A stretch of DNA of 64,000 nucleotides. Source: Chloroflexota bacterium. GTDB taxonomy: Bacteria > Chloroflexota > UBA11872 > VXNJ01. Every line of letters starts with the position of its first letter. Position 1 is the first letter of the stretch. Below, in pieces: positions 1 through 64,000 of this stretch. The stretch spans positions 2,589,404-2,653,403 of the forward strand of contig OZ242360.1 in NCBI GenBank assembly GCA_965208775.1, read 5' to 3'. A program made the position numbers and the translations under genes. The notes under the pieces were generated by a model. It was given only the letters and a program-made list of their open reading frames with translations, had not been told where the DNA came from and did no database searches.

Positions 1-22
1 GCACATTGCCTCTAGTTTCGGT

Positions 23-364
23 ATGCCGTCTGTCGTTACGGTACTTCTCGACTATGGCGCGAACATCGAGGCGAAGGACGAGGCAGGTTCGACGCCCCTC
101 TTCCTGGCAGCATTGAACGGAGAGCTATCGGTTGTTACCGAATTGCTGGATCGCGGGGGTGACATTGTGGCGGAAAACAACTTCGGCGGCACACCTCTGC
201 ATGCTGCGGCTAGCAGTGGAGAGCTGTCGGTCATAGAGGCGCTGCTTGACCGCGGAGCGATCATTCACGCCCGAGACAACAACGGCCAGACTGCGCTGGA
301 CGTGGCAATCATTCGCAACAACACAGCGGCTATCCAAATGCTGCATGACTACGGCGGTCGGTAG
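23..364 (+). CDS. Ankyrin-repeat protein, 5'-truncated at window edge (tandem ~33-aa repeats with the TPLH.AA..G and LL..GA motifs)
   Basis: ORF translation shows 3+ canonical ANK repeats (GSTPLFLAALNGELSVVTELLDRGGDI; GGTPLHAAASSGELSVIEALLDRGAII; NGQTALDVAI). The N-terminus probably lies upstream of the window. Confidence 0.6.
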   Translation: MPSVVTVLLDYGANIEAKDEAGSTPLFLAALNGELSVVTELLDRGGDIVAENNFGGTPLHAAASSGELSVIEALLDRGAIIHARDNNGQTALDVAIIRNNTAAIQMLHDYGGR

Positions 365-759
365 GCAGGGGACTGCCGGCCTGAGCAACTCCTGTGAGCG
401 ACTAGACCAAGGCCGCCATTGCTTGGGCGGACGAAGGTAACAGGAAACACCCTCTCGGCCCGTCGTGGTGGCCTCGGTCAAACGCCGCTGCTCCTAACAA
501 CTCATAGAGCGCGAAATCGGGTGCGACTAGCTCATCAACGTCGCACTCGCCACCGATAGAATGCGAAGCCTCACAGTGCGTTTAACTTGGAATTTGTAAA
601 CAACTGTCCGATGAGAGCACCCGTCGCCGCTTCGATTTCCTTTAGATGGCCCTACAACTGATGAACTGGTTGGCGATTTGACGGTTTGCATGCTTGCTGA
701 CTTCGCTATCCAGTCGCCGCTGCGAGTTACCTGGCGAGACGCGCGAGGCTTGAGGAAGC

Positions 760-1563
760 TCAGTTTGGCGCTTCTTGGTACCCGTACGACTCGAAGGACA
801 GTATTAGTTTGCGCGGCCTTTCTGCCCGGAATCGATTATTTCGTTCTGCCAAGCGATTTCTGACCAATTCGACCGTGGCCTCGGGCGTTCGCTCAGTGTA
901 GAACACGCTTACGACCGCCCTGTTCGGTATTTGAAGCAGGTTCATGGGTTGCCCCAGCTGGTCCGCTGCGCCGGTGCCCATGGTCCTGCTCAATTCCACG
1001 ATCAAGCGCCATTCGTTTTCGTAGGACCAATGGCGACTCTTTATCGACAAGAGAATTGGTAAATTGGATTCTGGTGAAACTAAGACTCTCGGTCCCAGGA
1101 TCGGGGGTGGTCGGTCGGCGTATTCTACGGCTCGTAGGGACCCGTTCAGACCGGTGAGTTCCCTGAGCTCTTCAGTGTCGTAGCCAATGACGAAGCCGGA
1201 TCCGTCGGTCGTGTAGTGAGACCACATGAGAGGGTGGTGAGGATCGGTAGTAAACGAGATAACACCGAACCTAGTCGAAACTTGCTCCGTGAACAGTTGA
1301 CGTGTAAACAGGCTGCCGTGTTTTCGCCTGGCACGTTGCACATCTTCCTCAGTGACTGGTTTGCTGTCGTTGATCTCAGTGAGGACCTTCGCTAGTTGGC
1401 GATTCTCTTCCGCTTCGTTCGAAATGATGTAATCAGTCATAACTGCGCATTCAAAGGGATCGTTGAGGGCCGCCGGTTGAGTAGCGCGAAGAGTCCCGTC
1501 ACCGACCTCCGGGATGCAAGTGAGAACTCTCGCTGCGCTTACGTATTTGTAGAGGACGTCCAC
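760..1563 (-). CDS. DUF2971-family protein (LYKY...NDPFE motif family)
   Basis: N-terminal VLYKYVSAARVL...LNDPFE, central MWSHYT..GSGFVIGYD and C-terminal W.YENEWRL blocks match the DUF2971 architecture as I remember it. Not verified by search. Confidence 0.45.
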   Translation of the reverse strand: MDVLYKYVSAARVLTCIPEVGDGTLRATQPAALNDPFECAVMTDYIISNEAEENRQLAKVLTEINDSKPVTEEDVQRARRKHGSLFTRQLFTEQVSTRFGVISFTTDPHHPLMWSHYTTDGSGFVIGYDTEELRELTGLNGSLRAVEYADRPPPILGPRVLVSPESNLPILLSIKSRHWSYENEWRLIVELSRTMGTGAADQLGQPMNLLQIPNRAVVSVFYTERTPEATVELVRNRLAERNNRFRAERPRKLILSFESYGYQEAPN

Positions 1564-3050
1564 TTACATGATCCGAAGGCTGCCACCAACCGCTATGTTG
1601 GTCCTGTCCTGCTCCCATGGGTTGAAACACCGGCCATGTTAGTCCGATCAGTATTGGGACAGGTTCAGCAGGTAGGGTAGCCTCCAACGCCAGCGGCATG
1701 TAAGCTGGCGAGTTGCGTGTCCAGGTGCGGTGATACGTCTCCAGCACTGCGCGATCAGTTCGTATGGCTTCCGTAGCGTGAACTAGACTTCGCGGATGAA
1801 CCGCTCCTCCTGCGGCTCGGCGTTGAAGCTCTGCACATAGCCGTTTTCCCTGTGTGAGCTAGATTTGATGTAGAGCGTGCCGGCCCCCCCCTCGCCGGCC
1901 AGCCACCGAATACCTCGGCCGTAAATCCCGGGCCACTTTCGGAGCGGACGGGCGCGCGTACTCATAGTCCCATCATCAACTCGCCTAGAGTCTCAGGCGG
2001 GCTATGAGTTGGTAGGGAAGTTCGTTGGCGCGGTGGTGGGCGTGAGTGCACTGGCGGTTGGGTTTCAATTCATTTTCCAAGTTTCCAAAAAGGGCCTCGT
2101 GGACCTTGATCGAATCTGAGACATCGACGGCCCACTCATGGTCATCGGCGCTCGTCCAGCTGGTGGTCGGTTAACGTCTCAGACGCGCGGCGGGAAACGG
2201 CGGGGGCGGCATTACGCGCGAATACCTGGCAGCCAACGTGCTGCTATACGTTGCGGTGTTCTTGACCCTGTGGCTTCCGTGGAACTGGTTCGACTACCCG
2301 ACAATCGGCGATATCGTGCAGTCGGACGCACGCCGAGTCTTCTGGCCATTCATAGGTCCGCTGTACGTGCCGGTCGCGCGGACCGCCAGCCGTCGTCTCA
2401 GGGGTAGCGGATCGAGCGGATGGTTAGCTAAGTTTGCTCGTTGCCGAGATATCTCCACACCCACTCACCGTCTTGCAGGAGTGGTCTGAATTTGTGGCCG
2501 TGGTACACGAAGACCTCGTCTCCTTGGGCGCATCGAACGGCCTCACGTTCAAGCTTCGTAGTGTCTAGCCAAAGAAGGTCAGCCAGTTCATCGTTGGACA
2601 ACGGGTTCTCATCTTCAAGAGGCCAGAATGCGCCGCTTATGCGCTCATCCATGACCGACTCTCCATACGATCCCGCACTTGCCCGGCTCATTGCCGCACC
2701 GAGTCTTGGGCAAGTCTGCCCCGGTCCGTTTTCTGCATCCCGCCGACTCGATCGTTCTGCCGCACCAATCCCCGGGGCGTGAAGTCCGAGCCCTTGCGCC
2801 CCCTATATGGCCCCCATAGCAGGATGCAGTTCATGATGCCGTTTGCCCCACCCCGGGCGCACAACTGGATATGGTGGAGCTACATGGACTCGAGTTCCAG
2901 CACGCGCCTGCAGCCAGACTGTCCGGCGTTGCGTGGAAGTCGCACGACTTGCTGAAGGGTGCGTCTGTGGAGGTCAGGTGGACGGTTTCGGAGTTCATGC
3001 CGCGCAGGAAGTGTAGGTTGTCGCCGTTGTAGAGCCTTCGATTGAGGAAG

Positions 3051-3614
3051 TTAGGATTGCCCTGCACTCTGCGTTTCTTCGTGCAGTTCACCCAGCCTCT
3101 CAATCGTTTCCTTGTCCACCTTGCCTCTGAATTCCCTTCCAGCGGCTGATTTGAACCACACAGATTTGATGTCCGATGGCTTCTTACCAGCGGCCGCAAC
3201 TTTGCTGAGCAGCTCCGTCGTTTCAGTCCATTCAACTAGTGATTCACCAGCCCCCAGGTTCTGGGGGAACTGATGGTTGGGGTATAACTGCAATCGTGGA
3301 TCTTTGGCACGTCGAAAACGAACTCCAAACATCGTCACGGTCACAGGAATGAAGTTGTGCTGGTTTTGCGCCTCAAAGTAGACCATTTTCTCGCCGCGTG
3401 GACTCGCGACCATGCGCCCTTGAGAGTCCCACTTTACGCCTCCTAATCGCGCTGAAACTTCCAACTTAGGTCGCCCCGACTTCAACCTGAACAGTTCTCC
3501 CAGTACAACTGCCAATAACGAAAAGACACCGGCTGCCGCCCCGCCGCCGAATGCTGCCCAGAATACGTCATCCATACCAATGAACCTCGCTCTCAGGGTT
3601 GCCGAGAAGCTCAC
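3051..3614 (-). CDS. Hypothetical protein with an N-terminal hydrophobic anchor
   Basis: 187-aa ORF with coding-like composition and one predicted TM segment (AAFGGGAAAGVFSLLAVVLGELF). No recognisable domain. Confidence 0.3.
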   Translation of the reverse strand: MSFSATLRARFIGMDDVFWAAFGGGAAAGVFSLLAVVLGELFRLKSGRPKLEVSARLGGVKWDSQGRMVASPRGEKMVYFEAQNQHNFIPVTVTMFGVRFRRAKDPRLQLYPNHQFPQNLGAGESLVEWTETTELLSKVAAAGKKPSDIKSVWFKSAAGREFRGKVDKETIERLGELHEETQSAGQS

Positions 3615-4146
3615 GGCGCACCTGTTCGCTCATAGTTCTACGGCTTCCAAAACTTCACGCCGCCGCCATCAACCCCATCGACAAGAACACGACTAATGTT
3701 GCTGTCAGCTCCACGATGCCCTGCATGGCGACTCCCAGATCGTAAACCTAGCATTGCCGGTCTACAGAAATGCCGCAGCGTTCTATCACAGAAGTCGTGC
3801 TCCCAAGCCACATTGCATTTAATCGAGCCATCGTATCGTTCAACGATCGTGGCTCGCTGTATCCAACGCTCATCACAGGTAGTGCGGTCATCGGGTTCTT
3901 TGGCAGCTCTTAGCGGCTGTCTTGCGGGTACGTCCATCCCTTCCCCCCAATGCTCCTACTGGGTCTCAATCGGCCCAGCGGACGGCGTCGGCAGTCTTCT
4001 GAATGACCGAGGAGACCTCGCGGGCAGACTTAGGGTGTTGCGGCCAACCTGCCTAGCGAGCCAGTTCCGCGCAGTCCAGCTCGATACTTGTGCCTTCTGG
4101 AGTCGACTCACAAGATCAAGAGTCTCACTCCTAATTCAGACGGTAA

Positions 4147-5349
4147 TCAGGCGGCTCGATCCCGCGCTTCTGATTTCATGCTCTTGATCCGCTGCGCCAA
4201 CCGATCGATCTGTCCCAGGATTTCATCCGGCGACCCTCCCAGGTCAAGAGTCTCGATCAAGAGGCGCTTCCCCACGTGGACGATCTCGTGCGCGCCCCGC
4301 TCGCCTTCTCCCGCCGCATATATCAGGAGTCCCTGCGGCAGGTCGGCGGCGATCGTGTACGACAGAAGCTGGTATAGATCGGGGTGCTTGATTCCACGGG
4401 CTTCCAGGCGCTTGTATTTCACATCCCCGACGAACAGGCACTGGCTCAAATCCCACCAGCTCAAGTCAGGCTGCACCTTGATCTTGCCTGCCTCATCCAG
4501 ACCCAGCGATTCCCCCTGCCTTAAGGTGTGCATGGTCAATCCGAGCTTCTCTCGCAGCGCCGTCACAACGAAGTCCTCGAATACCCCGTTCATGTCGACC
4601 AGAAACGACGTCGACCGCACTTGCCCATGCCGCAGCTCGAACGAGCACGATTGCAGAATCAGCTTCGCCAGCTCTACCGCCGGGCGGTAGTGGCTGTTCA
4701 GGGGAGTCCAGGTGATATCGGGCAGCCTGGCGCGATGGAATTCAACGGCGCTCACCGAAGCCAGCGCCCCGTCAAACTCCCTGAGCAGGTTTCTCGTGGA
4801 CGGCAATCTATGCCGCATCCTGCGCAGCCGCCGTATCGCGGCCTTGATGAGCCGGTTGGGATCGATGTCCTCGGTGAACTCGTCGTAGCGAACCTCGATG
4901 GGCGGCGCGATGCCAAAGCGGTGGCGAATCTGGTCATCGAATCTGATCCGGCCGCGCACGGTCGCTAGAGCATCCTCCTCGACCCGATAGCCTTGCAGGA
5001 CGCCCCGGCGAAACGCGCGTCGGATTTGCCGCATAAATCCCGGAACGACGGCCTCGACGAGCGAGTCCTCCACTCCGAAGTCGAATCCCGAATCTCGCCA
5101 TTTCTTCGGGTCCAGCGCGTAGGAAATCAGGAACATCACCCTGTCGAGTGGAATCTTGGGTCTGATCTCGACGGCGAGTGAACCCGCGCTGAGCGCTCCG
5201 ATCCACGATCCGGGCGTCAGGTCGTACAGGCCCTGTGCGCCTTGGGTTGGAGCCACGTCGATCTTGTTGTCGCGGAGAAAGTCCCGCTCCTCTACCGAAA
5301 GCTCGACCGCGGACTCAGGTTTGTATTCAGTCAGTTGGAGATGGCGCAT
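4147..5349 (-). CDS. mcrC: McrC-like subunit of a McrBC-type restriction system (probable start at internal Met, 401 aa)
   Basis: Immediately downstream of a McrB-like GTPase and co-oriented with it. The tracked ORF runs to 5619, but that overlaps mcrB by ~290 nt; an ATG at 5349 (MRHLQLTEYKP...) gives a 23-nt overlap instead. Size and position fit McrC. The catalytic PD-(D/E)xK motif was not checked by eye. Confidence 0.5.
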   Translation of the reverse strand: MRHLQLTEYKPESAVELSVEERDFLRDNKIDVAPTQGAQGLYDLTPGSWIGALSAGSLAVEIRPKIPLDRVMFLISYALDPKKWRDSGFDFGVEDSLVEAVVPGFMRQIRRAFRRGVLQGYRVEEDALATVRGRIRFDDQIRHRFGIAPPIEVRYDEFTEDIDPNRLIKAAIRRLRRMRHRLPSTRNLLREFDGALASVSAVEFHRARLPDITWTPLNSHYRPAVELAKLILQSCSFELRHGQVRSTSFLVDMNGVFEDFVVTALREKLGLTMHTLRQGESLGLDEAGKIKVQPDLSWWDLSQCLFVGDVKYKRLEARGIKHPDLYQLLSYTIAADLPQGLLIYAAGEGERGAHEIVHVGKRLLIETLDLGGSPDEILGQIDRLAQRIKSMKSEARDRAA

Positions 5350-7750
5350 CGCCACTGCTTTCAGTCGCGGACTCAGGAGTTTCGGCGAGGCCAATCCGTT
5401 GGCGAACTTTCTCCAATTCGAAGTCCCGGTAACGGTCGCCCTCGCCGAGGAGTTGATCCTGAATATAGGGCAAGACCGAGTGCTTCCAGATACGCTCGAT
5501 CCACTCTTCATCCAGGTTATCGCGCATGAAGTGGCTTGGTCCCACGGCCGCCTGACGGTCGTCCAGTTCCCTATTGACCTGATCCACCGCATCGGCGATC
5601 CACTCGAGGTCTGACTCATTCTCTTTCAGCCATCGGTGCAGCAGTCCCTCGATGGGCTCTTCGTCCGGGAAGAACGGCACGAAATGGAACCTCCTCCGCA
5701 GCGCCGCGTCCAGCAGCGAAATCGTCCGGTCGGCGGTGTTCATCGTGCCGATGATCCACAGGTTCTCCGGCAGCGAGAACTCCCGTTCGGAATACTGGAG
5801 CTCGATGTTCTGGTCCCGATATTCGAGCAGGAAGTAAAGCTCGCCGAAGACCTTCGCAAGATTGCCCCGGTTGATCTCGTCGATGATCAGGACGTGTATC
5901 GCCTGCGAGTCGCTCCCGCGCGCTTGGTCGGCGAGCCGCCTCAGCGGCCCCTTCCGCAGCTTGAAGCCCGGCTGGCCACTATCAAGCTCGGCGGGACGAA
6001 ACCCCTCCACGAAATCCTCGTAGGCGTACGATGGATGGAACTGCACCAGCAGGACCGCCCCTGCGTCTCCCGCAACAGTCTCGGCAAACTTCCTCGCAAC
6101 GTACGTCTTCCCAGTCCCCGGTGGCCCATAGAAGATCACCTGCCGCTTGTCCTCGAGCAGGCGTTCTATCTCCTCCAAGTGGGCTACGTCGATGTGGACA
6201 TCGGCGGCGAGTTTCTCGAAGCTCGTCTCCTCCTTGCCATCCACTTCACCCTCGAATTCTTTATCGTCAGCGACATCGATCCCCCCTCGATACCGGCGGA
6301 ACGCTTCCCGCTCTGCCTCCGACAGCGGGAGGTCTTCGACGGGCCACTTGACCATTAGCCAGAGCAGCGATTGAGCGTCCAGCCTATCCCGCAGCTCTAG
6401 CCCTCGTTTCGATGCTTCCTCCAGAACCCTGTCGAAGAAGGCAAGCGCGTGGTCGTAGGTTTCGGCTTCGTCGGCCTCGCTTGGAGGATAGGAGTATCCA
6501 GTCAAGTCGAAGCCCTTTTCGAGAGCCGTGACTTGATAGGTCGGATAGTCGACAGCACTAACGCCCATCATGAGAAAGGCCATCAGGTTTAAGCGAGTAC
6601 CCCTTCCACTGAGAACGTCACGAGGAAGCCGCTTCGAGAACCCTCGCACCCGCTCATGAGCAGAAACGTCTGACATCCAAATCGCGGCCAGCGCCGCTTG
6701 AGCTTGCCTTGGTTCGTGCCTCAACCACCTTAGGAAGTTGTCGTACGTGAAAAATGGCACTAAGGGGTATTTGTGCTTGAATACTGGTTCGAGCGACTCG
6801 ACCCACTCCTTGCTCTGCCAATCTTCGATCGTCCGCCCCCTCCCAATCGGCCCCCTCTCTAATTGCTCGGCGATTTTGACCTTGTAGTCGCGCTCCGTCT
6901 CATCAAATCTCGGCCAGGTATACAGTCGTCTCGCCCAATGAATGAAGTGTGCCCACGGGTCTGCTTCCCACTTCCACAACGAGCCAACTGGCCTCTCATA
7001 GAAGCCAAAACCTTCCGCGTACCCGTAGACAGCGGTCAGCCGAGTGCGTATCTCGGCAATCTTCCTGTCGATGTCGTCAGTTGGCTTAATGAGCAGGTAA
7101 TCGAAAGCGCCAACGAACGCGCGCTTGTCGTTCTGGGTCACCATAGGCTCGAACACGTCGGGATATACCAGATGCAGGACGGCGTCGCGCTGAGTCTGAG
7201 ATCCGGGGGCGTTTACCTCATATAGTGCACTCTTGAAGGTATAAGGACGACGCAGTGCCTCGTCTTGCTCATCGTCACTAAGCCGCTTCCATTTCCTTAG
7301 GAACTGACCGATGAGAGATATCTGCCTATTTCTATTGCTGCCGAACGCTCTTCCGGGATGCACAATGCCAAAGTCAAGGACCTCGTCGAGGTCTTCGGGA
7401 ATGGCTATCGGACTGTCGGCCCAACGTTGCCCGCTGACAAGTTCCCGTTTTCTTCGGCCCCCCACCGCCTGGGGTACGGGAAGCAAGAGGTGGACATAGA
7501 GAATCTCTGCCGCCAGTTGAATCGTCTGGGGCGGAGCGCCGGCTAACAGCCGATTGAACTTGACTTCGAACGAATCGGACGATTCGTCCTCCTGTAACAC
7601 GAACCGGTTATAGAAGTCCTCGAGACTCGACTGGGACCAAATCGGTTCTCCCGGCGTAAAGAGCGAGTCATCACTCCTAAACGCCGCGTCCACCCATCGA
7701 CTTGCCGCCCAATAGACGGCTTCTGCTCCACGCCCGGTCTTCTTCGCCAT
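5327..7750 (-). CDS. mcrB: McrB-family AAA+ GTPase with a ~520-aa uncharacterised N-terminal domain
   Basis: C-terminal half contains GPPGTGKT (Walker A), LIIDEINRGN and GTMNTADRS, the McrB GTPase signatures. The N-terminal ~520 aa has no domain I recognise. Confidence 0.75.
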   Translation of the reverse strand: MAKKTGRGAEAVYWAASRWVDAAFRSDDSLFTPGEPIWSQSSLEDFYNRFVLQEDESSDSFEVKFNRLLAGAPPQTIQLAAEILYVHLLLPVPQAVGGRRKRELVSGQRWADSPIAIPEDLDEVLDFGIVHPGRAFGSNRNRQISLIGQFLRKWKRLSDDEQDEALRRPYTFKSALYEVNAPGSQTQRDAVLHLVYPDVFEPMVTQNDKRAFVGAFDYLLIKPTDDIDRKIAEIRTRLTAVYGYAEGFGFYERPVGSLWKWEADPWAHFIHWARRLYTWPRFDETERDYKVKIAEQLERGPIGRGRTIEDWQSKEWVESLEPVFKHKYPLVPFFTYDNFLRWLRHEPRQAQAALAAIWMSDVSAHERVRGFSKRLPRDVLSGRGTRLNLMAFLMMGVSAVDYPTYQVTALEKGFDLTGYSYPPSEADEAETYDHALAFFDRVLEEASKRGLELRDRLDAQSLLWLMVKWPVEDLPLSEAEREAFRRYRGGIDVADDKEFEGEVDGKEETSFEKLAADVHIDVAHLEEIERLLEDKRQVIFYGPPGTGKTYVARKFAETVAGDAGAVLLVQFHPSYAYEDFVEGFRPAELDSGQPGFKLRKGPLRRLADQARGSDSQAIHVLIIDEINRGNLAKVFGELYFLLEYRDQNIELQYSEREFSLPENLWIIGTMNTADRTISLLDAALRRRFHFVPFFPDEEPIEGLLHRWLKENESDLEWIADAVDQVNRELDDRQAAVGPSHFMRDNLDEEWIERIWKHSVLPYIQDQLLGEGDRYRDFELEKVRQRIGLAETPESATESSGDAPSPTD

Positions 7751-8410
7751 TCCCTTCCTCCCTCGAGCTGCTCGCTAGTTCGGTGCCGTAATGCCGTTGC
7801 ACGCGTGCACGGCGATCGCGTGGACACCGCCATTCAGCTGCCATCAAATGGGCGCCTCGAAGTATGAGGTCCCCAAGGCTATCCGAACCGACAGCTGCCG
7901 GGAACAGGCTGCCGACGAGCGAGTTTAGAAGGCTAATGGGATTGAGGCATTGAAGTACCCGAAGGTACAGGTTCAGTGTTGCAATGAGGAGTCCGGCTGC
8001 AGAACGGGCTGAAGGATTGACCGGAAGTGATGGCTCACGCCTGCGCGGCACGTACAGCGAAGCCAGAAACGGGAATCAGTACTCTCTCCAGTGAGTTTCC
8101 AATGACCCGAAACAAGCGAACTGCCGCGGGTCGTTTGGAGTCTCTACAGCCCGATTCGCCTTTTCCGTTCTTTACGATTTTCGGAGTGCAGAACTTGCAC
8201 GCAGGGATTGGGGGTAGGTGGTGTTCGTTGCACAATCAGTGGGCATTGTCGTGCGCAGATTTTCGAGTTCCCAGGAGCCGCCTTCCGTCCGAGCGACGAC
8301 GAGCCTCACTATGAGTTCTACTCATCTCTCACGGTTCAGGCGTGCGCAACGTCAGGTCTGCTCAACTACTTCGCGAACTCAACTCATAGGGTCGAGCCGA
8401 GTTTCGCTGG

Positions 8411-9294
8411 CTAGCCCTGCGGAAAACCAAGCTGACAATGACCGCACGCGCGCCCGATCGGGATGCGCCTACGCACCAACTCGCAGTAGCTGCAGCCATG
8501 TATTCCGAAGAACCAGAGCGCCGGGTCGAGCGCCGCACAGCTGCCCTGAATACCCGGTGGACCGCCGATGCGTGCCTTCGCAACCGCCCGGCGCCATGCC
8601 GACTGAATCACCGGTTTGGCCGCTCGGATCGAGCGGCCGCGCGTGTCGGCCACTCCCAGGTTCTCGGTCACGCGGCGCACATGCACGTCTACCGCGACGG
8701 GGATCGTATCCATACGGTCGATCTTCGCCCCACCGGGATTTGCGAGCATCCGCACCCACATCGGCCCGACCTTGGGACCGCGGAGTATCGGATAGCGGGA
8801 GCTACCGGCTTGGTCGACGGTCTTCAGGTCGACCAGCAAGTCCTGAGCATCTCCAACGCCCTGTTCGACGGCCGCGCTTACGGGACTGTTGCTAGACCCA
8901 AGGCTGCTTGCAATTCTGCTCCATGCGCGCGTATCCGGCCCGTGACGCTGGCTGACCCGGAAGGAAGATAAAACATCGCGGAGTTGATGGATCGGGATCG
9001 CCGCGGTGACTGCGGGATCGAAGAGCTCGGGATGCGAATCGTAGAGTGCCAAGCCAGCGTTCCACAGGCGGGCGGCGTCTCGGACACGGTCCATGGCGGC
9101 GATGAAGGTCAGGAACAGGCGCACGGTCCGGTCTGACGCGCCCGACTGCTTTAGGCGCCGGGTGGTTTCCACCTCCGGCAACTGAGACCACGGGCTGCTG
9201 GCGGCGTCGCGTCTCGCAGATAGGTCAAGGCGATTCTCGTAGAAGTCGCTGGCGATCAGCTCGGCGAGTCTGGAGGCGTCGGTAGGCTGGGTCA
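8411..9294 (-). CDS. Hypothetical protein with a C-terminal Cys cluster (CSYCE...CGHC); probable start at MTQPTDASRLAEL
   Basis: Coding-like ORF. The tracked ORF begins at 9412, but an internal Met at 9294 is more plausible. C-x2-C...C-x2-C cluster at the C-terminus. Confidence 0.35.
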
Positions 9295-10244
9295 TGCAAG
9301 GCAGTTTAGAGCCAATTGTCACGCATAATATACGAGGTGGTTCAAGAGCCGCACGACAGGAGGTCAAGATCATCCGTTTGTCGAACTTGAAGCGCTTTAT
9401 CTCCGTGATCATTCTTGCCGGAGGCTTGTCGGCAGTGGTTGGAACGGCTGCCGCTCACGAGGACGACAGGACCGACGAGTGGCCGATGACGTGTGTCGAT
9501 TTGAACGACATCGTCGAATAGCACCTCAGCAACCCCCACAACGTCGGCATCTATCAGAACACCATCGGCGACCAAGCCGAAGCCGCCTGCCAGAGCGACC
9601 ACCGCAACGACGTGCGCTCCGTCTTCGCCTGGGCTGTTGGGAGAACTGACGACGCTGCCGCGGCGCCACCGTCCCAAGCCTTCCTCGAATTGACGGTAAC
9701 GAGAGCCGACGCTCCGGCAGACCTACCGCGATGCGATCGCGACGAGTGGGGACGCTGGCGCGATGCCGACAGCGACTGCCAGGACACGTGACAAGAAGTC
9801 CTTGCTGACGAGAGCCTCGTGCCGGTCACGTACAAAACCGACCGGCAATGCAGAGTTGCAACCGGCGAGTGGTTCGGAGCGTTCACGGGAACGACGGTCG
9901 AGGAGCCGGGCACCTTGGACATCGACCACCTCGTACCGCTCGCGAACGCGCACAAATCAGGCGCTTGGGCGTGGTCAAAGGAAGGGAAACACGCCTATTA
10001 CAACAGCCTGGACGACGCAGACCACCTGATTGCGGTGACAGCGAGTGCCAACCGGTCCAAGGGTGCCCGAGGCCCGGACGAGTGGCGACCGACCAACGAA
10101 GCTTACTGGTGCGAATACGCGAGAGACTGGGTCAGGATCAAGGGGGCGTGGGGACTGACGGTGACCTCAGCCGAGGCGCAGGCGCTTGAAGAGATGCTGA
10201 GCCGCTGCGATGCGCCGACGCGAATCGTGATTACCCTGAGCTGA
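9294..10244 (+). pseudogene. Secreted DUF1524/HNH-type nuclease gene disrupted by two in-frame nonsense codons (TAG 9519-9521, TGA 9789-9791)
   Basis: One frame, read through both stops, gives a signal peptide (IILAGGLSAVVGTAAA), then ...RCDRDEWGRWRDADSDCQDT*QEVLADE... and the DUF1524 core DIDHLVPLANAHKSGAWAW...ASANRSKG..PDEWRP. The two stops split it into tracked ORFs 9294-9521 and 9819-10244. Confidence 0.55.
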
Positions 10245-10388
10245 CGGCGGTGGAACCGGGCGACGATGAGTGCGGGCTTCCTCCCGCCTTGCCGGTACAT
10301 TTTTACTCCGCCGTTTACACTGCGAAAAGGCAGCCGGCTGAGCGGCGTATTGATGGAGCCAAGAGTGGTGTGACTGCTTCGCAGCGGA

Positions 10389-11828
10389 ATGATCGGTAGT
10401 CGAGCGCGGCGGCTGGCGGAACCCGTTGGCCGGTTGCTGCTCCTGGCCGCCGTTGTGTTCTGGTGGGGCGCGATCGTCCTGCCGCAGCTCATCAGCTTGG
10501 CGTTTCCCGATCTGCTGCCCTGGACCACCCTTCCGCGGCAACTCAACCCGAATACCGAAGGATCGCTGGCGAACGCCGTGTCCGCACTCTCTTTGGCTGT
10601 CGTCGCATTCCTGGCGCTCGGAAATACCTCTCGCAGCCTCAGGACTCACAACGCCCGTAAAAAATTGATTGCCATCGGTGGTTGGACGTTGCTGACGGTG
10701 ACGGCTGTATATCTGACCGCAGATGAGATTTTCGATCCCAGAACCATGTCTGCCTTCGAACGCTTGGGGCATTTCCTGTTCGGCGAGGCCTACAACGAGG
10801 ACTTATGGCCCGTCGTGCTCAGTCCGCTGATTGTTGCGTTCGTTGTCGCGATGGGACTCTTCATCCTGAGGGGACCGTTGTATCGGAGGGTGCGAATTCT
10901 GTTCATATTGGGATTGATCGCCTGGTTGCTCGCTATCGCGCATGACGTGAGTCAAAAGCCCCTCTTTGAAGACTTCGTTACCCAGAGGGTAGGGCGACTG
11001 CTTGACGAGACCCTCGAGTTCAGCGGAAGTCTGCTGATCGGACTGGGTGCGGCAATCTCCTTGTGGGACAGGCGGGAGCCGCCATCCGACATGGGCGACT
11101 GGCGGAGCCGGTTCAACTCGGCGGTTTGGTCATTCGACAAGTTCGTCATAGCGGCCGTCGCCATCGTCGCCTGCATTGTCGCCGTCGGCGTCATGGCCCC
11201 TCGTCTCTACAAATGGCCCCTGGCCGACGCTCGCGCCGACACCCTTGCAGGCGCCTTTCAAATGGTCGTGGACGACCAGCACTCCATCGTCCAGGAACTG
11301 GGCGTGCTCCCCGTGCCTCCCTCCCGCTTGGATCTCCGCATTGCAAACCGTTCCGCTTCCAACCGCCCAGGCGTCTTGGCATGGCGTTTGATCCAGCCGG
11401 AAGAAGGGATCTCTGGGAAAACACTCCGCGAGGGACGCAAGGAGATCCCCGCCAGGGATCACCTGGACTGGGAGACTCTCGACATCTCTCCGCCTGTCCA
11501 ATCTGGAGGCCGCCCCTTCGCCTTGCAGCTGATAGCCGATGTGGGCCCCGATGCCCATCTACGGATCGGCGCGACGAAGACAAACCGCTACGAGGAAGGG
11601 CGGCTCTGGGTTGACGGAGCGCTGGGTTGGCCGGACCAGAATATCGAGTTTGCAGCCTACAGCGCGCCGGAACTGACACGCAGCAAGCTCTTGGCGATGT
11701 GGCACGCCTTCCTATCCGATTGGCGCTGGCCTGTTTTGGCCGCCGACCTGGCTATCGTCATGGCGCTGTTTGTTTTCGTCCCACTTCTGCTCGTAACCGC
11801 CGCCCCGCCGCGGCGTGCCGTGCGCTGA
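10389..11828 (+). CDS. Polytopic integral membrane protein, function unknown
   Basis: 479-aa ORF with about 8 hydrophobic helices; no catalytic motif recognised. Confidence 0.5.
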   Translation: MIGSRARRLAEPVGRLLLLAAVVFWWGAIVLPQLISLAFPDLLPWTTLPRQLNPNTEGSLANAVSALSLAVVAFLALGNTSRSLRTHNARKKLIAIGGWTLLTVTAVYLTADEIFDPRTMSAFERLGHFLFGEAYNEDLWPVVLSPLIVAFVVAMGLFILRGPLYRRVRILFILGLIAWLLAIAHDVSQKPLFEDFVTQRVGRLLDETLEFSGSLLIGLGAAISLWDRREPPSDMGDWRSRFNSAVWSFDKFVIAAVAIVACIVAVGVMAPRLYKWPLADARADTLAGAFQMVVDDQHSIVQELGVLPVPPSRLDLRIANRSASNRPGVLAWRLIQPEEGISGKTLREGRKEIPARDHLDWETLDISPPVQSGGRPFALQLIADVGPDAHLRIGATKTNRYEEGRLWVDGALGWPDQNIEFAAYSAPELTRSKLLAMWHAFLSDWRWPVLAADLAIVMALFVFVPLLLVTAAPPRRAVR

Positions 11829-11911
11829 CGGGGCGGTAGAGACGACCGTAGATCCATCCGTACTCCCCGGCCTGCTCTTCCTGCCGGCCGAGTTGGTCGC
11901 GCTCGCCGGCG

Positions 11912-12379
11912 TTGCGAGAGACCGACCACCGCGTCGCGCTGGCACAAGGCCTCGTCGTCGGACCGGCGATCTGGGGCGTCGTCGTCAACCTCGCGATGTA
12001 CGCGCTCCCGGGAATCCCCGGCGCGATCACCGGCTGGATAGTTGTGCTGGCGCTAGCCGCGGTTCTGATATGGCGCACTCCGAAATCGGTCCGCCCGCGG
12101 CTGCGCACGGCGGCGGTCATTATCGCCGAGCTCATAAGGATGAGATTGGGCGGGACCCCGTACCAGGTTGTCGACGGGAGACTAAGCTGTCTCCATCTGC
12201 CGGGGCACCCTTCAATCCGAGGACGACCGATGCAACTTCAGATCCCGTTGCTCACCGAACCTTCGCCTAGGCGATCGACATTCAGCAGACGTAGGCGCCT
12301 GTTTCGAAGCGCTGCTTGCGTAGCCGACGATGCCGATCGATCCAGACCAGGTCAAGCGACGCTATCGCTCGCTTGCTAA
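11912..12379 (+). CDS. Small membrane protein (hypothetical)
   Basis: 155 aa with 2-3 hydrophobic segments, directly after the 479-aa membrane protein gene. Weak. Confidence 0.25.
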   Translation: MRETDHRVALAQGLVVGPAIWGVVVNLAMYALPGIPGAITGWIVVLALAAVLIWRTPKSVRPRLRTAAVIIAELIRMRLGGTPYQVVDGRLSCLHLPGHPSIRGRPMQLQIPLLTEPSPRRSTFSRRRRLFRSAACVADDADRSRPGQATLSLAC

Positions 12380-12426
12380 AGGGTCGCATCCTGACTTCAA
12401 TCCGGGACTCCAACGGTCACAGGATT

Positions 12427-13628
12427 GGCAGACATAGAGTTGCGCTTGCAGGTGGTGAATCGTTCGATTCGAGCCTGTCAGCGCTGACCAATTCAAGCCA
12501 CCTCAACTGCATCAGTGGGCAGTCGATTCCAATGCGTCGTTCCAGTCCCGTCGTTTCCATTGGCGTTTCAAGGAGGCACGCAAGCAGACGTCACGCTTCC
12601 GTATGTTTCTTCGTCTCCCTCTTGGACGACCTGTAGCCGACCGGCATTTCAGTGAAGACTTAGGTACGGTTTTCGCCGTCATTGCCCAACTTGCGGCGCT
12701 GACTGCTTACCGCAGTACGCATGGTGCGAGCATCGGCGTAGGCCTGAAGGCCCCGGTCCCTGTTGATCATCGGGCGTCAGGCCGGTTCTGACGAAGTCCG
12801 GGGGCCTGCTCGACCTGCCCAGGGTCGTGATCACGCCGTTACCGGAGTCCGTCAACGCCCGGGCGCTCTCAACCACCTCCTGGAACACGGTGTCGAAATC
12901 GAGGCTCTCATTTACGCACAGGCCGGCCTCGCTAAGCCGCGGCAGCCGGTCTCTGAGAGCCTGACTCTCCAGATCTCGAAGGTCCTCTCGGTCTAACTAT
13001 AGGCCTCGATTGGGCGGCGAAAGGTCCGGTAATCCAGCTGATGTGAAACGCCAATTGTGGCTACCGATTGGGTGTTTCTAGAGCAATTATGCCGGCTTTT
13101 ACTGAAACTCACACTGATCTTATGCAAACGGGTCGCTATTCTCACGCCCATCTTATATACGACTTCTAGACTAAAGCGTCACTGACCCGCCGAGGGGAGG
13201 CAGCCGCTTGGCTTTCGACTTCGATGCGTCCGAGTTTGTGGACGCCGAGCGGTTCCCAAAAGTCGAGCGTGGTGCCGGCGTGTCACTAACCGGGACGTCC
13301 CCAACGGGAGTGCGGCGTGGCCACGAGGGTCCGGGAATGGCGTGAGTGGCATGAGAGCAACCGCCGGCATTTGCACTTGTCATCGGTGTTGCAGTCGTGG
13401 TCATCCGGCCATTCATCGTCTAACTCTTCCGGGCAAGCCGTTTCCCAGGGCTGATTGGCGCGCAACTCACCTGGCCCTGGTCACGGAGGGCGGGGCAGCG
13501 TCTCCCTGGTGCCTCTTCATCACTTAGCCAGCTGGCCGCCCCGCCCTTTTCAGAATGGAGCGCCATGCGGGAGCGAGACGTCGTTGTCCTGATCGCGGCT
13601 GTCCTGATAGTCCTGGTCCTGTTCTTCG
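12427..13628. repeat. Copy A of a ~1.2 kb imperfect direct repeat (~90% identity with 60558-61790)
   Basis: Alignment by eye: ...gttgcgcttgcaggtggtgaatcgttcgattcgagcctgtcagcgctgaccaattcaagccacc... through ...ggccgccccgcccttttcagaatggagcgccatgcgggagcgagacgtcgttgtcctgatcgcgg. Contains an AT-richer stretch (13000-13200) plus the promoter/5'UTR and first ~20 codons of the downstream lipoprotein gene. Confidence 0.85.
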
Positions 13629-15709
13629 TAGGTTGCGTGGATTCCTCCGAGCCTGCGTCACCTGAGCAAGGCGCCGTTCAGAAGTCGGTTCTCAGACCCG
13701 GTGCCATAACGCCGGCACCGAACCCCGATCATTTCACGCAGGTAGCGGTCGGCGAAGATCACTTTTGCGCCTTGCAACGGTACGGGAAGGTCATCTGCTG
13801 GGGCGAAAATGCTGACGGGCAACTTAACGTTCCCAGCGGTGCCAGGTTCAGCCAAATCACGGCCGGATACCGCTTTTCCTGCGGGATTCAGACGGACGGC
13901 CGAATCGCCTGTTGGGGCTCGAACGCGCATAACAAAACTGATGCGCCGGAAGGGACGTTCACGGCCATAGACGCCGGCTGGGACCACGCTTGCGCGCTTG
14001 ATGGCGACGCCGCAGTGTGCTGGGGTTGGGAAGTCGACGGACGCACGACATCCCCCGATGTCACCTTCACTGCAATCGAGTCCGGCGCCGAGCACAGTTG
14101 CGGCTTGACCCCAGACGGAGATTTGCGCTGCTGGGGGAAGAATGACAACGGGCGGGCCGATTCCCGCAGCGGCCCTTTTATCGCGCTGGCGGTCGGCATC
14201 GCGCACACGTGCGTTTTGCAAAGCGACGGCAGAGTCTCATGCCAGGGTGACAATGCGTTCGGCCAGTCCGATCCTCCCGACACGAAGTTCGCGCAAATCA
14301 CCGCCGGTTCGGAACACTCCTGCGGGATTTTGTCTAACGGCGCTCTTAAGTGCTGGGGAGGTTATCCAGACAGATACAGCAAGATCGAGAACCGCCAGTT
14401 GGATGCGCCGACCGGTATTTTCTCGTCGATAGATGCCGGATGGAGGAACACGTGTGTGGTGGCAGCTCAGGGCCACGCCGAGTGCTGGGAATACTCGTAC
14501 CGGACGATCCCGTTCCCGCCTTACGATCGCCTGAATTTCGAGGACGTGCTTCCGGGCCATAAGTCCCATCAACCGACTGAGGTCTTCCCCTGGCCGGCGG
14601 GCGGGCTGGCGGTGGCCGAAAGGGCTGGCACTATCGTTGCGTACGCCGCCGGCGGGGAGCCCATCCCCATCCTCGACTTGACGGATCGAACTGACTCCGA
14701 CGGCAGTGAGAACGGCTTGCTCAGCGCTGCGGTCGATCCGGACTTCAGCGAGTTTCCATTCCTCTATGTTTTCTACACGACGCCGGTTGAGAGCAGCGAG
14801 TACAAGACATCGACACGGCTTGCGCGCTTCCCGGTAGTCGACGGCGTTGCCGTGCGTGAAGAAGAACTAACTATCCTCGACCTACCTCAAATTAGGCCCC
14901 ACAACTACCACTATGGCGGAGCGATCAGGTTCGGACCGGACGGGATGCTGTACCTGGGACTAGGCGACGGCCACTGCTTTCTGTGCCCGCAAAGTCTGGA
15001 AAGTCTGCACGGAAAGATCATTCGCATCGATGTGCGCGGAGCATCGGCCGAGCAGCCGTATAGCGTGCCGGACGACAACCCGTTCGTCGGAGTGTCTAAC
15101 GCGCGGCCAGAGATTTGGGCGTACGGTTTGCGGAACCCGTGGCGCATGGCGTTCGATTCCCAAGACGGCAGGCTTTGGGTTGCCGACGTCGGCATGCATG
15201 CAGAAGAAGAAGTAACGATTGCGGCGGCGGGCGCAAACCTGGGATGGCCGCTATTCGAAGGCTTCGACTGCTTCACCGCCGATGACATCGTCATAAAGCA
15301 TGAGTACGAGATCGTTACGGAGTATGAGTGCAGCGAATTCGAAGACCTCACGTCGCCGGTTGCCAGCTATGGGCGCTTGCAGGGATGCGCCGTGGTCGGC
15401 GGGGTTGTATATCGGGGCGCCAAGATTCCCTGGCTGGACGGCGTTTATCTCTTTTCCGACTTCTGCAGCGGGCGGATTTGGGCGCTCGACCACAGCGTCG
15501 AGTCGGGCTGGCGAATGGTAGAGGTCGCGGATTTGCCCTTGCCTGTCAGTTCCTTCGGAACCGATGAGGTCGGCAACGTTTATGTGCTCACGTTTGCCGG
15601 CCCGATCCTCCGCCTGGTCGAGGCTGAGTCAGGATACGTGAATCCTCCTGCAAACACCCTATCGTCGCGGACTTTCACACCGCCTGCCGACCGAAATAGC
15701 GTCCCCTAG
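13565..15709 (+). CDS. Lipoprotein with a 7-blade RCC1-like propeller plus a C-terminal sorbosone/glucose-dehydrogenase-like (SGL) beta-propeller
   Basis: Signal peptide with lipobox LFFVGC. Seven repeats of the form ...HxCxL..dG.v.CWG.N..GQ (RCC1/BLIP-II-like). C-terminal GLRNPWRMAFD..DGRLWVADVG is typical of the PQQ/soluble-glucose-dehydrogenase-like fold. Confidence 0.65.
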   Translation: MRERDVVVLIAAVLIVLVLFFVGCVDSSEPASPEQGAVQKSVLRPGAITPAPNPDHFTQVAVGEDHFCALQRYGKVICWGENADGQLNVPSGARFSQITAGYRFSCGIQTDGRIACWGSNAHNKTDAPEGTFTAIDAGWDHACALDGDAAVCWGWEVDGRTTSPDVTFTAIESGAEHSCGLTPDGDLRCWGKNDNGRADSRSGPFIALAVGIAHTCVLQSDGRVSCQGDNAFGQSDPPDTKFAQITAGSEHSCGILSNGALKCWGGYPDRYSKIENRQLDAPTGIFSSIDAGWRNTCVVAAQGHAECWEYSYRTIPFPPYDRLNFEDVLPGHKSHQPTEVFPWPAGGLAVAERAGTIVAYAAGGEPIPILDLTDRTDSDGSENGLLSAAVDPDFSEFPFLYVFYTTPVESSEYKTSTRLARFPVVDGVAVREEELTILDLPQIRPHNYHYGGAIRFGPDGMLYLGLGDGHCFLCPQSLESLHGKIIRIDVRGASAEQPYSVPDDNPFVGVSNARPEIWAYGLRNPWRMAFDSQDGRLWVADVGMHAEEEVTIAAAGANLGWPLFEGFDCFTADDIVIKHEYEIVTEYECSEFEDLTSPVASYGRLQGCAVVGGVVYRGAKIPWLDGVYLFSDFCSGRIWALDHSVESGWRMVEVADLPLPVSSFGTDEVGNVYVLTFAGPILRLVEAESGYVNPPANTLSSRTFTPPADRNSVP

Positions 15710-16111
15710 AACCCAAATCTAGTCGGCACTTTCCCTCTGACGCCCTGCGAAAGGTCTCGAACGTTGGATTTCTCCCCTAGGCGACATCTAGCAGATATCG
15801 GCGAGCGCAACGAGGGCCAGATCGACATTGACGGAAGCCTGCTCCAGACTTCGCCAACCCAATTCAAATGCAAGCAAGTTCCTTCCATACTTCTCGAAGT
15901 ACTCGAACCTCGTCTTCGCCACCCAGATGTCGTCCGATCAACTCCATGGGGTCGCCCCACAATGCTCGACTTCGCTGCAACAGCCGGCAATTCGTCCTTC
16001 TCCGTAGGTGCCCCAGTGCGCATAATGCAGCCAAGAATCCACTCAACGGGTCGTAGAGGACCCCACACGCCGCTGTTCGGGACGGCCCCGCGACTGAACC
16101 GGACAATCGCT

Positions 16112-17344
16112 TTAGAGCGTTCCCCAGTCGACCCATTTGAGGGCGTCAACGGAGAAGCCTCGATCCCACACGCGGGTCTTTAGCGGATCTAAGAACGGTA
16201 CGTTCTTGAGCGCGAGTGGCCTTGAGTCAGCCAGAGTGATTACTTGAATGGGTACACGCCGGTGCCCCCAACGTGTTGCATCAGTCCGATCCTGATAGTC
16301 GACTAGCAGCCTGCCGAGCGCCTCGTACGCGTGGGTGTCGTAGTAGGGCATAGAGTACCCGATTACGACGATACAGGAGACTTCATTATGTGCCCGATGA
16401 AGATTCTCCCAAAGGTCCAGGATTGGCGCGTTTCCAAGCAGCTTGTCTTGCGCTGGCGGGAGAATGAACGGGACCACAGTTCCGAATCTACTTTCGATGG
16501 GGAAGTGCTCGACGTGATTTGGGACACGACGGACTCGGGACAGGATGTTCTTCCCAAATATCTCTGTAGGTCCCTTCGAGAGCGGCTCCGATGGTACTGA
16601 AGGCGCTGGACCGAAGATCGGATCCTCGTTGGGTACTTGGTCACCTTGCTCTTTGTGCCATGCCATGGACTCGTCAAGGTAGAAGCGGTCGTACCAGTCG
16701 ATCGATCCGTGGAGCTTTATTAGGTCGACGTACTTCGGTCGGAATTGAGCAGGATCGTCTTTGAGCCACCACTGAGGCGTAAGGCTGTAAGGCTTGCCAA
16801 TGTCATCAAGCGCCTGCTCCAAGAGGGAGTCGTAGTTGAATGTGAGCACAACGTCATCGGGACCCAGTTCCTCGGCGAAGTCCCTGAACAATTGCGGTGT
16901 GTCCATGGGAGTTGCCTTGATGAGTATCTCTTGAATCGCCCTTCGCGCGGCGACTATCGATCGGCTGCCATGATTGAAGTACTCTTCAGAACCAATCAGC
17001 CCCAGATAGTGCTTTCGATGACTGTACGCGAGCACCCGCTCAAGGTCGATCGGCCGGCCTGGATACAGCGTGGTCCACTCGGCTATTTCCTCTTCAAGGG
17101 GACCTTCCCAACCGAAGTCGCGGAAGTAACGCCGGAGGTCCTTTCGGACCAGATCAAGAAGCTCTTCGCCTAGTGGTAAGCCAGCTGGGGCCGAGAAGCC
17201 GGCGCCCAGTACAAATAGGCGATAAATGGGCCGGTCCATACTGTGGAGGTTCCCCCGCGCGACGGGCGGCTGTGTTTCGTGGAATTCGCCCGCCAAATGG
17301 TCAGCGAAAATGTTCATTCCCATTCTCATCCATGAAATCTGCAT
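16112..17344 (-). CDS. Standalone SIR2-like (SIR2_2/PF13289-type) protein, putative NAD+-depleting defense effector; true start probably near 17239
   Basis: LFVLGAGFSAPAGLPLG..., VVLTFNYDSLLEQAL, DLIKLHGSIDW and IVVIGYSMPYYD match the defense-associated SIR2-like family signatures (GAGxS ... TxNYD ... KLHGS ... IGYS). No other domain in 410 aa. Confidence 0.6.
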   Translation of the reverse strand: MQISWMRMGMNIFADHLAGEFHETQPPVARGNLHSMDRPIYRLFVLGAGFSAPAGLPLGEELLDLVRKDLRRYFRDFGWEGPLEEEIAEWTTLYPGRPIDLERVLAYSHRKHYLGLIGSEEYFNHGSRSIVAARRAIQEILIKATPMDTPQLFRDFAEELGPDDVVLTFNYDSLLEQALDDIGKPYSLTPQWWLKDDPAQFRPKYVDLIKLHGSIDWYDRFYLDESMAWHKEQGDQVPNEDPIFGPAPSVPSEPLSKGPTEIFGKNILSRVRRVPNHVEHFPIESRFGTVVPFILPPAQDKLLGNAPILDLWENLHRAHNEVSCIVVIGYSMPYYDTHAYEALGRLLVDYQDRTDATRWGHRRVPIQVITLADSRPLALKNVPFLDPLKTRVWDRGFSVDALKWVDWGTL

Positions 17345-17855
17345 GCGCTACTGGAAATGTCTACGGTGCCGTTATCGGCGAGCTCTCGGCATGGGCGTAC
17401 TCGCCGGTTGTGTCCGCATGGGGACTCTACTTGTTTGCGAATGGCTACATGGCTGGGCCATGGAATCTGGCCTCCGCGCGGCCTTGTGCCGCTGGGGTGG
17501 CGAGCAGTGGGCATCGAAAATGCGTGCTCACTGGCGATGGGGGGTCGAACTGCTGTGGGACGGGCGACCGACTGACTGCGTCGATCAGCTTGGAGTAACT
17601 CTATCTTCCAGTCATGACTGCTGCACAAGCTGAGGCAATCGGTCTGGTAGAGCCAAATTGGAGCGACGCTGCGGCCCGCTCAACTCTGGCGAGCCGATCC
17701 CGGCCAGCTCCGTTTCCAAAGTGAGTCGAGGACCGGAGATTCGCAACTTGTCCGGGGGCCAGTTGGGAGTTGGCCGACAGGAAGTCGCTACTCATCCCCC
17801 GATTGGCGTCTATCGCCATTCCCCTCATGTCATGAACAGAAGAGCGGGTGACTAC

Positions 17856-19358
17856 CTACTGGAGGGCCGCTCCAAAGACGTGTAGTGCAACTGCCAACGA
17901 TTCGTCGATCCACTCGTTGAACTGAGTGAGAACTTGATCGTTTCTGTCTCTTTCGGTGAACGTGAACGCTGTATCGCTGCAATCGACAGCCTGCTTATCG
18001 GGCCCCACGGCAGGTTCCTCGTCCCCGTTGTACCACCAAACCTCCCCGAAACAGGTAGCAGCCATTACGCCGGATAGTGGCGCTCCAACATGGTGTAGGG
18101 AGATAACGTAAACCAGACGCAGTTTCTCAAACGAAACATTTGCTTGAACCCAGTACCGAGCTTCGGATCGGTTCGCCCAATGTCCGAGTCGTTTTGCGGT
18201 GTTGACGATTTGGAACCACCAATAGTCCTCTTCGGCGGCACCGGGTCCTGCACTGCGCACCCAGTGAGCGAGTTCCAAGCCTTGCCGCTCAAACTCCCAC
18301 GACACGTCCTCCAACTTCTGTTCGAGGAAGTCGGTCGCATGGTTGTATAGCCAAGATGCGGCGTCGTTGACCTTTCGCAATTCCTCGAACTTCTCCATCT
18401 CCCTAGCTCGATGGCGACTAGCGAGAGCTGAGGCAACCTGATCGATTTTGCTTCGGCTGGGATCAGCCACCGTTACTTCTTCCGTGGCTGCTTTGGCAGT
18501 TTCTGAGACGGCGGTCAGCAGGTCCCGACGTTGCAGTTTCGCGAACAGATTTGTCAGAGTTACGAGGTCACCCGTGTCGGCCTCTTCCAGCGCGGTGATG
18601 TATTCATCGCGGTCCTCTCGATCGACGCGCAGAGGAAAGTAATCACCCTTGATCAAGACCATTGACGCTAAGGCGCGCGCGACGCGTCCGTTGCCATCCT
18701 GAAACGGATGAATGGCTACGAAGGCGTGGTGCAGCCAAGCAGCAGCCGCCGCAGGATGGAACCGAGAATTGAGCGTCCCAAAAATGTCAACGAGCCGCGT
18801 CATCTCGACACCCGTTTGCTCGGGTGGGGCATATTCGTGAACAGTGCCATTCGGCCGAGTCGGATTATTGGGATGCAGCTTGTACTGTCCGTGCTGCAGG
18901 CGCGTACTCACTCGCCCTCCGAATTGGTCGACACCTTCGACGTAGTCTTGGTGACGAGTGATTAGCGCGTGCAACTCCTTTATGAAGCCTTCGGTCAGGT
19001 CACGTGTTCCGCCCACAAAGTCCATCACGAAGTCCAACGACTCCCTTTGATCTCGAATCAGATCAATGGTGTTGGCAGAAACCACGCCTCCAACCCGGTC
19101 GATCGCGTCAGCTGTGATGCCATGAGCGATAATCGTCTCTGTGATGCCTCTGTCCAGCTCGTACAGCCCTTCGATAATCCCGGTCTCGATCGCGATGGAC
19201 CTGTAGAGGCGTTCCGTGAATCGCGAAAGCAGGGCTTCACTAAGTTCCGACTTAACCCCGACCCAGAGATCGCGGACGTGATCCAACCTCTCAAGATCGT
19301 CTGTTACCTGATGCCTGAATTGCTCCGATGGAGGGTCAATGGGTCTCCAGCCAGACAA
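17856..19358 (-). CDS. Fic/Doc-family protein (predicted AMP/NMP-transferase), 500 aa
   Basis: Canonical Fic motif HPFQDGNGRVARAL (HxFx[DE]GNGRxxR) in the middle of the protein. Long N- and C-terminal extensions. Confidence 0.8.
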   Translation of the reverse strand: MSGWRPIDPPSEQFRHQVTDDLERLDHVRDLWVGVKSELSEALLSRFTERLYRSIAIETGIIEGLYELDRGITETIIAHGITADAIDRVGGVVSANTIDLIRDQRESLDFVMDFVGGTRDLTEGFIKELHALITRHQDYVEGVDQFGGRVSTRLQHGQYKLHPNNPTRPNGTVHEYAPPEQTGVEMTRLVDIFGTLNSRFHPAAAAAWLHHAFVAIHPFQDGNGRVARALASMVLIKGDYFPLRVDREDRDEYITALEEADTGDLVTLTNLFAKLQRRDLLTAVSETAKAATEEVTVADPSRSKIDQVASALASRHRAREMEKFEELRKVNDAASWLYNHATDFLEQKLEDVSWEFERQGLELAHWVRSAGPGAAEEDYWWFQIVNTAKRLGHWANRSEARYWVQANVSFEKLRLVYVISLHHVGAPLSGVMAATCFGEVWWYNGDEEPAVGPDKQAVDCSDTAFTFTERDRNDQVLTQFNEWIDESLAVALHVFGAALQ

Positions 19359-19669
19359 AATCCAACTCCATAAGGCTCTTGATCGTTCCCGAACATGTAC
19401 CGTTCGCTATGTTAATCCGAGAATGCCGCGCTAGGTTCAATCAGCGGCAAGTTCTCTCCCAGTTATTTCTGAAACTGGCGGTGCTAGAGATCTTCGTGCC
19501 GAGCAGATGGCACTCAACCAGGATAGAAGTCGCCGCAATCTGCTCGACCCTATGAGTTGATCGTGCTTGCGATCCTCCCCGACTCTACGTCGGGGATACT
19601 TCTTGGAACGACTCCCTGCGAGTCTGGCACTGCACGGACCCGATCTTTGGTTCCGTTGCCAACTGCTGC

Positions 19670-21268
19670 CTAGACGAAGCCTCTGTCCTTGGCCAGTATC
19701 CAGATCAATACCACCGCATCTGCGCACACTCCCGTCAAATGTCTGACCACTTCAAATCCAAGAAATCGAGGTCGATGGCTTACCAGATTGCGAGCAGCCA
19801 CAGCTGCTACTAGTGTGCGGGCGACTGCTTCATCACACTTGACGTCAGATTCGTGCGTGGCCCTGACCAGATTCAAGGCGCGGTAGTCGAGATCACCCTT
19901 CTTGTCAGAAGTCTGGCCTGTGCTCTTCAGTTTCATGAAACAGGTGTGCCACGCGGTATTTTGACCAAGGACCTCGATAAGATCGGAGTAGCTCTTTCCA
20001 TGGTGAGCTACAGGCTCGCTATGGGATGCGTCTTCGATAGGGTCCCGCCGTGCACCCACGATGCCACGTAAGAGTTGCTCTCCGGCTAGCGCCAACGGTC
20101 GGAGTCTCCGATTGTGGAATCCCGGAAATCGATCGCGTCTTTGATCGCTTGTCGTGAAGGAGTAGTGCTGTAGGCTGAACAGAACTTCCAGCAGATCGTG
20201 GTCAAGGCAGAATCCCACGATCTCCTCCGCTACGTCGCCGAGATCGTCGCGACTCGAGATAACCCGAGTTACGGGGTCGCGCCCAAGTACAACATTCAGG
20301 CTCCGTCTCGCCTCGGAGGCCGCAACCTCAACCGGGTCATGCCGTTTGAGTTCGGCGACGAGCCCCCTCCCAACATGGCGGTCGGCAGCGGCGAGGAAAC
20401 TATCCCAGTCGTAGCTGAAGGCTAGACCGGCAAGGTTCTCCGCGTCCCGAAGGTACTCATCCGCATCCTCGGCGAGTGAGATGCGCTCGTTACGACGGTA
20501 TTTGGTGATCAGTCTGATTAGCTCGCCGAGAAAACTGAACAACGCAGGCTCCTCCAAGCCGGACATCGCCAGAGCTCGGCGTGCCCGCTTGGCGCGAACC
20601 GACTTTAGTCTGCTATACGCCGCGTCTGACAGCTCCTGTCCGCTAGAAAGCCCGTTAAACGCGTCGCGATAGGAGGCCTGATCTGCGAACCGAATGAGCT
20701 CCAGCGCATCGAAGCCGATCGCCATACCGCGAAGAGACCGAATTCGCTCAGTGTCTGTGGGGATGTAATGCGAAGTGTCCAAGTGTTGCCAAAACTGCGA
20801 ATGAGTGTAGTAGTAGCGGTTTTGGCGCAACAGTTCGACTGCATGCACTTGCCACGGAGCGTAGTAGCGATCGACTGTAGGCTCCTGAACTATGTTGCCG
20901 TCCGGCATGGTTACGGAGATGCGATGCGTTCCCCAAGGCGCGAATGTTGTGCAGTCCGGTGTTACCAGAAATCGGTTATTGCCACGCTCGAGGTCGAATA
21001 CGTGAAGACCGTCTATGTCCCTTCGCTGTAAACGCTGCCACTGTCCAGGGGGGTCGAGGTCATCGGGGTGATTTACTTCAACGCCAAGGTTGCGCTCGGT
21101 AACGGCAACGGCATGGGCGGTAGGCGCATGTGTTGCAAAAGCGGGCAACAGTAGGCAGTGCCGCTCGTAGAACTCCAGTTCCCTATCAGTAAGGAATCTC
21201 ACATTGAGAGCGTCAGCGTGACACCTGAACTGCCGGGTCTCGAGGAAGCGTCTACCATGCTGGTTCAA
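19670..21268 (-). CDS. Hypothetical 532-aa protein with a C-terminal HEPN-like Rx4H motif (AARNLVSHRP)
   Basis: Coding-like ORF with no similarity I recognise in the N-terminal 450 aa. The C-terminal RN...H motif is in the position typical of HEPN RNase / Abi-type proteins. Motif-level evidence only. Confidence 0.4.
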   Translation of the reverse strand: MNQHGRRFLETRQFRCHADALNVRFLTDRELEFYERHCLLLPAFATHAPTAHAVAVTERNLGVEVNHPDDLDPPGQWQRLQRRDIDGLHVFDLERGNNRFLVTPDCTTFAPWGTHRISVTMPDGNIVQEPTVDRYYAPWQVHAVELLRQNRYYYTHSQFWQHLDTSHYIPTDTERIRSLRGMAIGFDALELIRFADQASYRDAFNGLSSGQELSDAAYSRLKSVRAKRARRALAMSGLEEPALFSFLGELIRLITKYRRNERISLAEDADEYLRDAENLAGLAFSYDWDSFLAAADRHVGRGLVAELKRHDPVEVAASEARRSLNVVLGRDPVTRVISSRDDLGDVAEEIVGFCLDHDLLEVLFSLQHYSFTTSDQRRDRFPGFHNRRLRPLALAGEQLLRGIVGARRDPIEDASHSEPVAHHGKSYSDLIEVLGQNTAWHTCFMKLKSTGQTSDKKGDLDYRALNLVRATHESDVKCDEAVARTLVAAVAARNLVSHRPRFLGFEVVRHLTGVCADAVVLIWILAKDRGFV

Positions 21269-21470
21269 AGCAAATCAGGTCCGCTCCGTTCAGTTTGACC
21301 GGAAGTGCGTACATCGATCAGCCTACCCTACTTGCCAAAGATTCTGAGGTCGCAGCACGATGGCATTGGTCTCGACGCCCATCCAGGATGTGGCCGAATC
21401 CTGGCCGGTCTTCACATGACGTGATTAGCGGCCAATTTCCTCTCCCTAGGTCTGCATCGTGCGGGTCTAC

Positions 21471-24400
21471 AGTCTTTCCCCGTGTGTACGGGGCACTTCA
21501 CGTGTCGGCGATTCACTGGAAATGACCTCGAGGCTGTCCCCGCGTGTGCGGGGACAGCCACAGGTGGCCCATTTGCGCAGGCCGGAATGAGTCTATCCTC
21601 GCGCGTCCGGGGGAACCGTCACGCTGGCGGGATTCGTCCATCTCGGCTGAGGTCTATCCCCGCGCGTACGGGGGAACCACGATCTGCCCCAGCTGCCCGA
21701 TCTTTTGGACGAGTCTATCCCCGCGCGTACGGGGGAACCACCGGCTCGGAGGCCTGGCGAGCACCAAGGACCTGTCTATCCCCGCGCGTACGGGGGAACC
21801 ACCCTCTATCGCGACGGTCACGCGTTTCGCAACGGTCTATCCCCGCGCGTACGGGGGAACCGTCTCGCGAGCGCTCGCGGGCGCGGGCGCGTAAGGTCTA
21901 TCCCCGCGCGTACGGGGGAACCAAAACGGACTTCCAGCAACTGTCTGCCTCAATGGGTCTATCCCCGCGCGTACGGGGGAACCTCCAGATGCACGCGCCG
22001 ATAGTCGCAACGGTGAGGTCTATCCCCGCGCGTACGGGGGAACCTTGAACTTGCCTTCGTCCACAACCGTCCCATAGGGTCTATCCCCGCGCGTACGGGG
22101 GAACCCCGTCAAGGGGGCGGGGAAAGGCAACGACGAAAGGTCTATCCCCGCGCGTACGGGGGAACCCGCAGGTTGCTGCCAACTGCTGCAAGAGCCACAG
22201 GTCTATCCCCGCGCGTACGGGGGAACCACTGTCGAGCCGGGCGAATACTCGGCCGTGTCGGGTCTATCCCCGCGCGTACGGGGGAACCGACACGGCGGGC
22301 CGGTATCCAGCACGACCGAAGGGTCTATCCCCGCGCGTACGGGGGAACCCCGGGATTCCAGCACACACACGCGCTTGACCAGGGTCTATCCCCGCGCGTA
22401 CGGGGGAACCAGGTTCTGGTTGTACAGATGCGCCGAGCTGATCGGTCTATCCCCGCGCGTACGGGGGAACCGAGTACGGCGCCGTCCACATCATGCATGT
22501 CCCCGGTCTATCCCCGCGCGTACGGGGGAACCCCCGATGCCCACGACATGATGATCGGCGATTGGGGTCTATCCCCGCGCGTACGGGGGAACCTATACAC
22601 TACAAGCCCTCGGTCAGCTCCCTCAGGGTCTATCCCCGCGCGTACGGGGGAACCCACAGCCGTTGCATCAAGGCTCTGCCCAAACGCGGTCTATCCCCGC
22701 GCGTACGGGGGAACCAATCCGCCCTTCGCGCGTACCTTCGTTGACGGCGGTCTATCCCCGCGCGTACGGGGGAACCATCTGGTCTGCGGCAACTCATACT
22801 GGCTGAAGGGGTCTATCCCCGCGCGTACGGGGGAACCTCCTTGCTTGGCCGGATCAATCCCTGTATGGCGGGTCTATCCCCGCGCGTACGGGGGAACCCG
22901 ACGGCTGGTGGATGGGACTATTACCGCTGGTGGTCTATCCCCGCGCGTACGGGGGAACCAGCCTCAAAGTCTTTGCCATGCAGGGCAAACGAGGTCTATC
23001 CCCGCGCGTACGGGGGAACCAGTATCCATCGCTTACGAAGGCAAGGAAGGTAAGGTCTATCCCCGCGCGTACGGGGGAACCTTGAACAGGTCCCATGCAA
23101 TGGTCTCGAAGGCGGGTCTATCCCCGCGCGTACGGGGGAACCTGGCGACTCCCGCCGCGCCGCCTGAAACGGTGAGGTCTATCCCCGCGCGTACGGGGGA
23201 ACCGGCAGGCTGCGGCGGAACGGTGCTATTCTGCAGGGTCTATCCCCGCGCGTACGGGGGAACCATTCCAGGATGGTTGGCTCATCGCGCTTGGCTGGGT
23301 CTATCCCCGCGCGTACGGGGGAACCTCCAACTCCCGGCGGCCTATGAAGCCGACGCGGGGTCTATCCCCGCGCGTACGGGGGAACCTCAAGCGGAGCGCG
23401 GGAGGCTGGGCCTTCGGCGGGTCTATCCCCGCGCGTACGGGGGAACCGCCACGTGCGGCGTCTGCGGCGCCTCGGACGGGGGTCTATCCCCGCGCGTACG
23501 GGGGAACCCCGCAGAGAGCTAAAGAGACGATCAGGGAACCGGGTCTATCCCCGCGCGTACGGGGGAACCATGTGGAGATCCAGCAGACCGACGGCACGAC
23601 CGGGTCTATCCCCGCGCGTACGGGGGAACCGAGTCCGAGGTCGTGGCCGCTATGGGCGCCGCGGGTCTATCCCCGCGCGTACGGGGGAACCCGCTTGTAC
23701 GCGCGCTCGGTGTTGGGCAGGTCGGGTCTATCCCCGCGCGTACGGGGGAACCTCCGCCGGGCACCGCCGCCCGATTGATATCTAAGGTCTATCCCCGCGC
23801 GTACGGGGGAACCGCCATTTCGTACCTCCAGGTACTCCGATCCCAAGGTCTATCCCCGCGCGTACGGGGGAACCACGTCGCCATTGGCGCGGAGTGTCAG
23901 CGACCGGGGTCTATCCCCGCGCGTACGGGGGAACCACTGTCTTGCGCCGTTCGGGATCGCCCCATTGGGGTCTATCCCCGCGCGTACGGGGGAACCTCCA
24001 CCACCAGCTCTCCGGCCACTACTCCCTCCGGTCTATCCCCGCGCGTACGGGGGAACCATGTGGAGATCCAGCAGACCGACGGCACGACCGGGTCTATCCC
24101 CGCGCGTACGGGGGAACCGAGTCCGAGGTCGTGGCCGCTATGGGCGCCGCGGGTCTATCCCCGCGCGTACGGGGGAACCCGGCTCAGTCAGCGAGGTAGC
24201 CAATGAGTAGTGGGTCTATCCCCGCGCGTACGGGGGAACCGGTCCCGCGCCGCAACCCTTTGACACGCAGGCCGGTCTATCCCCGCGCGTACGGGGGAAC
24301 CTGGCAACGCCACCATTGACTCCGTCTCTTCTGGGGTCTATCCCCGCGCGTACGGGGGAACCGACCGCAAAAGATCTTCCCGATTAGGGTTTACAGGTCT

Positions 24401-25767
24401 ATCCCCGCGCGTACGGGGGAACCGCGTGCGGGGCCGGCGGGTGCCCGTCCATGGAGGGTCTATCCCCGCGCGTACGGGGGAACCATGCCCCATCGGTAGT
24501 CGCGCTTATCTGTCACCGGTCTATCCCCGCGCGTACGGGGGAACCCGGCGCGGCGCGCAACCGCGAGTGCTGCGCTGAGGTCTATCCCCGCGCGTACGGG
24601 GGAACCCCCGTTGCCGTTGCCGTTGCCGTTGCTGTAGACGGTCTATCCCCGCGCGTACGGGGGAACCTTAAGCGCGTAATCCTCACTGATGAGCGCATCC
24701 GGTCTATCCCCGCGCGTACGGGGGAACCGACGGCCGGCTCGATAGCGGGCGCCGTCTACAAGGTCTATCCCCGCGCGTACGGGGGAACCGTGAGCGTAGG
24801 CTCAACGAGCGAGGCTAGTGAGGGTCTATCCCCGCGCGTACGGGGGAACCACTTCTTCCCGCTGTTCTACGAGCCCACAGAGCGGTCTATCCCCGCGCGT
24901 ACGGGGGAACCATGAGGGTGAGTGGAAACCGCTGAGTGAGTAGGGGTCTATCCCCGCGCGTACGGGGGAACCCCCGCGTGTTCAAGGAGAACGGCCGGGC
25001 GTACGAGGTCTATCCCCGCGCGTACGGGGGAACCTAGCGTCCGTCAACCAGCAGCTCGAGAACGACAGGTCTATCCCCGCGCGTACGGGGGAACCAACCG
25101 GGGGCTTGGCGGTTCTGCTGGCCTAGAAGGTCTATCCCCGCGCGTACGGGGGAACCTTCTACCGCCGGGAGTCCGTCAACGACGGCGAGGGTCTATCCCC
25201 GCGCGTACGGGGGAACCCACCGTTTACCAGGGCTTTGATTGCTTGGGCGAGGTCTATCCCCGCGCGTACGGGGGAACCCCGAACTGCCTGGCACCTGCTC
25301 GGTATGCCTGAGGTCTATCCCCGCGCGTACGGGGGAACCGGATAGATTTGACGCTAGGTGTTATGTTGGTAGGGTCTATCCCCGCGCGTACGGGGGAACC
25401 ATCACCAAAGGCGAAGCTATCAAGCTGCTGCGAGGTCTATCCCCGCGCGTACGGGGGAACCGGAGTGTTGGGAGCGCTTGCACTGATCGCCTACGGTCTA
25501 TCCCCGCGCGTACGGGGGAACCCGCCAACTGGGCATCCAAGCCAAACAGGACCCAGGTCTATCCCCGCGCGTACGGGGGAACCTGCCATTTCGTACCTCC
25601 AGGTACTCCGAATCAAGGTCTATCCCCGCGCGTACGGGGGAACCGCGAGCGAGACCATCGAGGATACGCTGGACAGAGGTCTATCCCCGCGCGTACGGGG
25701 GAACCCTAAGGAAGCGATAGCGGCAGACTCTTTTGTGCGGTCTATCCCCGCGCGTACGGGGGAACCC
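21471..25767 (-). CRISPR. Type I-E CRISPR array: 68 canonical repeats plus 3 degenerate trailer repeats, ~70 spacers of 32-33 nt, transcribed on the minus strand
   Basis: Plus-strand repeat (N)GTCTATCCCCGCGCGTACGGGGGAACC with 61-nt periodicity (first canonical copy at 21651, last at 25740). Its reverse complement GGTTCCCCCGTACGCGCGGGGATAGAC aligns with the E. coli I-E repeat GAGTTCCCCGCGCCAGCGGGGATAAACCG in crRNA sense. Degenerate copies at ~21471, 21532 and 21591 mark the old (trailer) end; cas2 lies at the other end. Confidence 0.97.
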
Positions 25768-25816
25768 TTAGCGGCTGGACAGTTGACCCAGCCCATTTTC
25801 GACTCCGCGAACGCAG
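25768..25816 (-). promoter_or_regulatory. Putative CRISPR leader (~50 nt between the cas2 stop and the first repeat); unusually short, may extend into the cas2 3' end
   Basis: Position between the cas2 stop (25817-25819) and the leader-proximal repeat. No IHF-like or -10 motif confidently identified. Confidence 0.35.
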
Positions 25817-26104
25817 CTAGTTGTACTTTACTAAGTGCACTCCGTCTGCGTTTACGATTGTCTTCGGTGCCTCGCCCAGCGTCCGTATGCCCTGTCCTCC
25901 GGGGGCCTTGGGATCATGCCATGTCATCACAATCGCGCCCTGCCACAGCTGGTTGTACCAGTCTCTTAACACCCCCCAGATGCGATCCCGGATCCCACTC
26001 GTCATTTGCGGCGATGTGTATACGCCTGGCGCTATCTCCAGCATCGTTGATGCCAGGAAACCGCGGTAACGAGCCTCTACGTTTACAGTGACAACAACGG
26101 TCAT
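25817..26104 (-). CDS. cas2: Cas2 (type I-E)
   Basis: 95 aa, MTVVVTVNVEAR.RGFLA...EIAPGVY aligns with E. coli Cas2 [31 protein letters not shown]. Sits between cas1 and the array. Confidence 0.85.
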   Translation of the reverse strand: MTVVVTVNVEARYRGFLASTMLEIAPGVYTSPQMTSGIRDRIWGVLRDWYNQLWQGAIVMTWHDPKAPGGQGIRTLGEAPKTIVNADGVHLVKYN

Positions 26105-26139
26105 GTCCGCAGTCCTTCTGGATCGCCGGTTAGCACGGC

Positions 26140-27039
26140 TCAGTTCCCGCGCTCGACCGGCTTAACGTCTTCAAACAGCACCTTGATCCGATCGATCATC
26201 TTCGGGATCACGTTCTCAGTCCGGAGCATGTCCCCGGTGGTTCGTCGGGTCAGGCGTTCGATGTTCAAATACGGTTTTTCATCAGCCGTCCGAGCGGCCT
26301 TGAACGCGGCAGGCAGCAGAACCGTGTCTCGGAACAGATCGGCGATGTCGAGGGCAAAGGCGTCGCCACTGTGCTCGTGGATGAAGCCCAGCTGCGGAAT
26401 GGCGCCGACCGCAGTCACCGCGATCACCGCCGCCGAGGTCACTGCCACTGACGCGTGATTGATGGTTTGGTTTGGTATGTCAGCCGCCATCGGGTTGGCT
26501 CGATCATAACGTCGCCCCTGCCATGTGATGCCGTGCCGGCGGGCCAGGTTCTTGTACGTCTGCTTCATGCGAGCGCCCTCGACCCCCCGAAGGGCGTCTA
26601 AGCTCTGATGCGGCAATACCTCGCCTAGCCGCAGCGCATACATCTTGCGGGCGATCGTGATGCGGCTGTCCTCGGAGTCGGCCCAAGCGCGCATTTGCCT
26701 GCGGGCAATCTCGGACGTGTCAGGGAGCAGGGGTGGGGCGGTGTAACAGCGGACGCCATCCTCACCGACCGCCACCAGCGCCGTGCCGTGCCGCGCCATT
26801 AGTCGCAACGCGTCGTGACTCACAGTCGAGCCCGGTCCCAGGAGGATCATCGAGAGTGCTTGAAAAGGGATTCCATACTCGCCGCCTTCGAGTGGGTCCG
26901 TGTCATCACGGTCGGCGCGGCGCTCGAAGCGCAGCGTGCCATCTCGGACCGTCAGCGCCCCCCGACTCAGCCACAGCAGGCCATGACGGTCCGCGTGCGG
27001 GATTCTTGCGGTCTCTAACCCGAGTCTGCCTCTCAGCAT
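26140..27039 (-). CDS. cas1: Cas1 (type I-E)
   Basis: 299 aa; size and position fit, and several blocks (GVTWQGRRYD ~ GVTWNGRRYD; FIHEHSGDAFALDIADLFR ~ FVHTGKPLSFVYDIADIIK) match E. coli Cas1. Confidence 0.9.
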   Translation of the reverse strand: MLRGRLGLETARIPHADRHGLLWLSRGALTVRDGTLRFERRADRDDTDPLEGGEYGIPFQALSMILLGPGSTVSHDALRLMARHGTALVAVGEDGVRCYTAPPLLPDTSEIARRQMRAWADSEDSRITIARKMYALRLGEVLPHQSLDALRGVEGARMKQTYKNLARRHGITWQGRRYDRANPMAADIPNQTINHASVAVTSAAVIAVTAVGAIPQLGFIHEHSGDAFALDIADLFRDTVLLPAAFKAARTADEKPYLNIERLTRRTTGDMLRTENVIPKMIDRIKVLFEDVKPVERGN

Positions 27040-27275
27040 TTCAAATCACCTCCTGCCACCACGGCAGTCCGAACGCCCGCCGCGCGCACTCGCAATCCCC
27101 CGGACTCCAACCCAGCTTCCCCCTGACTGCCGAGCATTCTGTGGTCTCCGGCTCACGCTGCGACGGTAATTCGAAATTATGGATCTATTCAGTTGTTAAG
27201 GTGCGACCACGCTGCCAGAGGGCAGCGTGGTTTGTTCGGAGGCTGGAAAGGGTTCGAAGCCTGCGTCGCGGCCTC

Positions 27276-28010
27276 CTAGGAGGCTGCTGTTGTTTGCCGA
27301 CGGGCCGGACGCAGGAGCAGCATGCCGTATCCGTAGGCCCGGTGCCGTCCAACTCCCCGAGCCAAGAGATCAGCGAACGCCCCCGCATCGGTGACGGTCA
27401 TGGTTCCTTGCATCAGGGCGCGAGGCCCTTCGCTCGCGCGTGCTCCGAGCTTCCTGACCGTACGCACGCGTTGGAAGGACTTGAGCGTCGCCGCCTCCAG
27501 CCGAGCTCCACTCCGTTCCAACCTTTGGCCCAGCCAGTCCGTGTAGACCTCCTCCCGGCTGCGCTCCATGCCTCCCTTCAGATGGCGCTCGGCTTCTACC
27601 TGGAATGCATCACGCTCCTTGCCTGCCATTTGGGATCCCCTCGCGTGCCGGACGATCGGACGGACCAGCACCTCAAACCCCAACCGCCGCCCAGTGTCCC
27701 ATACGCTGGGCATCTCTTTGCTGTCGATCCCTGAAGAAGGCAGTACTTTGGCTTGCAGCGGATCGGCGTAAGCGGCCGCGGCTTGGCGCAAATCGTCCGC
27801 CGTTGCCAGGGAGTAGCCGTACACGACTCCGAGCCGACCGCGGCTATCGCGGGCAATTATCACGCGAAACGGCTTGGGTGCGAGGTCGCCAAAACTCTCC
27901 ACAAACATGCAGTGCATGGCGAACCCCTCATCAAAGGCGCTTCGGCTGATCAGCCCCCTCGAACCCGCCCAGCGATTGAAGGCTCGTACGTCGAGGTCAG
28001 CGCGGATCAT
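27276..28010 (-). CDS. cas6e: Cas6e (CasE); start taken at internal Met (MIRADLDVRAF...)
   Basis: C-terminal GVGRHRAYGYGMLLL resembles the Cas6e glycine-rich loop GIGPAKSMGCGLLSL. Lies between cas5 and cas1. The tracked ORF extends to 28067 but overlaps cas5. Confidence 0.75.
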   Translation of the reverse strand: MIRADLDVRAFNRWAGSRGLISRSAFDEGFAMHCMFVESFGDLAPKPFRVIIARDSRGRLGVVYGYSLATADDLRQAAAAYADPLQAKVLPSSGIDSKEMPSVWDTGRRLGFEVLVRPIVRHARGSQMAGKERDAFQVEAERHLKGGMERSREEVYTDWLGQRLERSGARLEAATLKSFQRVRTVRKLGARASEGPRALMQGTMTVTDAGAFADLLARGVGRHRAYGYGMLLLRPARRQTTAAS

Positions 28011-28063
28011 GTGGAGCGGTTGGGAGTCGGGATCGGATGGACGGACCGGCTGGCTCGCCGCTG

Positions 28064-28825
28064 TCACGACTGCATCTCGGAATGGCGCACGCCGCTTTCT
28101 GCGATGCTCTCGACCGAGACCGTTCCTTCGCAGACAGCCCGTCCGCCTCCATGGAGACCTGATATCCAGTTTCGCTGATCGGTGACCATGTACTTTCTGG
28201 TGGCTTCGATTGTGTTCACTCCCTCACCTTCGGGCCACATGAGCCTGGCAGCACGCTCTGCTTGGCCTGACTGCATCGGCGTGTTGACCAGGGCTGCGAG
28301 CACGGTATCGCCTTTTGCGAAGCCGCCGAATAGCCGGCCGGAGGGCAAGCAGGGCTTTCGTCCTATAGACAACGGTCGCGCGGGAGCCTCCAGCGCCACC
28401 TGGAGATCATCGAGCGTGGGCCCCTCATCTTGCGGTTGTAACCGCAGGGCGACCGTGACGTGCATGTCGGCCCAGTAGTCGCGATAGCGGAGATTGGGCG
28501 CCTCGTAGGTTGCTGCTGCGCCGGCACGCCCCTCGGGCCTTCCCCGGGTGGTCCACCCTCGATCGGCTCCACCGATCTGCGCCGTCTGAAAGTCTTGCAG
28601 CCGCAATCCCCCCGCCGGCTCCCGGTCGATGCGGGCAGCAAACACTAGGCGGTCCTGCAGACGCTGATGTCGCTCGCGCTCGATCCGCCGCCAGCCGAGC
28701 GCATTGGCCAGCAGTCCGGTCAGCATCGACGCCGAGGGGAACCGGCGCACCACGCCATAGTTGTCGATAGTCTCTCCTCCGAAGGCCATCAAGGGAGCCT
28801 CGAGACTCAGGATCAGATGACGCAT
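28064..28825 (-). CDS. cas5: Cas5e (CasD); start at internal Met (MRHLILSLEAPLMAFGG...)
   Basis: The N-terminal M..L.L.L.apL.SFG motif is characteristic of Cas5. The tracked ORF (to 29041) overlaps cas7 by 200 nt; the ATG at 28825 sits 4 nt after the cas7 stop. Confidence 0.8.
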   Translation of the reverse strand: MRHLILSLEAPLMAFGGETIDNYGVVRRFPSASMLTGLLANALGWRRIERERHQRLQDRLVFAARIDREPAGGLRLQDFQTAQIGGADRGWTTRGRPEGRAGAAATYEAPNLRYRDYWADMHVTVALRLQPQDEGPTLDDLQVALEAPARPLSIGRKPCLPSGRLFGGFAKGDTVLAALVNTPMQSGQAERAARLMWPEGEGVNTIEATRKYMVTDQRNWISGLHGGGRAVCEGTVSVESIAESGVRHSEMQS

Positions 28826-28829
28826 TCGC

Positions 28830-30011
28830 TCACGCAACCTCGGCATCCCGTACTGCGTTGGCCGCCCAGCGCGCCAGTCCGTCGAGATCAAGGAGTTCGG
28901 CGCGTGGGACCTCGCAGGGTTCAAGGGACATCGCACGGCGAGACTCGTGTGCCCCGTAGGCGGCGTCGAGCTTGCCGATGTGCTTGACCATGGCTTGGAC
29001 GGCCTGTTCCGTCTGTGGCTCAATAGCCTCCCGGAACGCATTGGCGAGGCTGCGCGGCTGACGCGATCCGGCCTCGATCAGCATCATGTCGGCGTAAGCG
29101 TACGGCGCCGTCGAGCCCAGCTTTGCTCCGGGCGACACTGTAGCTATGAGATGCGTAAGGTACTCGACCACCTTCCCGGCAAGTATGCGGTCGGCGCTCT
29201 CCCACTCGTCGGCAGCACAGCCTTCCAGGTTCGAAACCAATCCAGGTACGTCCACCACCACGTATCCGTAGAACAATCCGGCGGTGAGCTCCATGTCGCC
29301 GATGTGCGCTGCCCCAGGGTCCTCATCGTCGGGCTGCAGGTCGTCCACCACCGAGAAATAATCGCTCTCGCTCTCTTCCGGATGAACCGTAAAGGCGTGC
29401 GCTACATGGACGGCGGCGTCGATGTTAGCGGCGGGATCGGACGTGACCATTCGCCCGAACAACGCGCCGACCAGACCGCCGGGAAGTTTCGTGTTCTCCC
29501 TAAACGCCCTGAAGTTGTGGCGCTGCTCGTTGCTCAGCTTCCTGCTCAGGAGGGTCTGCGCGGCCTCACCCGCGGCCTTAGGGTCATCTGGATGCGCAGC
29601 GCAAATTCTGGCAGCCTGGTCGCGCAGGTATTCGATCTCTGGCAGTCCCAGCAACAACGGCTGGCGAGCCCTTCTGTCGGCGCCTCTTTCTCCATAGACG
29701 CCCTTCTGGAACTCTTCCTCGACAGCCTCCAACACCTCCGGGGAGACGCCGTCGATTTCGCCCAGTGGCCCCATCACGCGCCGCGTGACGATGTCGCGGG
29801 AGCGGATGGCGTGACGGGTTGTATCAATGTTTCGCACCGAGTATTCGTCGTCGGCCATGCGCCAATGCCGCTTCAGGCATTGGGACGAAACGCGCGTCCG
29901 CACGCTTCCGCCGAACGGCATTCGCTTGGCCAGGCCGCTGTCGTCCCGGTTGAGCAACGCCGCCGGATACGAGTGCAGCGTGTGAATCTGCAAAAATCTC
30001 GGAATCGTCAA
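28830..30011 (-). CDS. cas7: Cas7e (CasC / Cse4)
   Basis: 393 aa, N-terminal FLQIHTLHSYPAALLNRDDSGLAKRMPFGG is the conserved Cas7e start. Operon position. Confidence 0.85.
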   Translation of the reverse strand: MTIPRFLQIHTLHSYPAALLNRDDSGLAKRMPFGGSVRTRVSSQCLKRHWRMADDEYSVRNIDTTRHAIRSRDIVTRRVMGPLGEIDGVSPEVLEAVEEEFQKGVYGERGADRRARQPLLLGLPEIEYLRDQAARICAAHPDDPKAAGEAAQTLLSRKLSNEQRHNFRAFRENTKLPGGLVGALFGRMVTSDPAANIDAAVHVAHAFTVHPEESESDYFSVVDDLQPDDEDPGAAHIGDMELTAGLFYGYVVVDVPGLVSNLEGCAADEWESADRILAGKVVEYLTHLIATVSPGAKLGSTAPYAYADMMLIEAGSRQPRSLANAFREAIEPQTEQAVQAMVKHIGKLDAAYGAHESRRAMSLEPCEVPRAELLDLDGLARWAANAVRDAEVA

Positions 30012-30053
30012 TCGAGTACTCCTTCTAACCTCTTCCCAGTTCCCGGTTGAAAC

Positions 30054-30638
30054 TTACGTCTGTGGCCGGTTTGCCCGGCTCTCCGCCCGGTAGTATTCGC
30101 GGGCAATGTTCCGTCGAACTGATTCCGCCCGCTTCTCGTTGTGACCATCGTTCAGGATCAACTGCGTCATCTGGTACCAGTCGAAGCTCTGGCCGGCAGT
30201 CGCCATCATGCGGAACACGCGCACGAGCAAGGTCATCAGCATCGATCCGCGCGCCGTAAGAAGGCGGTTCAAGCGCGACTCGCTGTAGAAGGCGGTCGCT
30301 CGGGCGGAGTCGCCGCCCTCGAACAGCGCTCGTCCGATCGGCATGTGCCTGTCGTGCGCGGACCGCCCGGTAGCGTCCGTTCCCGCGGTGCGGGTCATGA
30401 GTGCGAGGCCGTTCAGGACCAGCGCCCACTTGCGTTCGACGACCGGACTCCCGACCAGTTCTGCCTGCGTCGTGAGCCGCCAGAATGCGGCCGCACTGGG
30501 GGCATCTGGGCCCATCCGGCGGAGTTGGGCAAGGTCGCCAGGCGGAAAGCCTTCCGCTGCCAGATCGTTTGCAAACCCTATGGCAATTTCGCCCCATGAT
30601 CGGGGACGCGTCGACTGCTCAGCCGTTTCGGTCGTCAC
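30054..30638 (-). CDS. casB: Cse2 (CasB), small Cascade subunit
   Basis: 194 aa, alpha-helical, overlaps cse1 by 20 nt; position between cse1 and cas7. Confidence 0.7.
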   Translation of the reverse strand: MTTETAEQSTRPRSWGEIAIGFANDLAAEGFPPGDLAQLRRMGPDAPSAAAFWRLTTQAELVGSPVVERKWALVLNGLALMTRTAGTDATGRSAHDRHMPIGRALFEGGDSARATAFYSESRLNRLLTARGSMLMTLLVRVFRMMATAGQSFDWYQMTQLILNDGHNEKRAESVRRNIAREYYRAESRANRPQT

Positions 30639-32205
30639 TGGTCGTCTCCTGTTCGCCGAATAACCATGGGAATCCGTTGTCGCCGCGTATGCGCCCCTGA
30701 AAAATGCTGTCGGCTCGCACGCGAGCTCGATATCGCCGGTTCACTGGGCATGGCAGCGATTCTTCTGCGTCGCGGAGAATCTGCCGGGCATCGTCTAGCA
30801 CTCCGCGCAGCCACGCGTCACGGACGGTCTGACGCTCCGCCGGATCGTCGACTTCAAACTCTTCCTGAAGGTCTTCGAAGAAGCTGGCGTCAACGATTTC
30901 GTCGAGCTTGTTGGCCCATGGGTTCGCGCGGGTCCGATGCTCGTCACCAATGTTGTCGGTTGCACCGCCGGCTGCAAACGCGGAAACCGCGTGGCGAAGA
31001 ATCCGCTGCGCCTTGCGTATGTGCTCAATACGCTTGCTGGCCACCTCGCCGAGATCTTCAGTTCCGCTTCTGCTACCAATCGTCCTTATCACCTTCGATC
31101 TGACGGGAATTGTGCGCTCGTGATAGCCTTCCGTGCCGCCTTGTCCGCGCACCATTCCGCGGGCGACTAGCTGCATGGCGCTGTCCGTACGCTGCTCTGC
31201 GGCTAGTGGTCTGAGCAGGTATGGTCGCTGCCAATCGGCGGAAGTGAGACCATCAACGACTCTCTCGTACCCCAGTCTTCTCGGCCCAAGAAACGCGGTG
31301 GGCGTTCCTGTGGGGCTGGTTCGAATGCTAGTCGGAGCCCAAGGGTCTCCTGTTAGACCCTTCGCGTCGACAATCCGCTTGGACTTGGAATTCGCGCAAC
31401 CCGCTGTGTAAGCTCCGGCCTCATGTCGAATCCGGACTCGGCGGCAGATTTCGATATAGAAGGGGTCGAGCGCTGAGAGGGGCAGAGCTTCCGCTTTGGC
31501 ACCGTCCCAGAGAAGAGTCCAGACCACACCTATGCCTGAATCAGCCATAGGATAGTCGTCAAGGAGAGACTCTCGACATTCGAGCAGCGCTACGATATCG
31601 CGCCGAATGTGAGCGCCGTTTCGGACAGAGGGTGAGATGCTGAACGCCGGTCGGTTGCCGTAACCGCTGGGCATCCGCGAGATTCCATAGTTATCCCGCC
31701 CAGAATATCCCTCCATTGTTTGGAGTGTGACAATTGCAAAGACCCAGTCTTCGGCGTTTCCGGACCATGCGGTCGACCTCTTGATGTCGTGGTTGTTCGA
31801 AGTCACCAGCATGTCCAGCGCGTCAGGCGTTTCGACCGTGTTCTTGTAGTCGCTGAGCTTGTCGGTCGCTGACGCCGGCGGCTGCATAAACGCCGGTTTG
31901 GTGATGTCCGCGACGACAAGCCTCCAAGGCTCGTCGTCCGGCCAGTCGGGGGTTAGACGGCGGATCAACCGCAGCCAGTCAGCGGCATCATCTGGCGGCT
32001 CATTCACCCCAGCACGCTGCATTGCCATGGCCCCCAATTGCACGAGGAACGCATGCCACGGATGGCGCTGGTGCGGCCGAAGCGCCGGGAAGCTGTCGAC
32101 CTCGTCCCGCATTAGCAATGCAAACGTTTCTGGCAATGACTTCCGAAAGCTGGAAGCGCCGACAGCATTGACGCGTATCAGTTCGTCAGCCAGCAGATTA
32201 TCCAC
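30619..32205 (-). CDS. casA: Cse1 (CasA), large Cascade subunit
   Basis: 528 aa, immediately downstream of cas3 and upstream of cse2; size and order fit Cse1. Confidence 0.8.
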   Translation of the reverse strand: MDNLLADELIRVNAVGASSFRKSLPETFALLMRDEVDSFPALRPHQRHPWHAFLVQLGAMAMQRAGVNEPPDDAADWLRLIRRLTPDWPDDEPWRLVVADITKPAFMQPPASATDKLSDYKNTVETPDALDMLVTSNNHDIKRSTAWSGNAEDWVFAIVTLQTMEGYSGRDNYGISRMPSGYGNRPAFSISPSVRNGAHIRRDIVALLECRESLLDDYPMADSGIGVVWTLLWDGAKAEALPLSALDPFYIEICRRVRIRHEAGAYTAGCANSKSKRIVDAKGLTGDPWAPTSIRTSPTGTPTAFLGPRRLGYERVVDGLTSADWQRPYLLRPLAAEQRTDSAMQLVARGMVRGQGGTEGYHERTIPVRSKVIRTIGSRSGTEDLGEVASKRIEHIRKAQRILRHAVSAFAAGGATDNIGDEHRTRANPWANKLDEIVDASFFEDLQEEFEVDDPAERQTVRDAWLRGVLDDARQILRDAEESLPCPVNRRYRARVRADSIFQGRIRGDNGFPWLFGEQETTSDDRNG

Positions 32206-32231
32206 GGTAGCGCATATCCCTTAAGCCCCGT

Positions 32232-34778
32232 TCACGAGCGTTGATGAAGGCCCATGCGGTCGTATCCAAATCTGCGTGTGCCAACAGCGAAGTCAAATCC
32301 GTCCTCAGTCTCGATGGGTTCGATCTCGTCATCGGAAGCGATCCCACGCGACATGTGCTCGGGGATAACGAGTTTGGAGATTCGGCGTTCCACGTCGAAC
32401 GGACTCGCCGGCCGCGGATTGAATCTCACCTCGATGCCCTCCCCACCCAGCCTGGTCCTGATTTCCTCCTCGGCGTCTGCGAACACCACGTCACAGTCTA
32501 GGAAGGATACGTCTCGTCTGATTACCACGTTTCGCGCGGTGAGTTGGTCAGCAATCCCCACTCCCTCAACCTCGTTGCGATGGCCAGTCCAGTCTCCCCC
32601 CAGGTCCTCGACGAGTTCGCCAAGCGTGTCAGGATGAGTTGTTCGCTCTACAAGCTCGCGGTTCATCTCCGGAATGTGCCACGCCTCGCCCGTGTTCGAG
32701 ACATCGACCACGAACCGACGGGTTAATTCTAACACTCTCAGGTCGGGATAGACGTATCCACCAAGTCCGTTGCGTGCTAAGCCGCCAGCCCTCTTCGAAA
32801 GGAAGGGAGACAGATCGTCATGCGGCGGCAGCAGGACGATGCATCGAGGTTCTCCATAGCCACTGGGCCGTTCCTCGCGGACATGTCGATGAAGACGGCC
32901 GATCCTTTGCAGCAGTACGTCCATGGGACAGAGGTCCGTAATCAGCAGGTCGGCGTCGATGTCCAGCGACTGCTCAAGCGTTTGCGTCCCGACGACGACG
33001 CGTCCGCCTCCTTCCCTCCGCTTGCCGAGCTGCCGCTCGACTTCGGCGTCCAACAGCAGGCGGTCTTCGGCTGCGAACCTGCCTGTGTGCAGCGTGGGCC
33101 TGCCGTTGCATCGGAACATCAGGTGTTCTTCGCCCGCCTTGGCGCTAGTTTCTATCGCGCGCTGTGTTTCCACGGCGTAGTCGACGGTATTCCGGATGAG
33201 GAGGACCTTTGCACCTAGACGGGCGGCTCCAAGAGCAAGACCGGCTACGTGATCGAAGTCGTGCATTGAGGGATTTGCGTCTACGGATACCACTTTGTTC
33301 TGGTCGTTCTCGCCGGCCCCTACGACACGTTCAATGCGGTCGCTACATGTGCTAATCGCGGGATAAGCCGTCTCAATCGCTTCATGGAGGGATTGGCTCG
33401 GTAGATCAGTTGCCCGCTTGGGTCGCAACAGCCATTGTCGCCGCGCTGCAGAGCCGAGCGTGGCGGACATCAGCAGCGCGTAGCCGCCAGCCCCGAGGTG
33501 TGCGTTGAGCAACGCCTCCAGCACCACACGCATGTATGGATCGGATGCGTGCACCTCATCGACTACGAGCAAGCTGCGGGCCAAGCACGACGCGCGCAGA
33601 TGGGCATGCCGGACTTGCAGCGCCGCCATCATCGCCTGGTCGACAGTACCTACGGCGATCTGAGCCGCCAGAAACCGTTTGTTGCTCTCAGCCGCCCAAC
33701 GGCGTTTTCCGGTTCCGAGGTCCGGGTTGTCATCCCACAACACCTGAAACCCGGGCAGGTGTTGACCGGTGAAGTCGCCGGCCCGGACGTACCCCGGCAC
33801 CGCCAACACGGACTCAGGTCTGCGGTCGGCCGGAAACAGATTCGCCGCGAAGGCCGTTACCCGAGCGTGGAGCTGTTTGGCGGCGGCGCGGGTCGGCAGC
33901 GCGAAATAGAGACCGTCGACTAGCCCCGCCTCGTACATCCGGGCGAAGCGCCACAGCGCAGCCTCTGTCTTTCCCGACCCCGTTTCGGACTCGATGATGA
34001 CGAGGTGCTCCTCCAGGGGAGTCTTCCAGGCCGATTGCTCCTGGATCGCGTTTGGCTGTGGCGAGCCTTCAATATCGAACAGCTCTCCAAAAGCGGGTAG
34101 GTCAGGCAGACACTCCCGTTGAGCTTCGATATTGAGGGCCAGCGCCTTGATCGCCTCAGTTGCCTGCTCGCGGGCAGTCTGCATGTAGTCGTCGTCAGGT
34201 TCGTCGACGAAGCAGAAGAGATCCTCGTCGGAGCCGATCCAGTCGGCCAGGTTGCATAGGCCCAGAAACATGTGCTGAAAACGGGGATCGGATGGCAGCG
34301 ACAGGGCGTTCGGGGAGAAGGCGATCGGGAACCAGTCCCTCGCCAGTCGGCCTATACGTTCGACGAAACGCCGCGGACTGTGACTTCGGAAGGCTCGCCA
34401 GATCTGCGGGTTCTTCGGTAGGGGGTCATGCAGATTCAGAGGACGACCGTGGTGCGACAGCGCGGCGATAAAAAGGGCTGAAGCCGTATGGCCCCCGTCG
34501 GCATCCCATGTTGAGAAGTACTGATCCCAGCCCAAGGCTTCAAGCAACCATTCACTGGTTTCTTGGTCGTCGCCAAGTAGTACTGGGACCAGATTAGACG
34601 TGTGACCCGCCCTGCTTGGCTTTTGCCATCCATCTAGCTCTTCGTCCCGCCAGATCTGAGTTTGGAACCGCTTGTTCACCTTTCCAATGTCGTGGAGGGC
34701 CGCAAAGACGGCCAGCCGCGCCACCGTCACGTCGTCGAGATCGGGGAGGTCGGCCGTCTGCGCCAGCCTCCGTCTCAC
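32232..34778 (-). CDS. cas3: Cas3 HD nuclease / SF2 helicase
   Basis: N-terminal HD motif (FAALHDIGK), helicase motifs (ESETGSGKTEAAL Walker A; VVDEVHASD DEVH box). 848 aa. First gene of the cas operon. Confidence 0.9.
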   Translation of the reverse strand: MRRRLAQTADLPDLDDVTVARLAVFAALHDIGKVNKRFQTQIWRDEELDGWQKPSRAGHTSNLVPVLLGDDQETSEWLLEALGWDQYFSTWDADGGHTASALFIAALSHHGRPLNLHDPLPKNPQIWRAFRSHSPRRFVERIGRLARDWFPIAFSPNALSLPSDPRFQHMFLGLCNLADWIGSDEDLFCFVDEPDDDYMQTAREQATEAIKALALNIEAQRECLPDLPAFGELFDIEGSPQPNAIQEQSAWKTPLEEHLVIIESETGSGKTEAALWRFARMYEAGLVDGLYFALPTRAAAKQLHARVTAFAANLFPADRRPESVLAVPGYVRAGDFTGQHLPGFQVLWDDNPDLGTGKRRWAAESNKRFLAAQIAVGTVDQAMMAALQVRHAHLRASCLARSLLVVDEVHASDPYMRVVLEALLNAHLGAGGYALLMSATLGSAARRQWLLRPKRATDLPSQSLHEAIETAYPAISTCSDRIERVVGAGENDQNKVVSVDANPSMHDFDHVAGLALGAARLGAKVLLIRNTVDYAVETQRAIETSAKAGEEHLMFRCNGRPTLHTGRFAAEDRLLLDAEVERQLGKRREGGGRVVVGTQTLEQSLDIDADLLITDLCPMDVLLQRIGRLHRHVREERPSGYGEPRCIVLLPPHDDLSPFLSKRAGGLARNGLGGYVYPDLRVLELTRRFVVDVSNTGEAWHIPEMNRELVERTTHPDTLGELVEDLGGDWTGHRNEVEGVGIADQLTARNVVIRRDVSFLDCDVVFADAEEEIRTRLGGEGIEVRFNPRPASPFDVERRISKLVIPEHMSRGIASDDEIEPIETEDGFDFAVGTRRFGYDRMGLHQRS

Positions 34779-35093
34779 GGTCGGCTGCGCGAGCAGCGCT
34801 TCAAAACAGGCGCCAACGTCGGCAAGGTGGTGCTCAAGCAGGTGAACTCGTTGAGGAGCGTGCCGATCAGACTTACCCCAAAAGTGGCGTATGTATGCGG
34901 GCGTGAGATTGATTTCTGTTACCTCACTGCAGGTGTTGTCAAACTATCTCGCAGATCGTTACTTCGAGGCAACCGCAGTTTGCTCGGGCTTGAAGCCAAT
35001 GGGACTTCGGAGAAGTCATTCTCAGAGCACCAGGACGGCCCTATTCACACATCGTCTCGGATGAACTCGGAGCCGACGGATGAGTAATACCGT

Positions 35094-35498
35094 CTACGAG
35101 AACGGATTTAGCGTCGGGACCCCAGTCGGTTCGAAGTGTTGGACGTTGCCGGTCACGACCGTCAGGCCGTGTTCCAGCGCCGTGGCGGCGATCAGCAAGT
35201 CTGCGCCGTCATGCCCGAGTGTCGCCGACAACTGGCCCCAGCGCCGCGCGGCGGCGGCGTCGATTAGCAGGATGCGGTCACCGTACCAAACCAGTACGCG
35301 GTCCAACCAGCTGGCCAGTTCGTCGGCGAAGGCCGGGTCGCGTCGCCGCTGCTGCGTAATGCCCCGCTCTATTTCTCCAACCGTAACGACACTCAGGTAC
35401 AGATCCGCCGTGCGCTGAGCAGCCACCCACGCGACCGTTTTGAGATTTCGCTCGCGCCTGCGTAGCGCCGAAAGCACGTCGGTATCGAGCAGAAACAC
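35094..35498 (-). CDS. vapC: VapC-type PIN-domain toxin
   Basis: 134 aa, starts MFLLDTDVLSAL (PIN acidic residue), later conserved D (LLIDAAA) and D..L.AA.A...G.TVVT; overlaps the upstream antitoxin gene by 1 nt. Confidence 0.8.
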   Translation of the reverse strand: MFLLDTDVLSALRRRERNLKTVAWVAAQRTADLYLSVVTVGEIERGITQQRRRDPAFADELASWLDRVLVWYGDRILLIDAAAARRWGQLSATLGHDGADLLIAATALEHGLTVVTGNVQHFEPTGVPTLNPFS

Positions 35499-35755
35499 TA
35501 GAAGCCCAGTGGCCTGTCCGGGATGGACAGCCGCTCGAACTCCTGGTCGTCCTGTGGGATTTCAAGGAGCAGTTCACCGAGCGTCGCAGCGTTGGACCTC
35601 TCCAGGTTACAAAGTCGCTCGTACTCCTCCGTCGCCAACACGACCACCGCGGGCTGCCCCCGCCGGGTAACCAGCTGGGGTTCGCCCGCCACGGCGGCGC
35701 TGACCAGCGCACTGAATTTGTTCTTCGCGTCCTGTAGGGGCCACTCCGCCATCAC
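35498..35755 (-). CDS. vapB: Phd/YefM-fold antitoxin paired with VapC
   Basis: 85 aa, N-terminal W.L.DAKNKFSALV..A..G.PQ.VTRRG.PAVVVL is the Phd/YefM signature. Translationally coupled to vapC. Confidence 0.75.
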   Translation of the reverse strand: MMAEWPLQDAKNKFSALVSAAVAGEPQLVTRRGQPAVVVLATEEYERLCNLERSNAATLGELLLEIPQDDQEFERLSIPDRPLGF

Positions 35756-36263
35756 GACCTCCGGCTAGCTATCCTAGCTAGATTTTACCGCAGCTCGACA
35801 TCCGATGACTCCGGTAGCAAGTTACCGATCCCTTCTTAAGGGTCAGGCTTCACGATCCGAGCTCAGGTGTGGCCAGGCGACGCTCACGGATCAACCGTTG
35901 CTCGACAGCTTCGTCTGGTGGGCACAGCTTGACTGAGATATGCTACCGGCGTCCAAGCCGCCGGTACTTCTACTGGCACTCCACGCGAGACGTGACTTCG
36001 CGTCCTCTCGCGGTCTGCCAGAAGTGGCGGCTTGGACACCGATCACGTCTCACATGCTGCGAGGGGACACCCATGCCGCCGTTGATCCAGAGCCCTGCTC
36101 GATTGGGCCAACGGGTGGATGCAAGCAACACGAAGCTCGGCTGCCTGACTCCCCTTAAGCCGCGCTTCTTCGTACACAAGGCGTCCTGGCACGAGGCGAG
36201 CAACTCCGACGTGCACTCTCTGGAGTCCGAAGGCCCTGGACCACCTCTCCCGAATGCCACGCC

Positions 36264-37238
36264 ATGAAGGCTATGGACGCGGCCGCGATCGTCCTCAGAG
36301 ACGCCGACGAGCCGCTGCACTATCGCGAGATCACGCAGCGGATGCTTTCGCGAAAGCTATGGACCACCGAAGGGAAGACGCCCTGGGACACCGTAAGGAA
36401 GCAGCTGGCCGAGCACATCAGGACCCGGGGCTCCGCATCCCGCTTCGTCAAACACGGTCCCGGCGTGTTCGCGCTGAGCACGAATGTAGTTGCCGCCAAC
36501 CTGTCCTTTACGGATGCGGCAGAACAGATCCTGAGCCAGTGCACGGAGCAGCAGCCGCTGCACTACACGGAGATCACGCGACGCGCGCTCGAACGCGGTC
36601 TGATTCGCACGCAGGGTCGCACGCCGGCTGCGACGATGTACTCGGGGATCTTGACCGAGATCCGGAGCCGCGCGACACGCGGCGACTCACAGCGCTTCGT
36701 TAGACACGGTCGCGGCATGTTCGGCTTGGCTGCCTGGCTGCCCGTCGGGGTGGCCGGGCAGATCGAGAAACAGAACCGAGAAGTCCGAAGGTTGTTGCTC
36801 GAACGCGCGCGCACCGCTTCCCCTACCGACTTCGAAAACCTGGTAGGCGAGCTACTCGTGGCGATGGGATTTGAGGACGTCGAAGTCACGAAAACGTCCG
36901 GGGACGGCGGCATCGACGTTCGTGGAACACTCGTGGTGGCCGACGCGGTCCGCATCCGCATGGCGGTGCAGGCCAAGCGCTGGAAACGGAACGTCCCGGC
37001 GCCGGTCGTCCAACAGCTTCGCGGTTCGTTGGGAGCGCACGACCAAGGACTCATCATCACGACCAGCGATTTCAGCCGGGGAGCGACGAGAGAAGCAAAC
37101 CGTTCCGACGCCGCACCAGTCGCACTCATGAGCGGAGAGCAGATCGCCGCGCTACTGGCCGAGAACCAGATTGGTGCGCGTGTCACGAGCTACGATCTGT
37201 ACACACTTGACCCCACAGAAAGTCCAAGCAGTCAATGA
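36264..37238 (+). CDS. mrr: Mrr-like type IV (modification-dependent) restriction endonuclease with two N-terminal winged-helix (HARE-HTH-like) modules
   Basis: C-terminal Mrr_cat block FENLVGELLVAMGFEDVEVTKTSGDGGIDVRG...VQAKRWKRNV..PVVQQLRGSL (PD-(D/E)xK). Two repeated ~100-aa N-terminal modules (PLHYREITQRML / PLHYTEITRRAL). Confidence 0.75.
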   Translation: MKAMDAAAIVLRDADEPLHYREITQRMLSRKLWTTEGKTPWDTVRKQLAEHIRTRGSASRFVKHGPGVFALSTNVVAANLSFTDAAEQILSQCTEQQPLHYTEITRRALERGLIRTQGRTPAATMYSGILTEIRSRATRGDSQRFVRHGRGMFGLAAWLPVGVAGQIEKQNREVRRLLLERARTASPTDFENLVGELLVAMGFEDVEVTKTSGDGGIDVRGTLVVADAVRIRMAVQAKRWKRNVPAPVVQQLRGSLGAHDQGLIITTSDFSRGATREANRSDAAPVALMSGEQIAALLAENQIGARVTSYDLYTLDPTESPSSQ

Positions 37239-37483
37239 GGTGTCGCCCCCACAGGCCCCTCGGGCACTTCGTAGGCGACCTCCAGCAGCTTGTCGAGCTC
37301 CTCGTCGGGCATTGAGTACTCTTCGCAGTAGCCGCGAGCAATGATCGACTGAAATCTGAACGGCTGGTGCAGAACGCCGTTGTCCAGCACTCGGGCGTTT
37401 CCCGTCTCGGGATCAAAGCCGTCCTTTTCGACGAGCAGATAGACACCCCGCCCTCGGGTAGCGATGACCTTGTAGTCGCTCAA
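37232..37483 (-). CDS. Small hypothetical protein (83 aa)
   Basis: Coding-like ORF, convergent with and slightly overlapping the mrr end. No motif. Confidence 0.25.
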   Translation of the reverse strand: MSDYKVIATRGRGVYLLVEKDGFDPETGNARVLDNGVLHQPFRFQSIIARGYCEEYSMPDEELDKLLEVAYEVPEGPVGATPH

Positions 37484-38170
37484 CAGACAAACCTCCTGTA
37501 GTGACCCAGCCTAAGCTAAGCCGCCCTCTGGCGGAAGGCAGCCGGGGCGCATGTGCGGTAAGTCAAGGGGGCTCGATACACCGATCTTCCTACATCCGAT
37601 CGCACACGGTGCCGACGGGCATGCCAACGCCGATTCCATTGATCTCCACGACCGTGTAAATGCTCAAGGCACCGACTTCAACACTCGCCTCCACTTATCG
37701 CGAATCCGCGCCTGCACGAGGGTCATGATTCACGCGCGACCGATTGACAGGCTTCGCCGGACTCTGCAGAGCGCTCTATTTATCGATCCGAACTTTAGTG
37801 TTAGACAGTGCCCGGAGAGGTTCGCGGGTGTGCCGCGCCATGACCGAGTTGGACACATCCCGGACGATCTTGCCTGGCCTGACCACCTTCGAGCGGAAAA
37901 GGGATTTAAGTCCGCGCTCGCCCCTGCGGGCGTTCGCAGCCAACTCCGGATCAGAAACCGTCTCGTCGGTGGCCGGATCGTCGAGCACCCAGTCCTCAAT
38001 TGTCTCGGCCTCGCAAAGGCAGTTCCATGAGACGACTCTATGTTCGAGCCCGGCATCGATTGCTGCGGCGGTTTCGGGATAGATTCCGGAGGCTGACAGG
38101 GTCTCGGAGTCGGCCGGCGAGGTTACACTGCGGTCCGCTCAAGGAAACGGTCACACCGCACAACGTCCGT

Positions 38171-39820
38171 TCACCGCGAGAGGATTTCATCCAAAATCTG
38201 GTCGTACAGTTGCTTGGCAGCAAACGCCTCGCCCATGGACTCGACGGCCTCGCAGCGCGCTTCGAGGACGATCTGGCGGACCATGCGCTCGGCGAGATGA
38301 AGGATGTTCTTTTCGATTCGCTCGATGGCATCCCGCTCGTCGAGAGAACAGGCGGACTCGCGGTTTTGCGGGCAGATACGATCATCGAAGTATGCCTGCA
38401 ACGGTTCGCGCTTCTCAGACAGCGTGTCGAACGACCGGACGAGATTGCGGAGTTTGGTGCGGCAGAAATCCAGGTATCCGGGGCACTCGATTGGGACCAT
38501 CTCGTGGCCTCGGAAATGAGCTGTCGAAATACTCTCCGCTGCGGCGGCGACGCCCTCGGCCGCGGTGACGGCATCCTCGGCGAGGCGCCGCCAGCGGATT
38601 CGAGCCTGTTCCCCCGCGTCGCTCTCCGATCCGCCCAAGGCCGAGAACCGGAGATCTTGCAACAGCATTGTCCGGTACGTTTGCAGGCGGCGCGCCGTGC
38701 GGTTGTCGTGCACAGACCACACTTCGGGATCTTGCAACGGTTCGATCGGCTCCGCCCAGCAGCCCGCCAGAGCGACATCGCGTCCCTGGCTCTTGAGCCA
38801 GTCGTTCCAGGAGGAAACGCGGAAGCCGTGTTCGGTCAAGGCATCGAGGCGGACGCCGAGTGTGCGTGCGCGCCAACGCTGATAGAGGGAGAGATTGACA
38901 TAAGGTCGACGGCCAAAGCGGCGGCACCTGCCGCGATAGGAGCGAACGCGGTCGGTTGCGGCCTGGCGGGCGTCATGCCAGGAAGCGTCGTCGACCGGCG
39001 AGGGTCTTCCCTCGGGGTCGGCTTGGACGAAGTGTTGAAAGGCGAGCGGGTGAGAGTCGTCCGTGGCCTGGGGAGTCCAGCCGCGGTCATTGAGGATGAC
39101 GCCGAACTCGGCCAGTTCGAGGACAGTGCGATCCACCCAGCGGCCATCGAGGAGTGGCGCGTTGCGGAGGAACGGGATCGGCACGGCGGGTAGAGAGACG
39201 AGCTTTCCCGCGGGAACTTCCTTGGAGCGAACGAGGCGTCGGAATTCTCGCTTGATCGTCGAGGAGATTCTGGTCCGCCGCTCGCGCAAATCCTCGTCGC
39301 CGCTGTGCCGGAGCGCCGAGCAGTCCCACTCCCGGAAGGTGCTCGGATCGTCGAGAGAGACCCAGGATTGGATTTGGTTCATGAGAGCCGCCTCGACGGC
39401 TGCGGCGGTGTGGGAATCGAGCGGATATGCGAACCAGTTTGTTACGCTGGACAGCTCATCGTGGATGCAGAGGCGGCGAAACTCGCTGTAGAGGAGATTG
39501 ATGTTTCGTTCCGCCATCTGGAGCTCCTGCCAGATAAGTTCTTTCAGCTTGAGATACATCCTCCACAGGAAGAGGACCTCGCGCTCGGCCTCGTCAGCTT
39601 GTATATCTATCGCTTCTCGTGGGAGACCCTGCATGGATTTTTCGGCCGCTCGTCGCGCCTGCTCACTCAATCGATTGAGCGGCGGATCGGGCGGCTTCAG
39701 GCTCTCCAGGTACTCATTGGTAGAACGAAACCGGGCCATTCTCTGGAGCTCGCGGAGGACGATATCGGTGGGCGAGAGACAGTCTTCCAGGTCCTTGAGG
39801 GTCTTGCCGCGTGAGCTCAC
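38171..39820 (-). CDS. Hypothetical 549-aa protein, last gene of the HTH-STAND / ParB-MTase operon
   Basis: Long coding-like ORF. Its start overlaps the stop of the upstream 151-aa gene by 4 nt (translational coupling). No domain recognised. Confidence 0.45.
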   Translation of the reverse strand: MSSRGKTLKDLEDCLSPTDIVLRELQRMARFRSTNEYLESLKPPDPPLNRLSEQARRAAEKSMQGLPREAIDIQADEAEREVLFLWRMYLKLKELIWQELQMAERNINLLYSEFRRLCIHDELSSVTNWFAYPLDSHTAAAVEAALMNQIQSWVSLDDPSTFREWDCSALRHSGDEDLRERRTRISSTIKREFRRLVRSKEVPAGKLVSLPAVPIPFLRNAPLLDGRWVDRTVLELAEFGVILNDRGWTPQATDDSHPLAFQHFVQADPEGRPSPVDDASWHDARQAATDRVRSYRGRCRRFGRRPYVNLSLYQRWRARTLGVRLDALTEHGFRVSSWNDWLKSQGRDVALAGCWAEPIEPLQDPEVWSVHDNRTARRLQTYRTMLLQDLRFSALGGSESDAGEQARIRWRRLAEDAVTAAEGVAAAAESISTAHFRGHEMVPIECPGYLDFCRTKLRNLVRSFDTLSEKREPLQAYFDDRICPQNRESACSLDERDAIERIEKNILHLAERMVRQIVLEARCEAVESMGEAFAAKQLYDQILDEILSR

Positions 39821-40272
39821 TGTCGTGAAGGCTCCAAGGGGAGTTCGACTTTGGGCAGGTCGTCATCGAAGGACGAGTCAAGATCACCGGCGGCGACGGC
39901 GGCCTTGACGTCGGCGAGGTCTTGGGCGAGGTTGCCAGTTTCCATCAATTCGCGAGCCTCGCGCACGACCCGGAGCAAGGCGTTGGTGCGGGCGATGGAG
40001 GGCTTCATGCCGAGGAGATCCTTGGTGGTGATGTCGAGGAGTCGGGAGATGCCGCCGGTCGAGTCGAGGCTCTCGGGGAGGTCGTAGGCGCCCTCGATGG
40101 CCTTCTCGCGGCGGCGGCGCCGGCCGCCGAGTCGCCTGGCCTCGGCGGCCTCCGCCTCGTAATCGGGGTGGTGCCAGAAGCAGAACGGCTCGCCGCCCAT
40201 GGGGCTGAAGCCGCAGGGCGAGCCGCCGGCGTTGCTGGCAGTACAGGAGCGTTTGCGAGCGCGGTCTAGCAT
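39817..40272 (-). CDS. Small Cys/His-rich protein (putative zinc-binding), 151 aa
   Basis: N-terminal C-x9-C-x10-C-x2-HH cluster (CTASNAGGSPCGFSPMGGEPFCFWHH). Overlaps both neighbours by 4-7 nt. Confidence 0.4.
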   Translation of the reverse strand: MLDRARKRSCTASNAGGSPCGFSPMGGEPFCFWHHPDYEAEAAEARRLGGRRRRREKAIEGAYDLPESLDSTGGISRLLDITTKDLLGMKPSIARTNALLRVVREARELMETGNLAQDLADVKAAVAAGDLDSSFDDDLPKVELPLEPSRQ

Positions 40273-41561
40273 TTGCGGGCTCCTTGGTTCTCGAATTGAT
40301 TCGCGTCGTTCTGCCGGTAAGCCGTGCCTCCCGTGAACGCCTCCCAGCGCTTGACCGCGACGTCCACGTACGAAGGCTCTCGCTCGATAGCGAAGCAGAC
40401 GCGGCCCGTGCGTTCGGCCGCGATGATCTGAGTGCCGGAGCCCGAGAACGGCTCATAGACGATGTCTCCCGGCTCGGTGTGGTACTCGATTGGGCGGATG
40501 AACAGCTCCACCGGTTTCTGGGTGGGATGGATGCCGAAGCTCTCGAAGCGCTGGTCCACGTTCCATATGGTGGAGACGTTGCTCGGCGGCTTTCGTTTCG
40601 GCATCTTGCCCTCCACCCAGCCCACAAAGCAGGGCTCGTGCTGCCAGAGGAAGAACGAGTGGGTCAGCACGCCCCGAGCCTTCATCCAGATGACCTGCTG
40701 GTGGACCAGGAGACCTGCTTTCTTCCAGGCTTCCTCCACGAGCGCCTGCCGGCGGTGGGCATGCCATTGATATACAGCGGAGTGCGAGACGAGATGGGCG
40801 AGACCGGCGGACAGAAACTTGAAGAAGAAGTCCACCGACGACTCCGGGTCGTGGTAGTCGTCCCAGTGCTTGTCGCGGTTCGCATCGCCCTTGTTCGACT
40901 TGCTGGCCGGATGCTGGCCCCCTGAGTAATCGACGAGATAGGGCGGATCGGTGGCCATGAGTGAGGCCCGCTTCTCTCCGAACAGGCTCCCCACGTCGGC
41001 CACGTCGGTCGAATCGCCGCACAGCAGCCTGTGATCGCCCAGGCACCAGACATCGCCGGGTTGCGTGACCGGGTCGGACTGCGCGTCTTTGAAGGCGGCA
41101 TCCGGATCGAAGTGCTCGATGCGCTCGCGCTTATCCTGGGCGTCGAGCGACTTGAGCAGCTTGGCCACCTCGTCATCGTCGAAGCCAGAGAGCGAGACGT
41201 CGATATCGGGAGTAGCGTCCAACTCCGACAACAGTCGAGCCAGCAACTCACTGTCCCACGACCCCGAGATCTTGTTGAGGGCCAGATTCAGCAACCGAGC
41301 CTGGTCGCCAGACAGATCCAGCAAGATCACCGGGACCGAGGCCAGTCCCAACCTGCGAGCGGCGACCAAGCGTTGGTGCCCGCCGATGACTTTTTTGTCC
41401 TCGCGACGCGCGATGACCGGATCGACGAAGCCGAACTGCCGCATGGAGCGCGTGAGCGAGTCCAGTTCGGCGTCCGAGACGCGTCTGGGGTTGGCGGGAT
41501 CGGGATGCAGGTCGTCGATCGGGAGGTGGACGACAGAGAGTCTCCTGTCAGCGAGTTTCAC
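40266..41561 (-). CDS. ParB-like nuclease domain fused to an N6A/N4C DNA methyltransferase
   Basis: N-terminal ParBc signature (LHPDPANPRR...GGHQRLVAARRLG), C-terminal MTase motif IV DPPY (LMATDPPYLVDYSG) and an AdoMet motif-I-like segment near the C-terminus (EPFSGSGT). Confidence 0.8.
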   Translation of the reverse strand: MKLADRRLSVVHLPIDDLHPDPANPRRVSDAELDSLTRSMRQFGFVDPVIARREDKKVIGGHQRLVAARRLGLASVPVILLDLSGDQARLLNLALNKISGSWDSELLARLLSELDATPDIDVSLSGFDDDEVAKLLKSLDAQDKRERIEHFDPDAAFKDAQSDPVTQPGDVWCLGDHRLLCGDSTDVADVGSLFGEKRASLMATDPPYLVDYSGGQHPASKSNKGDANRDKHWDDYHDPESSVDFFFKFLSAGLAHLVSHSAVYQWHAHRRQALVEEAWKKAGLLVHQQVIWMKARGVLTHSFFLWQHEPCFVGWVEGKMPKRKPPSNVSTIWNVDQRFESFGIHPTQKPVELFIRPIEYHTEPGDIVYEPFSGSGTQIIAAERTGRVCFAIEREPSYVDVAVKRWEAFTGGTAYRQNDANQFENQGARKC

Positions 41562-41732
41562 GGAAAATCTCCTTTACGGCTTGCGAGTAGCAGCGCCCAG
41601 GACGGGCTCGAACTCCGGGGTTTCGGGTCTGTGCATCGCCGGCCGCTGCTCTTGCAGCTGTCCGGCTCGCCACCGCGCTGATGACATCGTGCCTCGGGGA
41701 CCATGGACGCAGATCAACTCTCGGCCGCTCGG

Positions 41733-44700
41733 CTACAGAGACCACTGTGCCTCTCGCTCCTCGTCCTGCTTTCGCGCCGCATCGATTTGCTGGTCGAGTC
41801 TGCGGAGCATGGTTCTGGCCCAGCGGCGCACCTTCGGCCGTTTGTGTTGCAGCAATTCCTGCAGCGGCTGCTTGTAGCACGCGAAATAGGTTGTCTTCGA
41901 CCCTCTCCACCCGAAATTGTGGATGTTGGTGTCCACGCCTTGCAGCACATCGTCGCGGTCTCCGAACTCGTCGAGAAGTCTGACGATGATCGGATGCAGC
42001 GAGGGGTTCCCAGTTGCGTCTGCTCCAGGAGTCAGGACAGGCACGTGCTCCGCCACGAAAGCCGGCGCATGATCGGGGTTGCCGTGACACCAGCCGACGA
42101 GAGCAGACTCAGGGAGACTGAGCAGCGGCGCGTTCCTATCCGGCAGCGAGTACGAATGTCCGAGGATGAGGCCCAGATGCCAGGCTCGCCGGCGGTCAGA
42201 GACGATAGCCTGCCCTATGATCGGCCACGAGACCTCCGGAAGGTCCGAGAGTATCCGGGGAAGGACCGGCTGGAGAAGGACCTGGTGCTCGATTCCTTCG
42301 GCCTTCACCACGGCCTTGGCCAAGGCTATTGCAGCGGCCCATGCATCGGTATCCTGCTTGCCTTTGCGGAGCAGCCAGCCGACGACAAGCCGGAAAGAGT
42401 CCTTGCATTCACCGTGGGTTCCGGGAACCTTCCACCTGGAGGAATGCTCCGCCAGCATAAGGACCTGAGGCCGTAAGTCTTCGAGCCTGTCGCGATCGTG
42501 ATGGCTGAACCTCTCCATCAGGTGCGCTGCTACAGCAAACCCTTCTGGGCTGTGGACGAGCAAAGTGTCGAACAACGCTGCGAGGTGCTGCGGGGGAACA
42601 TCAGCCAGCTTCTGACCGAATGACCAGGCATTCAATAGAGAAGGATTCAACAGGCCGTCTTCAAGTGAGCCGATTACCAGTTGAATGTCGTCTGGAGTGA
42701 TACCGAGCCGCCAGCAAAGCCAGGGAAGCGCGGGTGCAAGCTCAGTCGAGCGAGCAGCCTTCCGCTTGAATGCATCCACCTTTTCGAAATTGTCGTGTGC
42801 CAGACCGACGGCGAAGCCCGTTAGCAGATCGTGGTTGCGTTCCTCCACGGGCGCTGCTTCGACGGCCTTAACGATTGGTTCGAGCCACTCGAGCGGCGAC
42901 TGAGCCAATTCGGCGATCGCCGTTCCAAATGCCTGGGACATCGCGTGCCGGCCGCGGCTGAGTTGGGGCAAGTGCTGTATGAGCACCTTTGGCCGCTTTG
43001 CTAACCACTCGGCCAAGCGGCGCACCTCTTGAACTCGAAGTTCGAAACGCGAGTCGGAATCCAATTCGCTACCTCCAGGGCCGTCCCACGAGACCTCGGT
43101 CACGAGAGAGCGTATGCGTGCCTCCGGACTCTTCGGCTGCAATACCGCGGCCAGCTGCTTTATCCGCGCGGAGATCTCAGGATCGAGGTCCTCCGCGTAG
43201 ACGTCGTTCAGCCTCCATAGGCATTTCAATGCCTCGGGCCAGTAATCCACAGCGTTCCCCACCTGGCGCACGACCTTTGCGACCGCGTCGATAAAGCCCG
43301 CTTGGACCAGGCGAAACAGCTCGTCGCCGAGCAGCGAGCGCGCCCCGAGGCTAGGCTCATCATCCTTCAGGGCGAGTCGGGCCAGGCGCAGCGCACACTC
43401 CTCGACGTATCTGTGCACGTCGCCTCCAGTAGCGGGCTGCCAAGGCGTCAACGCCGGGCGAGGACCCTGTGCCTCGGGCCTCCCCATTTGCCAGAGGTAG
43501 CTAGTCTGAAGGCCGGTTGCCAGAGCCTGGGCAACAATCTCGCGCTCAATCGGGTTGTTGAAGTCCGGAACCTCATCTAGGAATAGCAGCCGCTCGTTGC
43601 CATCCGCCTCGGTTCCACCCAGGTGTATCGAGAAGAGTCTGCAGAACGTTTTGGCGGCCTGCTTGAGTCGTCCGAACTCGCGGCTTACGGTGCTCCGCGA
43701 CTGCAGCTCATCCGCGGTAGCCAGACGGAGCAGATGACGCGCCCCGTCGTGGAAATGTGTCCGATGGGAGGCGATCTTCTCCAATGCCCATACGAGTTGG
43801 CGCCGTACGTCGTCCGTAAGAGTCGACAGGTCTTCGACCTGCGCGATTGAGTCGTTGATCCGTGACAGGACGACAGCCGGGTGGATCTCGGCCAGGGACG
43901 ACAGCACCCTCGCGTGGCCGTCCTGCGAAATGCCGTCGATGCCGTCGAATGGCCCTTCCTGGCGACAGACCTGCGCTGTCACCTCTTGGGCGATGTCGGT
44001 GCCGTCAAGACGTGCGAGTTGCTCGGCAGCCGAGAGCTTCAGGGGGGTGCTGGCGTCGCCGGAGAGCACGCGGTCCCACGTGTCCGGGGACCACTCTCGC
44101 CACTGGCGCTCCGCCAGTTTCATGGCAATGGGGAGAGGCTTGAGGGTGACGAGGTCTCCGTGCCGCTGTGCCACACCGCCGTCGACAACCTGCATGACCG
44201 CGGCATGAAAATCCCGGTAGGCCAATGCACCGTCCAACTTGGCGATCTCGCACAGTTGACCGTCCCTCCGAGGCTCGATCCTCACCAGGCCGAAGACAGC
44301 CAGCAGAGCTGCGGACTTCGTCATCGAACCTCGATCCCGACATGTGCGTCCGGCAACGTAGGCGTCGACCAGCTGATCGCTCGTAGCGTCGACGACAGAT
44401 ATCGATGCATTCCAGGCCTGTGCAAGCCGTACCGCCATTTCCGGGAAGCCAGCGGACAGGTGAGTAAGCCGAATCCGGTCACCGTCCGGTAGGCTCGGCA
44501 CCAGTGCGCGAAGGATGCCCTCGGTGACCGACGGATCCGCCTCCCCGATCTTGTGAGCATTGCCGCCGAGCGCTCCGGTGGGAACCTCGTTGTCGATAGT
44601 CACCATCGACAGACGGCTCCGCCGGTGAAGTGCGATTCTGGCGAGGACTTGATGCGTCTCAGGATCGCAGTCGTCAATGACGACCACGGCACGGGTGCCG

Positions 44701-45755
44701 GCGTCCGCCAGGATCTGGACGACCCTGCTTATGTACCGGGAGCCGGCTTCCGACCGAACCGTGTACATCACGCTGTGGTGGAGATCCAGACCTCCGTCAG
44801 GCCCCAGGGCCTCAAGCGTGAGGCGCGACTTACCCACGCCGTAGAGGCCGACGATCCGGATGACGGTACGCGGCTCCGTAACGTGCTCGCGCAGGTGATT
44901 GCATAAGGCCCCCAAGCGTTCATCCTGCACCCAGGGCGAAGCGTAGTGCTCGGAGCGCTCGGCCCAGTGGCTCCAAGTCCGAAACGGCCCCATGGTTCCG
45001 GGTTGGGTCCGTTCCTTCAGCCATGTTGCGACAGCGGGGTGATGGTTCACCCAGCCGGCGATCTGATCCGCGTCTCGAAAGGCGACTTGGTCTCTATCGA
45101 GGACCAGACCCGCCGATGCAAGTGCCTTACGAATCCTGGATTCTCGCTTTTCGATTTGGTTCTGTGTGTAGGGCTGCGCGCAGATCAGTATGTAGCTGCC
45201 ACCCGCGGCGAGGGCCGTCCTCACCCAATCCTTCACGGCACCGTCGCTGTTAAGGACCGCCCTAGCCGCAGCGGCCGGCGATATGTTTCCGGATTTCAAC
45301 TGGAACAGATTGGGCCCAGAGGGAAGGAACTGTGTCGAATCCGGACCTGCATTCCACTCGATGCGTCCGTCCTCTCGTCCGTCAGGTGCCTGAAAATTGC
45401 TGGCGACCTGTCGTCGATCGAGGGGGAGGCCGTGTTCCCACTCTTCAGCATGGAGCAAGAGCCTCAACAATTCTGGAAGGAGTGTTTCTGCAAGAGCCGA
45501 GACATTGGCGCCGGTCACATCGAACGGCGAGGCTGCTCCGAATAGTCTGGGGTGAGACGCCCGTCCTCGCAGACTGGCCAGTGCCGTTGGATTGGCTTCC
45601 AAGAGCTTCAGCAGATGGAACACGGAAGCGTTTGGCGTGACGGTTCCGGCCTCGTACTTGGTAAATGCACGCGGTCCGCCGCCAATCAGTTCACCCGCCT
45701 CGACCTGCGACAGGCCGAGCCGTTGTCGAACACTGCGAATTTCTTCAGGAGTCAT
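41733..45755 (-). CDS. 1340-aa protein: N-terminal XRE-type HTH + STAND/NB-ARC-like P-loop NTPase + long helical C-terminal region
   Basis: HTH_XRE (RQRLGLSQVEAGELIGGGPRAFTKYEAG). Walker A IVGLYGVGKSRLTLEAL ~350 aa in, Walker B VVVIDDCD, followed by ~850 aa predicted helical repeats. Confidence 0.7.
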   Translation of the reverse strand: MTPEEIRSVRQRLGLSQVEAGELIGGGPRAFTKYEAGTVTPNASVFHLLKLLEANPTALASLRGRASHPRLFGAASPFDVTGANVSALAETLLPELLRLLLHAEEWEHGLPLDRRQVASNFQAPDGREDGRIEWNAGPDSTQFLPSGPNLFQLKSGNISPAAAARAVLNSDGAVKDWVRTALAAGGSYILICAQPYTQNQIEKRESRIRKALASAGLVLDRDQVAFRDADQIAGWVNHHPAVATWLKERTQPGTMGPFRTWSHWAERSEHYASPWVQDERLGALCNHLREHVTEPRTVIRIVGLYGVGKSRLTLEALGPDGGLDLHHSVMYTVRSEAGSRYISRVVQILADAGTRAVVVIDDCDPETHQVLARIALHRRSRLSMVTIDNEVPTGALGGNAHKIGEADPSVTEGILRALVPSLPDGDRIRLTHLSAGFPEMAVRLAQAWNASISVVDATSDQLVDAYVAGRTCRDRGSMTKSAALLAVFGLVRIEPRRDGQLCEIAKLDGALAYRDFHAAVMQVVDGGVAQRHGDLVTLKPLPIAMKLAERQWREWSPDTWDRVLSGDASTPLKLSAAEQLARLDGTDIAQEVTAQVCRQEGPFDGIDGISQDGHARVLSSLAEIHPAVVLSRINDSIAQVEDLSTLTDDVRRQLVWALEKIASHRTHFHDGARHLLRLATADELQSRSTVSREFGRLKQAAKTFCRLFSIHLGGTEADGNERLLFLDEVPDFNNPIEREIVAQALATGLQTSYLWQMGRPEAQGPRPALTPWQPATGGDVHRYVEECALRLARLALKDDEPSLGARSLLGDELFRLVQAGFIDAVAKVVRQVGNAVDYWPEALKCLWRLNDVYAEDLDPEISARIKQLAAVLQPKSPEARIRSLVTEVSWDGPGGSELDSDSRFELRVQEVRRLAEWLAKRPKVLIQHLPQLSRGRHAMSQAFGTAIAELAQSPLEWLEPIVKAVEAAPVEERNHDLLTGFAVGLAHDNFEKVDAFKRKAARSTELAPALPWLCWRLGITPDDIQLVIGSLEDGLLNPSLLNAWSFGQKLADVPPQHLAALFDTLLVHSPEGFAVAAHLMERFSHHDRDRLEDLRPQVLMLAEHSSRWKVPGTHGECKDSFRLVVGWLLRKGKQDTDAWAAAIALAKAVVKAEGIEHQVLLQPVLPRILSDLPEVSWPIIGQAIVSDRRRAWHLGLILGHSYSLPDRNAPLLSLPESALVGWCHGNPDHAPAFVAEHVPVLTPGADATGNPSLHPIIVRLLDEFGDRDDVLQGVDTNIHNFGWRGSKTTYFACYKQPLQELLQHKRPKVRRWARTMLRRLDQQIDAARKQDEEREAQWSL

Positions 45756-46675
45756 GAGAAACTTTCCTCAGGATTGCTGTGACCTCAAGTGAATTATACT
45801 GAATTATATCCCATTGAAGGCGGTTTGATAGCTAGTGGAAAAAATACACCATTAAGATCGGACTGGAAGCTAAACTTGGAACGGACAGCCGTTCGCGCCG
45901 CCTGGCTCTGATCGAGTCAGCGTTTCGGCCTAGGGCGACCTGCTCGGTTTCGGGCGTGCAGTCAGTAGTCGGACAGCGATGGAACGTGTCTGCAGAACTG
46001 ATCAAATAGGAGAGTTAGAGAATGGCGACATGGTACGGATGGCAACGGGGCGTGCAGCGCGCAGTCTTGGTCAGCAGACGCGATCGGGTTTCTGATGGAA
46101 GTATTGAGGGCCGATACCGGCTAACAGCCGTCGAGCTTACTTAAGGTGAGTGTTCGGGTACTAGCAACCGTTACCAAACGTTACCTTTGGTAGCAAAAAA
46201 AGATCTCCTATGGGATTTCTGACAGGGAAAAAAGATTTTCGGGCGGATTTGACGCGATTCGGCCATCGGGGAGGCGCACGAGGACGACAGGATCGTATGT
46301 CGAGCCCCAAGGTCACCAGCTCCACGATCCCCGCGAACATGCGGTTTGTAGCGCGTCTCATCGAAACTGGCCGCAACCCGATCCATGTTCAATCAATCTC
46401 TCTAACTCACCGTGTGGCGCGACGGGTGCGAACCGTGCGGTGATGAGGGCGTCGTCGCCGGGACCGAAAAACTCGACGGCAAGCGGCGGCGCTTATATAT
46501 AGAAAGTAATCATCAGTAGAAGCGCTCTCTGAAAGGTGTCGTCGGAAGCCCGGAGCGGGTCTTGGGAGCTGACCTGCTGGGCTCGATCCGCCAAGGACCT
46601 AGTTTGGAAACTGGAGCTAGGAGTGGGGCGCCCGGAGTTGAAGTTCGAGACGGTCCGGGGCGCGAGAATTAGGCG

Positions 46676-48283
46676 TCAGACGGCGAAGATTCTCTGGAGT
46701 GTGTAGCAGAAGCTGGCAGCGATGCGGGTGGCAGTCGCCTCAGCACTAGGGAACCTGTAATCGATGACGACCTCGACCCGCTTGGGCCCGTTATCGGGCT
46801 TGGTCGTGTGGACCGTGATGCGGCGCACCAGCAGCTTAACGATCTCGTGTCGTTCCTCGTCCGAGAGGTCCTGAGCGAGGCGTTCACGCAGCTCCGCCAG
46901 CACCTCCTCCGAGAGAGCAACGTCAGGAGAGTCCCGTTCGGCATCCAGATCGGCCAGCCGCGCATCCAGCGAGTTGAGTTCCTCATCCACCTCGGCGGCG
47001 ATGGAGTCGAACTCGGGCTGGGAGATCATGGCGCGGACGTAGAGGTCGATGGCGCGCTTGCGGCGGTCCTGGACTGCCGAGCGGGCTTCCAGGAGCGAGT
47101 CACGTTCAGGCTGAGCGACAGAGCAGTCCTCCAACTTCCCGTTCTCGACCGCAAGCTCGTCGACGAGAGGCTGGGGATCGGTGAGGAAGCGGCAGACATC
47201 CGACCAGACGACGGCCTCCAACCTGTCGCCCTTGATGGAAGCGCCGATGCACTTACCCGGGAAGGGGCCGCGTTCGACCATGGCGCCGTTGCAGCGATAG
47301 CGCGGCTTGGACCTGGCCCAGGTACCGCAGAAGGACAGGCCGCATACGGCGCAGCGGATGAGGGAGCGGAGGAGGTAGAAGCGGCGGGAAGAGGTCGCCG
47401 AGATGCGGTTGCGCTTGAGAGCGGCGATCGCGGCGTCCCAGGTTTCCTCAGAGACCAGGGCGGGCACAGAGGCCGAGATCACCTCCCTGCCATTGGGACG
47501 AGTCGATCGACGTCCGAACTGGAGGACGCCCTTGTAGACCGTGTTGTGGACGAGGTTGCGGATGTGGCCCGACCGCCAGAGGCCCTGTGTGCGCTTACCG
47601 CGAACGCCACGGCCAGCGCGGCGATACGAAGTGGGGATGCCCAGCGAGTTGAACTCGTCCGCGATCCGCCTGCAGCTCCAGCCGTCCGACGCGAGGTGGT
47701 CATAGATCCGTCTAATCACGTCAGCCGCAGACAAGTCCCCCCACATGATGGAGTCGTCCGGCACGAGATACTTGGCGCCCCTATCGCCCGAGACCCGGTA
47801 GCCAAGCGGGACGATCCCACCCGTATAGCGCCCCTCACGCGCCGCCCGGTTCATACCTTCTGCTGAGCGTTCGAGGAACTTACGCCGCTCATTGGCGGCG
47901 ATGACAGCATGGATATCGAAGTAGAACGGGTCGTCGATATTCTCGTCCGTAGCACGTAAAGAGACGCCGATCGACTCGAACACCCTCCAGATGCGGAGGA
48001 GTTCGAAGGCGTCGCGCCCCAGGCGATCCGAGCGGACCACCCAAAGCTGGGAGAAGCGGCCCGCGCCGGCATCACGTACCAGAGCGGCGCCCATAGGTCG
48101 CTGTTCCAGGGGGATCGTCCCCGACACCCCATCGTCCTCGTAATTGCGGAACACGACGACACCAGACTCAGAAGCCAGGCGGCGAGACAGCGCCGCGCGC
48201 TGGTTGAGGACCGTATGGCGGTCGCGCTGTTCGTCAGACGAGACGCGGGCATAGGTAGCGATGCGGACCATTGGACTGGTCAT
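46676..48283 (-). mobile_element. Large serine recombinase (resolvase-domain + recombinase + zinc-ribbon type)
   Basis: IATYARVSSDEQ catalytic Ser motif, GRYTGGIVPLGYR recombinase domain, C-terminal CxxC...C and a coiled-coil. Confidence 0.85.
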
Positions 48284-48514
48284 ATGACCTCCCTAGGTAA
48301 GGGGTAAAGGAGCGGTACCTATGAACGCTCTGGAGGCCGAATAGATCAAGGCGGACCGGCGTCCCGCGGGAGTGATGCCATAGCAACGACGCCGATCCGT
48401 CCGAAGGGCGGGGCACCCCCCTGGATGCGCGCAGACGTGGAAGAAGGCTGCGCAGCCACCCCGCCGGAACAGATTCTAGACTTGCGAGACCAGGACTCGA
48501 AGAGGCGGGACCTG

Positions 48515-49522
48515 CTAGCTCAAGCCGAGGACGGTGGCGACACCCTGCCAAGCGACGTCGCGCTGCCCCTCCAGCCTGCGGAGATAGGTGGTGGTGACCG
48601 CCAGCGAGCTGTGGTCGAGGAACTGGCTGACCGACTCCACCGACTCGCCCACGTCCCGGCGCAGCTTGGCGGCGGTGTGGCGGAGGACGTGAAGGCCCGA
48701 GGGAGGCAGACCGGCCAGACGGAGGTAGGTACGGAATCGGTTGTAGAAGGTAGAGGCCGTTACTCCCGAAGGACCAGCAGCCGCCTGCCAGAGCGACTCG
48801 CTGGGCTGCATCGACGAAAGGTCCTTGCCGACATCACTAAGCGAGCGCTGAATGGCGACCAGGGCTGGAGTGGGTAGTTCACGCCTGCCCCGCACGCCGC
48901 CCTTACCGATGTAGCGATAGAAGACAGCCGAGTCATCGAAGGAGACATCGCCGACCTTGAGGTTAATCACCTCCGACCTGCGTCTGGCCGTAAGAATGAG
49001 AGTGATGACGATCGCGCGGTCCCGCCTGCCCTTCACGGTGTCCGGTATGGCCCCAAGGAGCAACTGCACCTGGGAAGCGGTTAAGCCTCTAGGGGCGCTG
49101 GGTTGAATCTTGGGGCGTTCGACGGGATCGCAGGGATTGGATTTGAGGACATCCAGCCTGATGAGGAACTTGTAGAACGAAGAGATACAGCAGATACGAC
49201 CACTGACGGTAGAGGGAGACGGCTCACGACCAGACAGGCCTATGCCATGGGCGAAGGAAAAGACATCCTGAGCAGACACCTGATCCGGCGACTTCTGGGT
49301 AGAGCCGAAGAAATGGCGGAGAATGCGGTAGTAAGAGTCAGGGGTTCGCAGAGAACCGGAGCGGCGTTGCTTCTCGGCCAGGAAGGCATAGAGCGAGGCA
49401 TCCCAGCCCGACGCAGAGCCGGAGAAGACAGTGGGGAGAGTGGTTGGACCGGCGGTCATGGTGGTCTCCTTGAAGATGGAGAAGTTCCGCATGACGATTG
49501 CTCTGGTTGGCAGAATGATCAA
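48515..49522 (-). mobile_element. Tyrosine recombinase / phage-type integrase (XerC/D-like)
   Basis: Box I/II: RRSEV, LRHTAAKLRR, DHSSLAVTTTYL (catalytic R..HxxR..Y). Divergent from hsdM. Confidence 0.85.
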
Positions 49523-49626
49523 GCACTATGTGTGAATAGGAATGAGCCGTTGCAGACGCTCGGAGCACAGCCAAGACGCCGTCAATCACTCAGTGACTCA
49601 CGGAGCGACACTGTTATAATGCAGAT

Positions 49627-51467
<1,841 letters not shown>

Positions 51468-51471
<4 letters not shown>

Positions 51472-52805
51472 ACAGTGCATGGACATGGCGTCCCCTTGGA
51501 GAGTTGTTCGAGATCGGCGCGGGCAAGACGATGTCCGCCGCCGCGCGTCGGGGCCCCGACAAGACGCCTTTTCTTCGAACGTCGAACGTCCTCTGGGACG
51601 AGATTGACCTGTCGACCGTCGATGAGATGTCCATCCCGGAGCGCGAGTTGCCCGCCAAGCTGTTAACGCGAGGCGACCTGCTCGTCTGCGAGGGCGGCGA
51701 GATAGGACGTGCGGCAATCTGGGATGGTCAGATCGAACCGATGTCGTTCCAGAACCACCTGCATCGGCTGCGGCCAATCGATTCGAACGTCGAGCCGCGC
51801 TTTTACGTGTTCTTCCTGCAATCGGGTTTCACGCAGCTAGGCATCTTCGAAGGCGCAGGCAACAGAACGACGATCCCCAACCTGTCCCGTAGCCGCTTGG
51901 CGGGGCTGGACGTGCCTCAGCCCCCGTTAGCTGAGCAACAGGCAATCAGCGCGGCGCTCAATACGGTGCGCGACGCACTCAAAGTACAGGACCGGAGTAT
52001 CGAGATCTCACAAGACTTGAAACGCACCGCCATGCAGGCCCTCTTCGCCCGCGGCCTGCGCGGCGAACCTCAAAAGCACACCGACATCGGCCCCATCCCG
52101 GAGAGTTGGGAAGAGGCAACGCTAGGAGAATTGTGTGACATCACTAGTGGGGGGACTCCTCGGAAATCAGTCGCCGGGTTTTGGGGGGGAGTCATCCCTT
52201 GGGTCTCCGGCAAGGACCTGAAATGGCCTGTACTACATGATGCAATTGACCACGTTACGGATGAAGGAGTCCGAGCAGGTAGTCGATTGGCCTCCAAAGG
52301 ATCTGTCTTGTTGCTGGTTCGAGGAATGGGGCTGGCGAAGGACCTTCCAGTCGCCGTGATTAGTCGGCCAATGGCATTCAATCAGGATATAAAGGCACTC
52401 CTCCCTCGCGGCGAATGTCCGGGAAGCTTCTTGAGATCGGCGATCTACGCCGGTAAACAGCGGATGCTAAATCAGGTCGTGACGTCCGCACATGGGACGA
52501 TGACATTGAACCTCCATGATGTGCGGAACTTCAGAATCGCATGTCCGTCCGACCCGACCGAGTCCAACGAGATCGTTGCGATCCTCGACACGATCGACCG
52601 CAAGATAGACCTCCACCGCCGCAAGCGCGCCACCCTCGACGACCTCTTCAAATCCCTCCTCCACAGGTTTATGACGGGTGAGCTCAGTGTGATCGAACTG
52701 GATTTGACCGCGATTCCCACTCTAGGTCCAAAGGACGGAGGCGGAATCACTGAACCAATCATTGAAAAAGGAGAATTTGATGACATCCACCGGTATTCCC
52801 ATTGA
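51468..52805 (+). CDS. hsdS: Type I R-M specificity subunit HsdS (two TRDs)
   Basis: Starts in an ATGA overlap with hsdM. Central and distal conserved helices ([18 protein letters not shown]... and [22 protein letters not shown]). Confidence 0.85.
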
Positions 52806-53337
52806 GAGATTTCTCTTCGGGAATGAACATTGGAGATCCAACCGCGCCATAGACGAGATATGCGTTTACAGCGACTTGCTAGAAGAACTGCAAGACACGA
52901 TAGATGCTTTGGAAGTGCGCGGCAAAGATGAAGAGACTGCATTGGTCAACGCACAGGCAGTCATAAGTAGCTATGCGGTTGAAATCGCTATGAAATCCCT
53001 CTGGGCATTGGACAACTCTCCTGCAACCGTACCCCGTGGACGTCAGGGACATAACCTGCTCAGGATGTTCGACCGTCTGAAGCAAGAGACAGTGGAATCG
53101 CTTGGGCGACTTCAGCTGACCAGGACAGTCCTCGAAGAATGCCCTTCACCTTTCCCTAGTAACAGATACTCGATGGAATGCGGCAGTAGAGACATCGTGG
53201 TCTACGATGCGGGGTTCCTTAGGCAGCTTGCACAGGTGCTTAGAGAGAAGCTGGATCAAACGAGGACGCAATCACTCTCCCCCACCGCAAACGCGCCATC
53301 CTCGACGAACTCTTCAAGCCCCTCCTCCACAAGCTAA
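52762..53337 (+). CDS. Small helical protein inserted after hsdS; possible HEPN-like (RGRQGH, Rx4H) protein
   Basis: 191-aa ORF whose last ~25 codons (..APSSTNSSSPSSTS) are an off-frame reading of a duplicated hsdS 3' tail, so the real C-terminus is uncertain. The Rx4H motif alone is weak evidence. Confidence 0.35.
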   Translation: MKKENLMTSTGIPIERFLFGNEHWRSNRAIDEICVYSDLLEELQDTIDALEVRGKDEETALVNAQAVISSYAVEIAMKSLWALDNSPATVPRGRQGHNLLRMFDRLKQETVESLGRLQLTRTVLEECPSPFPSNRYSMECGSRDIVVYDAGFLRQLAQVLREKLDQTRTQSLSPTANAPSSTNSSSPSSTS

Positions 53338-53415
53338 TGACCGGCGAAATCCGCGTTGATGATCTCGACTTGCACGTGATCAAGCAACCGCTTCACCTCG
53401 ATGGAGAGATCCCTT
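53242..53415 (+). repeat. Second copy of the hsdS 3' conserved tail (gene-fragment remnant; frame-0 segment ...HRKRAILDELFKPLLHKLMTGEIRVDDLDL...)
   Basis: Direct nucleotide repeat of 52604-52690 (caccgcaaacgcgccatcctcgacgaactcttcaagcccctcctccacaagctaatgaccgg). Preceded by stops in frame and has no start codon. Confidence 0.7.
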
Positions 53416-53485
53416 GAGTGTGAAAGCCACCGCCCATTTGCCCACCTCCGCCGAAGCCAAATGCCAATGAAGATAAGGAGAACAG

Positions 53486-53947
53486 ATGATCGACCCGAAT
53501 TCTAGGGCAGCCGGCTCGACCGACGACGACAAGCAGGTCTTTACATTGCCACTTGGCGACGATGTGGATAGGCAACTCTACGCACTTGAGAAAGCACAGA
53601 AGGCTGTGTATGCGTTAGCCACAAAGCAAGGAGACCTCAAGGACCGGCTTGCTGAAGCCTTCACTGAACTCATTCGAATTGATGTATCGGCTGTTCCTGC
53701 TCACCTCCAGTCCGACTACAAGTGGATCAAGAACTCTCTGACAAGCAAGTCTGCCAAGCAACGCGCTTTTGCCCAGGGTAGATGGGTTGAAGGTGTCGAA
53801 GGTCGAATCGGCGCAACTCTGGCGTATATGCGACGGAAGAAGACGGAGGAAATAGCCGACCGCATCACCCAATTCGCGTCTCAACTAGAGGACGCAGTAA
53901 GCGCACCATCCTTGACGACCCCTTCAAGTCCCTCCTCCACAAGCTAA
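53486..53947 (+). CDS. Small hypothetical protein (153 aa) between hsdS-tail copies 2 and 3
   Basis: Coding-like, helical. The C-terminus (..APSLTTPSSPSSTS) again runs into an off-frame hsdS-tail repeat. Confidence 0.3.
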   Translation: MIDPNSRAAGSTDDDKQVFTLPLGDDVDRQLYALEKAQKAVYALATKQGDLKDRLAEAFTELIRIDVSAVPAHLQSDYKWIKNSLTSKSAKQRAFAQGRWVEGVEGRIGATLAYMRRKKTEEIADRITQFASQLEDAVSAPSLTTPSSPSSTS

Positions 53948-54048
53948 TGACCGGTGAGATACGGGCAGAAGAGCATGACCTCTCAGCAATCGGAAGACCA
54001 GCCGGCCGTAAGCTCGGTGAGATGAGACGACCACGCATATGTCAATAG
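53890..54048 (+). repeat. Third copy of the hsdS 3' conserved tail (frame-1 open segment ...KRTILDDPFKSLLHKLMTGEIRAEEHDL...), ending 10 nt into the helicase gene
   Basis: Direct repeat (aagcgcaccatccttgacgaccccttcaagtccctcctccacaagctaatgaccggtgag). No start codon. Confidence 0.7.
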
Positions 54049-56012
54049 AAAACCAGCCAACACCATGGCTCGAAGGGATCGAGGGCAGCGTTGCCCACGA
54101 GCTAATTGAGTCGGATGCACAGGTCATCCGCGTGGTAGCGGGACCTGGATCAGGGAAGACGACCTGTCTCAAGCGCCGACTCCAGCGTCTAATCCAGAAG
54201 GACGAGATCGATCCAAAGACGGTGTTCGTTGGAACGTTCACGAGGGCGATCTCAAGAGAGTTGAGAGAGGCGCTTGGTACGGAAGTTCGAATTTCGACGC
54301 TCCATTCACTAGCTTACGGACTGCTTCGAAAGTACCCGGCTGCGTGTCAGGGGATGCAATTGCGTTTTCTTCTGAGATTTGAAGAGGATGCATTGCTATA
54401 TGACGTCGAAGGGGTCGCCAAGTCGATAGGCAACATACACAAGCGCCGAGAAGCGCTTCGGATGTTACAGGCCAGTAGGTCGCAACGGGCAAAGTACGCG
54501 AATGCCAGATTTGATGGTGCCGTTAGACGTTGGTTGCAACGGCACCGAGCAATGTTAATAGGGGAGGTTGTCCATCTTTGTGTAGTCGGACTGGAGAGCG
54601 ACGACATTCCTTCCGGGTCTTTTGGTCACGTGGTGATCGACGAATATCAGGACCTCACTGCCGCAGAGCAGGAACTGGTGCGTCTCGTCTGGTCCACGAC
54701 GGGATCTCTGACAGTGTTAGGGGATAACGACCAATCGATATACGGCTTTCGATTTAACCATCCTGACGGGATTGCAGACTTCCATCTAGCTTGGCCTCAA
54801 TGCAAAGACTTGACATTCATTGATAACCGCCGTTGTGGAGAACGTATCCTCGACGTAGCTAACTTGATGATGGCCGAAGCCAGTGGCACGAAACCGCCGA
54901 TGAACTCAAAGAGTGCGCGTGTTGGCGAACTGAAGGCCGTTCAGTGGAACACTCTCGATGACGAGATTACTGGTCTGGCAAATGTCATCAACTCCTATGC
55001 AGACGAGTCGTTTCTCGTCCTCGTTCCTCGTCGCTTCATCGGCTATCGCTTGGCTGACGCAATTGGAAGTGACGCGAGAACGACGTTTTCTGAGCAGGCG
55101 TTAGAACACTCCATCGCGCAGGAGTGCTTTGCTACCGTGTCACTATTGGCCAACCCGGAAGACTTCGTAGCGGCTCGCGCCTATCTTGGATTTCATGGTA
55201 CGAGTCGAAAGCAGGCACCGGGTCGTAATGCGGAAGCCTACGCTAGTCTGCCGACAAACATTGGCGGCCACGAGATGATCCGGCAGATTGCAACTCAGAA
55301 GGTCAACATCTCTGGGACAGGACAGAGCCATATTCAGGAACGAGCGAAGAAGGCAGTTCAACTAATTGACTGCTCCTTGACACCAACAGAGACCATAGAC
55401 CTTGCGTTCAATGATTCACTGGCAAACGAAGAACAGGATGATGAAAAGCGGCGCTGGTTGGCCGAACACCTGCGAGAGCTTAGGGACGCGGCGCACGAAT
55501 TGTTGATGCGACCAGACACGCCTACCTTGTCGAAGGTCATTGAGACGATGAGGTACCAGATTGCTACTCGCGCACCTTTGCAAAGTTCCGATGACGAGGA
55601 GCCTCGCGTGAAAATCATGACACTTCATTCAGCTAAGGGACTCGAAGCCGACAACGTCGTAATTGCAGGTGTTGCCGATCAATTCATGCCGGGTACTGAA
55701 ACCGATCAAAATGTCATTGCGGAACAGAGACGACTGCTTTACGTGGCGGTTACACGTGCCAGAGACCGTCTGATCATTTCGTGGCCTCGAAGAATCAGGA
55801 CAGCCGACCTGATGAAGAATATGGGACGCCGAGGCCAGGTAACCACCACGAACGGCGAAAAATGGGGCATCACGTCACGCTGTTCCCTGCTTCCTCAAGG
55901 TCTGAGCGGCGTCATAACTGGTTCCCAGCTACTTGCCTCAGCGATTGAGGAAGCGGCGAGCCGTGGAGAAAGCCGTGCGCGCCACGCTCTCAAACATGCT
56001 GCCCCAGGTTAG
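54039..56012 (+). CDS. UvrD/PcrA/Rep-like SF1 DNA helicase, embedded between hsdS and hsdR
   Basis: Walker A VVAGPGSGKTTCL, motif II VIDEYQDLT, motif V/VI IMTLHSAKGLEADNVVIAGV ... LLYVAVTRARDRL. 657 aa with no nuclease domain recognised. Confidence 0.85.
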   Translation: MSIENQPTPWLEGIEGSVAHELIESDAQVIRVVAGPGSGKTTCLKRRLQRLIQKDEIDPKTVFVGTFTRAISRELREALGTEVRISTLHSLAYGLLRKYPAACQGMQLRFLLRFEEDALLYDVEGVAKSIGNIHKRREALRMLQASRSQRAKYANARFDGAVRRWLQRHRAMLIGEVVHLCVVGLESDDIPSGSFGHVVIDEYQDLTAAEQELVRLVWSTTGSLTVLGDNDQSIYGFRFNHPDGIADFHLAWPQCKDLTFIDNRRCGERILDVANLMMAEASGTKPPMNSKSARVGELKAVQWNTLDDEITGLANVINSYADESFLVLVPRRFIGYRLADAIGSDARTTFSEQALEHSIAQECFATVSLLANPEDFVAARAYLGFHGTSRKQAPGRNAEAYASLPTNIGGHEMIRQIATQKVNISGTGQSHIQERAKKAVQLIDCSLTPTETIDLAFNDSLANEEQDDEKRRWLAEHLRELRDAAHELLMRPDTPTLSKVIETMRYQIATRAPLQSSDDEEPRVKIMTLHSAKGLEADNVVIAGVADQFMPGTETDQNVIAEQRRLLYVAVTRARDRLIISWPRRIRTADLMKNMGRRGQVTTTNGEKWGITSRCSLLPQGLSGVITGSQLLASAIEEAASRGESRARHALKHAAPG

Positions 56013-56406
56013 ATTCCGCGTCCTTCATCACGATTCCCGCGCCCACTACGGCTTGCAGGTAGCGGATTACTGCTGCTGGGCGATCTTCAGGAAACACGAG
56101 CGGGGAGATTCGGCCCACTTCAACATAATCGGGAGCGCAGTGCGCAGCGAGTTCGACATCTTTCGGACAGGATCGACGTATTGCTACTGAATATGCCGAT
56201 TTGCAGACAAAAAACGACCTCCCCGACTACTCCGTTTCCGCGGAGAGCACCCGTGACTCTCTTGTCATCGGGGAGGGACCTTTGATCGACGATAACGCGC
56301 AAATGCAGGATGCGGCCAACAAACGCAAGACGCGGCCAACTTCCAGCCGGGCATTCAAAGAAGCCGCTGAGACTCACGCCGCCCCGCTCGAAGTGAGGAA
56401 ACGGCA

Positions 56407-56718
56407 ATGAACCCACGTATCTTCATCCCGAGGGACGCCCTTGCCACATTCTGCCGAGAAAATGGGATAGGGCGCTTGGCCGTCTTCGGCTCTGCGCTGC
56501 GCGAAGACTTCGGACCCGAAAGCGACATCGACCTGCTGGTCGAGTTTGAGCCGGACCGCGTTCCCGGGCTTTTCGGGCTGGCCGGTTTGGAGTTGCAATT
56601 GTCCGAACTGTTCGGCAGGCAGGTAGACCTTGTGACGCTCTCCGCCATTGAGCAGAGTCGGAACTATATCCGCCGAAAAGCTATTCTCGATTCCGCCGAG
56701 GAAGTCTATGCGGCGTGA
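56407..56718 (+). CDS. mntA: MntA-like minimal nucleotidyltransferase (antitoxin of a HEPN/MNT pair)
   Basis: 103 aa; GSALREDFGPESDIDLLVEF = the GS..D[ID]D nucleotidyltransferase motif. Confidence 0.75.
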   Translation: MNPRIFIPRDALATFCRENGIGRLAVFGSALREDFGPESDIDLLVEFEPDRVPGLFGLAGLELQLSELFGRQVDLVTLSAIEQSRNYIRRKAILDSAEEVYAA

Positions 56719-57073
56719 CGACGCATACCTGCTGGACATGCTCCTGTCGTCCCGGGACGCGGTCGAGTTTGCCTCCGATATCACCTACGCGGAGTTCTGG
56801 GAGAGCCGTCTTCACCGGAATGCAATCTTGAAGTCGATTGAAATAGTCGGCGAGGCCGCGTCTCGCGTAAGCGCTGGAGCTAGAGAGGCCCACAACGAAA
56901 TTCCATGGGGCGAAATTATCGGAATGCGCAATCGCATCGTGCACGCCTATTTCGAAATTGATATCGAGCTTGTTTGGAGAGTCGTAAAGGACGATCTGCC
57001 GAAGCTCATTACCCGGCTTGATAGAATAGTGCCTCCCGACCCGAGTCGTAAGCGGACCAGTGAAGATAACTGA
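56708..57073 (+). CDS. hepT: HepT-like HEPN toxin (DUF86); start taken at internal Met overlapping the mntA end by 11 nt
   Basis: C-terminal RNRIVHAY (Rx4HxY HEPN RNase motif). Its 3' end overlaps the hsdR start by 14 nt. Confidence 0.75.
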
Positions 57074-60002
57074 AGCGGACGTCGCGCAGTTTCCGATGGT
57101 CCGCCACGCGGCGGAGATCGGCTGGACCCCCATCCCGCCAGGTGCCGCCAAGCGAAAGCGCGGCGGCGAAACCGGGATGCTCTTACGTGGCGAGCTCGAA
57201 GCCAGACTGGCCGCCTTCAATCCGTGGATGTCGTCCGACGCCATACGCCAAGTCGTCGAGCGGATCGAGGCCCTGCCGCCCACCATCGAGGGCAACTGCG
57301 AGATGCTCGGCTGGCTGCGCGGCGAGCGGCAGTCGCACGACGAAACCGAGAACCTGAATCGGCGCGTCCGGCTGATCGACTTCGACTCGCCCGCCGCCAA
57401 CAGGTTTCACGTCACCTGGGAATGGCGGCTCAAGCCCCCCGCGCGCAAGGCCAACCGCGCCGACGTGATGTTCGTCGTCAACGGCGTTCCTGTCGCCATC
57501 GTCGAGCACAAGAACCCCAAGGACGCCAACGCCATCGAACGCGGCGTCAAGCAGCTCAAGCGCTACGAGATAGAGACCCCCGAGCTACTCGGCTCCCCGC
57601 AGCTGTTCAACGTGACCCACGTTCTCGACTACTGGTACGGCGCTACCTGGAACGCCAACCGGCGCTACATGGCGCGCTGGAAACGGCAACGAGAGGAAAC
57701 CTACAGGTTCGCCGTTCAGTCGTTCTTTGAGCCGACCGACTTCCTGCGCACGCTGCGCGACTGGATTCTGTTCTACGTCGAGGACGGCGAGACTCGAAAG
57801 TCGGTCTTGCGCCAGCATCAGCGCCGCGCCATCGACCGCATAGTCGAGCGCTGCTCCGAGCCTGACAGGCGGCGCGGACTCATTTGGCACACCCAGGGTT
57901 CCGGCAAGACCTTCACCCTCCTCACCGCCGCCCGCCTGATCCTGGAGCGTAAGGCGGAGTTCCAAACGCCTACGGTGGTGGTGGTCGTCGACCGTACCGA
58001 GCTCGAGGGTCAGCTTGAAGGTTGGGTCGAGAGGCTGCTCGGGGAGATGAAGCAGCAGGACATTCCGGTCTGGCGCGCCGGCTCAAGAGCCGAGCTCCGT
58101 GAGATTCTCGCGACCGACAAGCGCGGCCTGGTCATCTCGATGATCCACAAGTTCGAGGGAATCCAGAAGAACGCCAACGTCCGCGGCAACATTTTCGTCT
58201 TCATCGACGAAGCGCACCGCTCCGTCGCCAGGGACCTCGGGACCTATCTCATGGCGGCCCTGCCCAACGCTACGATCATCGGCTTTACCGGCACGCCCAT
58301 AGACAGGACGCAGCACGGACAAGGCACTTTCGTGATTTTCGGTGCCGACGACGACCGGGGCTATCTCGACAAGTACACCATCGCCGAGTCGATAGAAGAC
58401 GAGACCACCCTGCCGATCCGGCATACGATGGCATCGAGTGAGATGACTGTCCCGACCGAGAGGCTGGACAAGGAGTTCTTCGAACTGGCCACGGCCGAGG
58501 AAGTCACCGACGTCGAACAGCTCAACAGGGTCCTCGACCGGGCGGTAGACCTCCGCGCGTTTCTGACCGCCGACGACCGAATCGAGAAAGTCGCCGCGTT
58601 CGTTGCCAAGCACTTCAGGGAGAATGTACAGCCCCTGGGCTACAAGGCGTTTCTGGTCGGAGTCAACCGCGAAGCCTGCGCCAAATACAAGCAAGCCCTC
58701 GACAGGTTTCTGCCGCCCGAATGGTCAATGCCGGTCTACTCCGCAAACCCAGACGACATAGTCGACCGCCCGCTTGTCGCCGAGCTCCAGCTATCGCGTG
58801 CCCAGGAGTCGGACGTCCGGCTCTTGTTCAAGAGGGCCAACGAAAACCCGAAGATTCTGATCGTCACCGACAAGCTCCTTACAGGCTACGACGCGTCATT
58901 GCTCTACTGCATGTATTTGGACAAGCCGATGCGCGACCATGTGCTCCTGCAGGCGATAGCCAGAGTGAATCGCCCCTACGTGGACGCGAACGGCGTCCGC
59001 AAGCCCATAGGCTTGGTCATCGACTTCGTGGGCGTTCTGCGCGAGTTGAAGAAATCGCTGCGGTTCGACAGCTCCGACGTTGAAGGTGTGATCCAAGACC
59101 TCGATCTGCTGTTCAGGGACTTTGTCACGAAGATTCATGAGGTGGCGGTCGGATATCTCCACGACCTGCCGGAAATTACCGATGATGAAGCCTTGGAAAA
59201 GGTCGTCTTCGGGCGATTTCTCGACCCCGAGCAGCGCAAGGAGTTCTTCGAGAAATTCAAGCAGATCGAGGCGCTCTGGGAAATCCTCTCGCCCTCGCCC
59301 GAGTTGCGCGATTACATCGATTCGTTCCGGCAGCTTGTCGCCTTGTACGCCGCCGTGCGCGGTGCCTATGCGCCCGGAGTCAGTTTCAGTGCAGATCTGG
59401 CTAACAAGACGAGATCCATGGTGCAGGCGCGCACTGCCCAGGATGGTCCCGACTACTTCACAAAGTCCGTTACGTTCGACTTGCCCACCCTCAAAGCGCT
59501 GCGAGAAGAGCCGGGATCAGACGAGGCCAAGATATTCAATCTTGTGCGGGGTCTACGAGTAGAAATCCAACGCGACCGGGACATGGCGCCCGTGCTTCAA
59601 ACCCTTAAGGAACGCGCTGAGCGCATCCTTCAGGAATTCCAAAACCGCAACGTGGACAGCCTTGCCGCGATGAACCTGCTGGAGCAATTGGCAGACGAAA
59701 AGGAAGCCGCAGTCGAAGCCGCGAACGATAGCGGTCTGTCGTCTCGGGGATTCGGCGTTTACTGGACTCTCAGGGAAGACAGCGCTCTGGAAGCGGCAGG
59801 GATTCCCGCCGCGGAGCTGGCCGAAGAGGCGGAAACGCTATCTGCCCGCTTTCCGAACGCCGCCGTAAACGCCGACGAGGCGCGTAGACTCCGAGCCGCC
59901 CTGTATCTTCCGCTTCTCAAACTTGACAACGAGGAGCGTATCCGAATCATCGATGCGATACTCGGAATCCTGCTTGACGTGGACTCGGATGCGCATAGCT
60001 GA
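57060..60002 (+). CDS. hsdR: Type I restriction enzyme R subunit HsdR
   Basis: 980 aa. Walker [18 protein letters not shown] box [10 protein letters not shown], helicase motif [11 protein letters not shown]-terminal nuclease region present. Confidence 0.9.
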
Positions 60003-60297
60003 GGAGCGCCGCCGGGTCATTCGTGATCGCGTCGAATACTGGACTCAACGACTCAGCGTCGCCCCCAGGGTTGTTCGCGTGCAGCACATGACTCGCAAGT
60101 GGGCTTCCTGCTCAACATCTGGTGTTCTCACATTCGCGATCGATCTGGCTGAACAGGAACCCGGATTTCGAGACTTCGCCATAGTCCACGAGCTATTGCA
60201 CCTGCGCGTTCCCAACCACGGAAAGCTGTTCAAGGCGTTGATGACCGTTCATGTACCAGACTGGAGAAAGTATGAAGTGGGCAGGAACCATTTGTGA
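59923..60297 (+). CDS. DUF45/YgjP-like zinc metallopeptidase (WLM-type HExxH), short form, overlapping the hsdR 3' end
   Basis: HELLHL (HExxH) motif. This family commonly follows hsdR. Likely starts at an internal Met ~59986. Confidence 0.55.
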
Positions 60298-60557
60298 CCT
60301 GCGCTCCAAAATCTGTCCCCGGACATAAATCGGGATTTGCGGCCGGAGTCTGCTTCCCTAGCTGACTGCTGAATACCGCGACCAAGTCAGCTGCCGCGCG
60401 GAGCCAACGAGCATTCGTGAAGCCGACTCGATCTAGGTGGACGAGTAGAGACTCCTACCGGTCAATCACGCTGCTTTCTCGGATTGGAGGGCGCCAATCT
60501 GGTTTGGCCATGGGCAGGTTTCAGGCACCGTTCGACGCCGCCTTGATCCTCACTAAG

Positions 60558-61790
60558 CAGACTTAGGGTTGCGCTTGCGGGTGGTGAATCGTTCGATTCG
60601 AGCCTGTCAGCGCTGACCAATTCAAGCCACCTCAACTGCATCAGTGGGCAGTCGATTCCAATGCGTCGTTCCAGTCCCGTCGTTTCCATTGGCGTTTCAA
60701 AGAGGCACGCGAGCAGACGTCACGCTTCCGTCTGTTTCTTCGTCTCCCTCTTGGACGACCTGTAGCCGACCGGCATTTCAGTGAAGACATAGGTACGGTT
60801 TTCGCCGTCATCGCCCAACTTGCGACGCTGACTGCTTACTGCAGTACGCATGGTACGAGTACCGGAGTTCGCCTGAAGGCGCTGGTCCCTGTTGATCATC
60901 AGGCGTCAGGCCAAAGCTGACGAAGTCCGAGGGCCTGCTCGACCCGTCCAGGGTCGTGATCACGCCCTAACGGGAGTCCGTCAACGCCAGGGCGCTCTCG
61001 ACCACCTCCTGGAGCACGGTGTCGAAATCGAGGCTCTCGTTTACGCGCAGGCTGGACTCGCTAAGCCGCGTCAGCCGGTCTCCGAGAGCCTGACTCTCCA
61101 AGTCTCGAAGATCCTGTCGGTCTATCTATAGGCCTCGATCAGGCAGCAGAAGGTCCGGTAAACCAGCCGATGTGAAACGGCAATTGCGGGTCCGGATTGG
61201 GTGTTTCCAGAGCAATTATGCCGGATTCGACTGAAACTCACACTGATCTTATGCAAACGGGTCGCCATTCTCACGCCCATCTTATACACGACTTCTAGAC
61301 TAAAGCGTCACTGACCCGCCGAGGGGAGGCAGCCGCTTGGCCTTCGACTTCGATGGTTTCGACGCGTCTGGACCTTTGGATGTCGAACGGTCTTCAAGGT
61401 TGAACGCGGTGCGGCCTTGTCACTAGCCCGGGCGTCCCGAACGAGAGTGGGGCGGTGCCGGAGAGGATCGGGAGTGGCGTGAGTGGTGTCAGGCCAATCG
61501 CCGGCAGTTGCACCTGTCATCCGTGTTGCAGTCGTGGTCATCCGGCCATTCATCGTCTAACTCTTCCGGGCAAGCCGTTTCCCAGGGCTGATTGGCGCGC
61601 AACTCACCTAGCCCTGGTCACGGAGGGCGGGGTGAGCCCCCTGGCTAGCCCTCTACCCAACTTAGCCAGTTGGCCGCCCCGCCCTTTTCAGAATGGAGCG
61701 CCATGCAGGAGCGAGACGTCGTTGTCCTGATCGCGGTCGTGCTGATCGCGGCTGTCCTGATTGTCCTGGCCATGTTCTTGACGACCGTGT
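60558..61790. repeat. Copy B of the ~1.2 kb imperfect direct repeat (pairs with 12427-13628)
   Basis: See copy A. Has a 15-nt internal tandem duplication (gatcgcggtcgtgctgatcgcggctgtcctga) relative to copy A. Confidence 0.85.
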
Positions 61791-61828
61791 GGCCGGTGAG
61801 CGCGGCTACGAGCTGCCCGCCCTGTTAG
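61703..61828 (+). pseudogene. Truncated duplicate of the lipoprotein gene 5' end (41 codons, MQERDVVVLIAVV...)
   Basis: Shares the RBS/start and first ~20 codons with the gene at 13565, then diverges to a stop. Lies inside repeat copy B. Confidence 0.4.
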
Positions 61829-62051
61829 GGAACAGACCGGCGCTCCGTGTGGACTCCGCCGCCGCCCCGGACTGTTTTCGGGTACCGCGGCGACATCGCC
61901 GCCTGATCGGTATATCGATGTTCCAAAGACAACAGTCAAGCCCTCAAAACCGGCTGCGGCCGCGTCTGGTCGCACATGCGCTCTGAGCCACACTGGTCTA
62001 TGAACTAGGTCTCGTTTGCGACTGATTGCCGTAATTCTCGCATTGGTCGGC

Positions 62052-64000
62052 ATGGGGCTGTTCGCAAGCCTGCTGCCTCAGACTAGCTTCGTCTCGCGGT
62101 CTTCCGGCGAGGTTGTCGACGCTATCGGTCCCGTCTGGCCCAGTTTCGCCGTCGAGCAGGTCCTGGACGATGTAGACATCATTTCGGAAGTCCGCATTTG
62201 GGCTGCGGCCGGCTTCGATCGCGGGGAAGCCCCAATTGCCGCCTCGCTACTCCGCCAGGCCGACAGGGAACCGGTGCGTCAGTACCAGGCTCGGATACGC
62301 TCCAGTAAAGTCCTCCTCCCATACGTTCTCGTCTTTCCGCCGTATGAGCCCACGCCCGGTGAGAAACTGGTATTGCAACTCTGGGTCTCCACCGAGCGGG
62401 AAAACAGCGCCATATTCGGCACAACCAAGCCAAAAGAACACGTAACCCCGCCAACGCTCGCCGGTGGACCCGCGGACAAGGGCACTCTCGCTTACGAAGT
62501 GATTTGGAGAGGAACCGGTTGGCAGGCCGCTCTCGAGGGATCTACGCCAGACCTTGCGCGCCTGGCAGGAGCGCTGGCGGGTACGACGCTAGCCGTTGCG
62601 TTAGCATTACTGTCGTACACCCCCCCCCGCGTCTCCCGACCTCTACGCAACGCCACGCGGAGGGTGCGAGTTGGGCTTCTGTCCCTGGCCAGCCGCCTAC
62701 CCGTCGTGCCGAGAGCATGGCACGGTGACCTCGGTGAGCAAGCGTCGGATTTTCAGACTTCAACCGCGCGGCGCGCCTTGTACGTCTTTCCGTGGCTAAT
62801 CCCCGCTTTCGCGATACTGCACTATCTCTCCAGCAACCTAATCCTGTTTCGCGTCTCCGAGTCGATTGCGGTCTTCGTCGTCACCATGGCGACCGTCACG
62901 GTCGCCTTCGTGGTTTGTCGGCTGATATTCAAGACGGCCGCTGTCGCGGCGGCGCTCACGGGGCTGCTCGGAATCGTGTTCTTCTCTTACGGCCATGTGT
63001 ACATTGCGCTCGGCGATCGCGCCGACGATAGATTTCTTCTTGGACTGGGACTGCCGATCATGCTCGGCCTCGGGGCCCTACTGATACGACGACGTGAACT
63101 AGCGCGCAAGATTAGGATGTCCCTCAACGTGGGCAGCGTTTTGCTTGTTCTCTTGCCCATTTACCAGATCGCCACCGACTTCCACGCAGGCAGCCGACCG
63201 CAAGACGTTGACCCTTTCGACGGTTTCCCGGGACTCGACGAACGGCTCGCCGAAGCCAGGGACAGACTCTCAAGAGATCAACTTAGAGACATCTATTACA
63301 TCATCCTGGATGAATATCCCAGGAGCGGTTCGCCTCCGGAGTTCGACAACAGCGAATTCGTGCAGCAACTGGAAAACCGCGGCTTCTACGTGGCCCCACA
63401 AGCTCGCAGTAACTACATGCGCACGTACCAGTCGATTCCCTCATCCCTGAACATGGGTTACGTCCACGAGGAGCGTTCCAGTTCCGGCGGCGAATTACGC
63501 CGACGATTGCTGGCGCGGGCAGGCGACAACGCGCTGGGCAGAATCATGGCGGCCCTGGGATATCGATACGTGCATGTCGCCTCCGGATCCGACTGGACGA
63601 ACACAAGCCGCAACGCCGCGGTCGTCGTGGAGTTCACGCCCGCCGGGGTTGCTCTTGCGGGAGATGAATCCGAGGACCCGTTTGCATTCGATAGGGCCAG
63701 GAGGCTGTCGGGTAGATTCACGGACGCATTCCTGCGAACGACTACCGCCAGACCGTTCCTTCCGAGGAGATTCGACATTCAGCCGGAGGACCCCTACGCG
63801 TACCCTCCAGGTCATCCGTTCCGGACGCTCGCGTGGCTGGATTTCATGAAGACCGTTGGGACCATGGAAGGTCCCAAGTTCGTCTTCGCACACCTGCTAA
63901 AGCCGCACGGGCCGTATTCGTTCGACAGGCACGGAAACATCACTTTCGACAGTTGGGGCTGGCCTGACGATCATGATCCAACGGTGTCCGAAGCCTTCTA
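62052..64000 (+). CDS. Partial CDS running off the window end: polytopic membrane N-terminus + sulfatase/alkaline-phosphatase-superfamily (LtaS/MdoB-like) domain
   Basis: Open frame from the stop at 62001-62003 to the window end, first ATG at 62052; not in the ORF track because no stop is reached. ~5 TM helices, then DIYYIILDEYPRSGSPPEFDNSEFVQQLENRGFYVAPQARSNYMRTYQSIPSSLNMGY, resembling the N-terminal metal-binding region of membrane sulfatases. Confidence 0.45.
   Translation, partial: MGLFASLLPQTSFVSRSSGEVVDAIGPVWPSFAVEQVLDDVDIISEVRIWAAAGFDRGEAPIAASLLRQADREPVRQYQARIRSSKVLLPYVLVFPPYEPTPGEKLVLQLWVSTERENSAIFGTTKPKEHVTPPTLAGGPADKGTLAYEVIWRGTGWQAALEGSTPDLARLAGALAGTTLAVALALLSYTPPRVSRPLRNATRRVRVGLLSLASRLPVVPRAWHGDLGEQASDFQTSTARRALYVFPWLIPAFAILHYLSSNLILFRVSESIAVFVVTMATVTVAFVVCRLIFKTAAVAAALTGLLGIVFFSYGHVYIALGDRADDRFLLGLGLPIMLGLGALLIRRRELARKIRMSLNVGSVLLVLLPIYQIATDFHAGSRPQDVDPFDGFPGLDERLAEARDRLSRDQLRDIYYIILDEYPRSGSPPEFDNSEFVQQLENRGFYVAPQARSNYMRTYQSIPSSLNMGYVHEERSSSGGELRRRLLARAGDNALGRIMAALGYRYVHVASGSDWTNTSRNAAVVVEFTPAGVALAGDESEDPFAFDRARRLSGRFTDAFLRTTTARPFLPRRFDIQPEDPYAYPPGHPFRTLAWLDFMKTVGTMEGPKFVFAHLLKPHGPYSFDRHGNITFDSWGWPDDHDPTVSEAF

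Follow-up and report, generated by a model that had tools for sequence, protein, structure and literature searches.

The window, the whole 64,000-nucleotide stretch analysed here, carries a type I restriction-modification operon whose genes, all on the + strand, run in the order HTH-hsdM, hsdS, cargo, hsdR, and ygjP-like. The hsdM gene (49627-51471; Pfam N6_Mtase 1.4e-74, HsdM_N 4e-22) encodes an N-terminal HTH domain (HTH_31/HTH_3, residues 12-66) and is preceded by a promoter-like site (49593-49620), from a scan whose number of sites was no higher than chance; a divergently oriented gene for a tyrosine recombinase is separated from hsdM by 104 nt. The hsdS gene (51468-52805; two stretches matched by Pfam Methylase_S) is intact, comprising TRD1, the central conserved region, TRD2, and the distal conserved region. 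At the other end, hsdR (57060-60002; Pfam HSDR_N, SWI2_SNF2, ResIII, and T1R_D3-like) is followed by the gene for a YgjP-like (M48-type) metallopeptidase (59923-60297; Pfam YgjP-like 3e-23), a conserved operon-end gene present in 56 fetched loci by tblastn.

The first-pass annotation counted three extra genes between hsdS and hsdR, whereas the interval holds five intact ones, HEPN-like, ORF153, helicase, MNT, and HepT, and a 3' fragment of a DUF3800 gene. The HEPN-like gene, taken as a 191-aa ORF, more likely starts at the ATG at 52780, with AGGAG upstream, and ends at 53337; the 185-aa product is the version on record in the protein collection. Its 140 homologues are typically 166-171 aa long, and homology in the family alignment stops at ...TR.(E/Q)L(L/I)SP, placing the native end at ~53283. 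The AlphaFold model is all-helical (pLDDT 79), and HEPN proteins rank among its best PDB matches, albeit not significantly (E 0.35-2); no match was found in Pfam, PADLOC, or NCBIfam. ORF153 (53486-53947, native end ~53896) encodes a small helical protein (model pLDDT 75) with no significant match in a fold search; all four of its nine homologues with fetchable contexts lie between hsdS and hsdR of the same type I family. Both small ORFs indeed read off-frame into the next repeat of the hsdS end, terminating in ...SSPSSTS, and their homologues stop ~15 and ~5 residues sooner, respectively. The third gene encodes a GajB-like UvrD/SF1 helicase (54039-56012; Pfam UvrD-helicase and UvrD_C, PADLOC GajB 3.3e-44) with no GajA partner and more than 1700 relatives (query coverage 96%); its native end is at ~55930, and the final ~25 residues are read-through into the DUF3800 pseudogene fragment (55948-56190), which matches only positions 113-149 of the 149-position Pfam profile. 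MNT (56407-56718; Pfam NTP_transf_2 9e-15, PADLOC PDC-S09 7e-24) and HepT (56648-57073; Pfam HepT-like 8e-24) form a toxin-antitoxin pair (56407-57073), which also precedes hsdR in the related loci L019, L021, and L104; in L014, MNT was found by tblastn.

Repeats of the hsdS tail

As initially read, the end of hsdS recurs in two downstream direct repeats. A repeat search of the window returned one direct family of three copies, 52611-52714 (reference), 53277-53380 (75%), and 53887-53990 (66%), spaced 666 and 610 nt apart. In fuller extent, the last ~35 codons of hsdS (52569-52715; tail 1, the functional distal conserved region by tblastn and profile matches) are seen again at 53272-53417 (tail 2) and 53896-54048 (tail 3), with ungapped identities of 75% and 66%. 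A DNA profile of 77 functional tails of the same hsdS family matched 53272-53382 (nhmmer E 3.1e-21) and 53894-53992 (E 3.4e-17) and, besides the tails, nothing above noise in the 64-kb window; neither search found an inverted copy on either strand. The repeats are real and highly significant.

In the hsdS frame, tail 2 reads HRKRAILDELFKPLLHKLMTGEIRVDDLDLHVIKQ...stop (53283-53417) and tail 3 reads KRTILDDPFKSLLHKLMTGEIRAEEHDLSAIG...stop (53899-54048); both frames are uninterrupted, with no start codon ahead of them, as had been noted. The helicase ATG at 54039 does lie within the third copy, overlapping its end. The description of each copy as being in a different frame holds for tail 3, which is shifted, but not for tail 2, which shares the absolute frame of hsdS (666 = 3 × 222). 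Tails 2 and 3 have in common an identical 25-nt core, CCCTCCTCCACAAGCTAATGACCGG, for which the chance expectation is none; overall identity among the copies is 66-77%, and the identical stretch is limited to this core. The resident hsdS tail departs further from the family consensus LLHKLMTGEIR than either extra copy does; the copies are therefore not its duplicates, contrary to what the first-pass annotation had supposed; they are distal-region tails of other hsdS alleles rather than in-situ duplications. The remnants themselves probably have no function.

Cargo, tails, and breakpoints in related loci

The survey covered 66 loci of the same HsdM family, 60 of them reached through HsdM alone. 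Cargo of 0.6-10 kb, mostly defence-type genes, separates hsdS from hsdR in 33 of the 66, its families (MNT/HepT, GajB-like helicase, TIR, SLFN, Fic, and DUF3800, defence-type by sequence) differing between loci; in the cargo-free half, the distance between the tail and the hsdR start is fixed (gap -15 to +30 nt). These data support the hsdS-hsdR junction of this type I family as a variable cargo site, in line with the suggestion that such loci are defence-gene hotspots. The tail-repeat junction, on the other hand, is not universal: neither an extra tail nor a second hsdS was found in any of the 60 HsdM-only loci, 27 of which bear cargo with a single tail. Extra tails therefore go with two specific small genes instead of marking cargo insertion in general, and the idea that each inserted gene is preceded by a tail does not hold as a rule.

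The remnants are better described as travelling 3' of the HEPN-like gene and ORF153, an arrangement that other loci share and that also occurs, decayed, outside type I loci. The ORF153-to-tail junction recurs in L021 and, judged by a read-through C-terminus, in P0122, a paralogue at another site of the same genome, while in L023 an ORF149 is followed by a complete distal-region remnant. Behind HEPN homologues, targeted nhmmer detected decayed tails in the corresponding position in L011 (E 4e-4), L014 (5e-4), and L002 (0.015); true tails aside, only two of 420 random control segments exceeded a score of 5. In the window and in L019, the remnants keep the hsdS frame open and show ~80-90% identity to other tails. 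Their 5' ends vary by up to ~120 nt (PPALNQQ..., HRKR, KRT, HELITG). A 13-nt microhomology, ACCGCCGCAAGCG, between the native 3' end of the HEPN family (in L011, CTCAAACCGCCGCAAGCGTAA) and the tail's HRRKR codons lies where the tail remnant starts. The HEPN-like gene comes after hsdS in L016, L019, and L020 and after an hsdS tail in L014. It has diverged roughly in step with hsdM and hsdR, though less far in L016; on these comparisons, it is a long-term clade resident and no recent capture, contrary to the first proposal.

Compared with these loci, the window is a mosaic of three related sequences with both joints in tails. Positions 52568-53344 are 91.0% identical to L019 3283-4059, after which no match to L019 occurs until 56014; 53328-53965 are 81.8% identical to L021 9842-10480, and 53896-55915 are 73.8% identical to L104 9882-11895. 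The first joint lies inside the ~25-nt core encoding LLHKLMTG, and the second is a 70-nt overlap over the left part and core of tail 3. Tail 2 is a hybrid, its left part (to 53344) being 87.7% identical to L019 tail 2 and its right part (from 53328) 81.8% to L021, and no alignment was obtained with the partners swapped (left against L021, right against L019). In tail 3, the left part matches L021 tail_c (91.9% identity) better than L104 (73.0%); the right part aligns only weakly with L104 (59.7%), and the whole tail is collinear with the hsdS tail preceding the helicase there. In L104, a close helicase homologue (79% aa) stands directly behind an intact hsdS, as predicted, within the order hsdM, hsdS, helicase, MNT, HepT, hsdR, ygjP. 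Thus the earlier placement of exchange at the conserved hsdS tail stands in this respect, cargo having moved by tail recombination with switches from L019-like to L021-like to L104-like DNA in tails 2 and 3. Within hsdS, TRD1 (51453-51989) is 82.7% identical to that of L021, which does not share TRD2 and the tail, and L019 matches the central region (52020-52111) at 91%. DUF3800 is intact in L019 (250 aa, same place), whereas the window keeps only its 3' third; homology to L019 restarts at 56014 inside this gene, which the imported helicase block cut.

Origin of the extra tails

The extra tails are best explained, with a probability of about two-thirds, as scars and re-used crossover points of gene swapping between operons, driven by homologous recombination within the distal conserved part of hsdS, at times with an illegitimate join on the right, and involving no dedicated capture machine. 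DNA of a related operon would be joined via one crossover in conserved hsd sequence and, at its other end, be attached illegitimately or through microhomology to the 3' end of a small cargo gene, thereby stranding the older hsdS tail downstream and yielding two long-lived units, the HEPN-like gene plus tail and ORF153 plus tail. Such a stranded tail would present a ~100-nt homology patch to every hsdS of the family, and later exchanges would use its best-conserved ~25 nt (CTCCTCCACAAGCTAATGACCGG, encoding LLHKLMTG) as their crossover site. The recipient would have been an L019-like locus (hsdS, HEPN, tail 2, 178-aa ORF, DUF3800, MNT-HepT, hsdR) and the incoming block would have extended from the right part of tail 2 over ORF153 and tail 3 to the helicase, beginning in the tail core and ending in an illegitimate join that truncated the last helicase codons and DUF3800. 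The sequences themselves show the repeats, the mosaic, the breakpoints, and the cargo polymorphism, whereas we infer the succession of events, the role of RecA-type homologous recombination, and the route of transfer, by either a linear double or a circular single (Campbell-type) crossover; the polarity of events among the four or five loci cannot be proven, one step being rooted, by the DUF3800 truncation only.

Several observations sit uneasily with gene swapping. Whatever the model, breakpoints in the tail core are partly expected, since no stretch between the variable flanks is more conserved. The junction is decayed in L011, L014, and L002 but well preserved in the window and L019; this pattern would require that recombination or gene conversion refreshed the tails repeatedly or that they formed independently at one and the same site. 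In addition, copies that are 66-77% identical are poor RecA substrates, and the association of recombinase genes with extra tails is explained only indirectly, as a marker of mobile context.

A rather unlikely alternative is in-situ decay, in which two or three ancestral tandem hsdS or half-hsdS genes had their TRDs replaced by cargo and left their tails behind, with no exchange between loci needed. The hsdS of L021 is a half-hsdS (TRD1 plus a hybrid of the central and distal conserved helices) fused in frame to an unrelated 183-aa ORF, so the family does rearrange around its conserved helices, and the L023 remnant starts exactly at the boundary of TRD2 and the distal region (PPALNQQSGIVEML...), like an hsdS deleted from its 5' end. 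However, a tandem ancestry has no counterpart in the HsdM-only loci, the halves of the tails have different nearest relatives (L019, L021, and L104), the helicase in its source layout follows an intact hsdS directly, and decay alone leaves the tail-core breakpoints unexplained. The very first remnant may nonetheless have arisen in this way.

Less probable still is a dedicated cassette system, with the ~25-nt core as an attC/attI-like site at which the nearby tyrosine recombinase moves cargo plus tail on an integron-like platform. As in integron cassette arrays, promoter-less same-strand genes are each followed by a copy of a repeated site, with module boundaries at or overlapping the core that tails 2 and 3 share perfectly. 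Of the four loci with strong extra tails, three also have a tyrosine recombinase within 10 kb, against at most one, a weak match in L071, among ~85 loci without them; with at least 3 kb available on both sides (22 loci), the figures are 2/3 versus 0/19. Unlike IntI-type integrases, however, the enzyme of the window is Xer-like, scoring 35 bits against the integron-integrase cut-off of 265, and it is only 26% identical to that of L023, which is encoded on the opposite side of the operon; L021 has none. Its gene is divergent from hsdM at close to the ~100 nt first given; among about 90 loci, a homologue occurs only in L019, and any tyrosine recombinase in three or four, so it is not a conserved partner. 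Here the repeat is a fragment of a protein-coding gene, the core simply being the most conserved HsdS codons, and the tails form no attC-like single-stranded hairpin (folding z -1.0 to +1.3). No second core copy was found near the recombinase genes, and the repeat has variable boundaries, as seen in the remnant 5' ends, and is missing from most cargo-bearing relatives.

The related proposal of a shufflon-like or invertible specificity switch, in which extra hsdS pieces recombine with the expressed gene to change the methylation target, has the several hsdS-derived sequences and adjoining tyrosine recombinase of the pneumococcal, Mycoplasma, and Bacteroides phase-variable systems (PMC7672463, PMC7394358) in its favour, but is very unlikely and is contradicted by the sequence, since the copies are all direct, are interleaved with unrelated genes, and have no target recognition domain. 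No new specificity can thus result from exchange, recombination between them would merely delete cargo, and the recombinase has a homologue in just one other locus.

Relation to known systems

Defence genes are known inside type I operons between hsdS and hsdR, namely DarTG2 in the EPEC RRDM island (PMC12255303), TgvAB in Vibrio VPI-2 (PMC11411939), PrrC, and those of the 'guilt-by-embedding' study (bioRxiv 10.1101/2024.01.29.577857). The locus described here resembles them in having extra same-strand genes at this site, with variable, defence-type cargo, and resembles the RRDM island further in its front HTH regulator module (here fused to HsdM) and terminal M48/YgjP-type peptidase gene. In contrast, the literature searched reports neither hsdS fragments between embedded genes nor a sequence-level mechanism; the RRDM paper proposes hsdS-hsdR as a possible recombination hotspot (PMC12255303), for which the stranded tails and their internal breakpoints are evidence. 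What is added to a known hotspot is thus mechanistic detail.

Recombination in conserved regions of hsdS is an established route of type I specificity-gene reshuffling (bioRxiv 10.1101/2022.09.01.506293). The crossovers proposed here, in short conserved segments beside variable DNA, resemble those of TRD reassortment in Xylella fastidiosa (same preprint) and domain movement in Helicobacter pylori (PMC3077401), and the window likewise shares TRD1 (83%), but not TRD2 and tail, with L021. They differ in that downstream cargo is exchanged too and that pseudogene tails outside hsdS would act as crossover sites. A further parallel may be drawn with the evolutionary units of Tsuru and Kobayashi (2008; PMC2568036), each of which reaches from the 3' end of one gene across the spacer into the 5' end of its neighbour. 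Those units belong to tandem paralogous lipoprotein genes in Staphylococcus; the unit here would be the right part of a tail, a cargo gene, and the left part of the next tail, so its boundaries differ from those of genes.

Operon content and cargo

Between 49.6 and 60.3 kb, the window holds a single gene string, all on the + strand, which by the domain criteria of HsdM, HsdS, and HsdR is classified as a type I restriction-modification (R-M) system. It begins with hsdM (49627–51471; Pfam N6_Mtase, 1.4e-74; HsdM_N, 4e-22), whose product carries an HTH_3/HTH_31 domain fused to its N-terminus (residues 12–66; 49627–49830), a fusion found throughout this HsdM family and recalling the separate RptR repressor encoded ahead of Enterobacteria type I operons (PMC12255303). 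The following hsdS (51468–52805, 445 aa) is intact, with two stretches matched by Methylase_S, two target recognition domains (TRDs), and central and distal conserved regions that can be aligned with those of relatives. Next come a HEPN-like gene (52780–53337, 185 aa), with 140 homologues in its family, ORF153 (53486–53947, 153 aa), with 9, a UvrD-type helicase (54039–56012, 657 aa) matched by GajB models (PADLOC, 3e-44), the 3′ third of a DUF3800 pseudogene (55948–56190; profile positions 113–149 of 149), and the overlapping genes of an MNT-HepT toxin–antitoxin pair (56407–57073; NTP_transf_2, 9e-15; HepT-like, 8e-24). The string is completed by hsdR (57060–60002; HSDR_N, 8e-24; SWI2_SNF2, 2e-56; ResIII; T1R_D3-like) and, as the last gene, one for a YgjP-like metallopeptidase (59923–60297). 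The non-hsd genes between 52780 and 57073, hereafter the cargo, thus comprise five intact genes and one pseudogene, all on the + strand; G+C content falls from 62–69% in hsdM and hsdR to 50–57% at about 52.0–56.2 kb.

The cargo appears to be of defence type by family resemblance only, that is, by its GajB-like helicase, its MNT, assigned by PADLOC to the candidate family PDC-S09, and its HepT; the nucleotidyltransferase and HepT (HEPN) genes are adjacent, as in MNT-HepT systems. A Gabija system (GajA plus GajB) was rejected, since a GajA-like gene (OLD-family ATPase/TOPRIM nuclease) is absent from both the window locus and L104, a related locus with a homologous helicase. About 70 nt upstream of MNT-HepT lies a tandem 20-nt direct repeat (56300–56339; CAAATGCAGGATGCGGCCAA / CAAACGCAAGACGCGGCCAA, 85%), a possible operator-like element. 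When scanned for promoters and terminators, the operon gave no more hits than chance, and thus no sign of expression signals in the hsdS tails discussed below.

For the HEPN-like gene and ORF153, no match was obtained in PADLOC, NCBIfam, or Pfam, and PDB fold searches with models of both proteins returned nothing significant. HEPN proteins rank high among the fold matches to the 185-aa model (E 0.35–2), and the label 'HEPN-like', which comes from one source annotation and these non-significant matches, is to be taken as a lead only. Exact-sequence look-ups of hsdS, the HEPN-like ORF (191 and 185 aa, and P0001), ORF153, and its paralogue P0122 returned no record. No conserved partner of the HEPN-like gene was seen among 18 genome loci. 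The gene lies 3′ of hsdS in three related loci (L016, L019, and L020) and 3′ of an hsdS tail in a fourth (L014), and its divergence approximately tracks that of hsdM and hsdR, being lower in L016; judged from these comparisons, it is an old resident.

A search with HsdM yielded 80 further metagenome loci (69–78% aa identity), and 66 loci, including those found via cargo genes, have both an hsdS tail and hsdR. In 33 of these, the distance from the tail to hsdR is fixed, with a gap of −15 to +30 nt, and in the other 33, cargo of 0.6–10 kb and of differing families lies between hsdS and hsdR, including Fic, SLFN/AlbA_2, DUF3800, TIR, a 2032-aa AAA_16 protein, DUF2806, DUF4917, GNAT, AAA_21/15 ATPases, PIN, and Lipase_3. 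Cargo starts coincide with the position where hsdR otherwise begins: in the window, the HEPN-like gene starts at 52762/52780 and hsdR would be predicted at 52757, while the helicase starts at 54039 and the predicted hsdR start is ~54033. With same-strand non-hsd genes and cargo that varies among homologous operons, the window locus can be counted as an embedded cluster. In one relative, L022 (8053–18240), ~10 kb between hsdS and hsdR encode Lipase_3, an ORF153 homologue, TIR_2, LD_cluster2, ThsB_TIR, FitA/PIN, DUF3800, and Phd, an entire defence island within one operon. DUF3800 also recurs as cargo in many loci of the window's family (L022, L028, L037, L061, and L075).

Extra hsdS tails and the mosaic structure of the locus

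A repeat search of the window revealed one direct family with three copies, at 52611–52714, 53277–53380 (75%), and 53887–53990 (66%), the first of which lies in the functional distal conserved region of hsdS (tail 1, 52569–52715) and the others in two copies stranded downstream (tail 2, 53272–53417; tail 3, 53896–54048). A DNA profile of 77 functional tails from the same hsdS family matches both extra copies (E 3e-21 and 3e-17), bearing out the first-pass annotation on this point, and finds no further tail above noise on either strand of the window. Both copies are open in the hsdS frame and end at natural-looking stops, with the start codon lacking. Overall identity among the tails is 69–77%; tails 2 and 3 share an identical 25-nt core, the part encoding LLHKLMTG, from which resident tail 1 differs at 4/26 positions, and they are nearer the family consensus than tail 1 is. 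Thus, tails 2 and 3 derive from other hsdS alleles and not from local duplication, and the description of them as a duplicated hsdS tail was set aside. The suspicion that the ...SSPSSTS ends of the two small proteins are artefactual proved sound: in homologues, the native HEPN-like and ORF153 products end ~15 and ~5 residues earlier, respectively, so that these ends represent read-through into the remnants. For annotation, the lesson is that neither the two small proteins nor the helicase should be credited with their C-terminal extensions, which are artefacts of read-through.

The locus reads as a mosaic of three relatives. L019, a 13.7-kb metagenome contig with 84–91% identity in hsdM, hsdR, and the tail–HEPN segment, has the order hsdM, hsdS, HEPN, tail 2 (cut after LMTG), a 178-aa ORF, DUF3800, MNT, HepT, hsdR, and ygjP, with DUF3800 intact (250 aa) in the same place as the window's fragment. 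Identity to L019 is 91% over 52568–53344; the homology ends within tail 2 and returns at 56014 within DUF3800. The next segment (53328–53965) is 82% identical to L021, which has a truncated tail, an ORF153 homologue, and a second tail in the same order as the window, and 53896–55915 is 74% identical to L104, with the order hsdM, hsdS, helicase (79% aa identity to that of the window), MNT, HepT, hsdR, and ygjP. A source locus with the helicase directly after hsdS had been predicted beforehand from the position of tail 3, and L104 bears this out in one context. The affiliation changes inside the tails: the left part of tail 2 is 87.7% identical to L019 and its right part 81.8% to L021, and the left part of tail 3 is 91.9% identical to L021 versus 73.0% to L104, in agreement with crossovers in the tail core. 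On its right side, the imported block ends in an illegitimate join, which costs the helicase its last few codons and DUF3800 its first two thirds; the proposed order (polarity) of events rests mainly on this DUF3800 truncation.

Within hsdS itself, TRD1 is 83% identical between the window and L021, and TRD2 is not common to both. The L021 hsdS (8658–9836) is a half-hsdS, in which TRD1 is followed by a hybrid helix whose first half is that of the central conserved region and whose second half is that of the distal region; the reading frame then continues into 183 aa of unrelated helical sequence, followed by a 5′-truncated tail. HEPN-like genes are present twice in L021, with products of 189 and 178 aa.

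The first-pass annotation had described a tail copy before each inserted gene. As a general rule this does not hold among the loci reached via HsdM alone, each of which carries exactly one tail (tblastn, nhmmer, and hmmsearch). Additional tails are confined to four loci (the window, L019, L021, and L023) that represent two or three independent lineages, and it was the HEPN-like gene or ORF153 that led to each of them. The remnants thus travel with those two genes. In this family, the cargo site is a general feature, unlike the extra tails. The window and L021 share the junction from ORF153 to a tail, and so, judging by its read-through end, does P0122, an ORF153 paralogue (74% identical) elsewhere in the 3.24-Mb genome that ends in read-through of an hsdS tail (...NEPPSTISSNPSGKSR). 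This end makes it probable that the genome carries the same scar in another type I locus, possibly the donor.

In L023, ORF149 is followed by a complete distal-region remnant. Since ORF149 is intact and the distal region separate, the idea that the C-terminal helices of the small proteins derive from the HsdS helix was rejected. Decayed tails were detected directly 3′ of HEPN homologues in L014 (10510–10570; targeted E-value 5e-4), L011 (10519–10562; 4e-4), and L002 (10511–10544; 0.015), with two non-tail controls scoring >5 (control set n = 420). In L011 and L002, these sites lie outside any type I locus, which suggests that the HEPN-like gene has left type I operons with its downstream scar attached. 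The remnants of the window and L019 are far better preserved than these apparently homologous junctions and may have been refreshed by recombination. Translation of the remnants by frameshifting was dismissed, given that a slippery site is lacking and that the remnants are decayed in these three loci. Scars of other hsd segments were also sought in all loci; the window has none derived from the 5′ ends of hsdR and hsdS, the 3′ end of hsdM, or the central conserved region. Comparison of 52560–54060 with a plasmid collection gave no match, and the viral carriers of the tail core, two contigs, turned out to be ordinary loci with a single tail.

Origin of the remnants

The simplest account has two steps. 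In the first, a few founder events would have stranded an hsdS tail downstream of a small gene, with the HRRKR region of the tail becoming joined to the cargo gene's 3′ end; in the HEPN family, a 13-nt microhomology (ACCGCCGCAAGCG) is present at the native 3′ end in L011, exactly at the HRRKR-region join. In the second, every tail, functional or stranded, would offer homology to all hsdS genes of the family, and the LLHKLMTG codons, as the longest stretch of identity, would attract most crossovers, making the mobile module 'right part of tail + gene + left part of next tail'. Recombination between hsdS conserved regions is well known to reshuffle recognition domains (bioRxiv 10.1101/2022.09.01.506293), and the proposed mechanism would extend it to cargo. 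Transfer by linear double crossovers and by circular single-crossover intermediates are both compatible with this account.

As the origin of the first remnant, in-situ decay of tandem hsdS genes may also be considered. The half-hsdS of L021, fused to foreign sequence, speaks for it, but it leaves the mosaic unexplained, and a two-hsdS locus is absent from the HsdM-based sample.

A recombinase-driven, integron-like system is unlikely. In its explicit form, the core would be a genuine recombination site, at which tyrosine recombinases of mobile operon copies excise and insert 'cargo + tail' cassettes, and some type I R-M loci would then be integron-like platforms for defence genes; we give this very little credence. 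Several observations favour it: crossovers are clustered within, or overlapping, the 25-nt core, the two remnants are perfectly identical there, they are well preserved though the junction looks old, and tyrosine recombinases lie near 3/4 loci with strong extra tails. However, the tyrosine recombinase of the window (48515–49522, − strand), divergent from hsdM and 104 nt away, is Xer-like, with best NCBIfam matches of the XerA/XerC/XerD type and 35.3 bits against the integron integrase model, whose cut-off is 265. The three tails form no hairpin (DNA folding of both strands, z −0.97 to +1.31), the 5′ ends of the remnants are ragged, varying by ~120 nt, and a second copy of the core was not found near the recombinase genes. 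Moreover, extra tails and recombinase are both absent from most cargo-bearing relatives. Together, these points weigh against the site-specific capture suggested at first. The recombinases near the three loci are mutually distant and differently placed. When the count is limited to loci flanked by ≥3 kb on each side, a tyrosine recombinase accompanies 2/3 extra-tail loci versus 0/19 others, an association that may rather mark a mobile context. L019 (10137–12708) has a homologue of the window's enzyme (62% aa) in fragments, downstream of ygjP and beside a Cas4-like gene, so that the recombinase is linked to the operon in no fixed arrangement. An integrative element restoring a gene's 3′ end gains no support from recombinase position: no recombinase gene lies between tail 1 and tail 3, those of the window being upstream of hsdM. 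As for the near-identical att core of such elements, tails 2 and 3 agree over all 25 nt and tail 1 departs at 4 of 26.

A phase-variable hsdS shufflon or inverton, also raised in the first-pass annotation, is excluded, as the window has no inverted tail copy (repeat search; nhmmer on both strands) and the remnants comprise the distal conserved helix only, with neighbouring ORFs giving no Methylase_S match.

Relation to known hotspots and genomic surroundings

Type I R-M operons are known to harbour defence genes, for which the commonest position is between hsdS and hsdR. To our knowledge, there is as yet no sequence-level account of how cargo enters and is exchanged in these operons. In an EPEC island, DarTG2 is embedded between hsdS and hsdR, a site regarded by the authors as a potential recombination hotspot, and the island has the same frame as the window operon, with an HTH regulator ahead and an M48 peptidase behind (PMC12255303). 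TgvAB is embedded in a Vibrio type I R-M operon (PMC11411939), and a 'guilt-by-embedding' survey of BREX, DISARM, and type I R-M reported 17,432 embedded genes (bioRxiv 10.1101/2024.01.29.577857), operon embedding being already in use for finding new defence systems. None of the three papers mentions hsdS fragments or a mechanism (PMC12255303, PMC11411939, bioRxiv 10.1101/2024.01.29.577857), and neither 'hsdS' nor 'recombination' occurs in the text of the survey preprint (bioRxiv 10.1101/2024.01.29.577857). The present finding, first suspected to be a novel capture system, is a hotspot of known kind with new, modest mechanistic detail. The locus and its relatives provide a testable picture in which the short distal region of hsdS would serve as the left-hand homology arm in cargo exchange, and stranded tails would be lasting, re-usable scars marking past exchanges. 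Should the pattern prove widespread, fragments of hsdS tails could be used as inexpensive markers to define the limits of cargo modules and trace how they arose.

Within the window, no tRNA genes or Rfam families were found. The 3.7 kb 3′ of the operon (60300–64000) contain no ORF >132 aa on either strand and possibly represent non-coding or decayed DNA where the island ends. On the other side, the type I operon forms the edge of a larger defence island (30619–49522), which encodes Cas3 (32232–34778, −), an Mrr-type restriction endonuclease with HARE-HTH (36264–37238, +), a ParB-N/N6_N4 DNA methylase (40266–41561, −), and a 1340-aa protein with an MqsA/HTH N-terminus (41733–45755, −), followed, upstream of hsdM, by a large serine recombinase (46676–48283, −) and the Xer-like tyrosine recombinase.

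Follow-up and report, generated by a model that had tools for sequence, protein, structure and literature searches.

What brings two genes for small helical proteins and one for a UvrD-like helicase together inside a type I restriction-modification (R-M) operon, and do the three act as a unit? A sequence-only reading of this Chloroflexota DNA had placed ORFs of 191, 153 and 657 aa between hsdS and an MNT/HepT-hsdR block, and proposed a new partnership between a small HEPN-like protein and the helicase. All three ORFs are indeed found on the + strand of the window (the whole stretch of 64,000 nt, to which all coordinates refer), at 52762-53337, 53486-53947 and 54039-56012, and the Pfam-annotated flanks bear out both their placement and a single co-directional operon, likewise on the + strand. 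Its first gene is hsdM (49627-51471; N6_Mtase 1.4e-74, HsdM_N), which carries an N-terminal XRE-type HTH (HTH_3/HTH_31), and this is followed by an intact hsdS (51468-52805; Methylase_S 3.5e-31, in two stretches) with two target-recognition domains. Beyond the three genes lie MNT (56407-56718; NTP_transf_2 9e-15), HepT (ORF 56648-57073, likely start ATG 56708; HepT-like 8e-24) and hsdR (57060-60002; SWI2_SNF2, HSDR_N, ResIII, T1R_D3-like), which is trailed by a YgjP-like metallopeptidase gene (59923-60297; 3e-23); the last two genes form the conserved downstream end of the operon. By Pfam, a single locus holds HsdM, HsdS with two target-recognition domains, and HsdR with its nuclease and SF2 motor, as expected of a type I R-M system. 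MNT and HepT both match NCBIfam MntA/HepT models and together match the PADLOC candidate PDC-S09; the pair is predicted to be a type VII toxin-antitoxin system and a cargo cassette of its own. A promoter-like site precedes hsdM (49593-49620; score 10/12, extended -10) and we found no convincing + strand terminator in the hsdS-hsdR gap, which indicates a single transcription unit. GC-content is 0.53-0.54 across 52000-56000 and 0.62-0.65 in the flanks.

The small ORFs, here orfA and orfB, could have been spurious, but both have conserved homologues and both evolve as coding sequences, with dN/dS of 0.29 for orfA (against the sister locus L036) and 0.29-0.40 for orfB; together with the helicase (dN/dS 0.09) they are genuine conserved genes. 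The 191-aa version of orfA starts at TTG 52762, while the likelier start is ATG 52780, which is preceded by AAGGAG, agrees with database protein P0121 and gives 185 aa (52780-53337). Its family of 140 homologues comprises conserved helical proteins of about 170 aa, and the AF2 model is all-helical (pLDDT 76). The orfB gene (53486-53947, 153 aa) has AAGGAG 5 nt upstream of its start, a conserved motif EGxEGRIGATLAYMR and a mainly helical predicted structure; its close homologues number 9, and 554 cluster representatives make up a more distant superfamily. The Rx4H motif that had suggested a HEPN-like function for orfA does occur in the window, yet the family as a whole does not conserve it: R85-x-H91 is limited to the window and its closest relatives, H91 alone is invariant, and in most members a three-residue RGR insertion is missing and no arginine stands at that position. 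The HEPN label finds no support elsewhere either, since orfA has no match in Pfam, PADLOC or NCBIfam, hhalign against HepT returns a probability of 0.1%, and Foldseek searches with the model give only non-significant HEPN matches (E > 1, TM about 0.3). We also considered whether orfA and orfB might be half-size or variant HsdS proteins, and rejected this, as neither matches Methylase_S, both models are mainly helical, and the hsdS tails that they contain are read out of frame.

Those tails are part of a repeat family, D1, which occurs as three direct copies in the window. The reference copy is the conserved C-terminal tail of the intact hsdS (52611-52714, +); the second is the decayed 3' end of another hsdS (53277-53412, +; 75% identical to the first), whose translation in the hsdS frame includes ..HRKRAILDELFKPLLHKLMTGEIRVDDLDL..., and the third is a further remnant (53887-54055, +; 66%). 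Both small genes run into these remnants. The last 16 or so residues of orfA are the second copy read out of frame, the native protein ending at about 166-171 aa by alignment, and the last 14 or so residues of orfB are the third copy, again out of frame; both products end in SSPSSTS. The native stop of orfB (..AVVES*) is visible in the sister loci L025 and L035, and because the genes in other loci stop ahead of the tails, the tail residues are not part of the native proteins. The helicase is similarly extended at its 3' end, its native length being about 640-650 aa, and its final 20 or so codons run into a DUF3800 pseudogene (55948-56282, +), of which only the 3' half survives (tblastn to residues 140-250 of the L036 DUF3800 protein, 61% identity).

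Comparison with sister loci by blastn resolves the region into blocks of different affinity: 52568-53344 resembles L036 (91%), 53328-53965 resembles L034 (82%), 53896-55915 resembles positions 7882-9895 of L001 (74%), and 56014-56615 resembles L036 once more (positions 5314-5911, 81%). The passage from L036-like to L034-like sequence falls within the second tail copy, at 53328-53344, and that from L034-like to L001-like sequence within the third, at 53896-53965; since the block boundaries lie inside hsdS tail copies, the recombination breakpoints are placed there. These mosaics show sister operons swapping cargo by recombination, with the conserved last 100 nt or so of hsdS providing the homologous anchor. 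In the window, an L036-like arrangement (hsdS-orfA-...-DUF3800-MNT-HepT-hsdR) took in a segment of about 2.7 kb comprising orfB, an hsdS tail and the helicase, the left junction forming inside an hsdS tail and the right junction being an illegitimate join that truncated DUF3800. Counting MNT-HepT and the helicase along with orfA and orfB, the gap has no fewer than four cassettes that are unrelated to one another, and it retains three scars, namely two decayed hsdS 3' ends and the truncated DUF3800 gene.

It follows that recombination made the three genes neighbours and that they are not a functional module. It could still be argued that orfA, orfB and the helicase make up one defence system, in which the small proteins take the place of GajA beside a GajB-like helicase: the genes are adjacent, co-directional and co-transcribable, all are under purifying selection, the helicase matches PADLOC GajB models, and a single recombined segment probably brought in both orfB and the helicase. 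The combination does not recur, however. Homologues of orfA and orfB are absent by tblastn from all 11 other loci of the close helicase clade, which leaves the proposed partnership of small protein and helicase without a second instance there; conversely, four sister operons (L025, L034, L035, L036) have orfA and/or orfB and no helicase, the two small genes also occur without each other, and no other large contig among the matches listed has the helicase plus a homologue of either. Given also that decayed hsdS ends between the genes point to separate origins and that HEPN homology was not detected in orfA, we consider a three-gene system extremely improbable, and it can be set aside as a false lead.

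The evidence favours a different explanation. The hsdM and hsdR products of the window are 73-84% and 66-88% identical (aa), respectively, to those of eight sister operons (L001, L002, L003, L051, L025, L034, L035, L036), and the family order is HTH-hsdM, hsdS, cargo, hsdR and the YgjP-like gene. These nine operons, the window's included, carry differing cargo between hsdS and hsdR, which is the variable presence characteristic of embedding; besides the helicase and MNT-HepT, the cargo observed comprises DUF433, DUF3800 and SLFN_AlbA_2 ATPase genes, an AriA/PtuA-like ATPase, Lipase_3, TIR and PIN toxin-antitoxin genes. Our preferred reading, to which we assign a probability of roughly 60%, is that a conserved type I R-M family keeps a variable cargo bay in this gap, occupied by independent passengers that include a restriction-linked candidate helicase. 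Among these, orfA and orfB would be independent small embedded genes and candidates for stand-alone defence or toxin-like functions. In the small samples to hand, orfB was seen only between hsdS and hsdR in operons of this family (4 of 4 loci examined), and orfA either there or near other restriction genes, of GmrSD, type I and type IIG-like systems (about 7 loci).

The helicase (54039-56012, +, 657 aa) belongs to SF1A, with Pfam UvrD-helicase, AAA_19 and UvrD_C domains and, as had been noted from the sequence, no nuclease domain. Its motifs are intact (Walker A GxGKT, DEYQD, motif III GDxDQSIYGFR, motif V and the motif VI arginine), and G37, G39, K40, T41, D201, E202, Y203, Q204, D205, Q232-R238, T528-G534, T572 and R573 are invariant in 19 of 19 aligned homologues, out of at least 120 at 57-79% identity. 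Among the best 25 of its 53 PADLOC matches, the top ones are GajB models (3e-44, 149 bits), and one might take the helicase for a leftover of Gabija, an orphaned or degenerate GajB whose GajA has been lost or is encoded elsewhere; at L022 an ABC-type ATPase does follow it. That ATPase is nevertheless PD-T4-4_A-like and not GajA, and neither the window nor L001, L002, L021, L023 or L051 has an OLD-type ATPase-TOPRIM gene next to the helicase. Pfam and PADLOC across the window's gap bear out the reported absence of a GajA-like partner, with no AAA_15, AAA_21 or TOPRIM gene; the neighbours of the helicase are orfB and MNT. Among PDB structures, the helicase profile matches UvrD, Rep and PcrA far better (about 1e-42; UvrD1, Rep and UvrD at 147-150 bits) than solved GajB (3e-18, 68 bits), and a length of about 645 aa is that of UvrD, solved GajB chains having about 495. 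A Gabija origin is therefore very unlikely. Neither the helicase (best 25 of 53 matches) nor orfA or orfB matched a validated HEC or a PDC candidate in PADLOC.

A resemblance to UvrD raises the alternative that this is an ordinary DNA-repair or replication-accessory paralogue which lies in or near mobile restriction loci by chance and has no role in defence. The full UvrD-like domain set and the absence of an effector domain are what such a protein would show, and housekeeping genes (MetRS, SDR, PLP enzyme, acetyl-CoA synthetase) surround homologues at 44-54% identity, with synteny conserved in two Phototrophicaceae genomes (L010, L011), so that a general role in DNA metabolism is possible. 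Against this, NCBIfam scores for Rep, PcrA and UvrD are only 125-150 bits (TIGR Rep 150), far under the equivalog cut-offs of 911-1168, and the helicase does not qualify as any of the three. The close clade (at least 58% identity) behaves differently from the distant homologues: in a small sample of about 11 other loci, the gene belongs to or adjoins a restriction-type system at 8-9 of 11, and three kinds of such systems are represented. It lies directly 3' of hsdS in five loci of the window's operon family, the window included; it is embedded in Hma-like DUF1156 methylase/DUF499 ATPase operons at L022 and L023, and it adjoins type I systems unrelated to this family at L007 and L009, so that homologues do recur in other defence contexts. 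On the question of whether orthologues always sit inside hsdMSR loci, the close homologues are strongly linked to restriction-type operons, of which the Hma-like ones are not hsdMSR; the housekeeping context that would have told against a defence module applies only to homologues at 54% identity or below, and conserved small-protein partners are absent from the 11 other close-clade loci. In sister loci the helicase start overlaps the stop of hsdS, and this overlap is conserved in the window, where the residual reading frame of the third tail copy ends across the helicase start codon. The low-GC segment and cross-phylum distribution further indicate horizontal transfer of the helicase, and a chance association of a repair paralogue seems unlikely to us. 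Only the helicase, of the three genes, recurs inside restriction operons elsewhere; we regard it as a candidate accessory or defence gene, and it is the most consistent passenger of the gap.

What such a passenger might do can be framed in terms of its hosts. With its motifs intact, the protein is predicted to be an active ATP-driven 3'-5' DNA helicase or translocase, and its substrates may be those that restriction complexes make: ends, nicks or, on unmethylated DNA, complexes stalled in translocation. Its most likely role would be the unwinding of cut invader DNA, or the removal of bound protein, leading to destruction of that DNA and not to its repair. Validated embedded genes (TgvAB and the HEC systems) function independently of the host system, however, which argues against this step of cooperation with restriction. 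We know of no precedent for a stand-alone defence helicase without an effector domain or partner. A stronger form of cooperation would make the helicase an accessory subunit of this type I subfamily and of Hma, translationally coupled to HsdS and acting after cleavage or in clearing stalled complexes; this we hold only as a tentative and rather doubtful proposal, but if true, type I restriction would gain a fourth functional component in the helicase, and none has to our knowledge been described. Alternatively, the helicase might guard the host by freeing unmodified chromosomal sites of type I or Hma complexes that have stalled or are translocating, a kind of restriction alleviation supplied by the operon itself. 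Proteins bound to DNA are known to be displaced by UvrD, Rep and PcrA, and the two unrelated systems that share the helicase both use long-lived, ATP-driven translocating complexes. In E. coli, restriction alleviation reportedly acts on long-lived HsdR translocation states (PMC4231737). Yet four sister operons manage without the helicase; the idea is an inference, and we consider it quite unlikely.

The cargo-bay reading has clear parallels. PrrC in the EcoprrI operon and the rlo genes in Campylobacter type I loci are embedded genes. Defence genes inside type I R-M, BREX, DISARM and Hma operons have been described under 'guilt by embedding' (Payne et al. 2024, bioRxiv 10.1101/2024.01.29.577857), and TgvAB is embedded in the type I operon of Vibrio cholerae VPI-2 (PMC11411939). 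As in those cases, unrelated cargo sits between restriction core genes, varies among sister operons and recurs in defence contexts, with one helicase clade found inside both type I and Hma operons; unlike them, the window's helicase has no effector domain and its locus keeps hsdS-tail scars that record cargo exchange. The arrangement is thus of a known kind, defence candidates inside an R-M operon, with uncharacterised cargo. The helicase shares an SF1A UvrD-like fold and a defence-island context with GajB, but has no GajA at any locus and is about 150 residues longer than solved GajB chains; it shares its domain architecture and full set of catalytic motifs with housekeeping UvrD, Rep and PcrA, but it is horizontally mobile and lies inside restriction operons. 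A well-conserved clade with neither a nuclease domain nor a fixed partner recurs in type I and Hma, two restriction systems that are unrelated to each other. Should it aid restriction or protect the host, it would illustrate how SF1 helicases can support restriction enzymes that translocate, and the catalogue of embedded defence would gain a new cargo type.

The partial hsdS copies also invite comparison with hsdS domain shuffling, for which duplicated and partial hsdS genes are reported (PMC3077401, PMC7394358, bioRxiv 10.1101/2022.09.01.506293). The window is similar in having recombination in conserved hsdS regions and partial copies at the locus, but differs in that its copies repeat just the 3' tail, in direct orientation, out of frame with their neighbours and flanking cargo that is not hsdS. 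They record cargo exchange and not specificity switching. The locus is a physical record of cargo movement, anchored at the hsdS 3' end and with an illegitimate far junction, and extra copies of the hsdS tail may offer a way of finding cargo boundaries in other type I operons.

The hsdS-hsdR gap of this family of type I restriction-modification (R-M) operons is a cargo bay, the contents of which have been swapped by recombination anchored in the 3' end of hsdS. The three genes that a sequence-only reading had singled out as a candidate defence module lie within such an operon, at the positions originally assigned to them and between neighbours that Pfam identifies. From hsdM through to the YgjP-like gene there is one shared orientation, all on the forward strand: HsdM with a fused N-terminal HTH (49627-51471), HsdS with two specificity domains (51468-52805), orfA (52762-53337), orfB (53486-53947), the helicase (54039-56012; 657 aa), MNT (56407-56718), HepT (56648-57073), HsdR (57060-60002) and the YgjP-like gene (59923-60297). 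A promoter-like site stands immediately upstream of hsdM, and no convincing forward-strand terminator was found within the hsdS-hsdR gap; an Rfam scan of 45000-64000 for RNA elements gave no match. As an open reading frame from TTG, orfA has 191 aa, but its likelier start is the ATG at 52780, which is preceded by an AAGGAG box and yields the 185-aa database protein P0121; orfB (153 aa) has an AAGGAG box 5 nt upstream. GC content is 0.53-0.54 over 52000-56000, compared with 0.62-0.65 in both flanks.

The HsdM N-terminus (49627-49830) is an XRE-type HTH (HTH_3/HTH_31), kept in most of the examined sister operons and possibly serving as an in-built controller of the operon. Upstream of the operon, four reverse-strand genes encode a ParB-N6/N4 methylase (40266-41561), a PD-Lambda-4_A-like protein of 1340 aa with an MqsA/HTH N-terminus (41733-45755), a large serine recombinase (46676-48283) and a tyrosine integrase (48515-49522); their presence places the R-M operon in a defence island or an integrative element.

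The evidence for exchange of cargo comes from the end of hsdS itself. A repeat search found the last ~104 nt of this gene in three direct copies on the forward strand: the genuine tail (tail 1, 52611-52714), and extra copies at 53277-53380 (tail 2; remnant 53277-53412) and 53887-53990 (tail 3; remnant 53887-54055), which are 75% and 66% identical to it respectively. In block-wise DNA comparisons with sister loci, identity is 91% to L036 over 52568-53344 (tail 1, orfA and proximal tail 2), 82% to L034 over 53328-53965 (distal tail 2, orfB and proximal tail 3), 74% to L001 over 53896-55915 (tail 3 plus the helicase), and 81%, again to L036, over 56014-56615 (the DUF3800 3' half plus MNT). The block boundaries put one crossover in tail 2, in its LHKLMTG core at 53328-53344, and another in tail 3, somewhere within 53896-53965. 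The end of tail 3 overlaps the helicase start codon, and this is the hsdS-helicase junction of L001, L002 and L051. Beyond the helicase, a truncated DUF3800 pseudogene consisting of the 3' half (55948-56282, forward strand) adjoins the 3' end of the helicase gene with a short overlap, such that the last ~20 helicase codons read into the remnant. Relative to an L036-like operon, the DNA between distal tail 2 and the middle of DUF3800 has given way to a ~2.7-kb segment carrying orfB, tail 3 and the helicase, with one homologous anchor in an hsdS tail and an illegitimate join at the other end. Since the extra tails coincide with breakpoints between sister operons, such copies might serve as markers of cargo junctions across type I loci.

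Both extra tails still encode the conserved C-terminal helix in the hsdS frame (..KRAILDELFKPLLHKLMTGEIRV.. and ..KRTILDDPFKSLLHKLMTGEIRAEE..). As orfA and orfB enter the tails in another frame, both proteins finish ...SSPSSTS, and neither C-terminus is native; relatives of orfA terminate at about 166-171 residues in alignment, and those of orfB in L025 and L035 terminate at ..AVVES. The tail lies in the -1 frame relative to both genes, with a C5 run at the orfA junction, and we considered whether orfA and orfB might be frameshifted half-HsdS proteins, or be joined to the HsdS C-terminal helix by -1 frameshifting. This was rejected because homologues (P0125, P0144, and those in L025 and L035) have native stops upstream of a tail, or have no tail; because neither protein has a Methylase_S match; and because orfB is fused to tail 3 through a deletion variant common to the window and L034, as for a decaying scar. 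L025, which retains the native orfB stop, has a longer tail remnant than either, and the tails thus behave as scars in decay. Nor is there any sign of selection on the remnants, since identity between the window and L034 stays at ~82-85% across coding and non-coding DNA alike. The remnant 3' of orfB in L025 (8482-8682) is a 66-aa gene in the public annotation; this gene call is probably spurious and stems from a pseudogene fragment. In L034, the closest sister locus, hsdR (10509-13447) is split into three frames and hsdS (6658-7836) lacks the conserved C-terminal helix; this operon seems to be in decay, with its cargo ORFs still open.

The small ORFs are conserved and coding, having homologues elsewhere, and by their substitution patterns all three cargo genes are genuine genes under purifying selection, dN/dS against sister loci being 0.09 (helicase), 0.29 (orfA) and 0.29-0.40 (orfB), compared with 0.22 for hsdM and 0.18 for hsdR against the same loci. 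The proposal that they form a single module fails. By tblastn, relatives of orfA or orfB occur in 0 of 11 other helicase loci; the orfB homologues in other loci are always without the helicase; and, among the matches listed, the window's own contig (3.24 Mb) is the sole large one on which all three families occur. The three genes are independent passengers.

The helicase had been described as UvrD-like without a nuclease domain or a GajA-like partner, and on both counts the description holds. Its Pfam domains are UvrD-helicase, AAA_19 and UvrD_C, with no nuclease domain, and all catalytic motifs are invariant across 19 aligned homologues; on sequence criteria it is a full-length SF1A UvrD/Rep/PcrA-like enzyme, and it would be an active 3'-5' DNA motor. 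One alternative is that it is a GajB-like NTPase that senses DNA ends and works alone. It scores 149 bits with PADLOC GajB models and much the same, 150 bits, with the TIGR Rep model, and it falls far under the UvrD, Rep and PcrA equivalog cut-offs; against solved structures, its profile matches UvrD1, Rep, UvrD and PcrA at about 1e-42 but GajB at 3e-18. No GajA-like gene adjoins the helicase in any locus examined (the ATPase 3' of it in L022 is PD-T4-4_A-like), and it is unlikely to be a Gabija component.

Close homologues of the helicase (57-79% identity) form at least 120 clusters, and in the 11 other loci where context was examined the clade is preferentially embedded in restriction-type operons. 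Four of these (L001, L002, L003 and L051) belong to the window's operon family, the helicase being the first gene 3' of hsdS with its start overlapping the hsdS stop or falling a few bases beyond; hsdM and hsdR are 68-77% and about 71% identical to the window's in protein for L001-L003, and 76% and 71% for L051, where the comparison is of DNA only. The genes that follow are MNT-HepT, DUF433 and DUF3800, or an SLFN_AlbA_2 ATPase. The clade is not confined to hsdMSR loci; elsewhere the helicase lies inside Hma-like operons (DUF1156 methylase, DUF499 ATPase and SNF2 helicase; L022 and L023), adjoins unrelated type I systems (L007 and L009), follows a DEAD/MrfA-type helicase gene (L004), or shares an island with T5orf172 and DUF559 genes (L021). 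Homologues at 44-54% identity lie between housekeeping genes, with synteny kept in two Phototrophicaceae genomes, and so the restriction-embedded clade may, on this comparison, derive from a housekeeping paralogue; a helicase without any defence role is an alternative to be set beside the clade's preference for restriction-type operons. A phage origin was also considered, but IMG/VR viral contigs contain no relatives of orfA and no close relatives of the helicase, matches to the latter being distant, generic UvrD-like proteins (23-44% over best segments).

As it lacks both an effector domain and a conserved partner and travels with two unrelated systems, the helicase most likely acts on restriction products or intermediates, where it would unwind cut invader DNA or strip protein from it. 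Both accompanying systems (type I and Hma) translocate on and cut unmethylated DNA; alternatively, the helicase could be host-protective, clearing stalled complexes.

The sequence-only reading had also called orfA HEPN-like from an Rx4H motif, which is unsupported. The motif falls within a three-residue insertion missing from most homologues, hhalign against HepT gives a probability of 0.1%, and HEPN structures are only non-significant Foldseek matches. The predicted structure is helical (AF2 pLDDT 76, pTM 0.72), and orfA matches no family in Pfam, PADLOC or NCBIfam. Its homologues occupy the hsdS-hsdR gap of L036 and L034, and elsewhere stand by themselves near GmrSD and integrase genes, another type I system, or a type IIG-like methylase. 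One homologue (P0185, 263 aa) includes a HicB-like antitoxin domain (PF15919), through either a true fusion or a gene-calling error, and an 89-aa ORF overlaps the start of another (L028), which hints at a toxin-antitoxin-like context in some genomes. The orfB protein, mainly helical by prediction (pLDDT 75), has an invariant EGxEGRIGATLAYMR motif, and its core places it in a large superfamily of uncharacterised proteins of ~110 aa, with 554 cluster representatives; neither it nor the superfamily has a Pfam, PDB or PHROG match, and Foldseek matches in the PDB are non-significant. The only place where orfB homologues turned up is the hsdS-hsdR gap of the same operon family (L025, L034 and L035).

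PrrC and the Campylobacter rlo genes are defence genes embedded in restriction operons. The TgvAB genes are likewise embedded in a type I operon of V. cholerae (PMC11411939), and a 'guilt by embedding' survey covers Hma, BREX, DISARM and type I systems (bioRxiv 10.1101/2024.01.29.577857); defence candidates inside the window's restriction operon are the same known phenomenon. That conserved parts of hsdS recombine is likewise well established (PMC3077401, PMC7394358 and bioRxiv 10.1101/2022.09.01.506293). New here are the cargo families themselves, the repeated occurrence of the hsdS-helicase junction, and direct copies of the hsdS tail at the points where cargo is joined; we found no publication describing UvrD-like helicases within type I operons. 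The original observation is confirmed and its interpretation partly supported, orfA, orfB and the helicase being embedded candidates.

Helicase relatives of at least 58% identity (L003-L009, P0094 and P0118) come from metagenome-assembled genomes of Dehalococcoidia, Chloroflexota, Poribacteria and Acidimicrobiia, with one match labelled Cenarchaeum, lineages that we take to be sponge-associated; the operon family and its cargo appear to have spread horizontally among them. A second orfB paralogue (P0242, 74% identity) lies on the same 3.24-Mb contig outside the window, and its low-complexity C-terminal extension resembles the tail-derived ends, pointing to another type I locus in this genome that carries the same orfB-tail unit. 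In L035, a ~10-kb island (6092-16200) separates hsdS from hsdR, its genes including Lipase_3, orfB, TIR_2, LD_cluster2, ThsB_TIR, FitA-PIN, DUF3800 and PhdYeFM.
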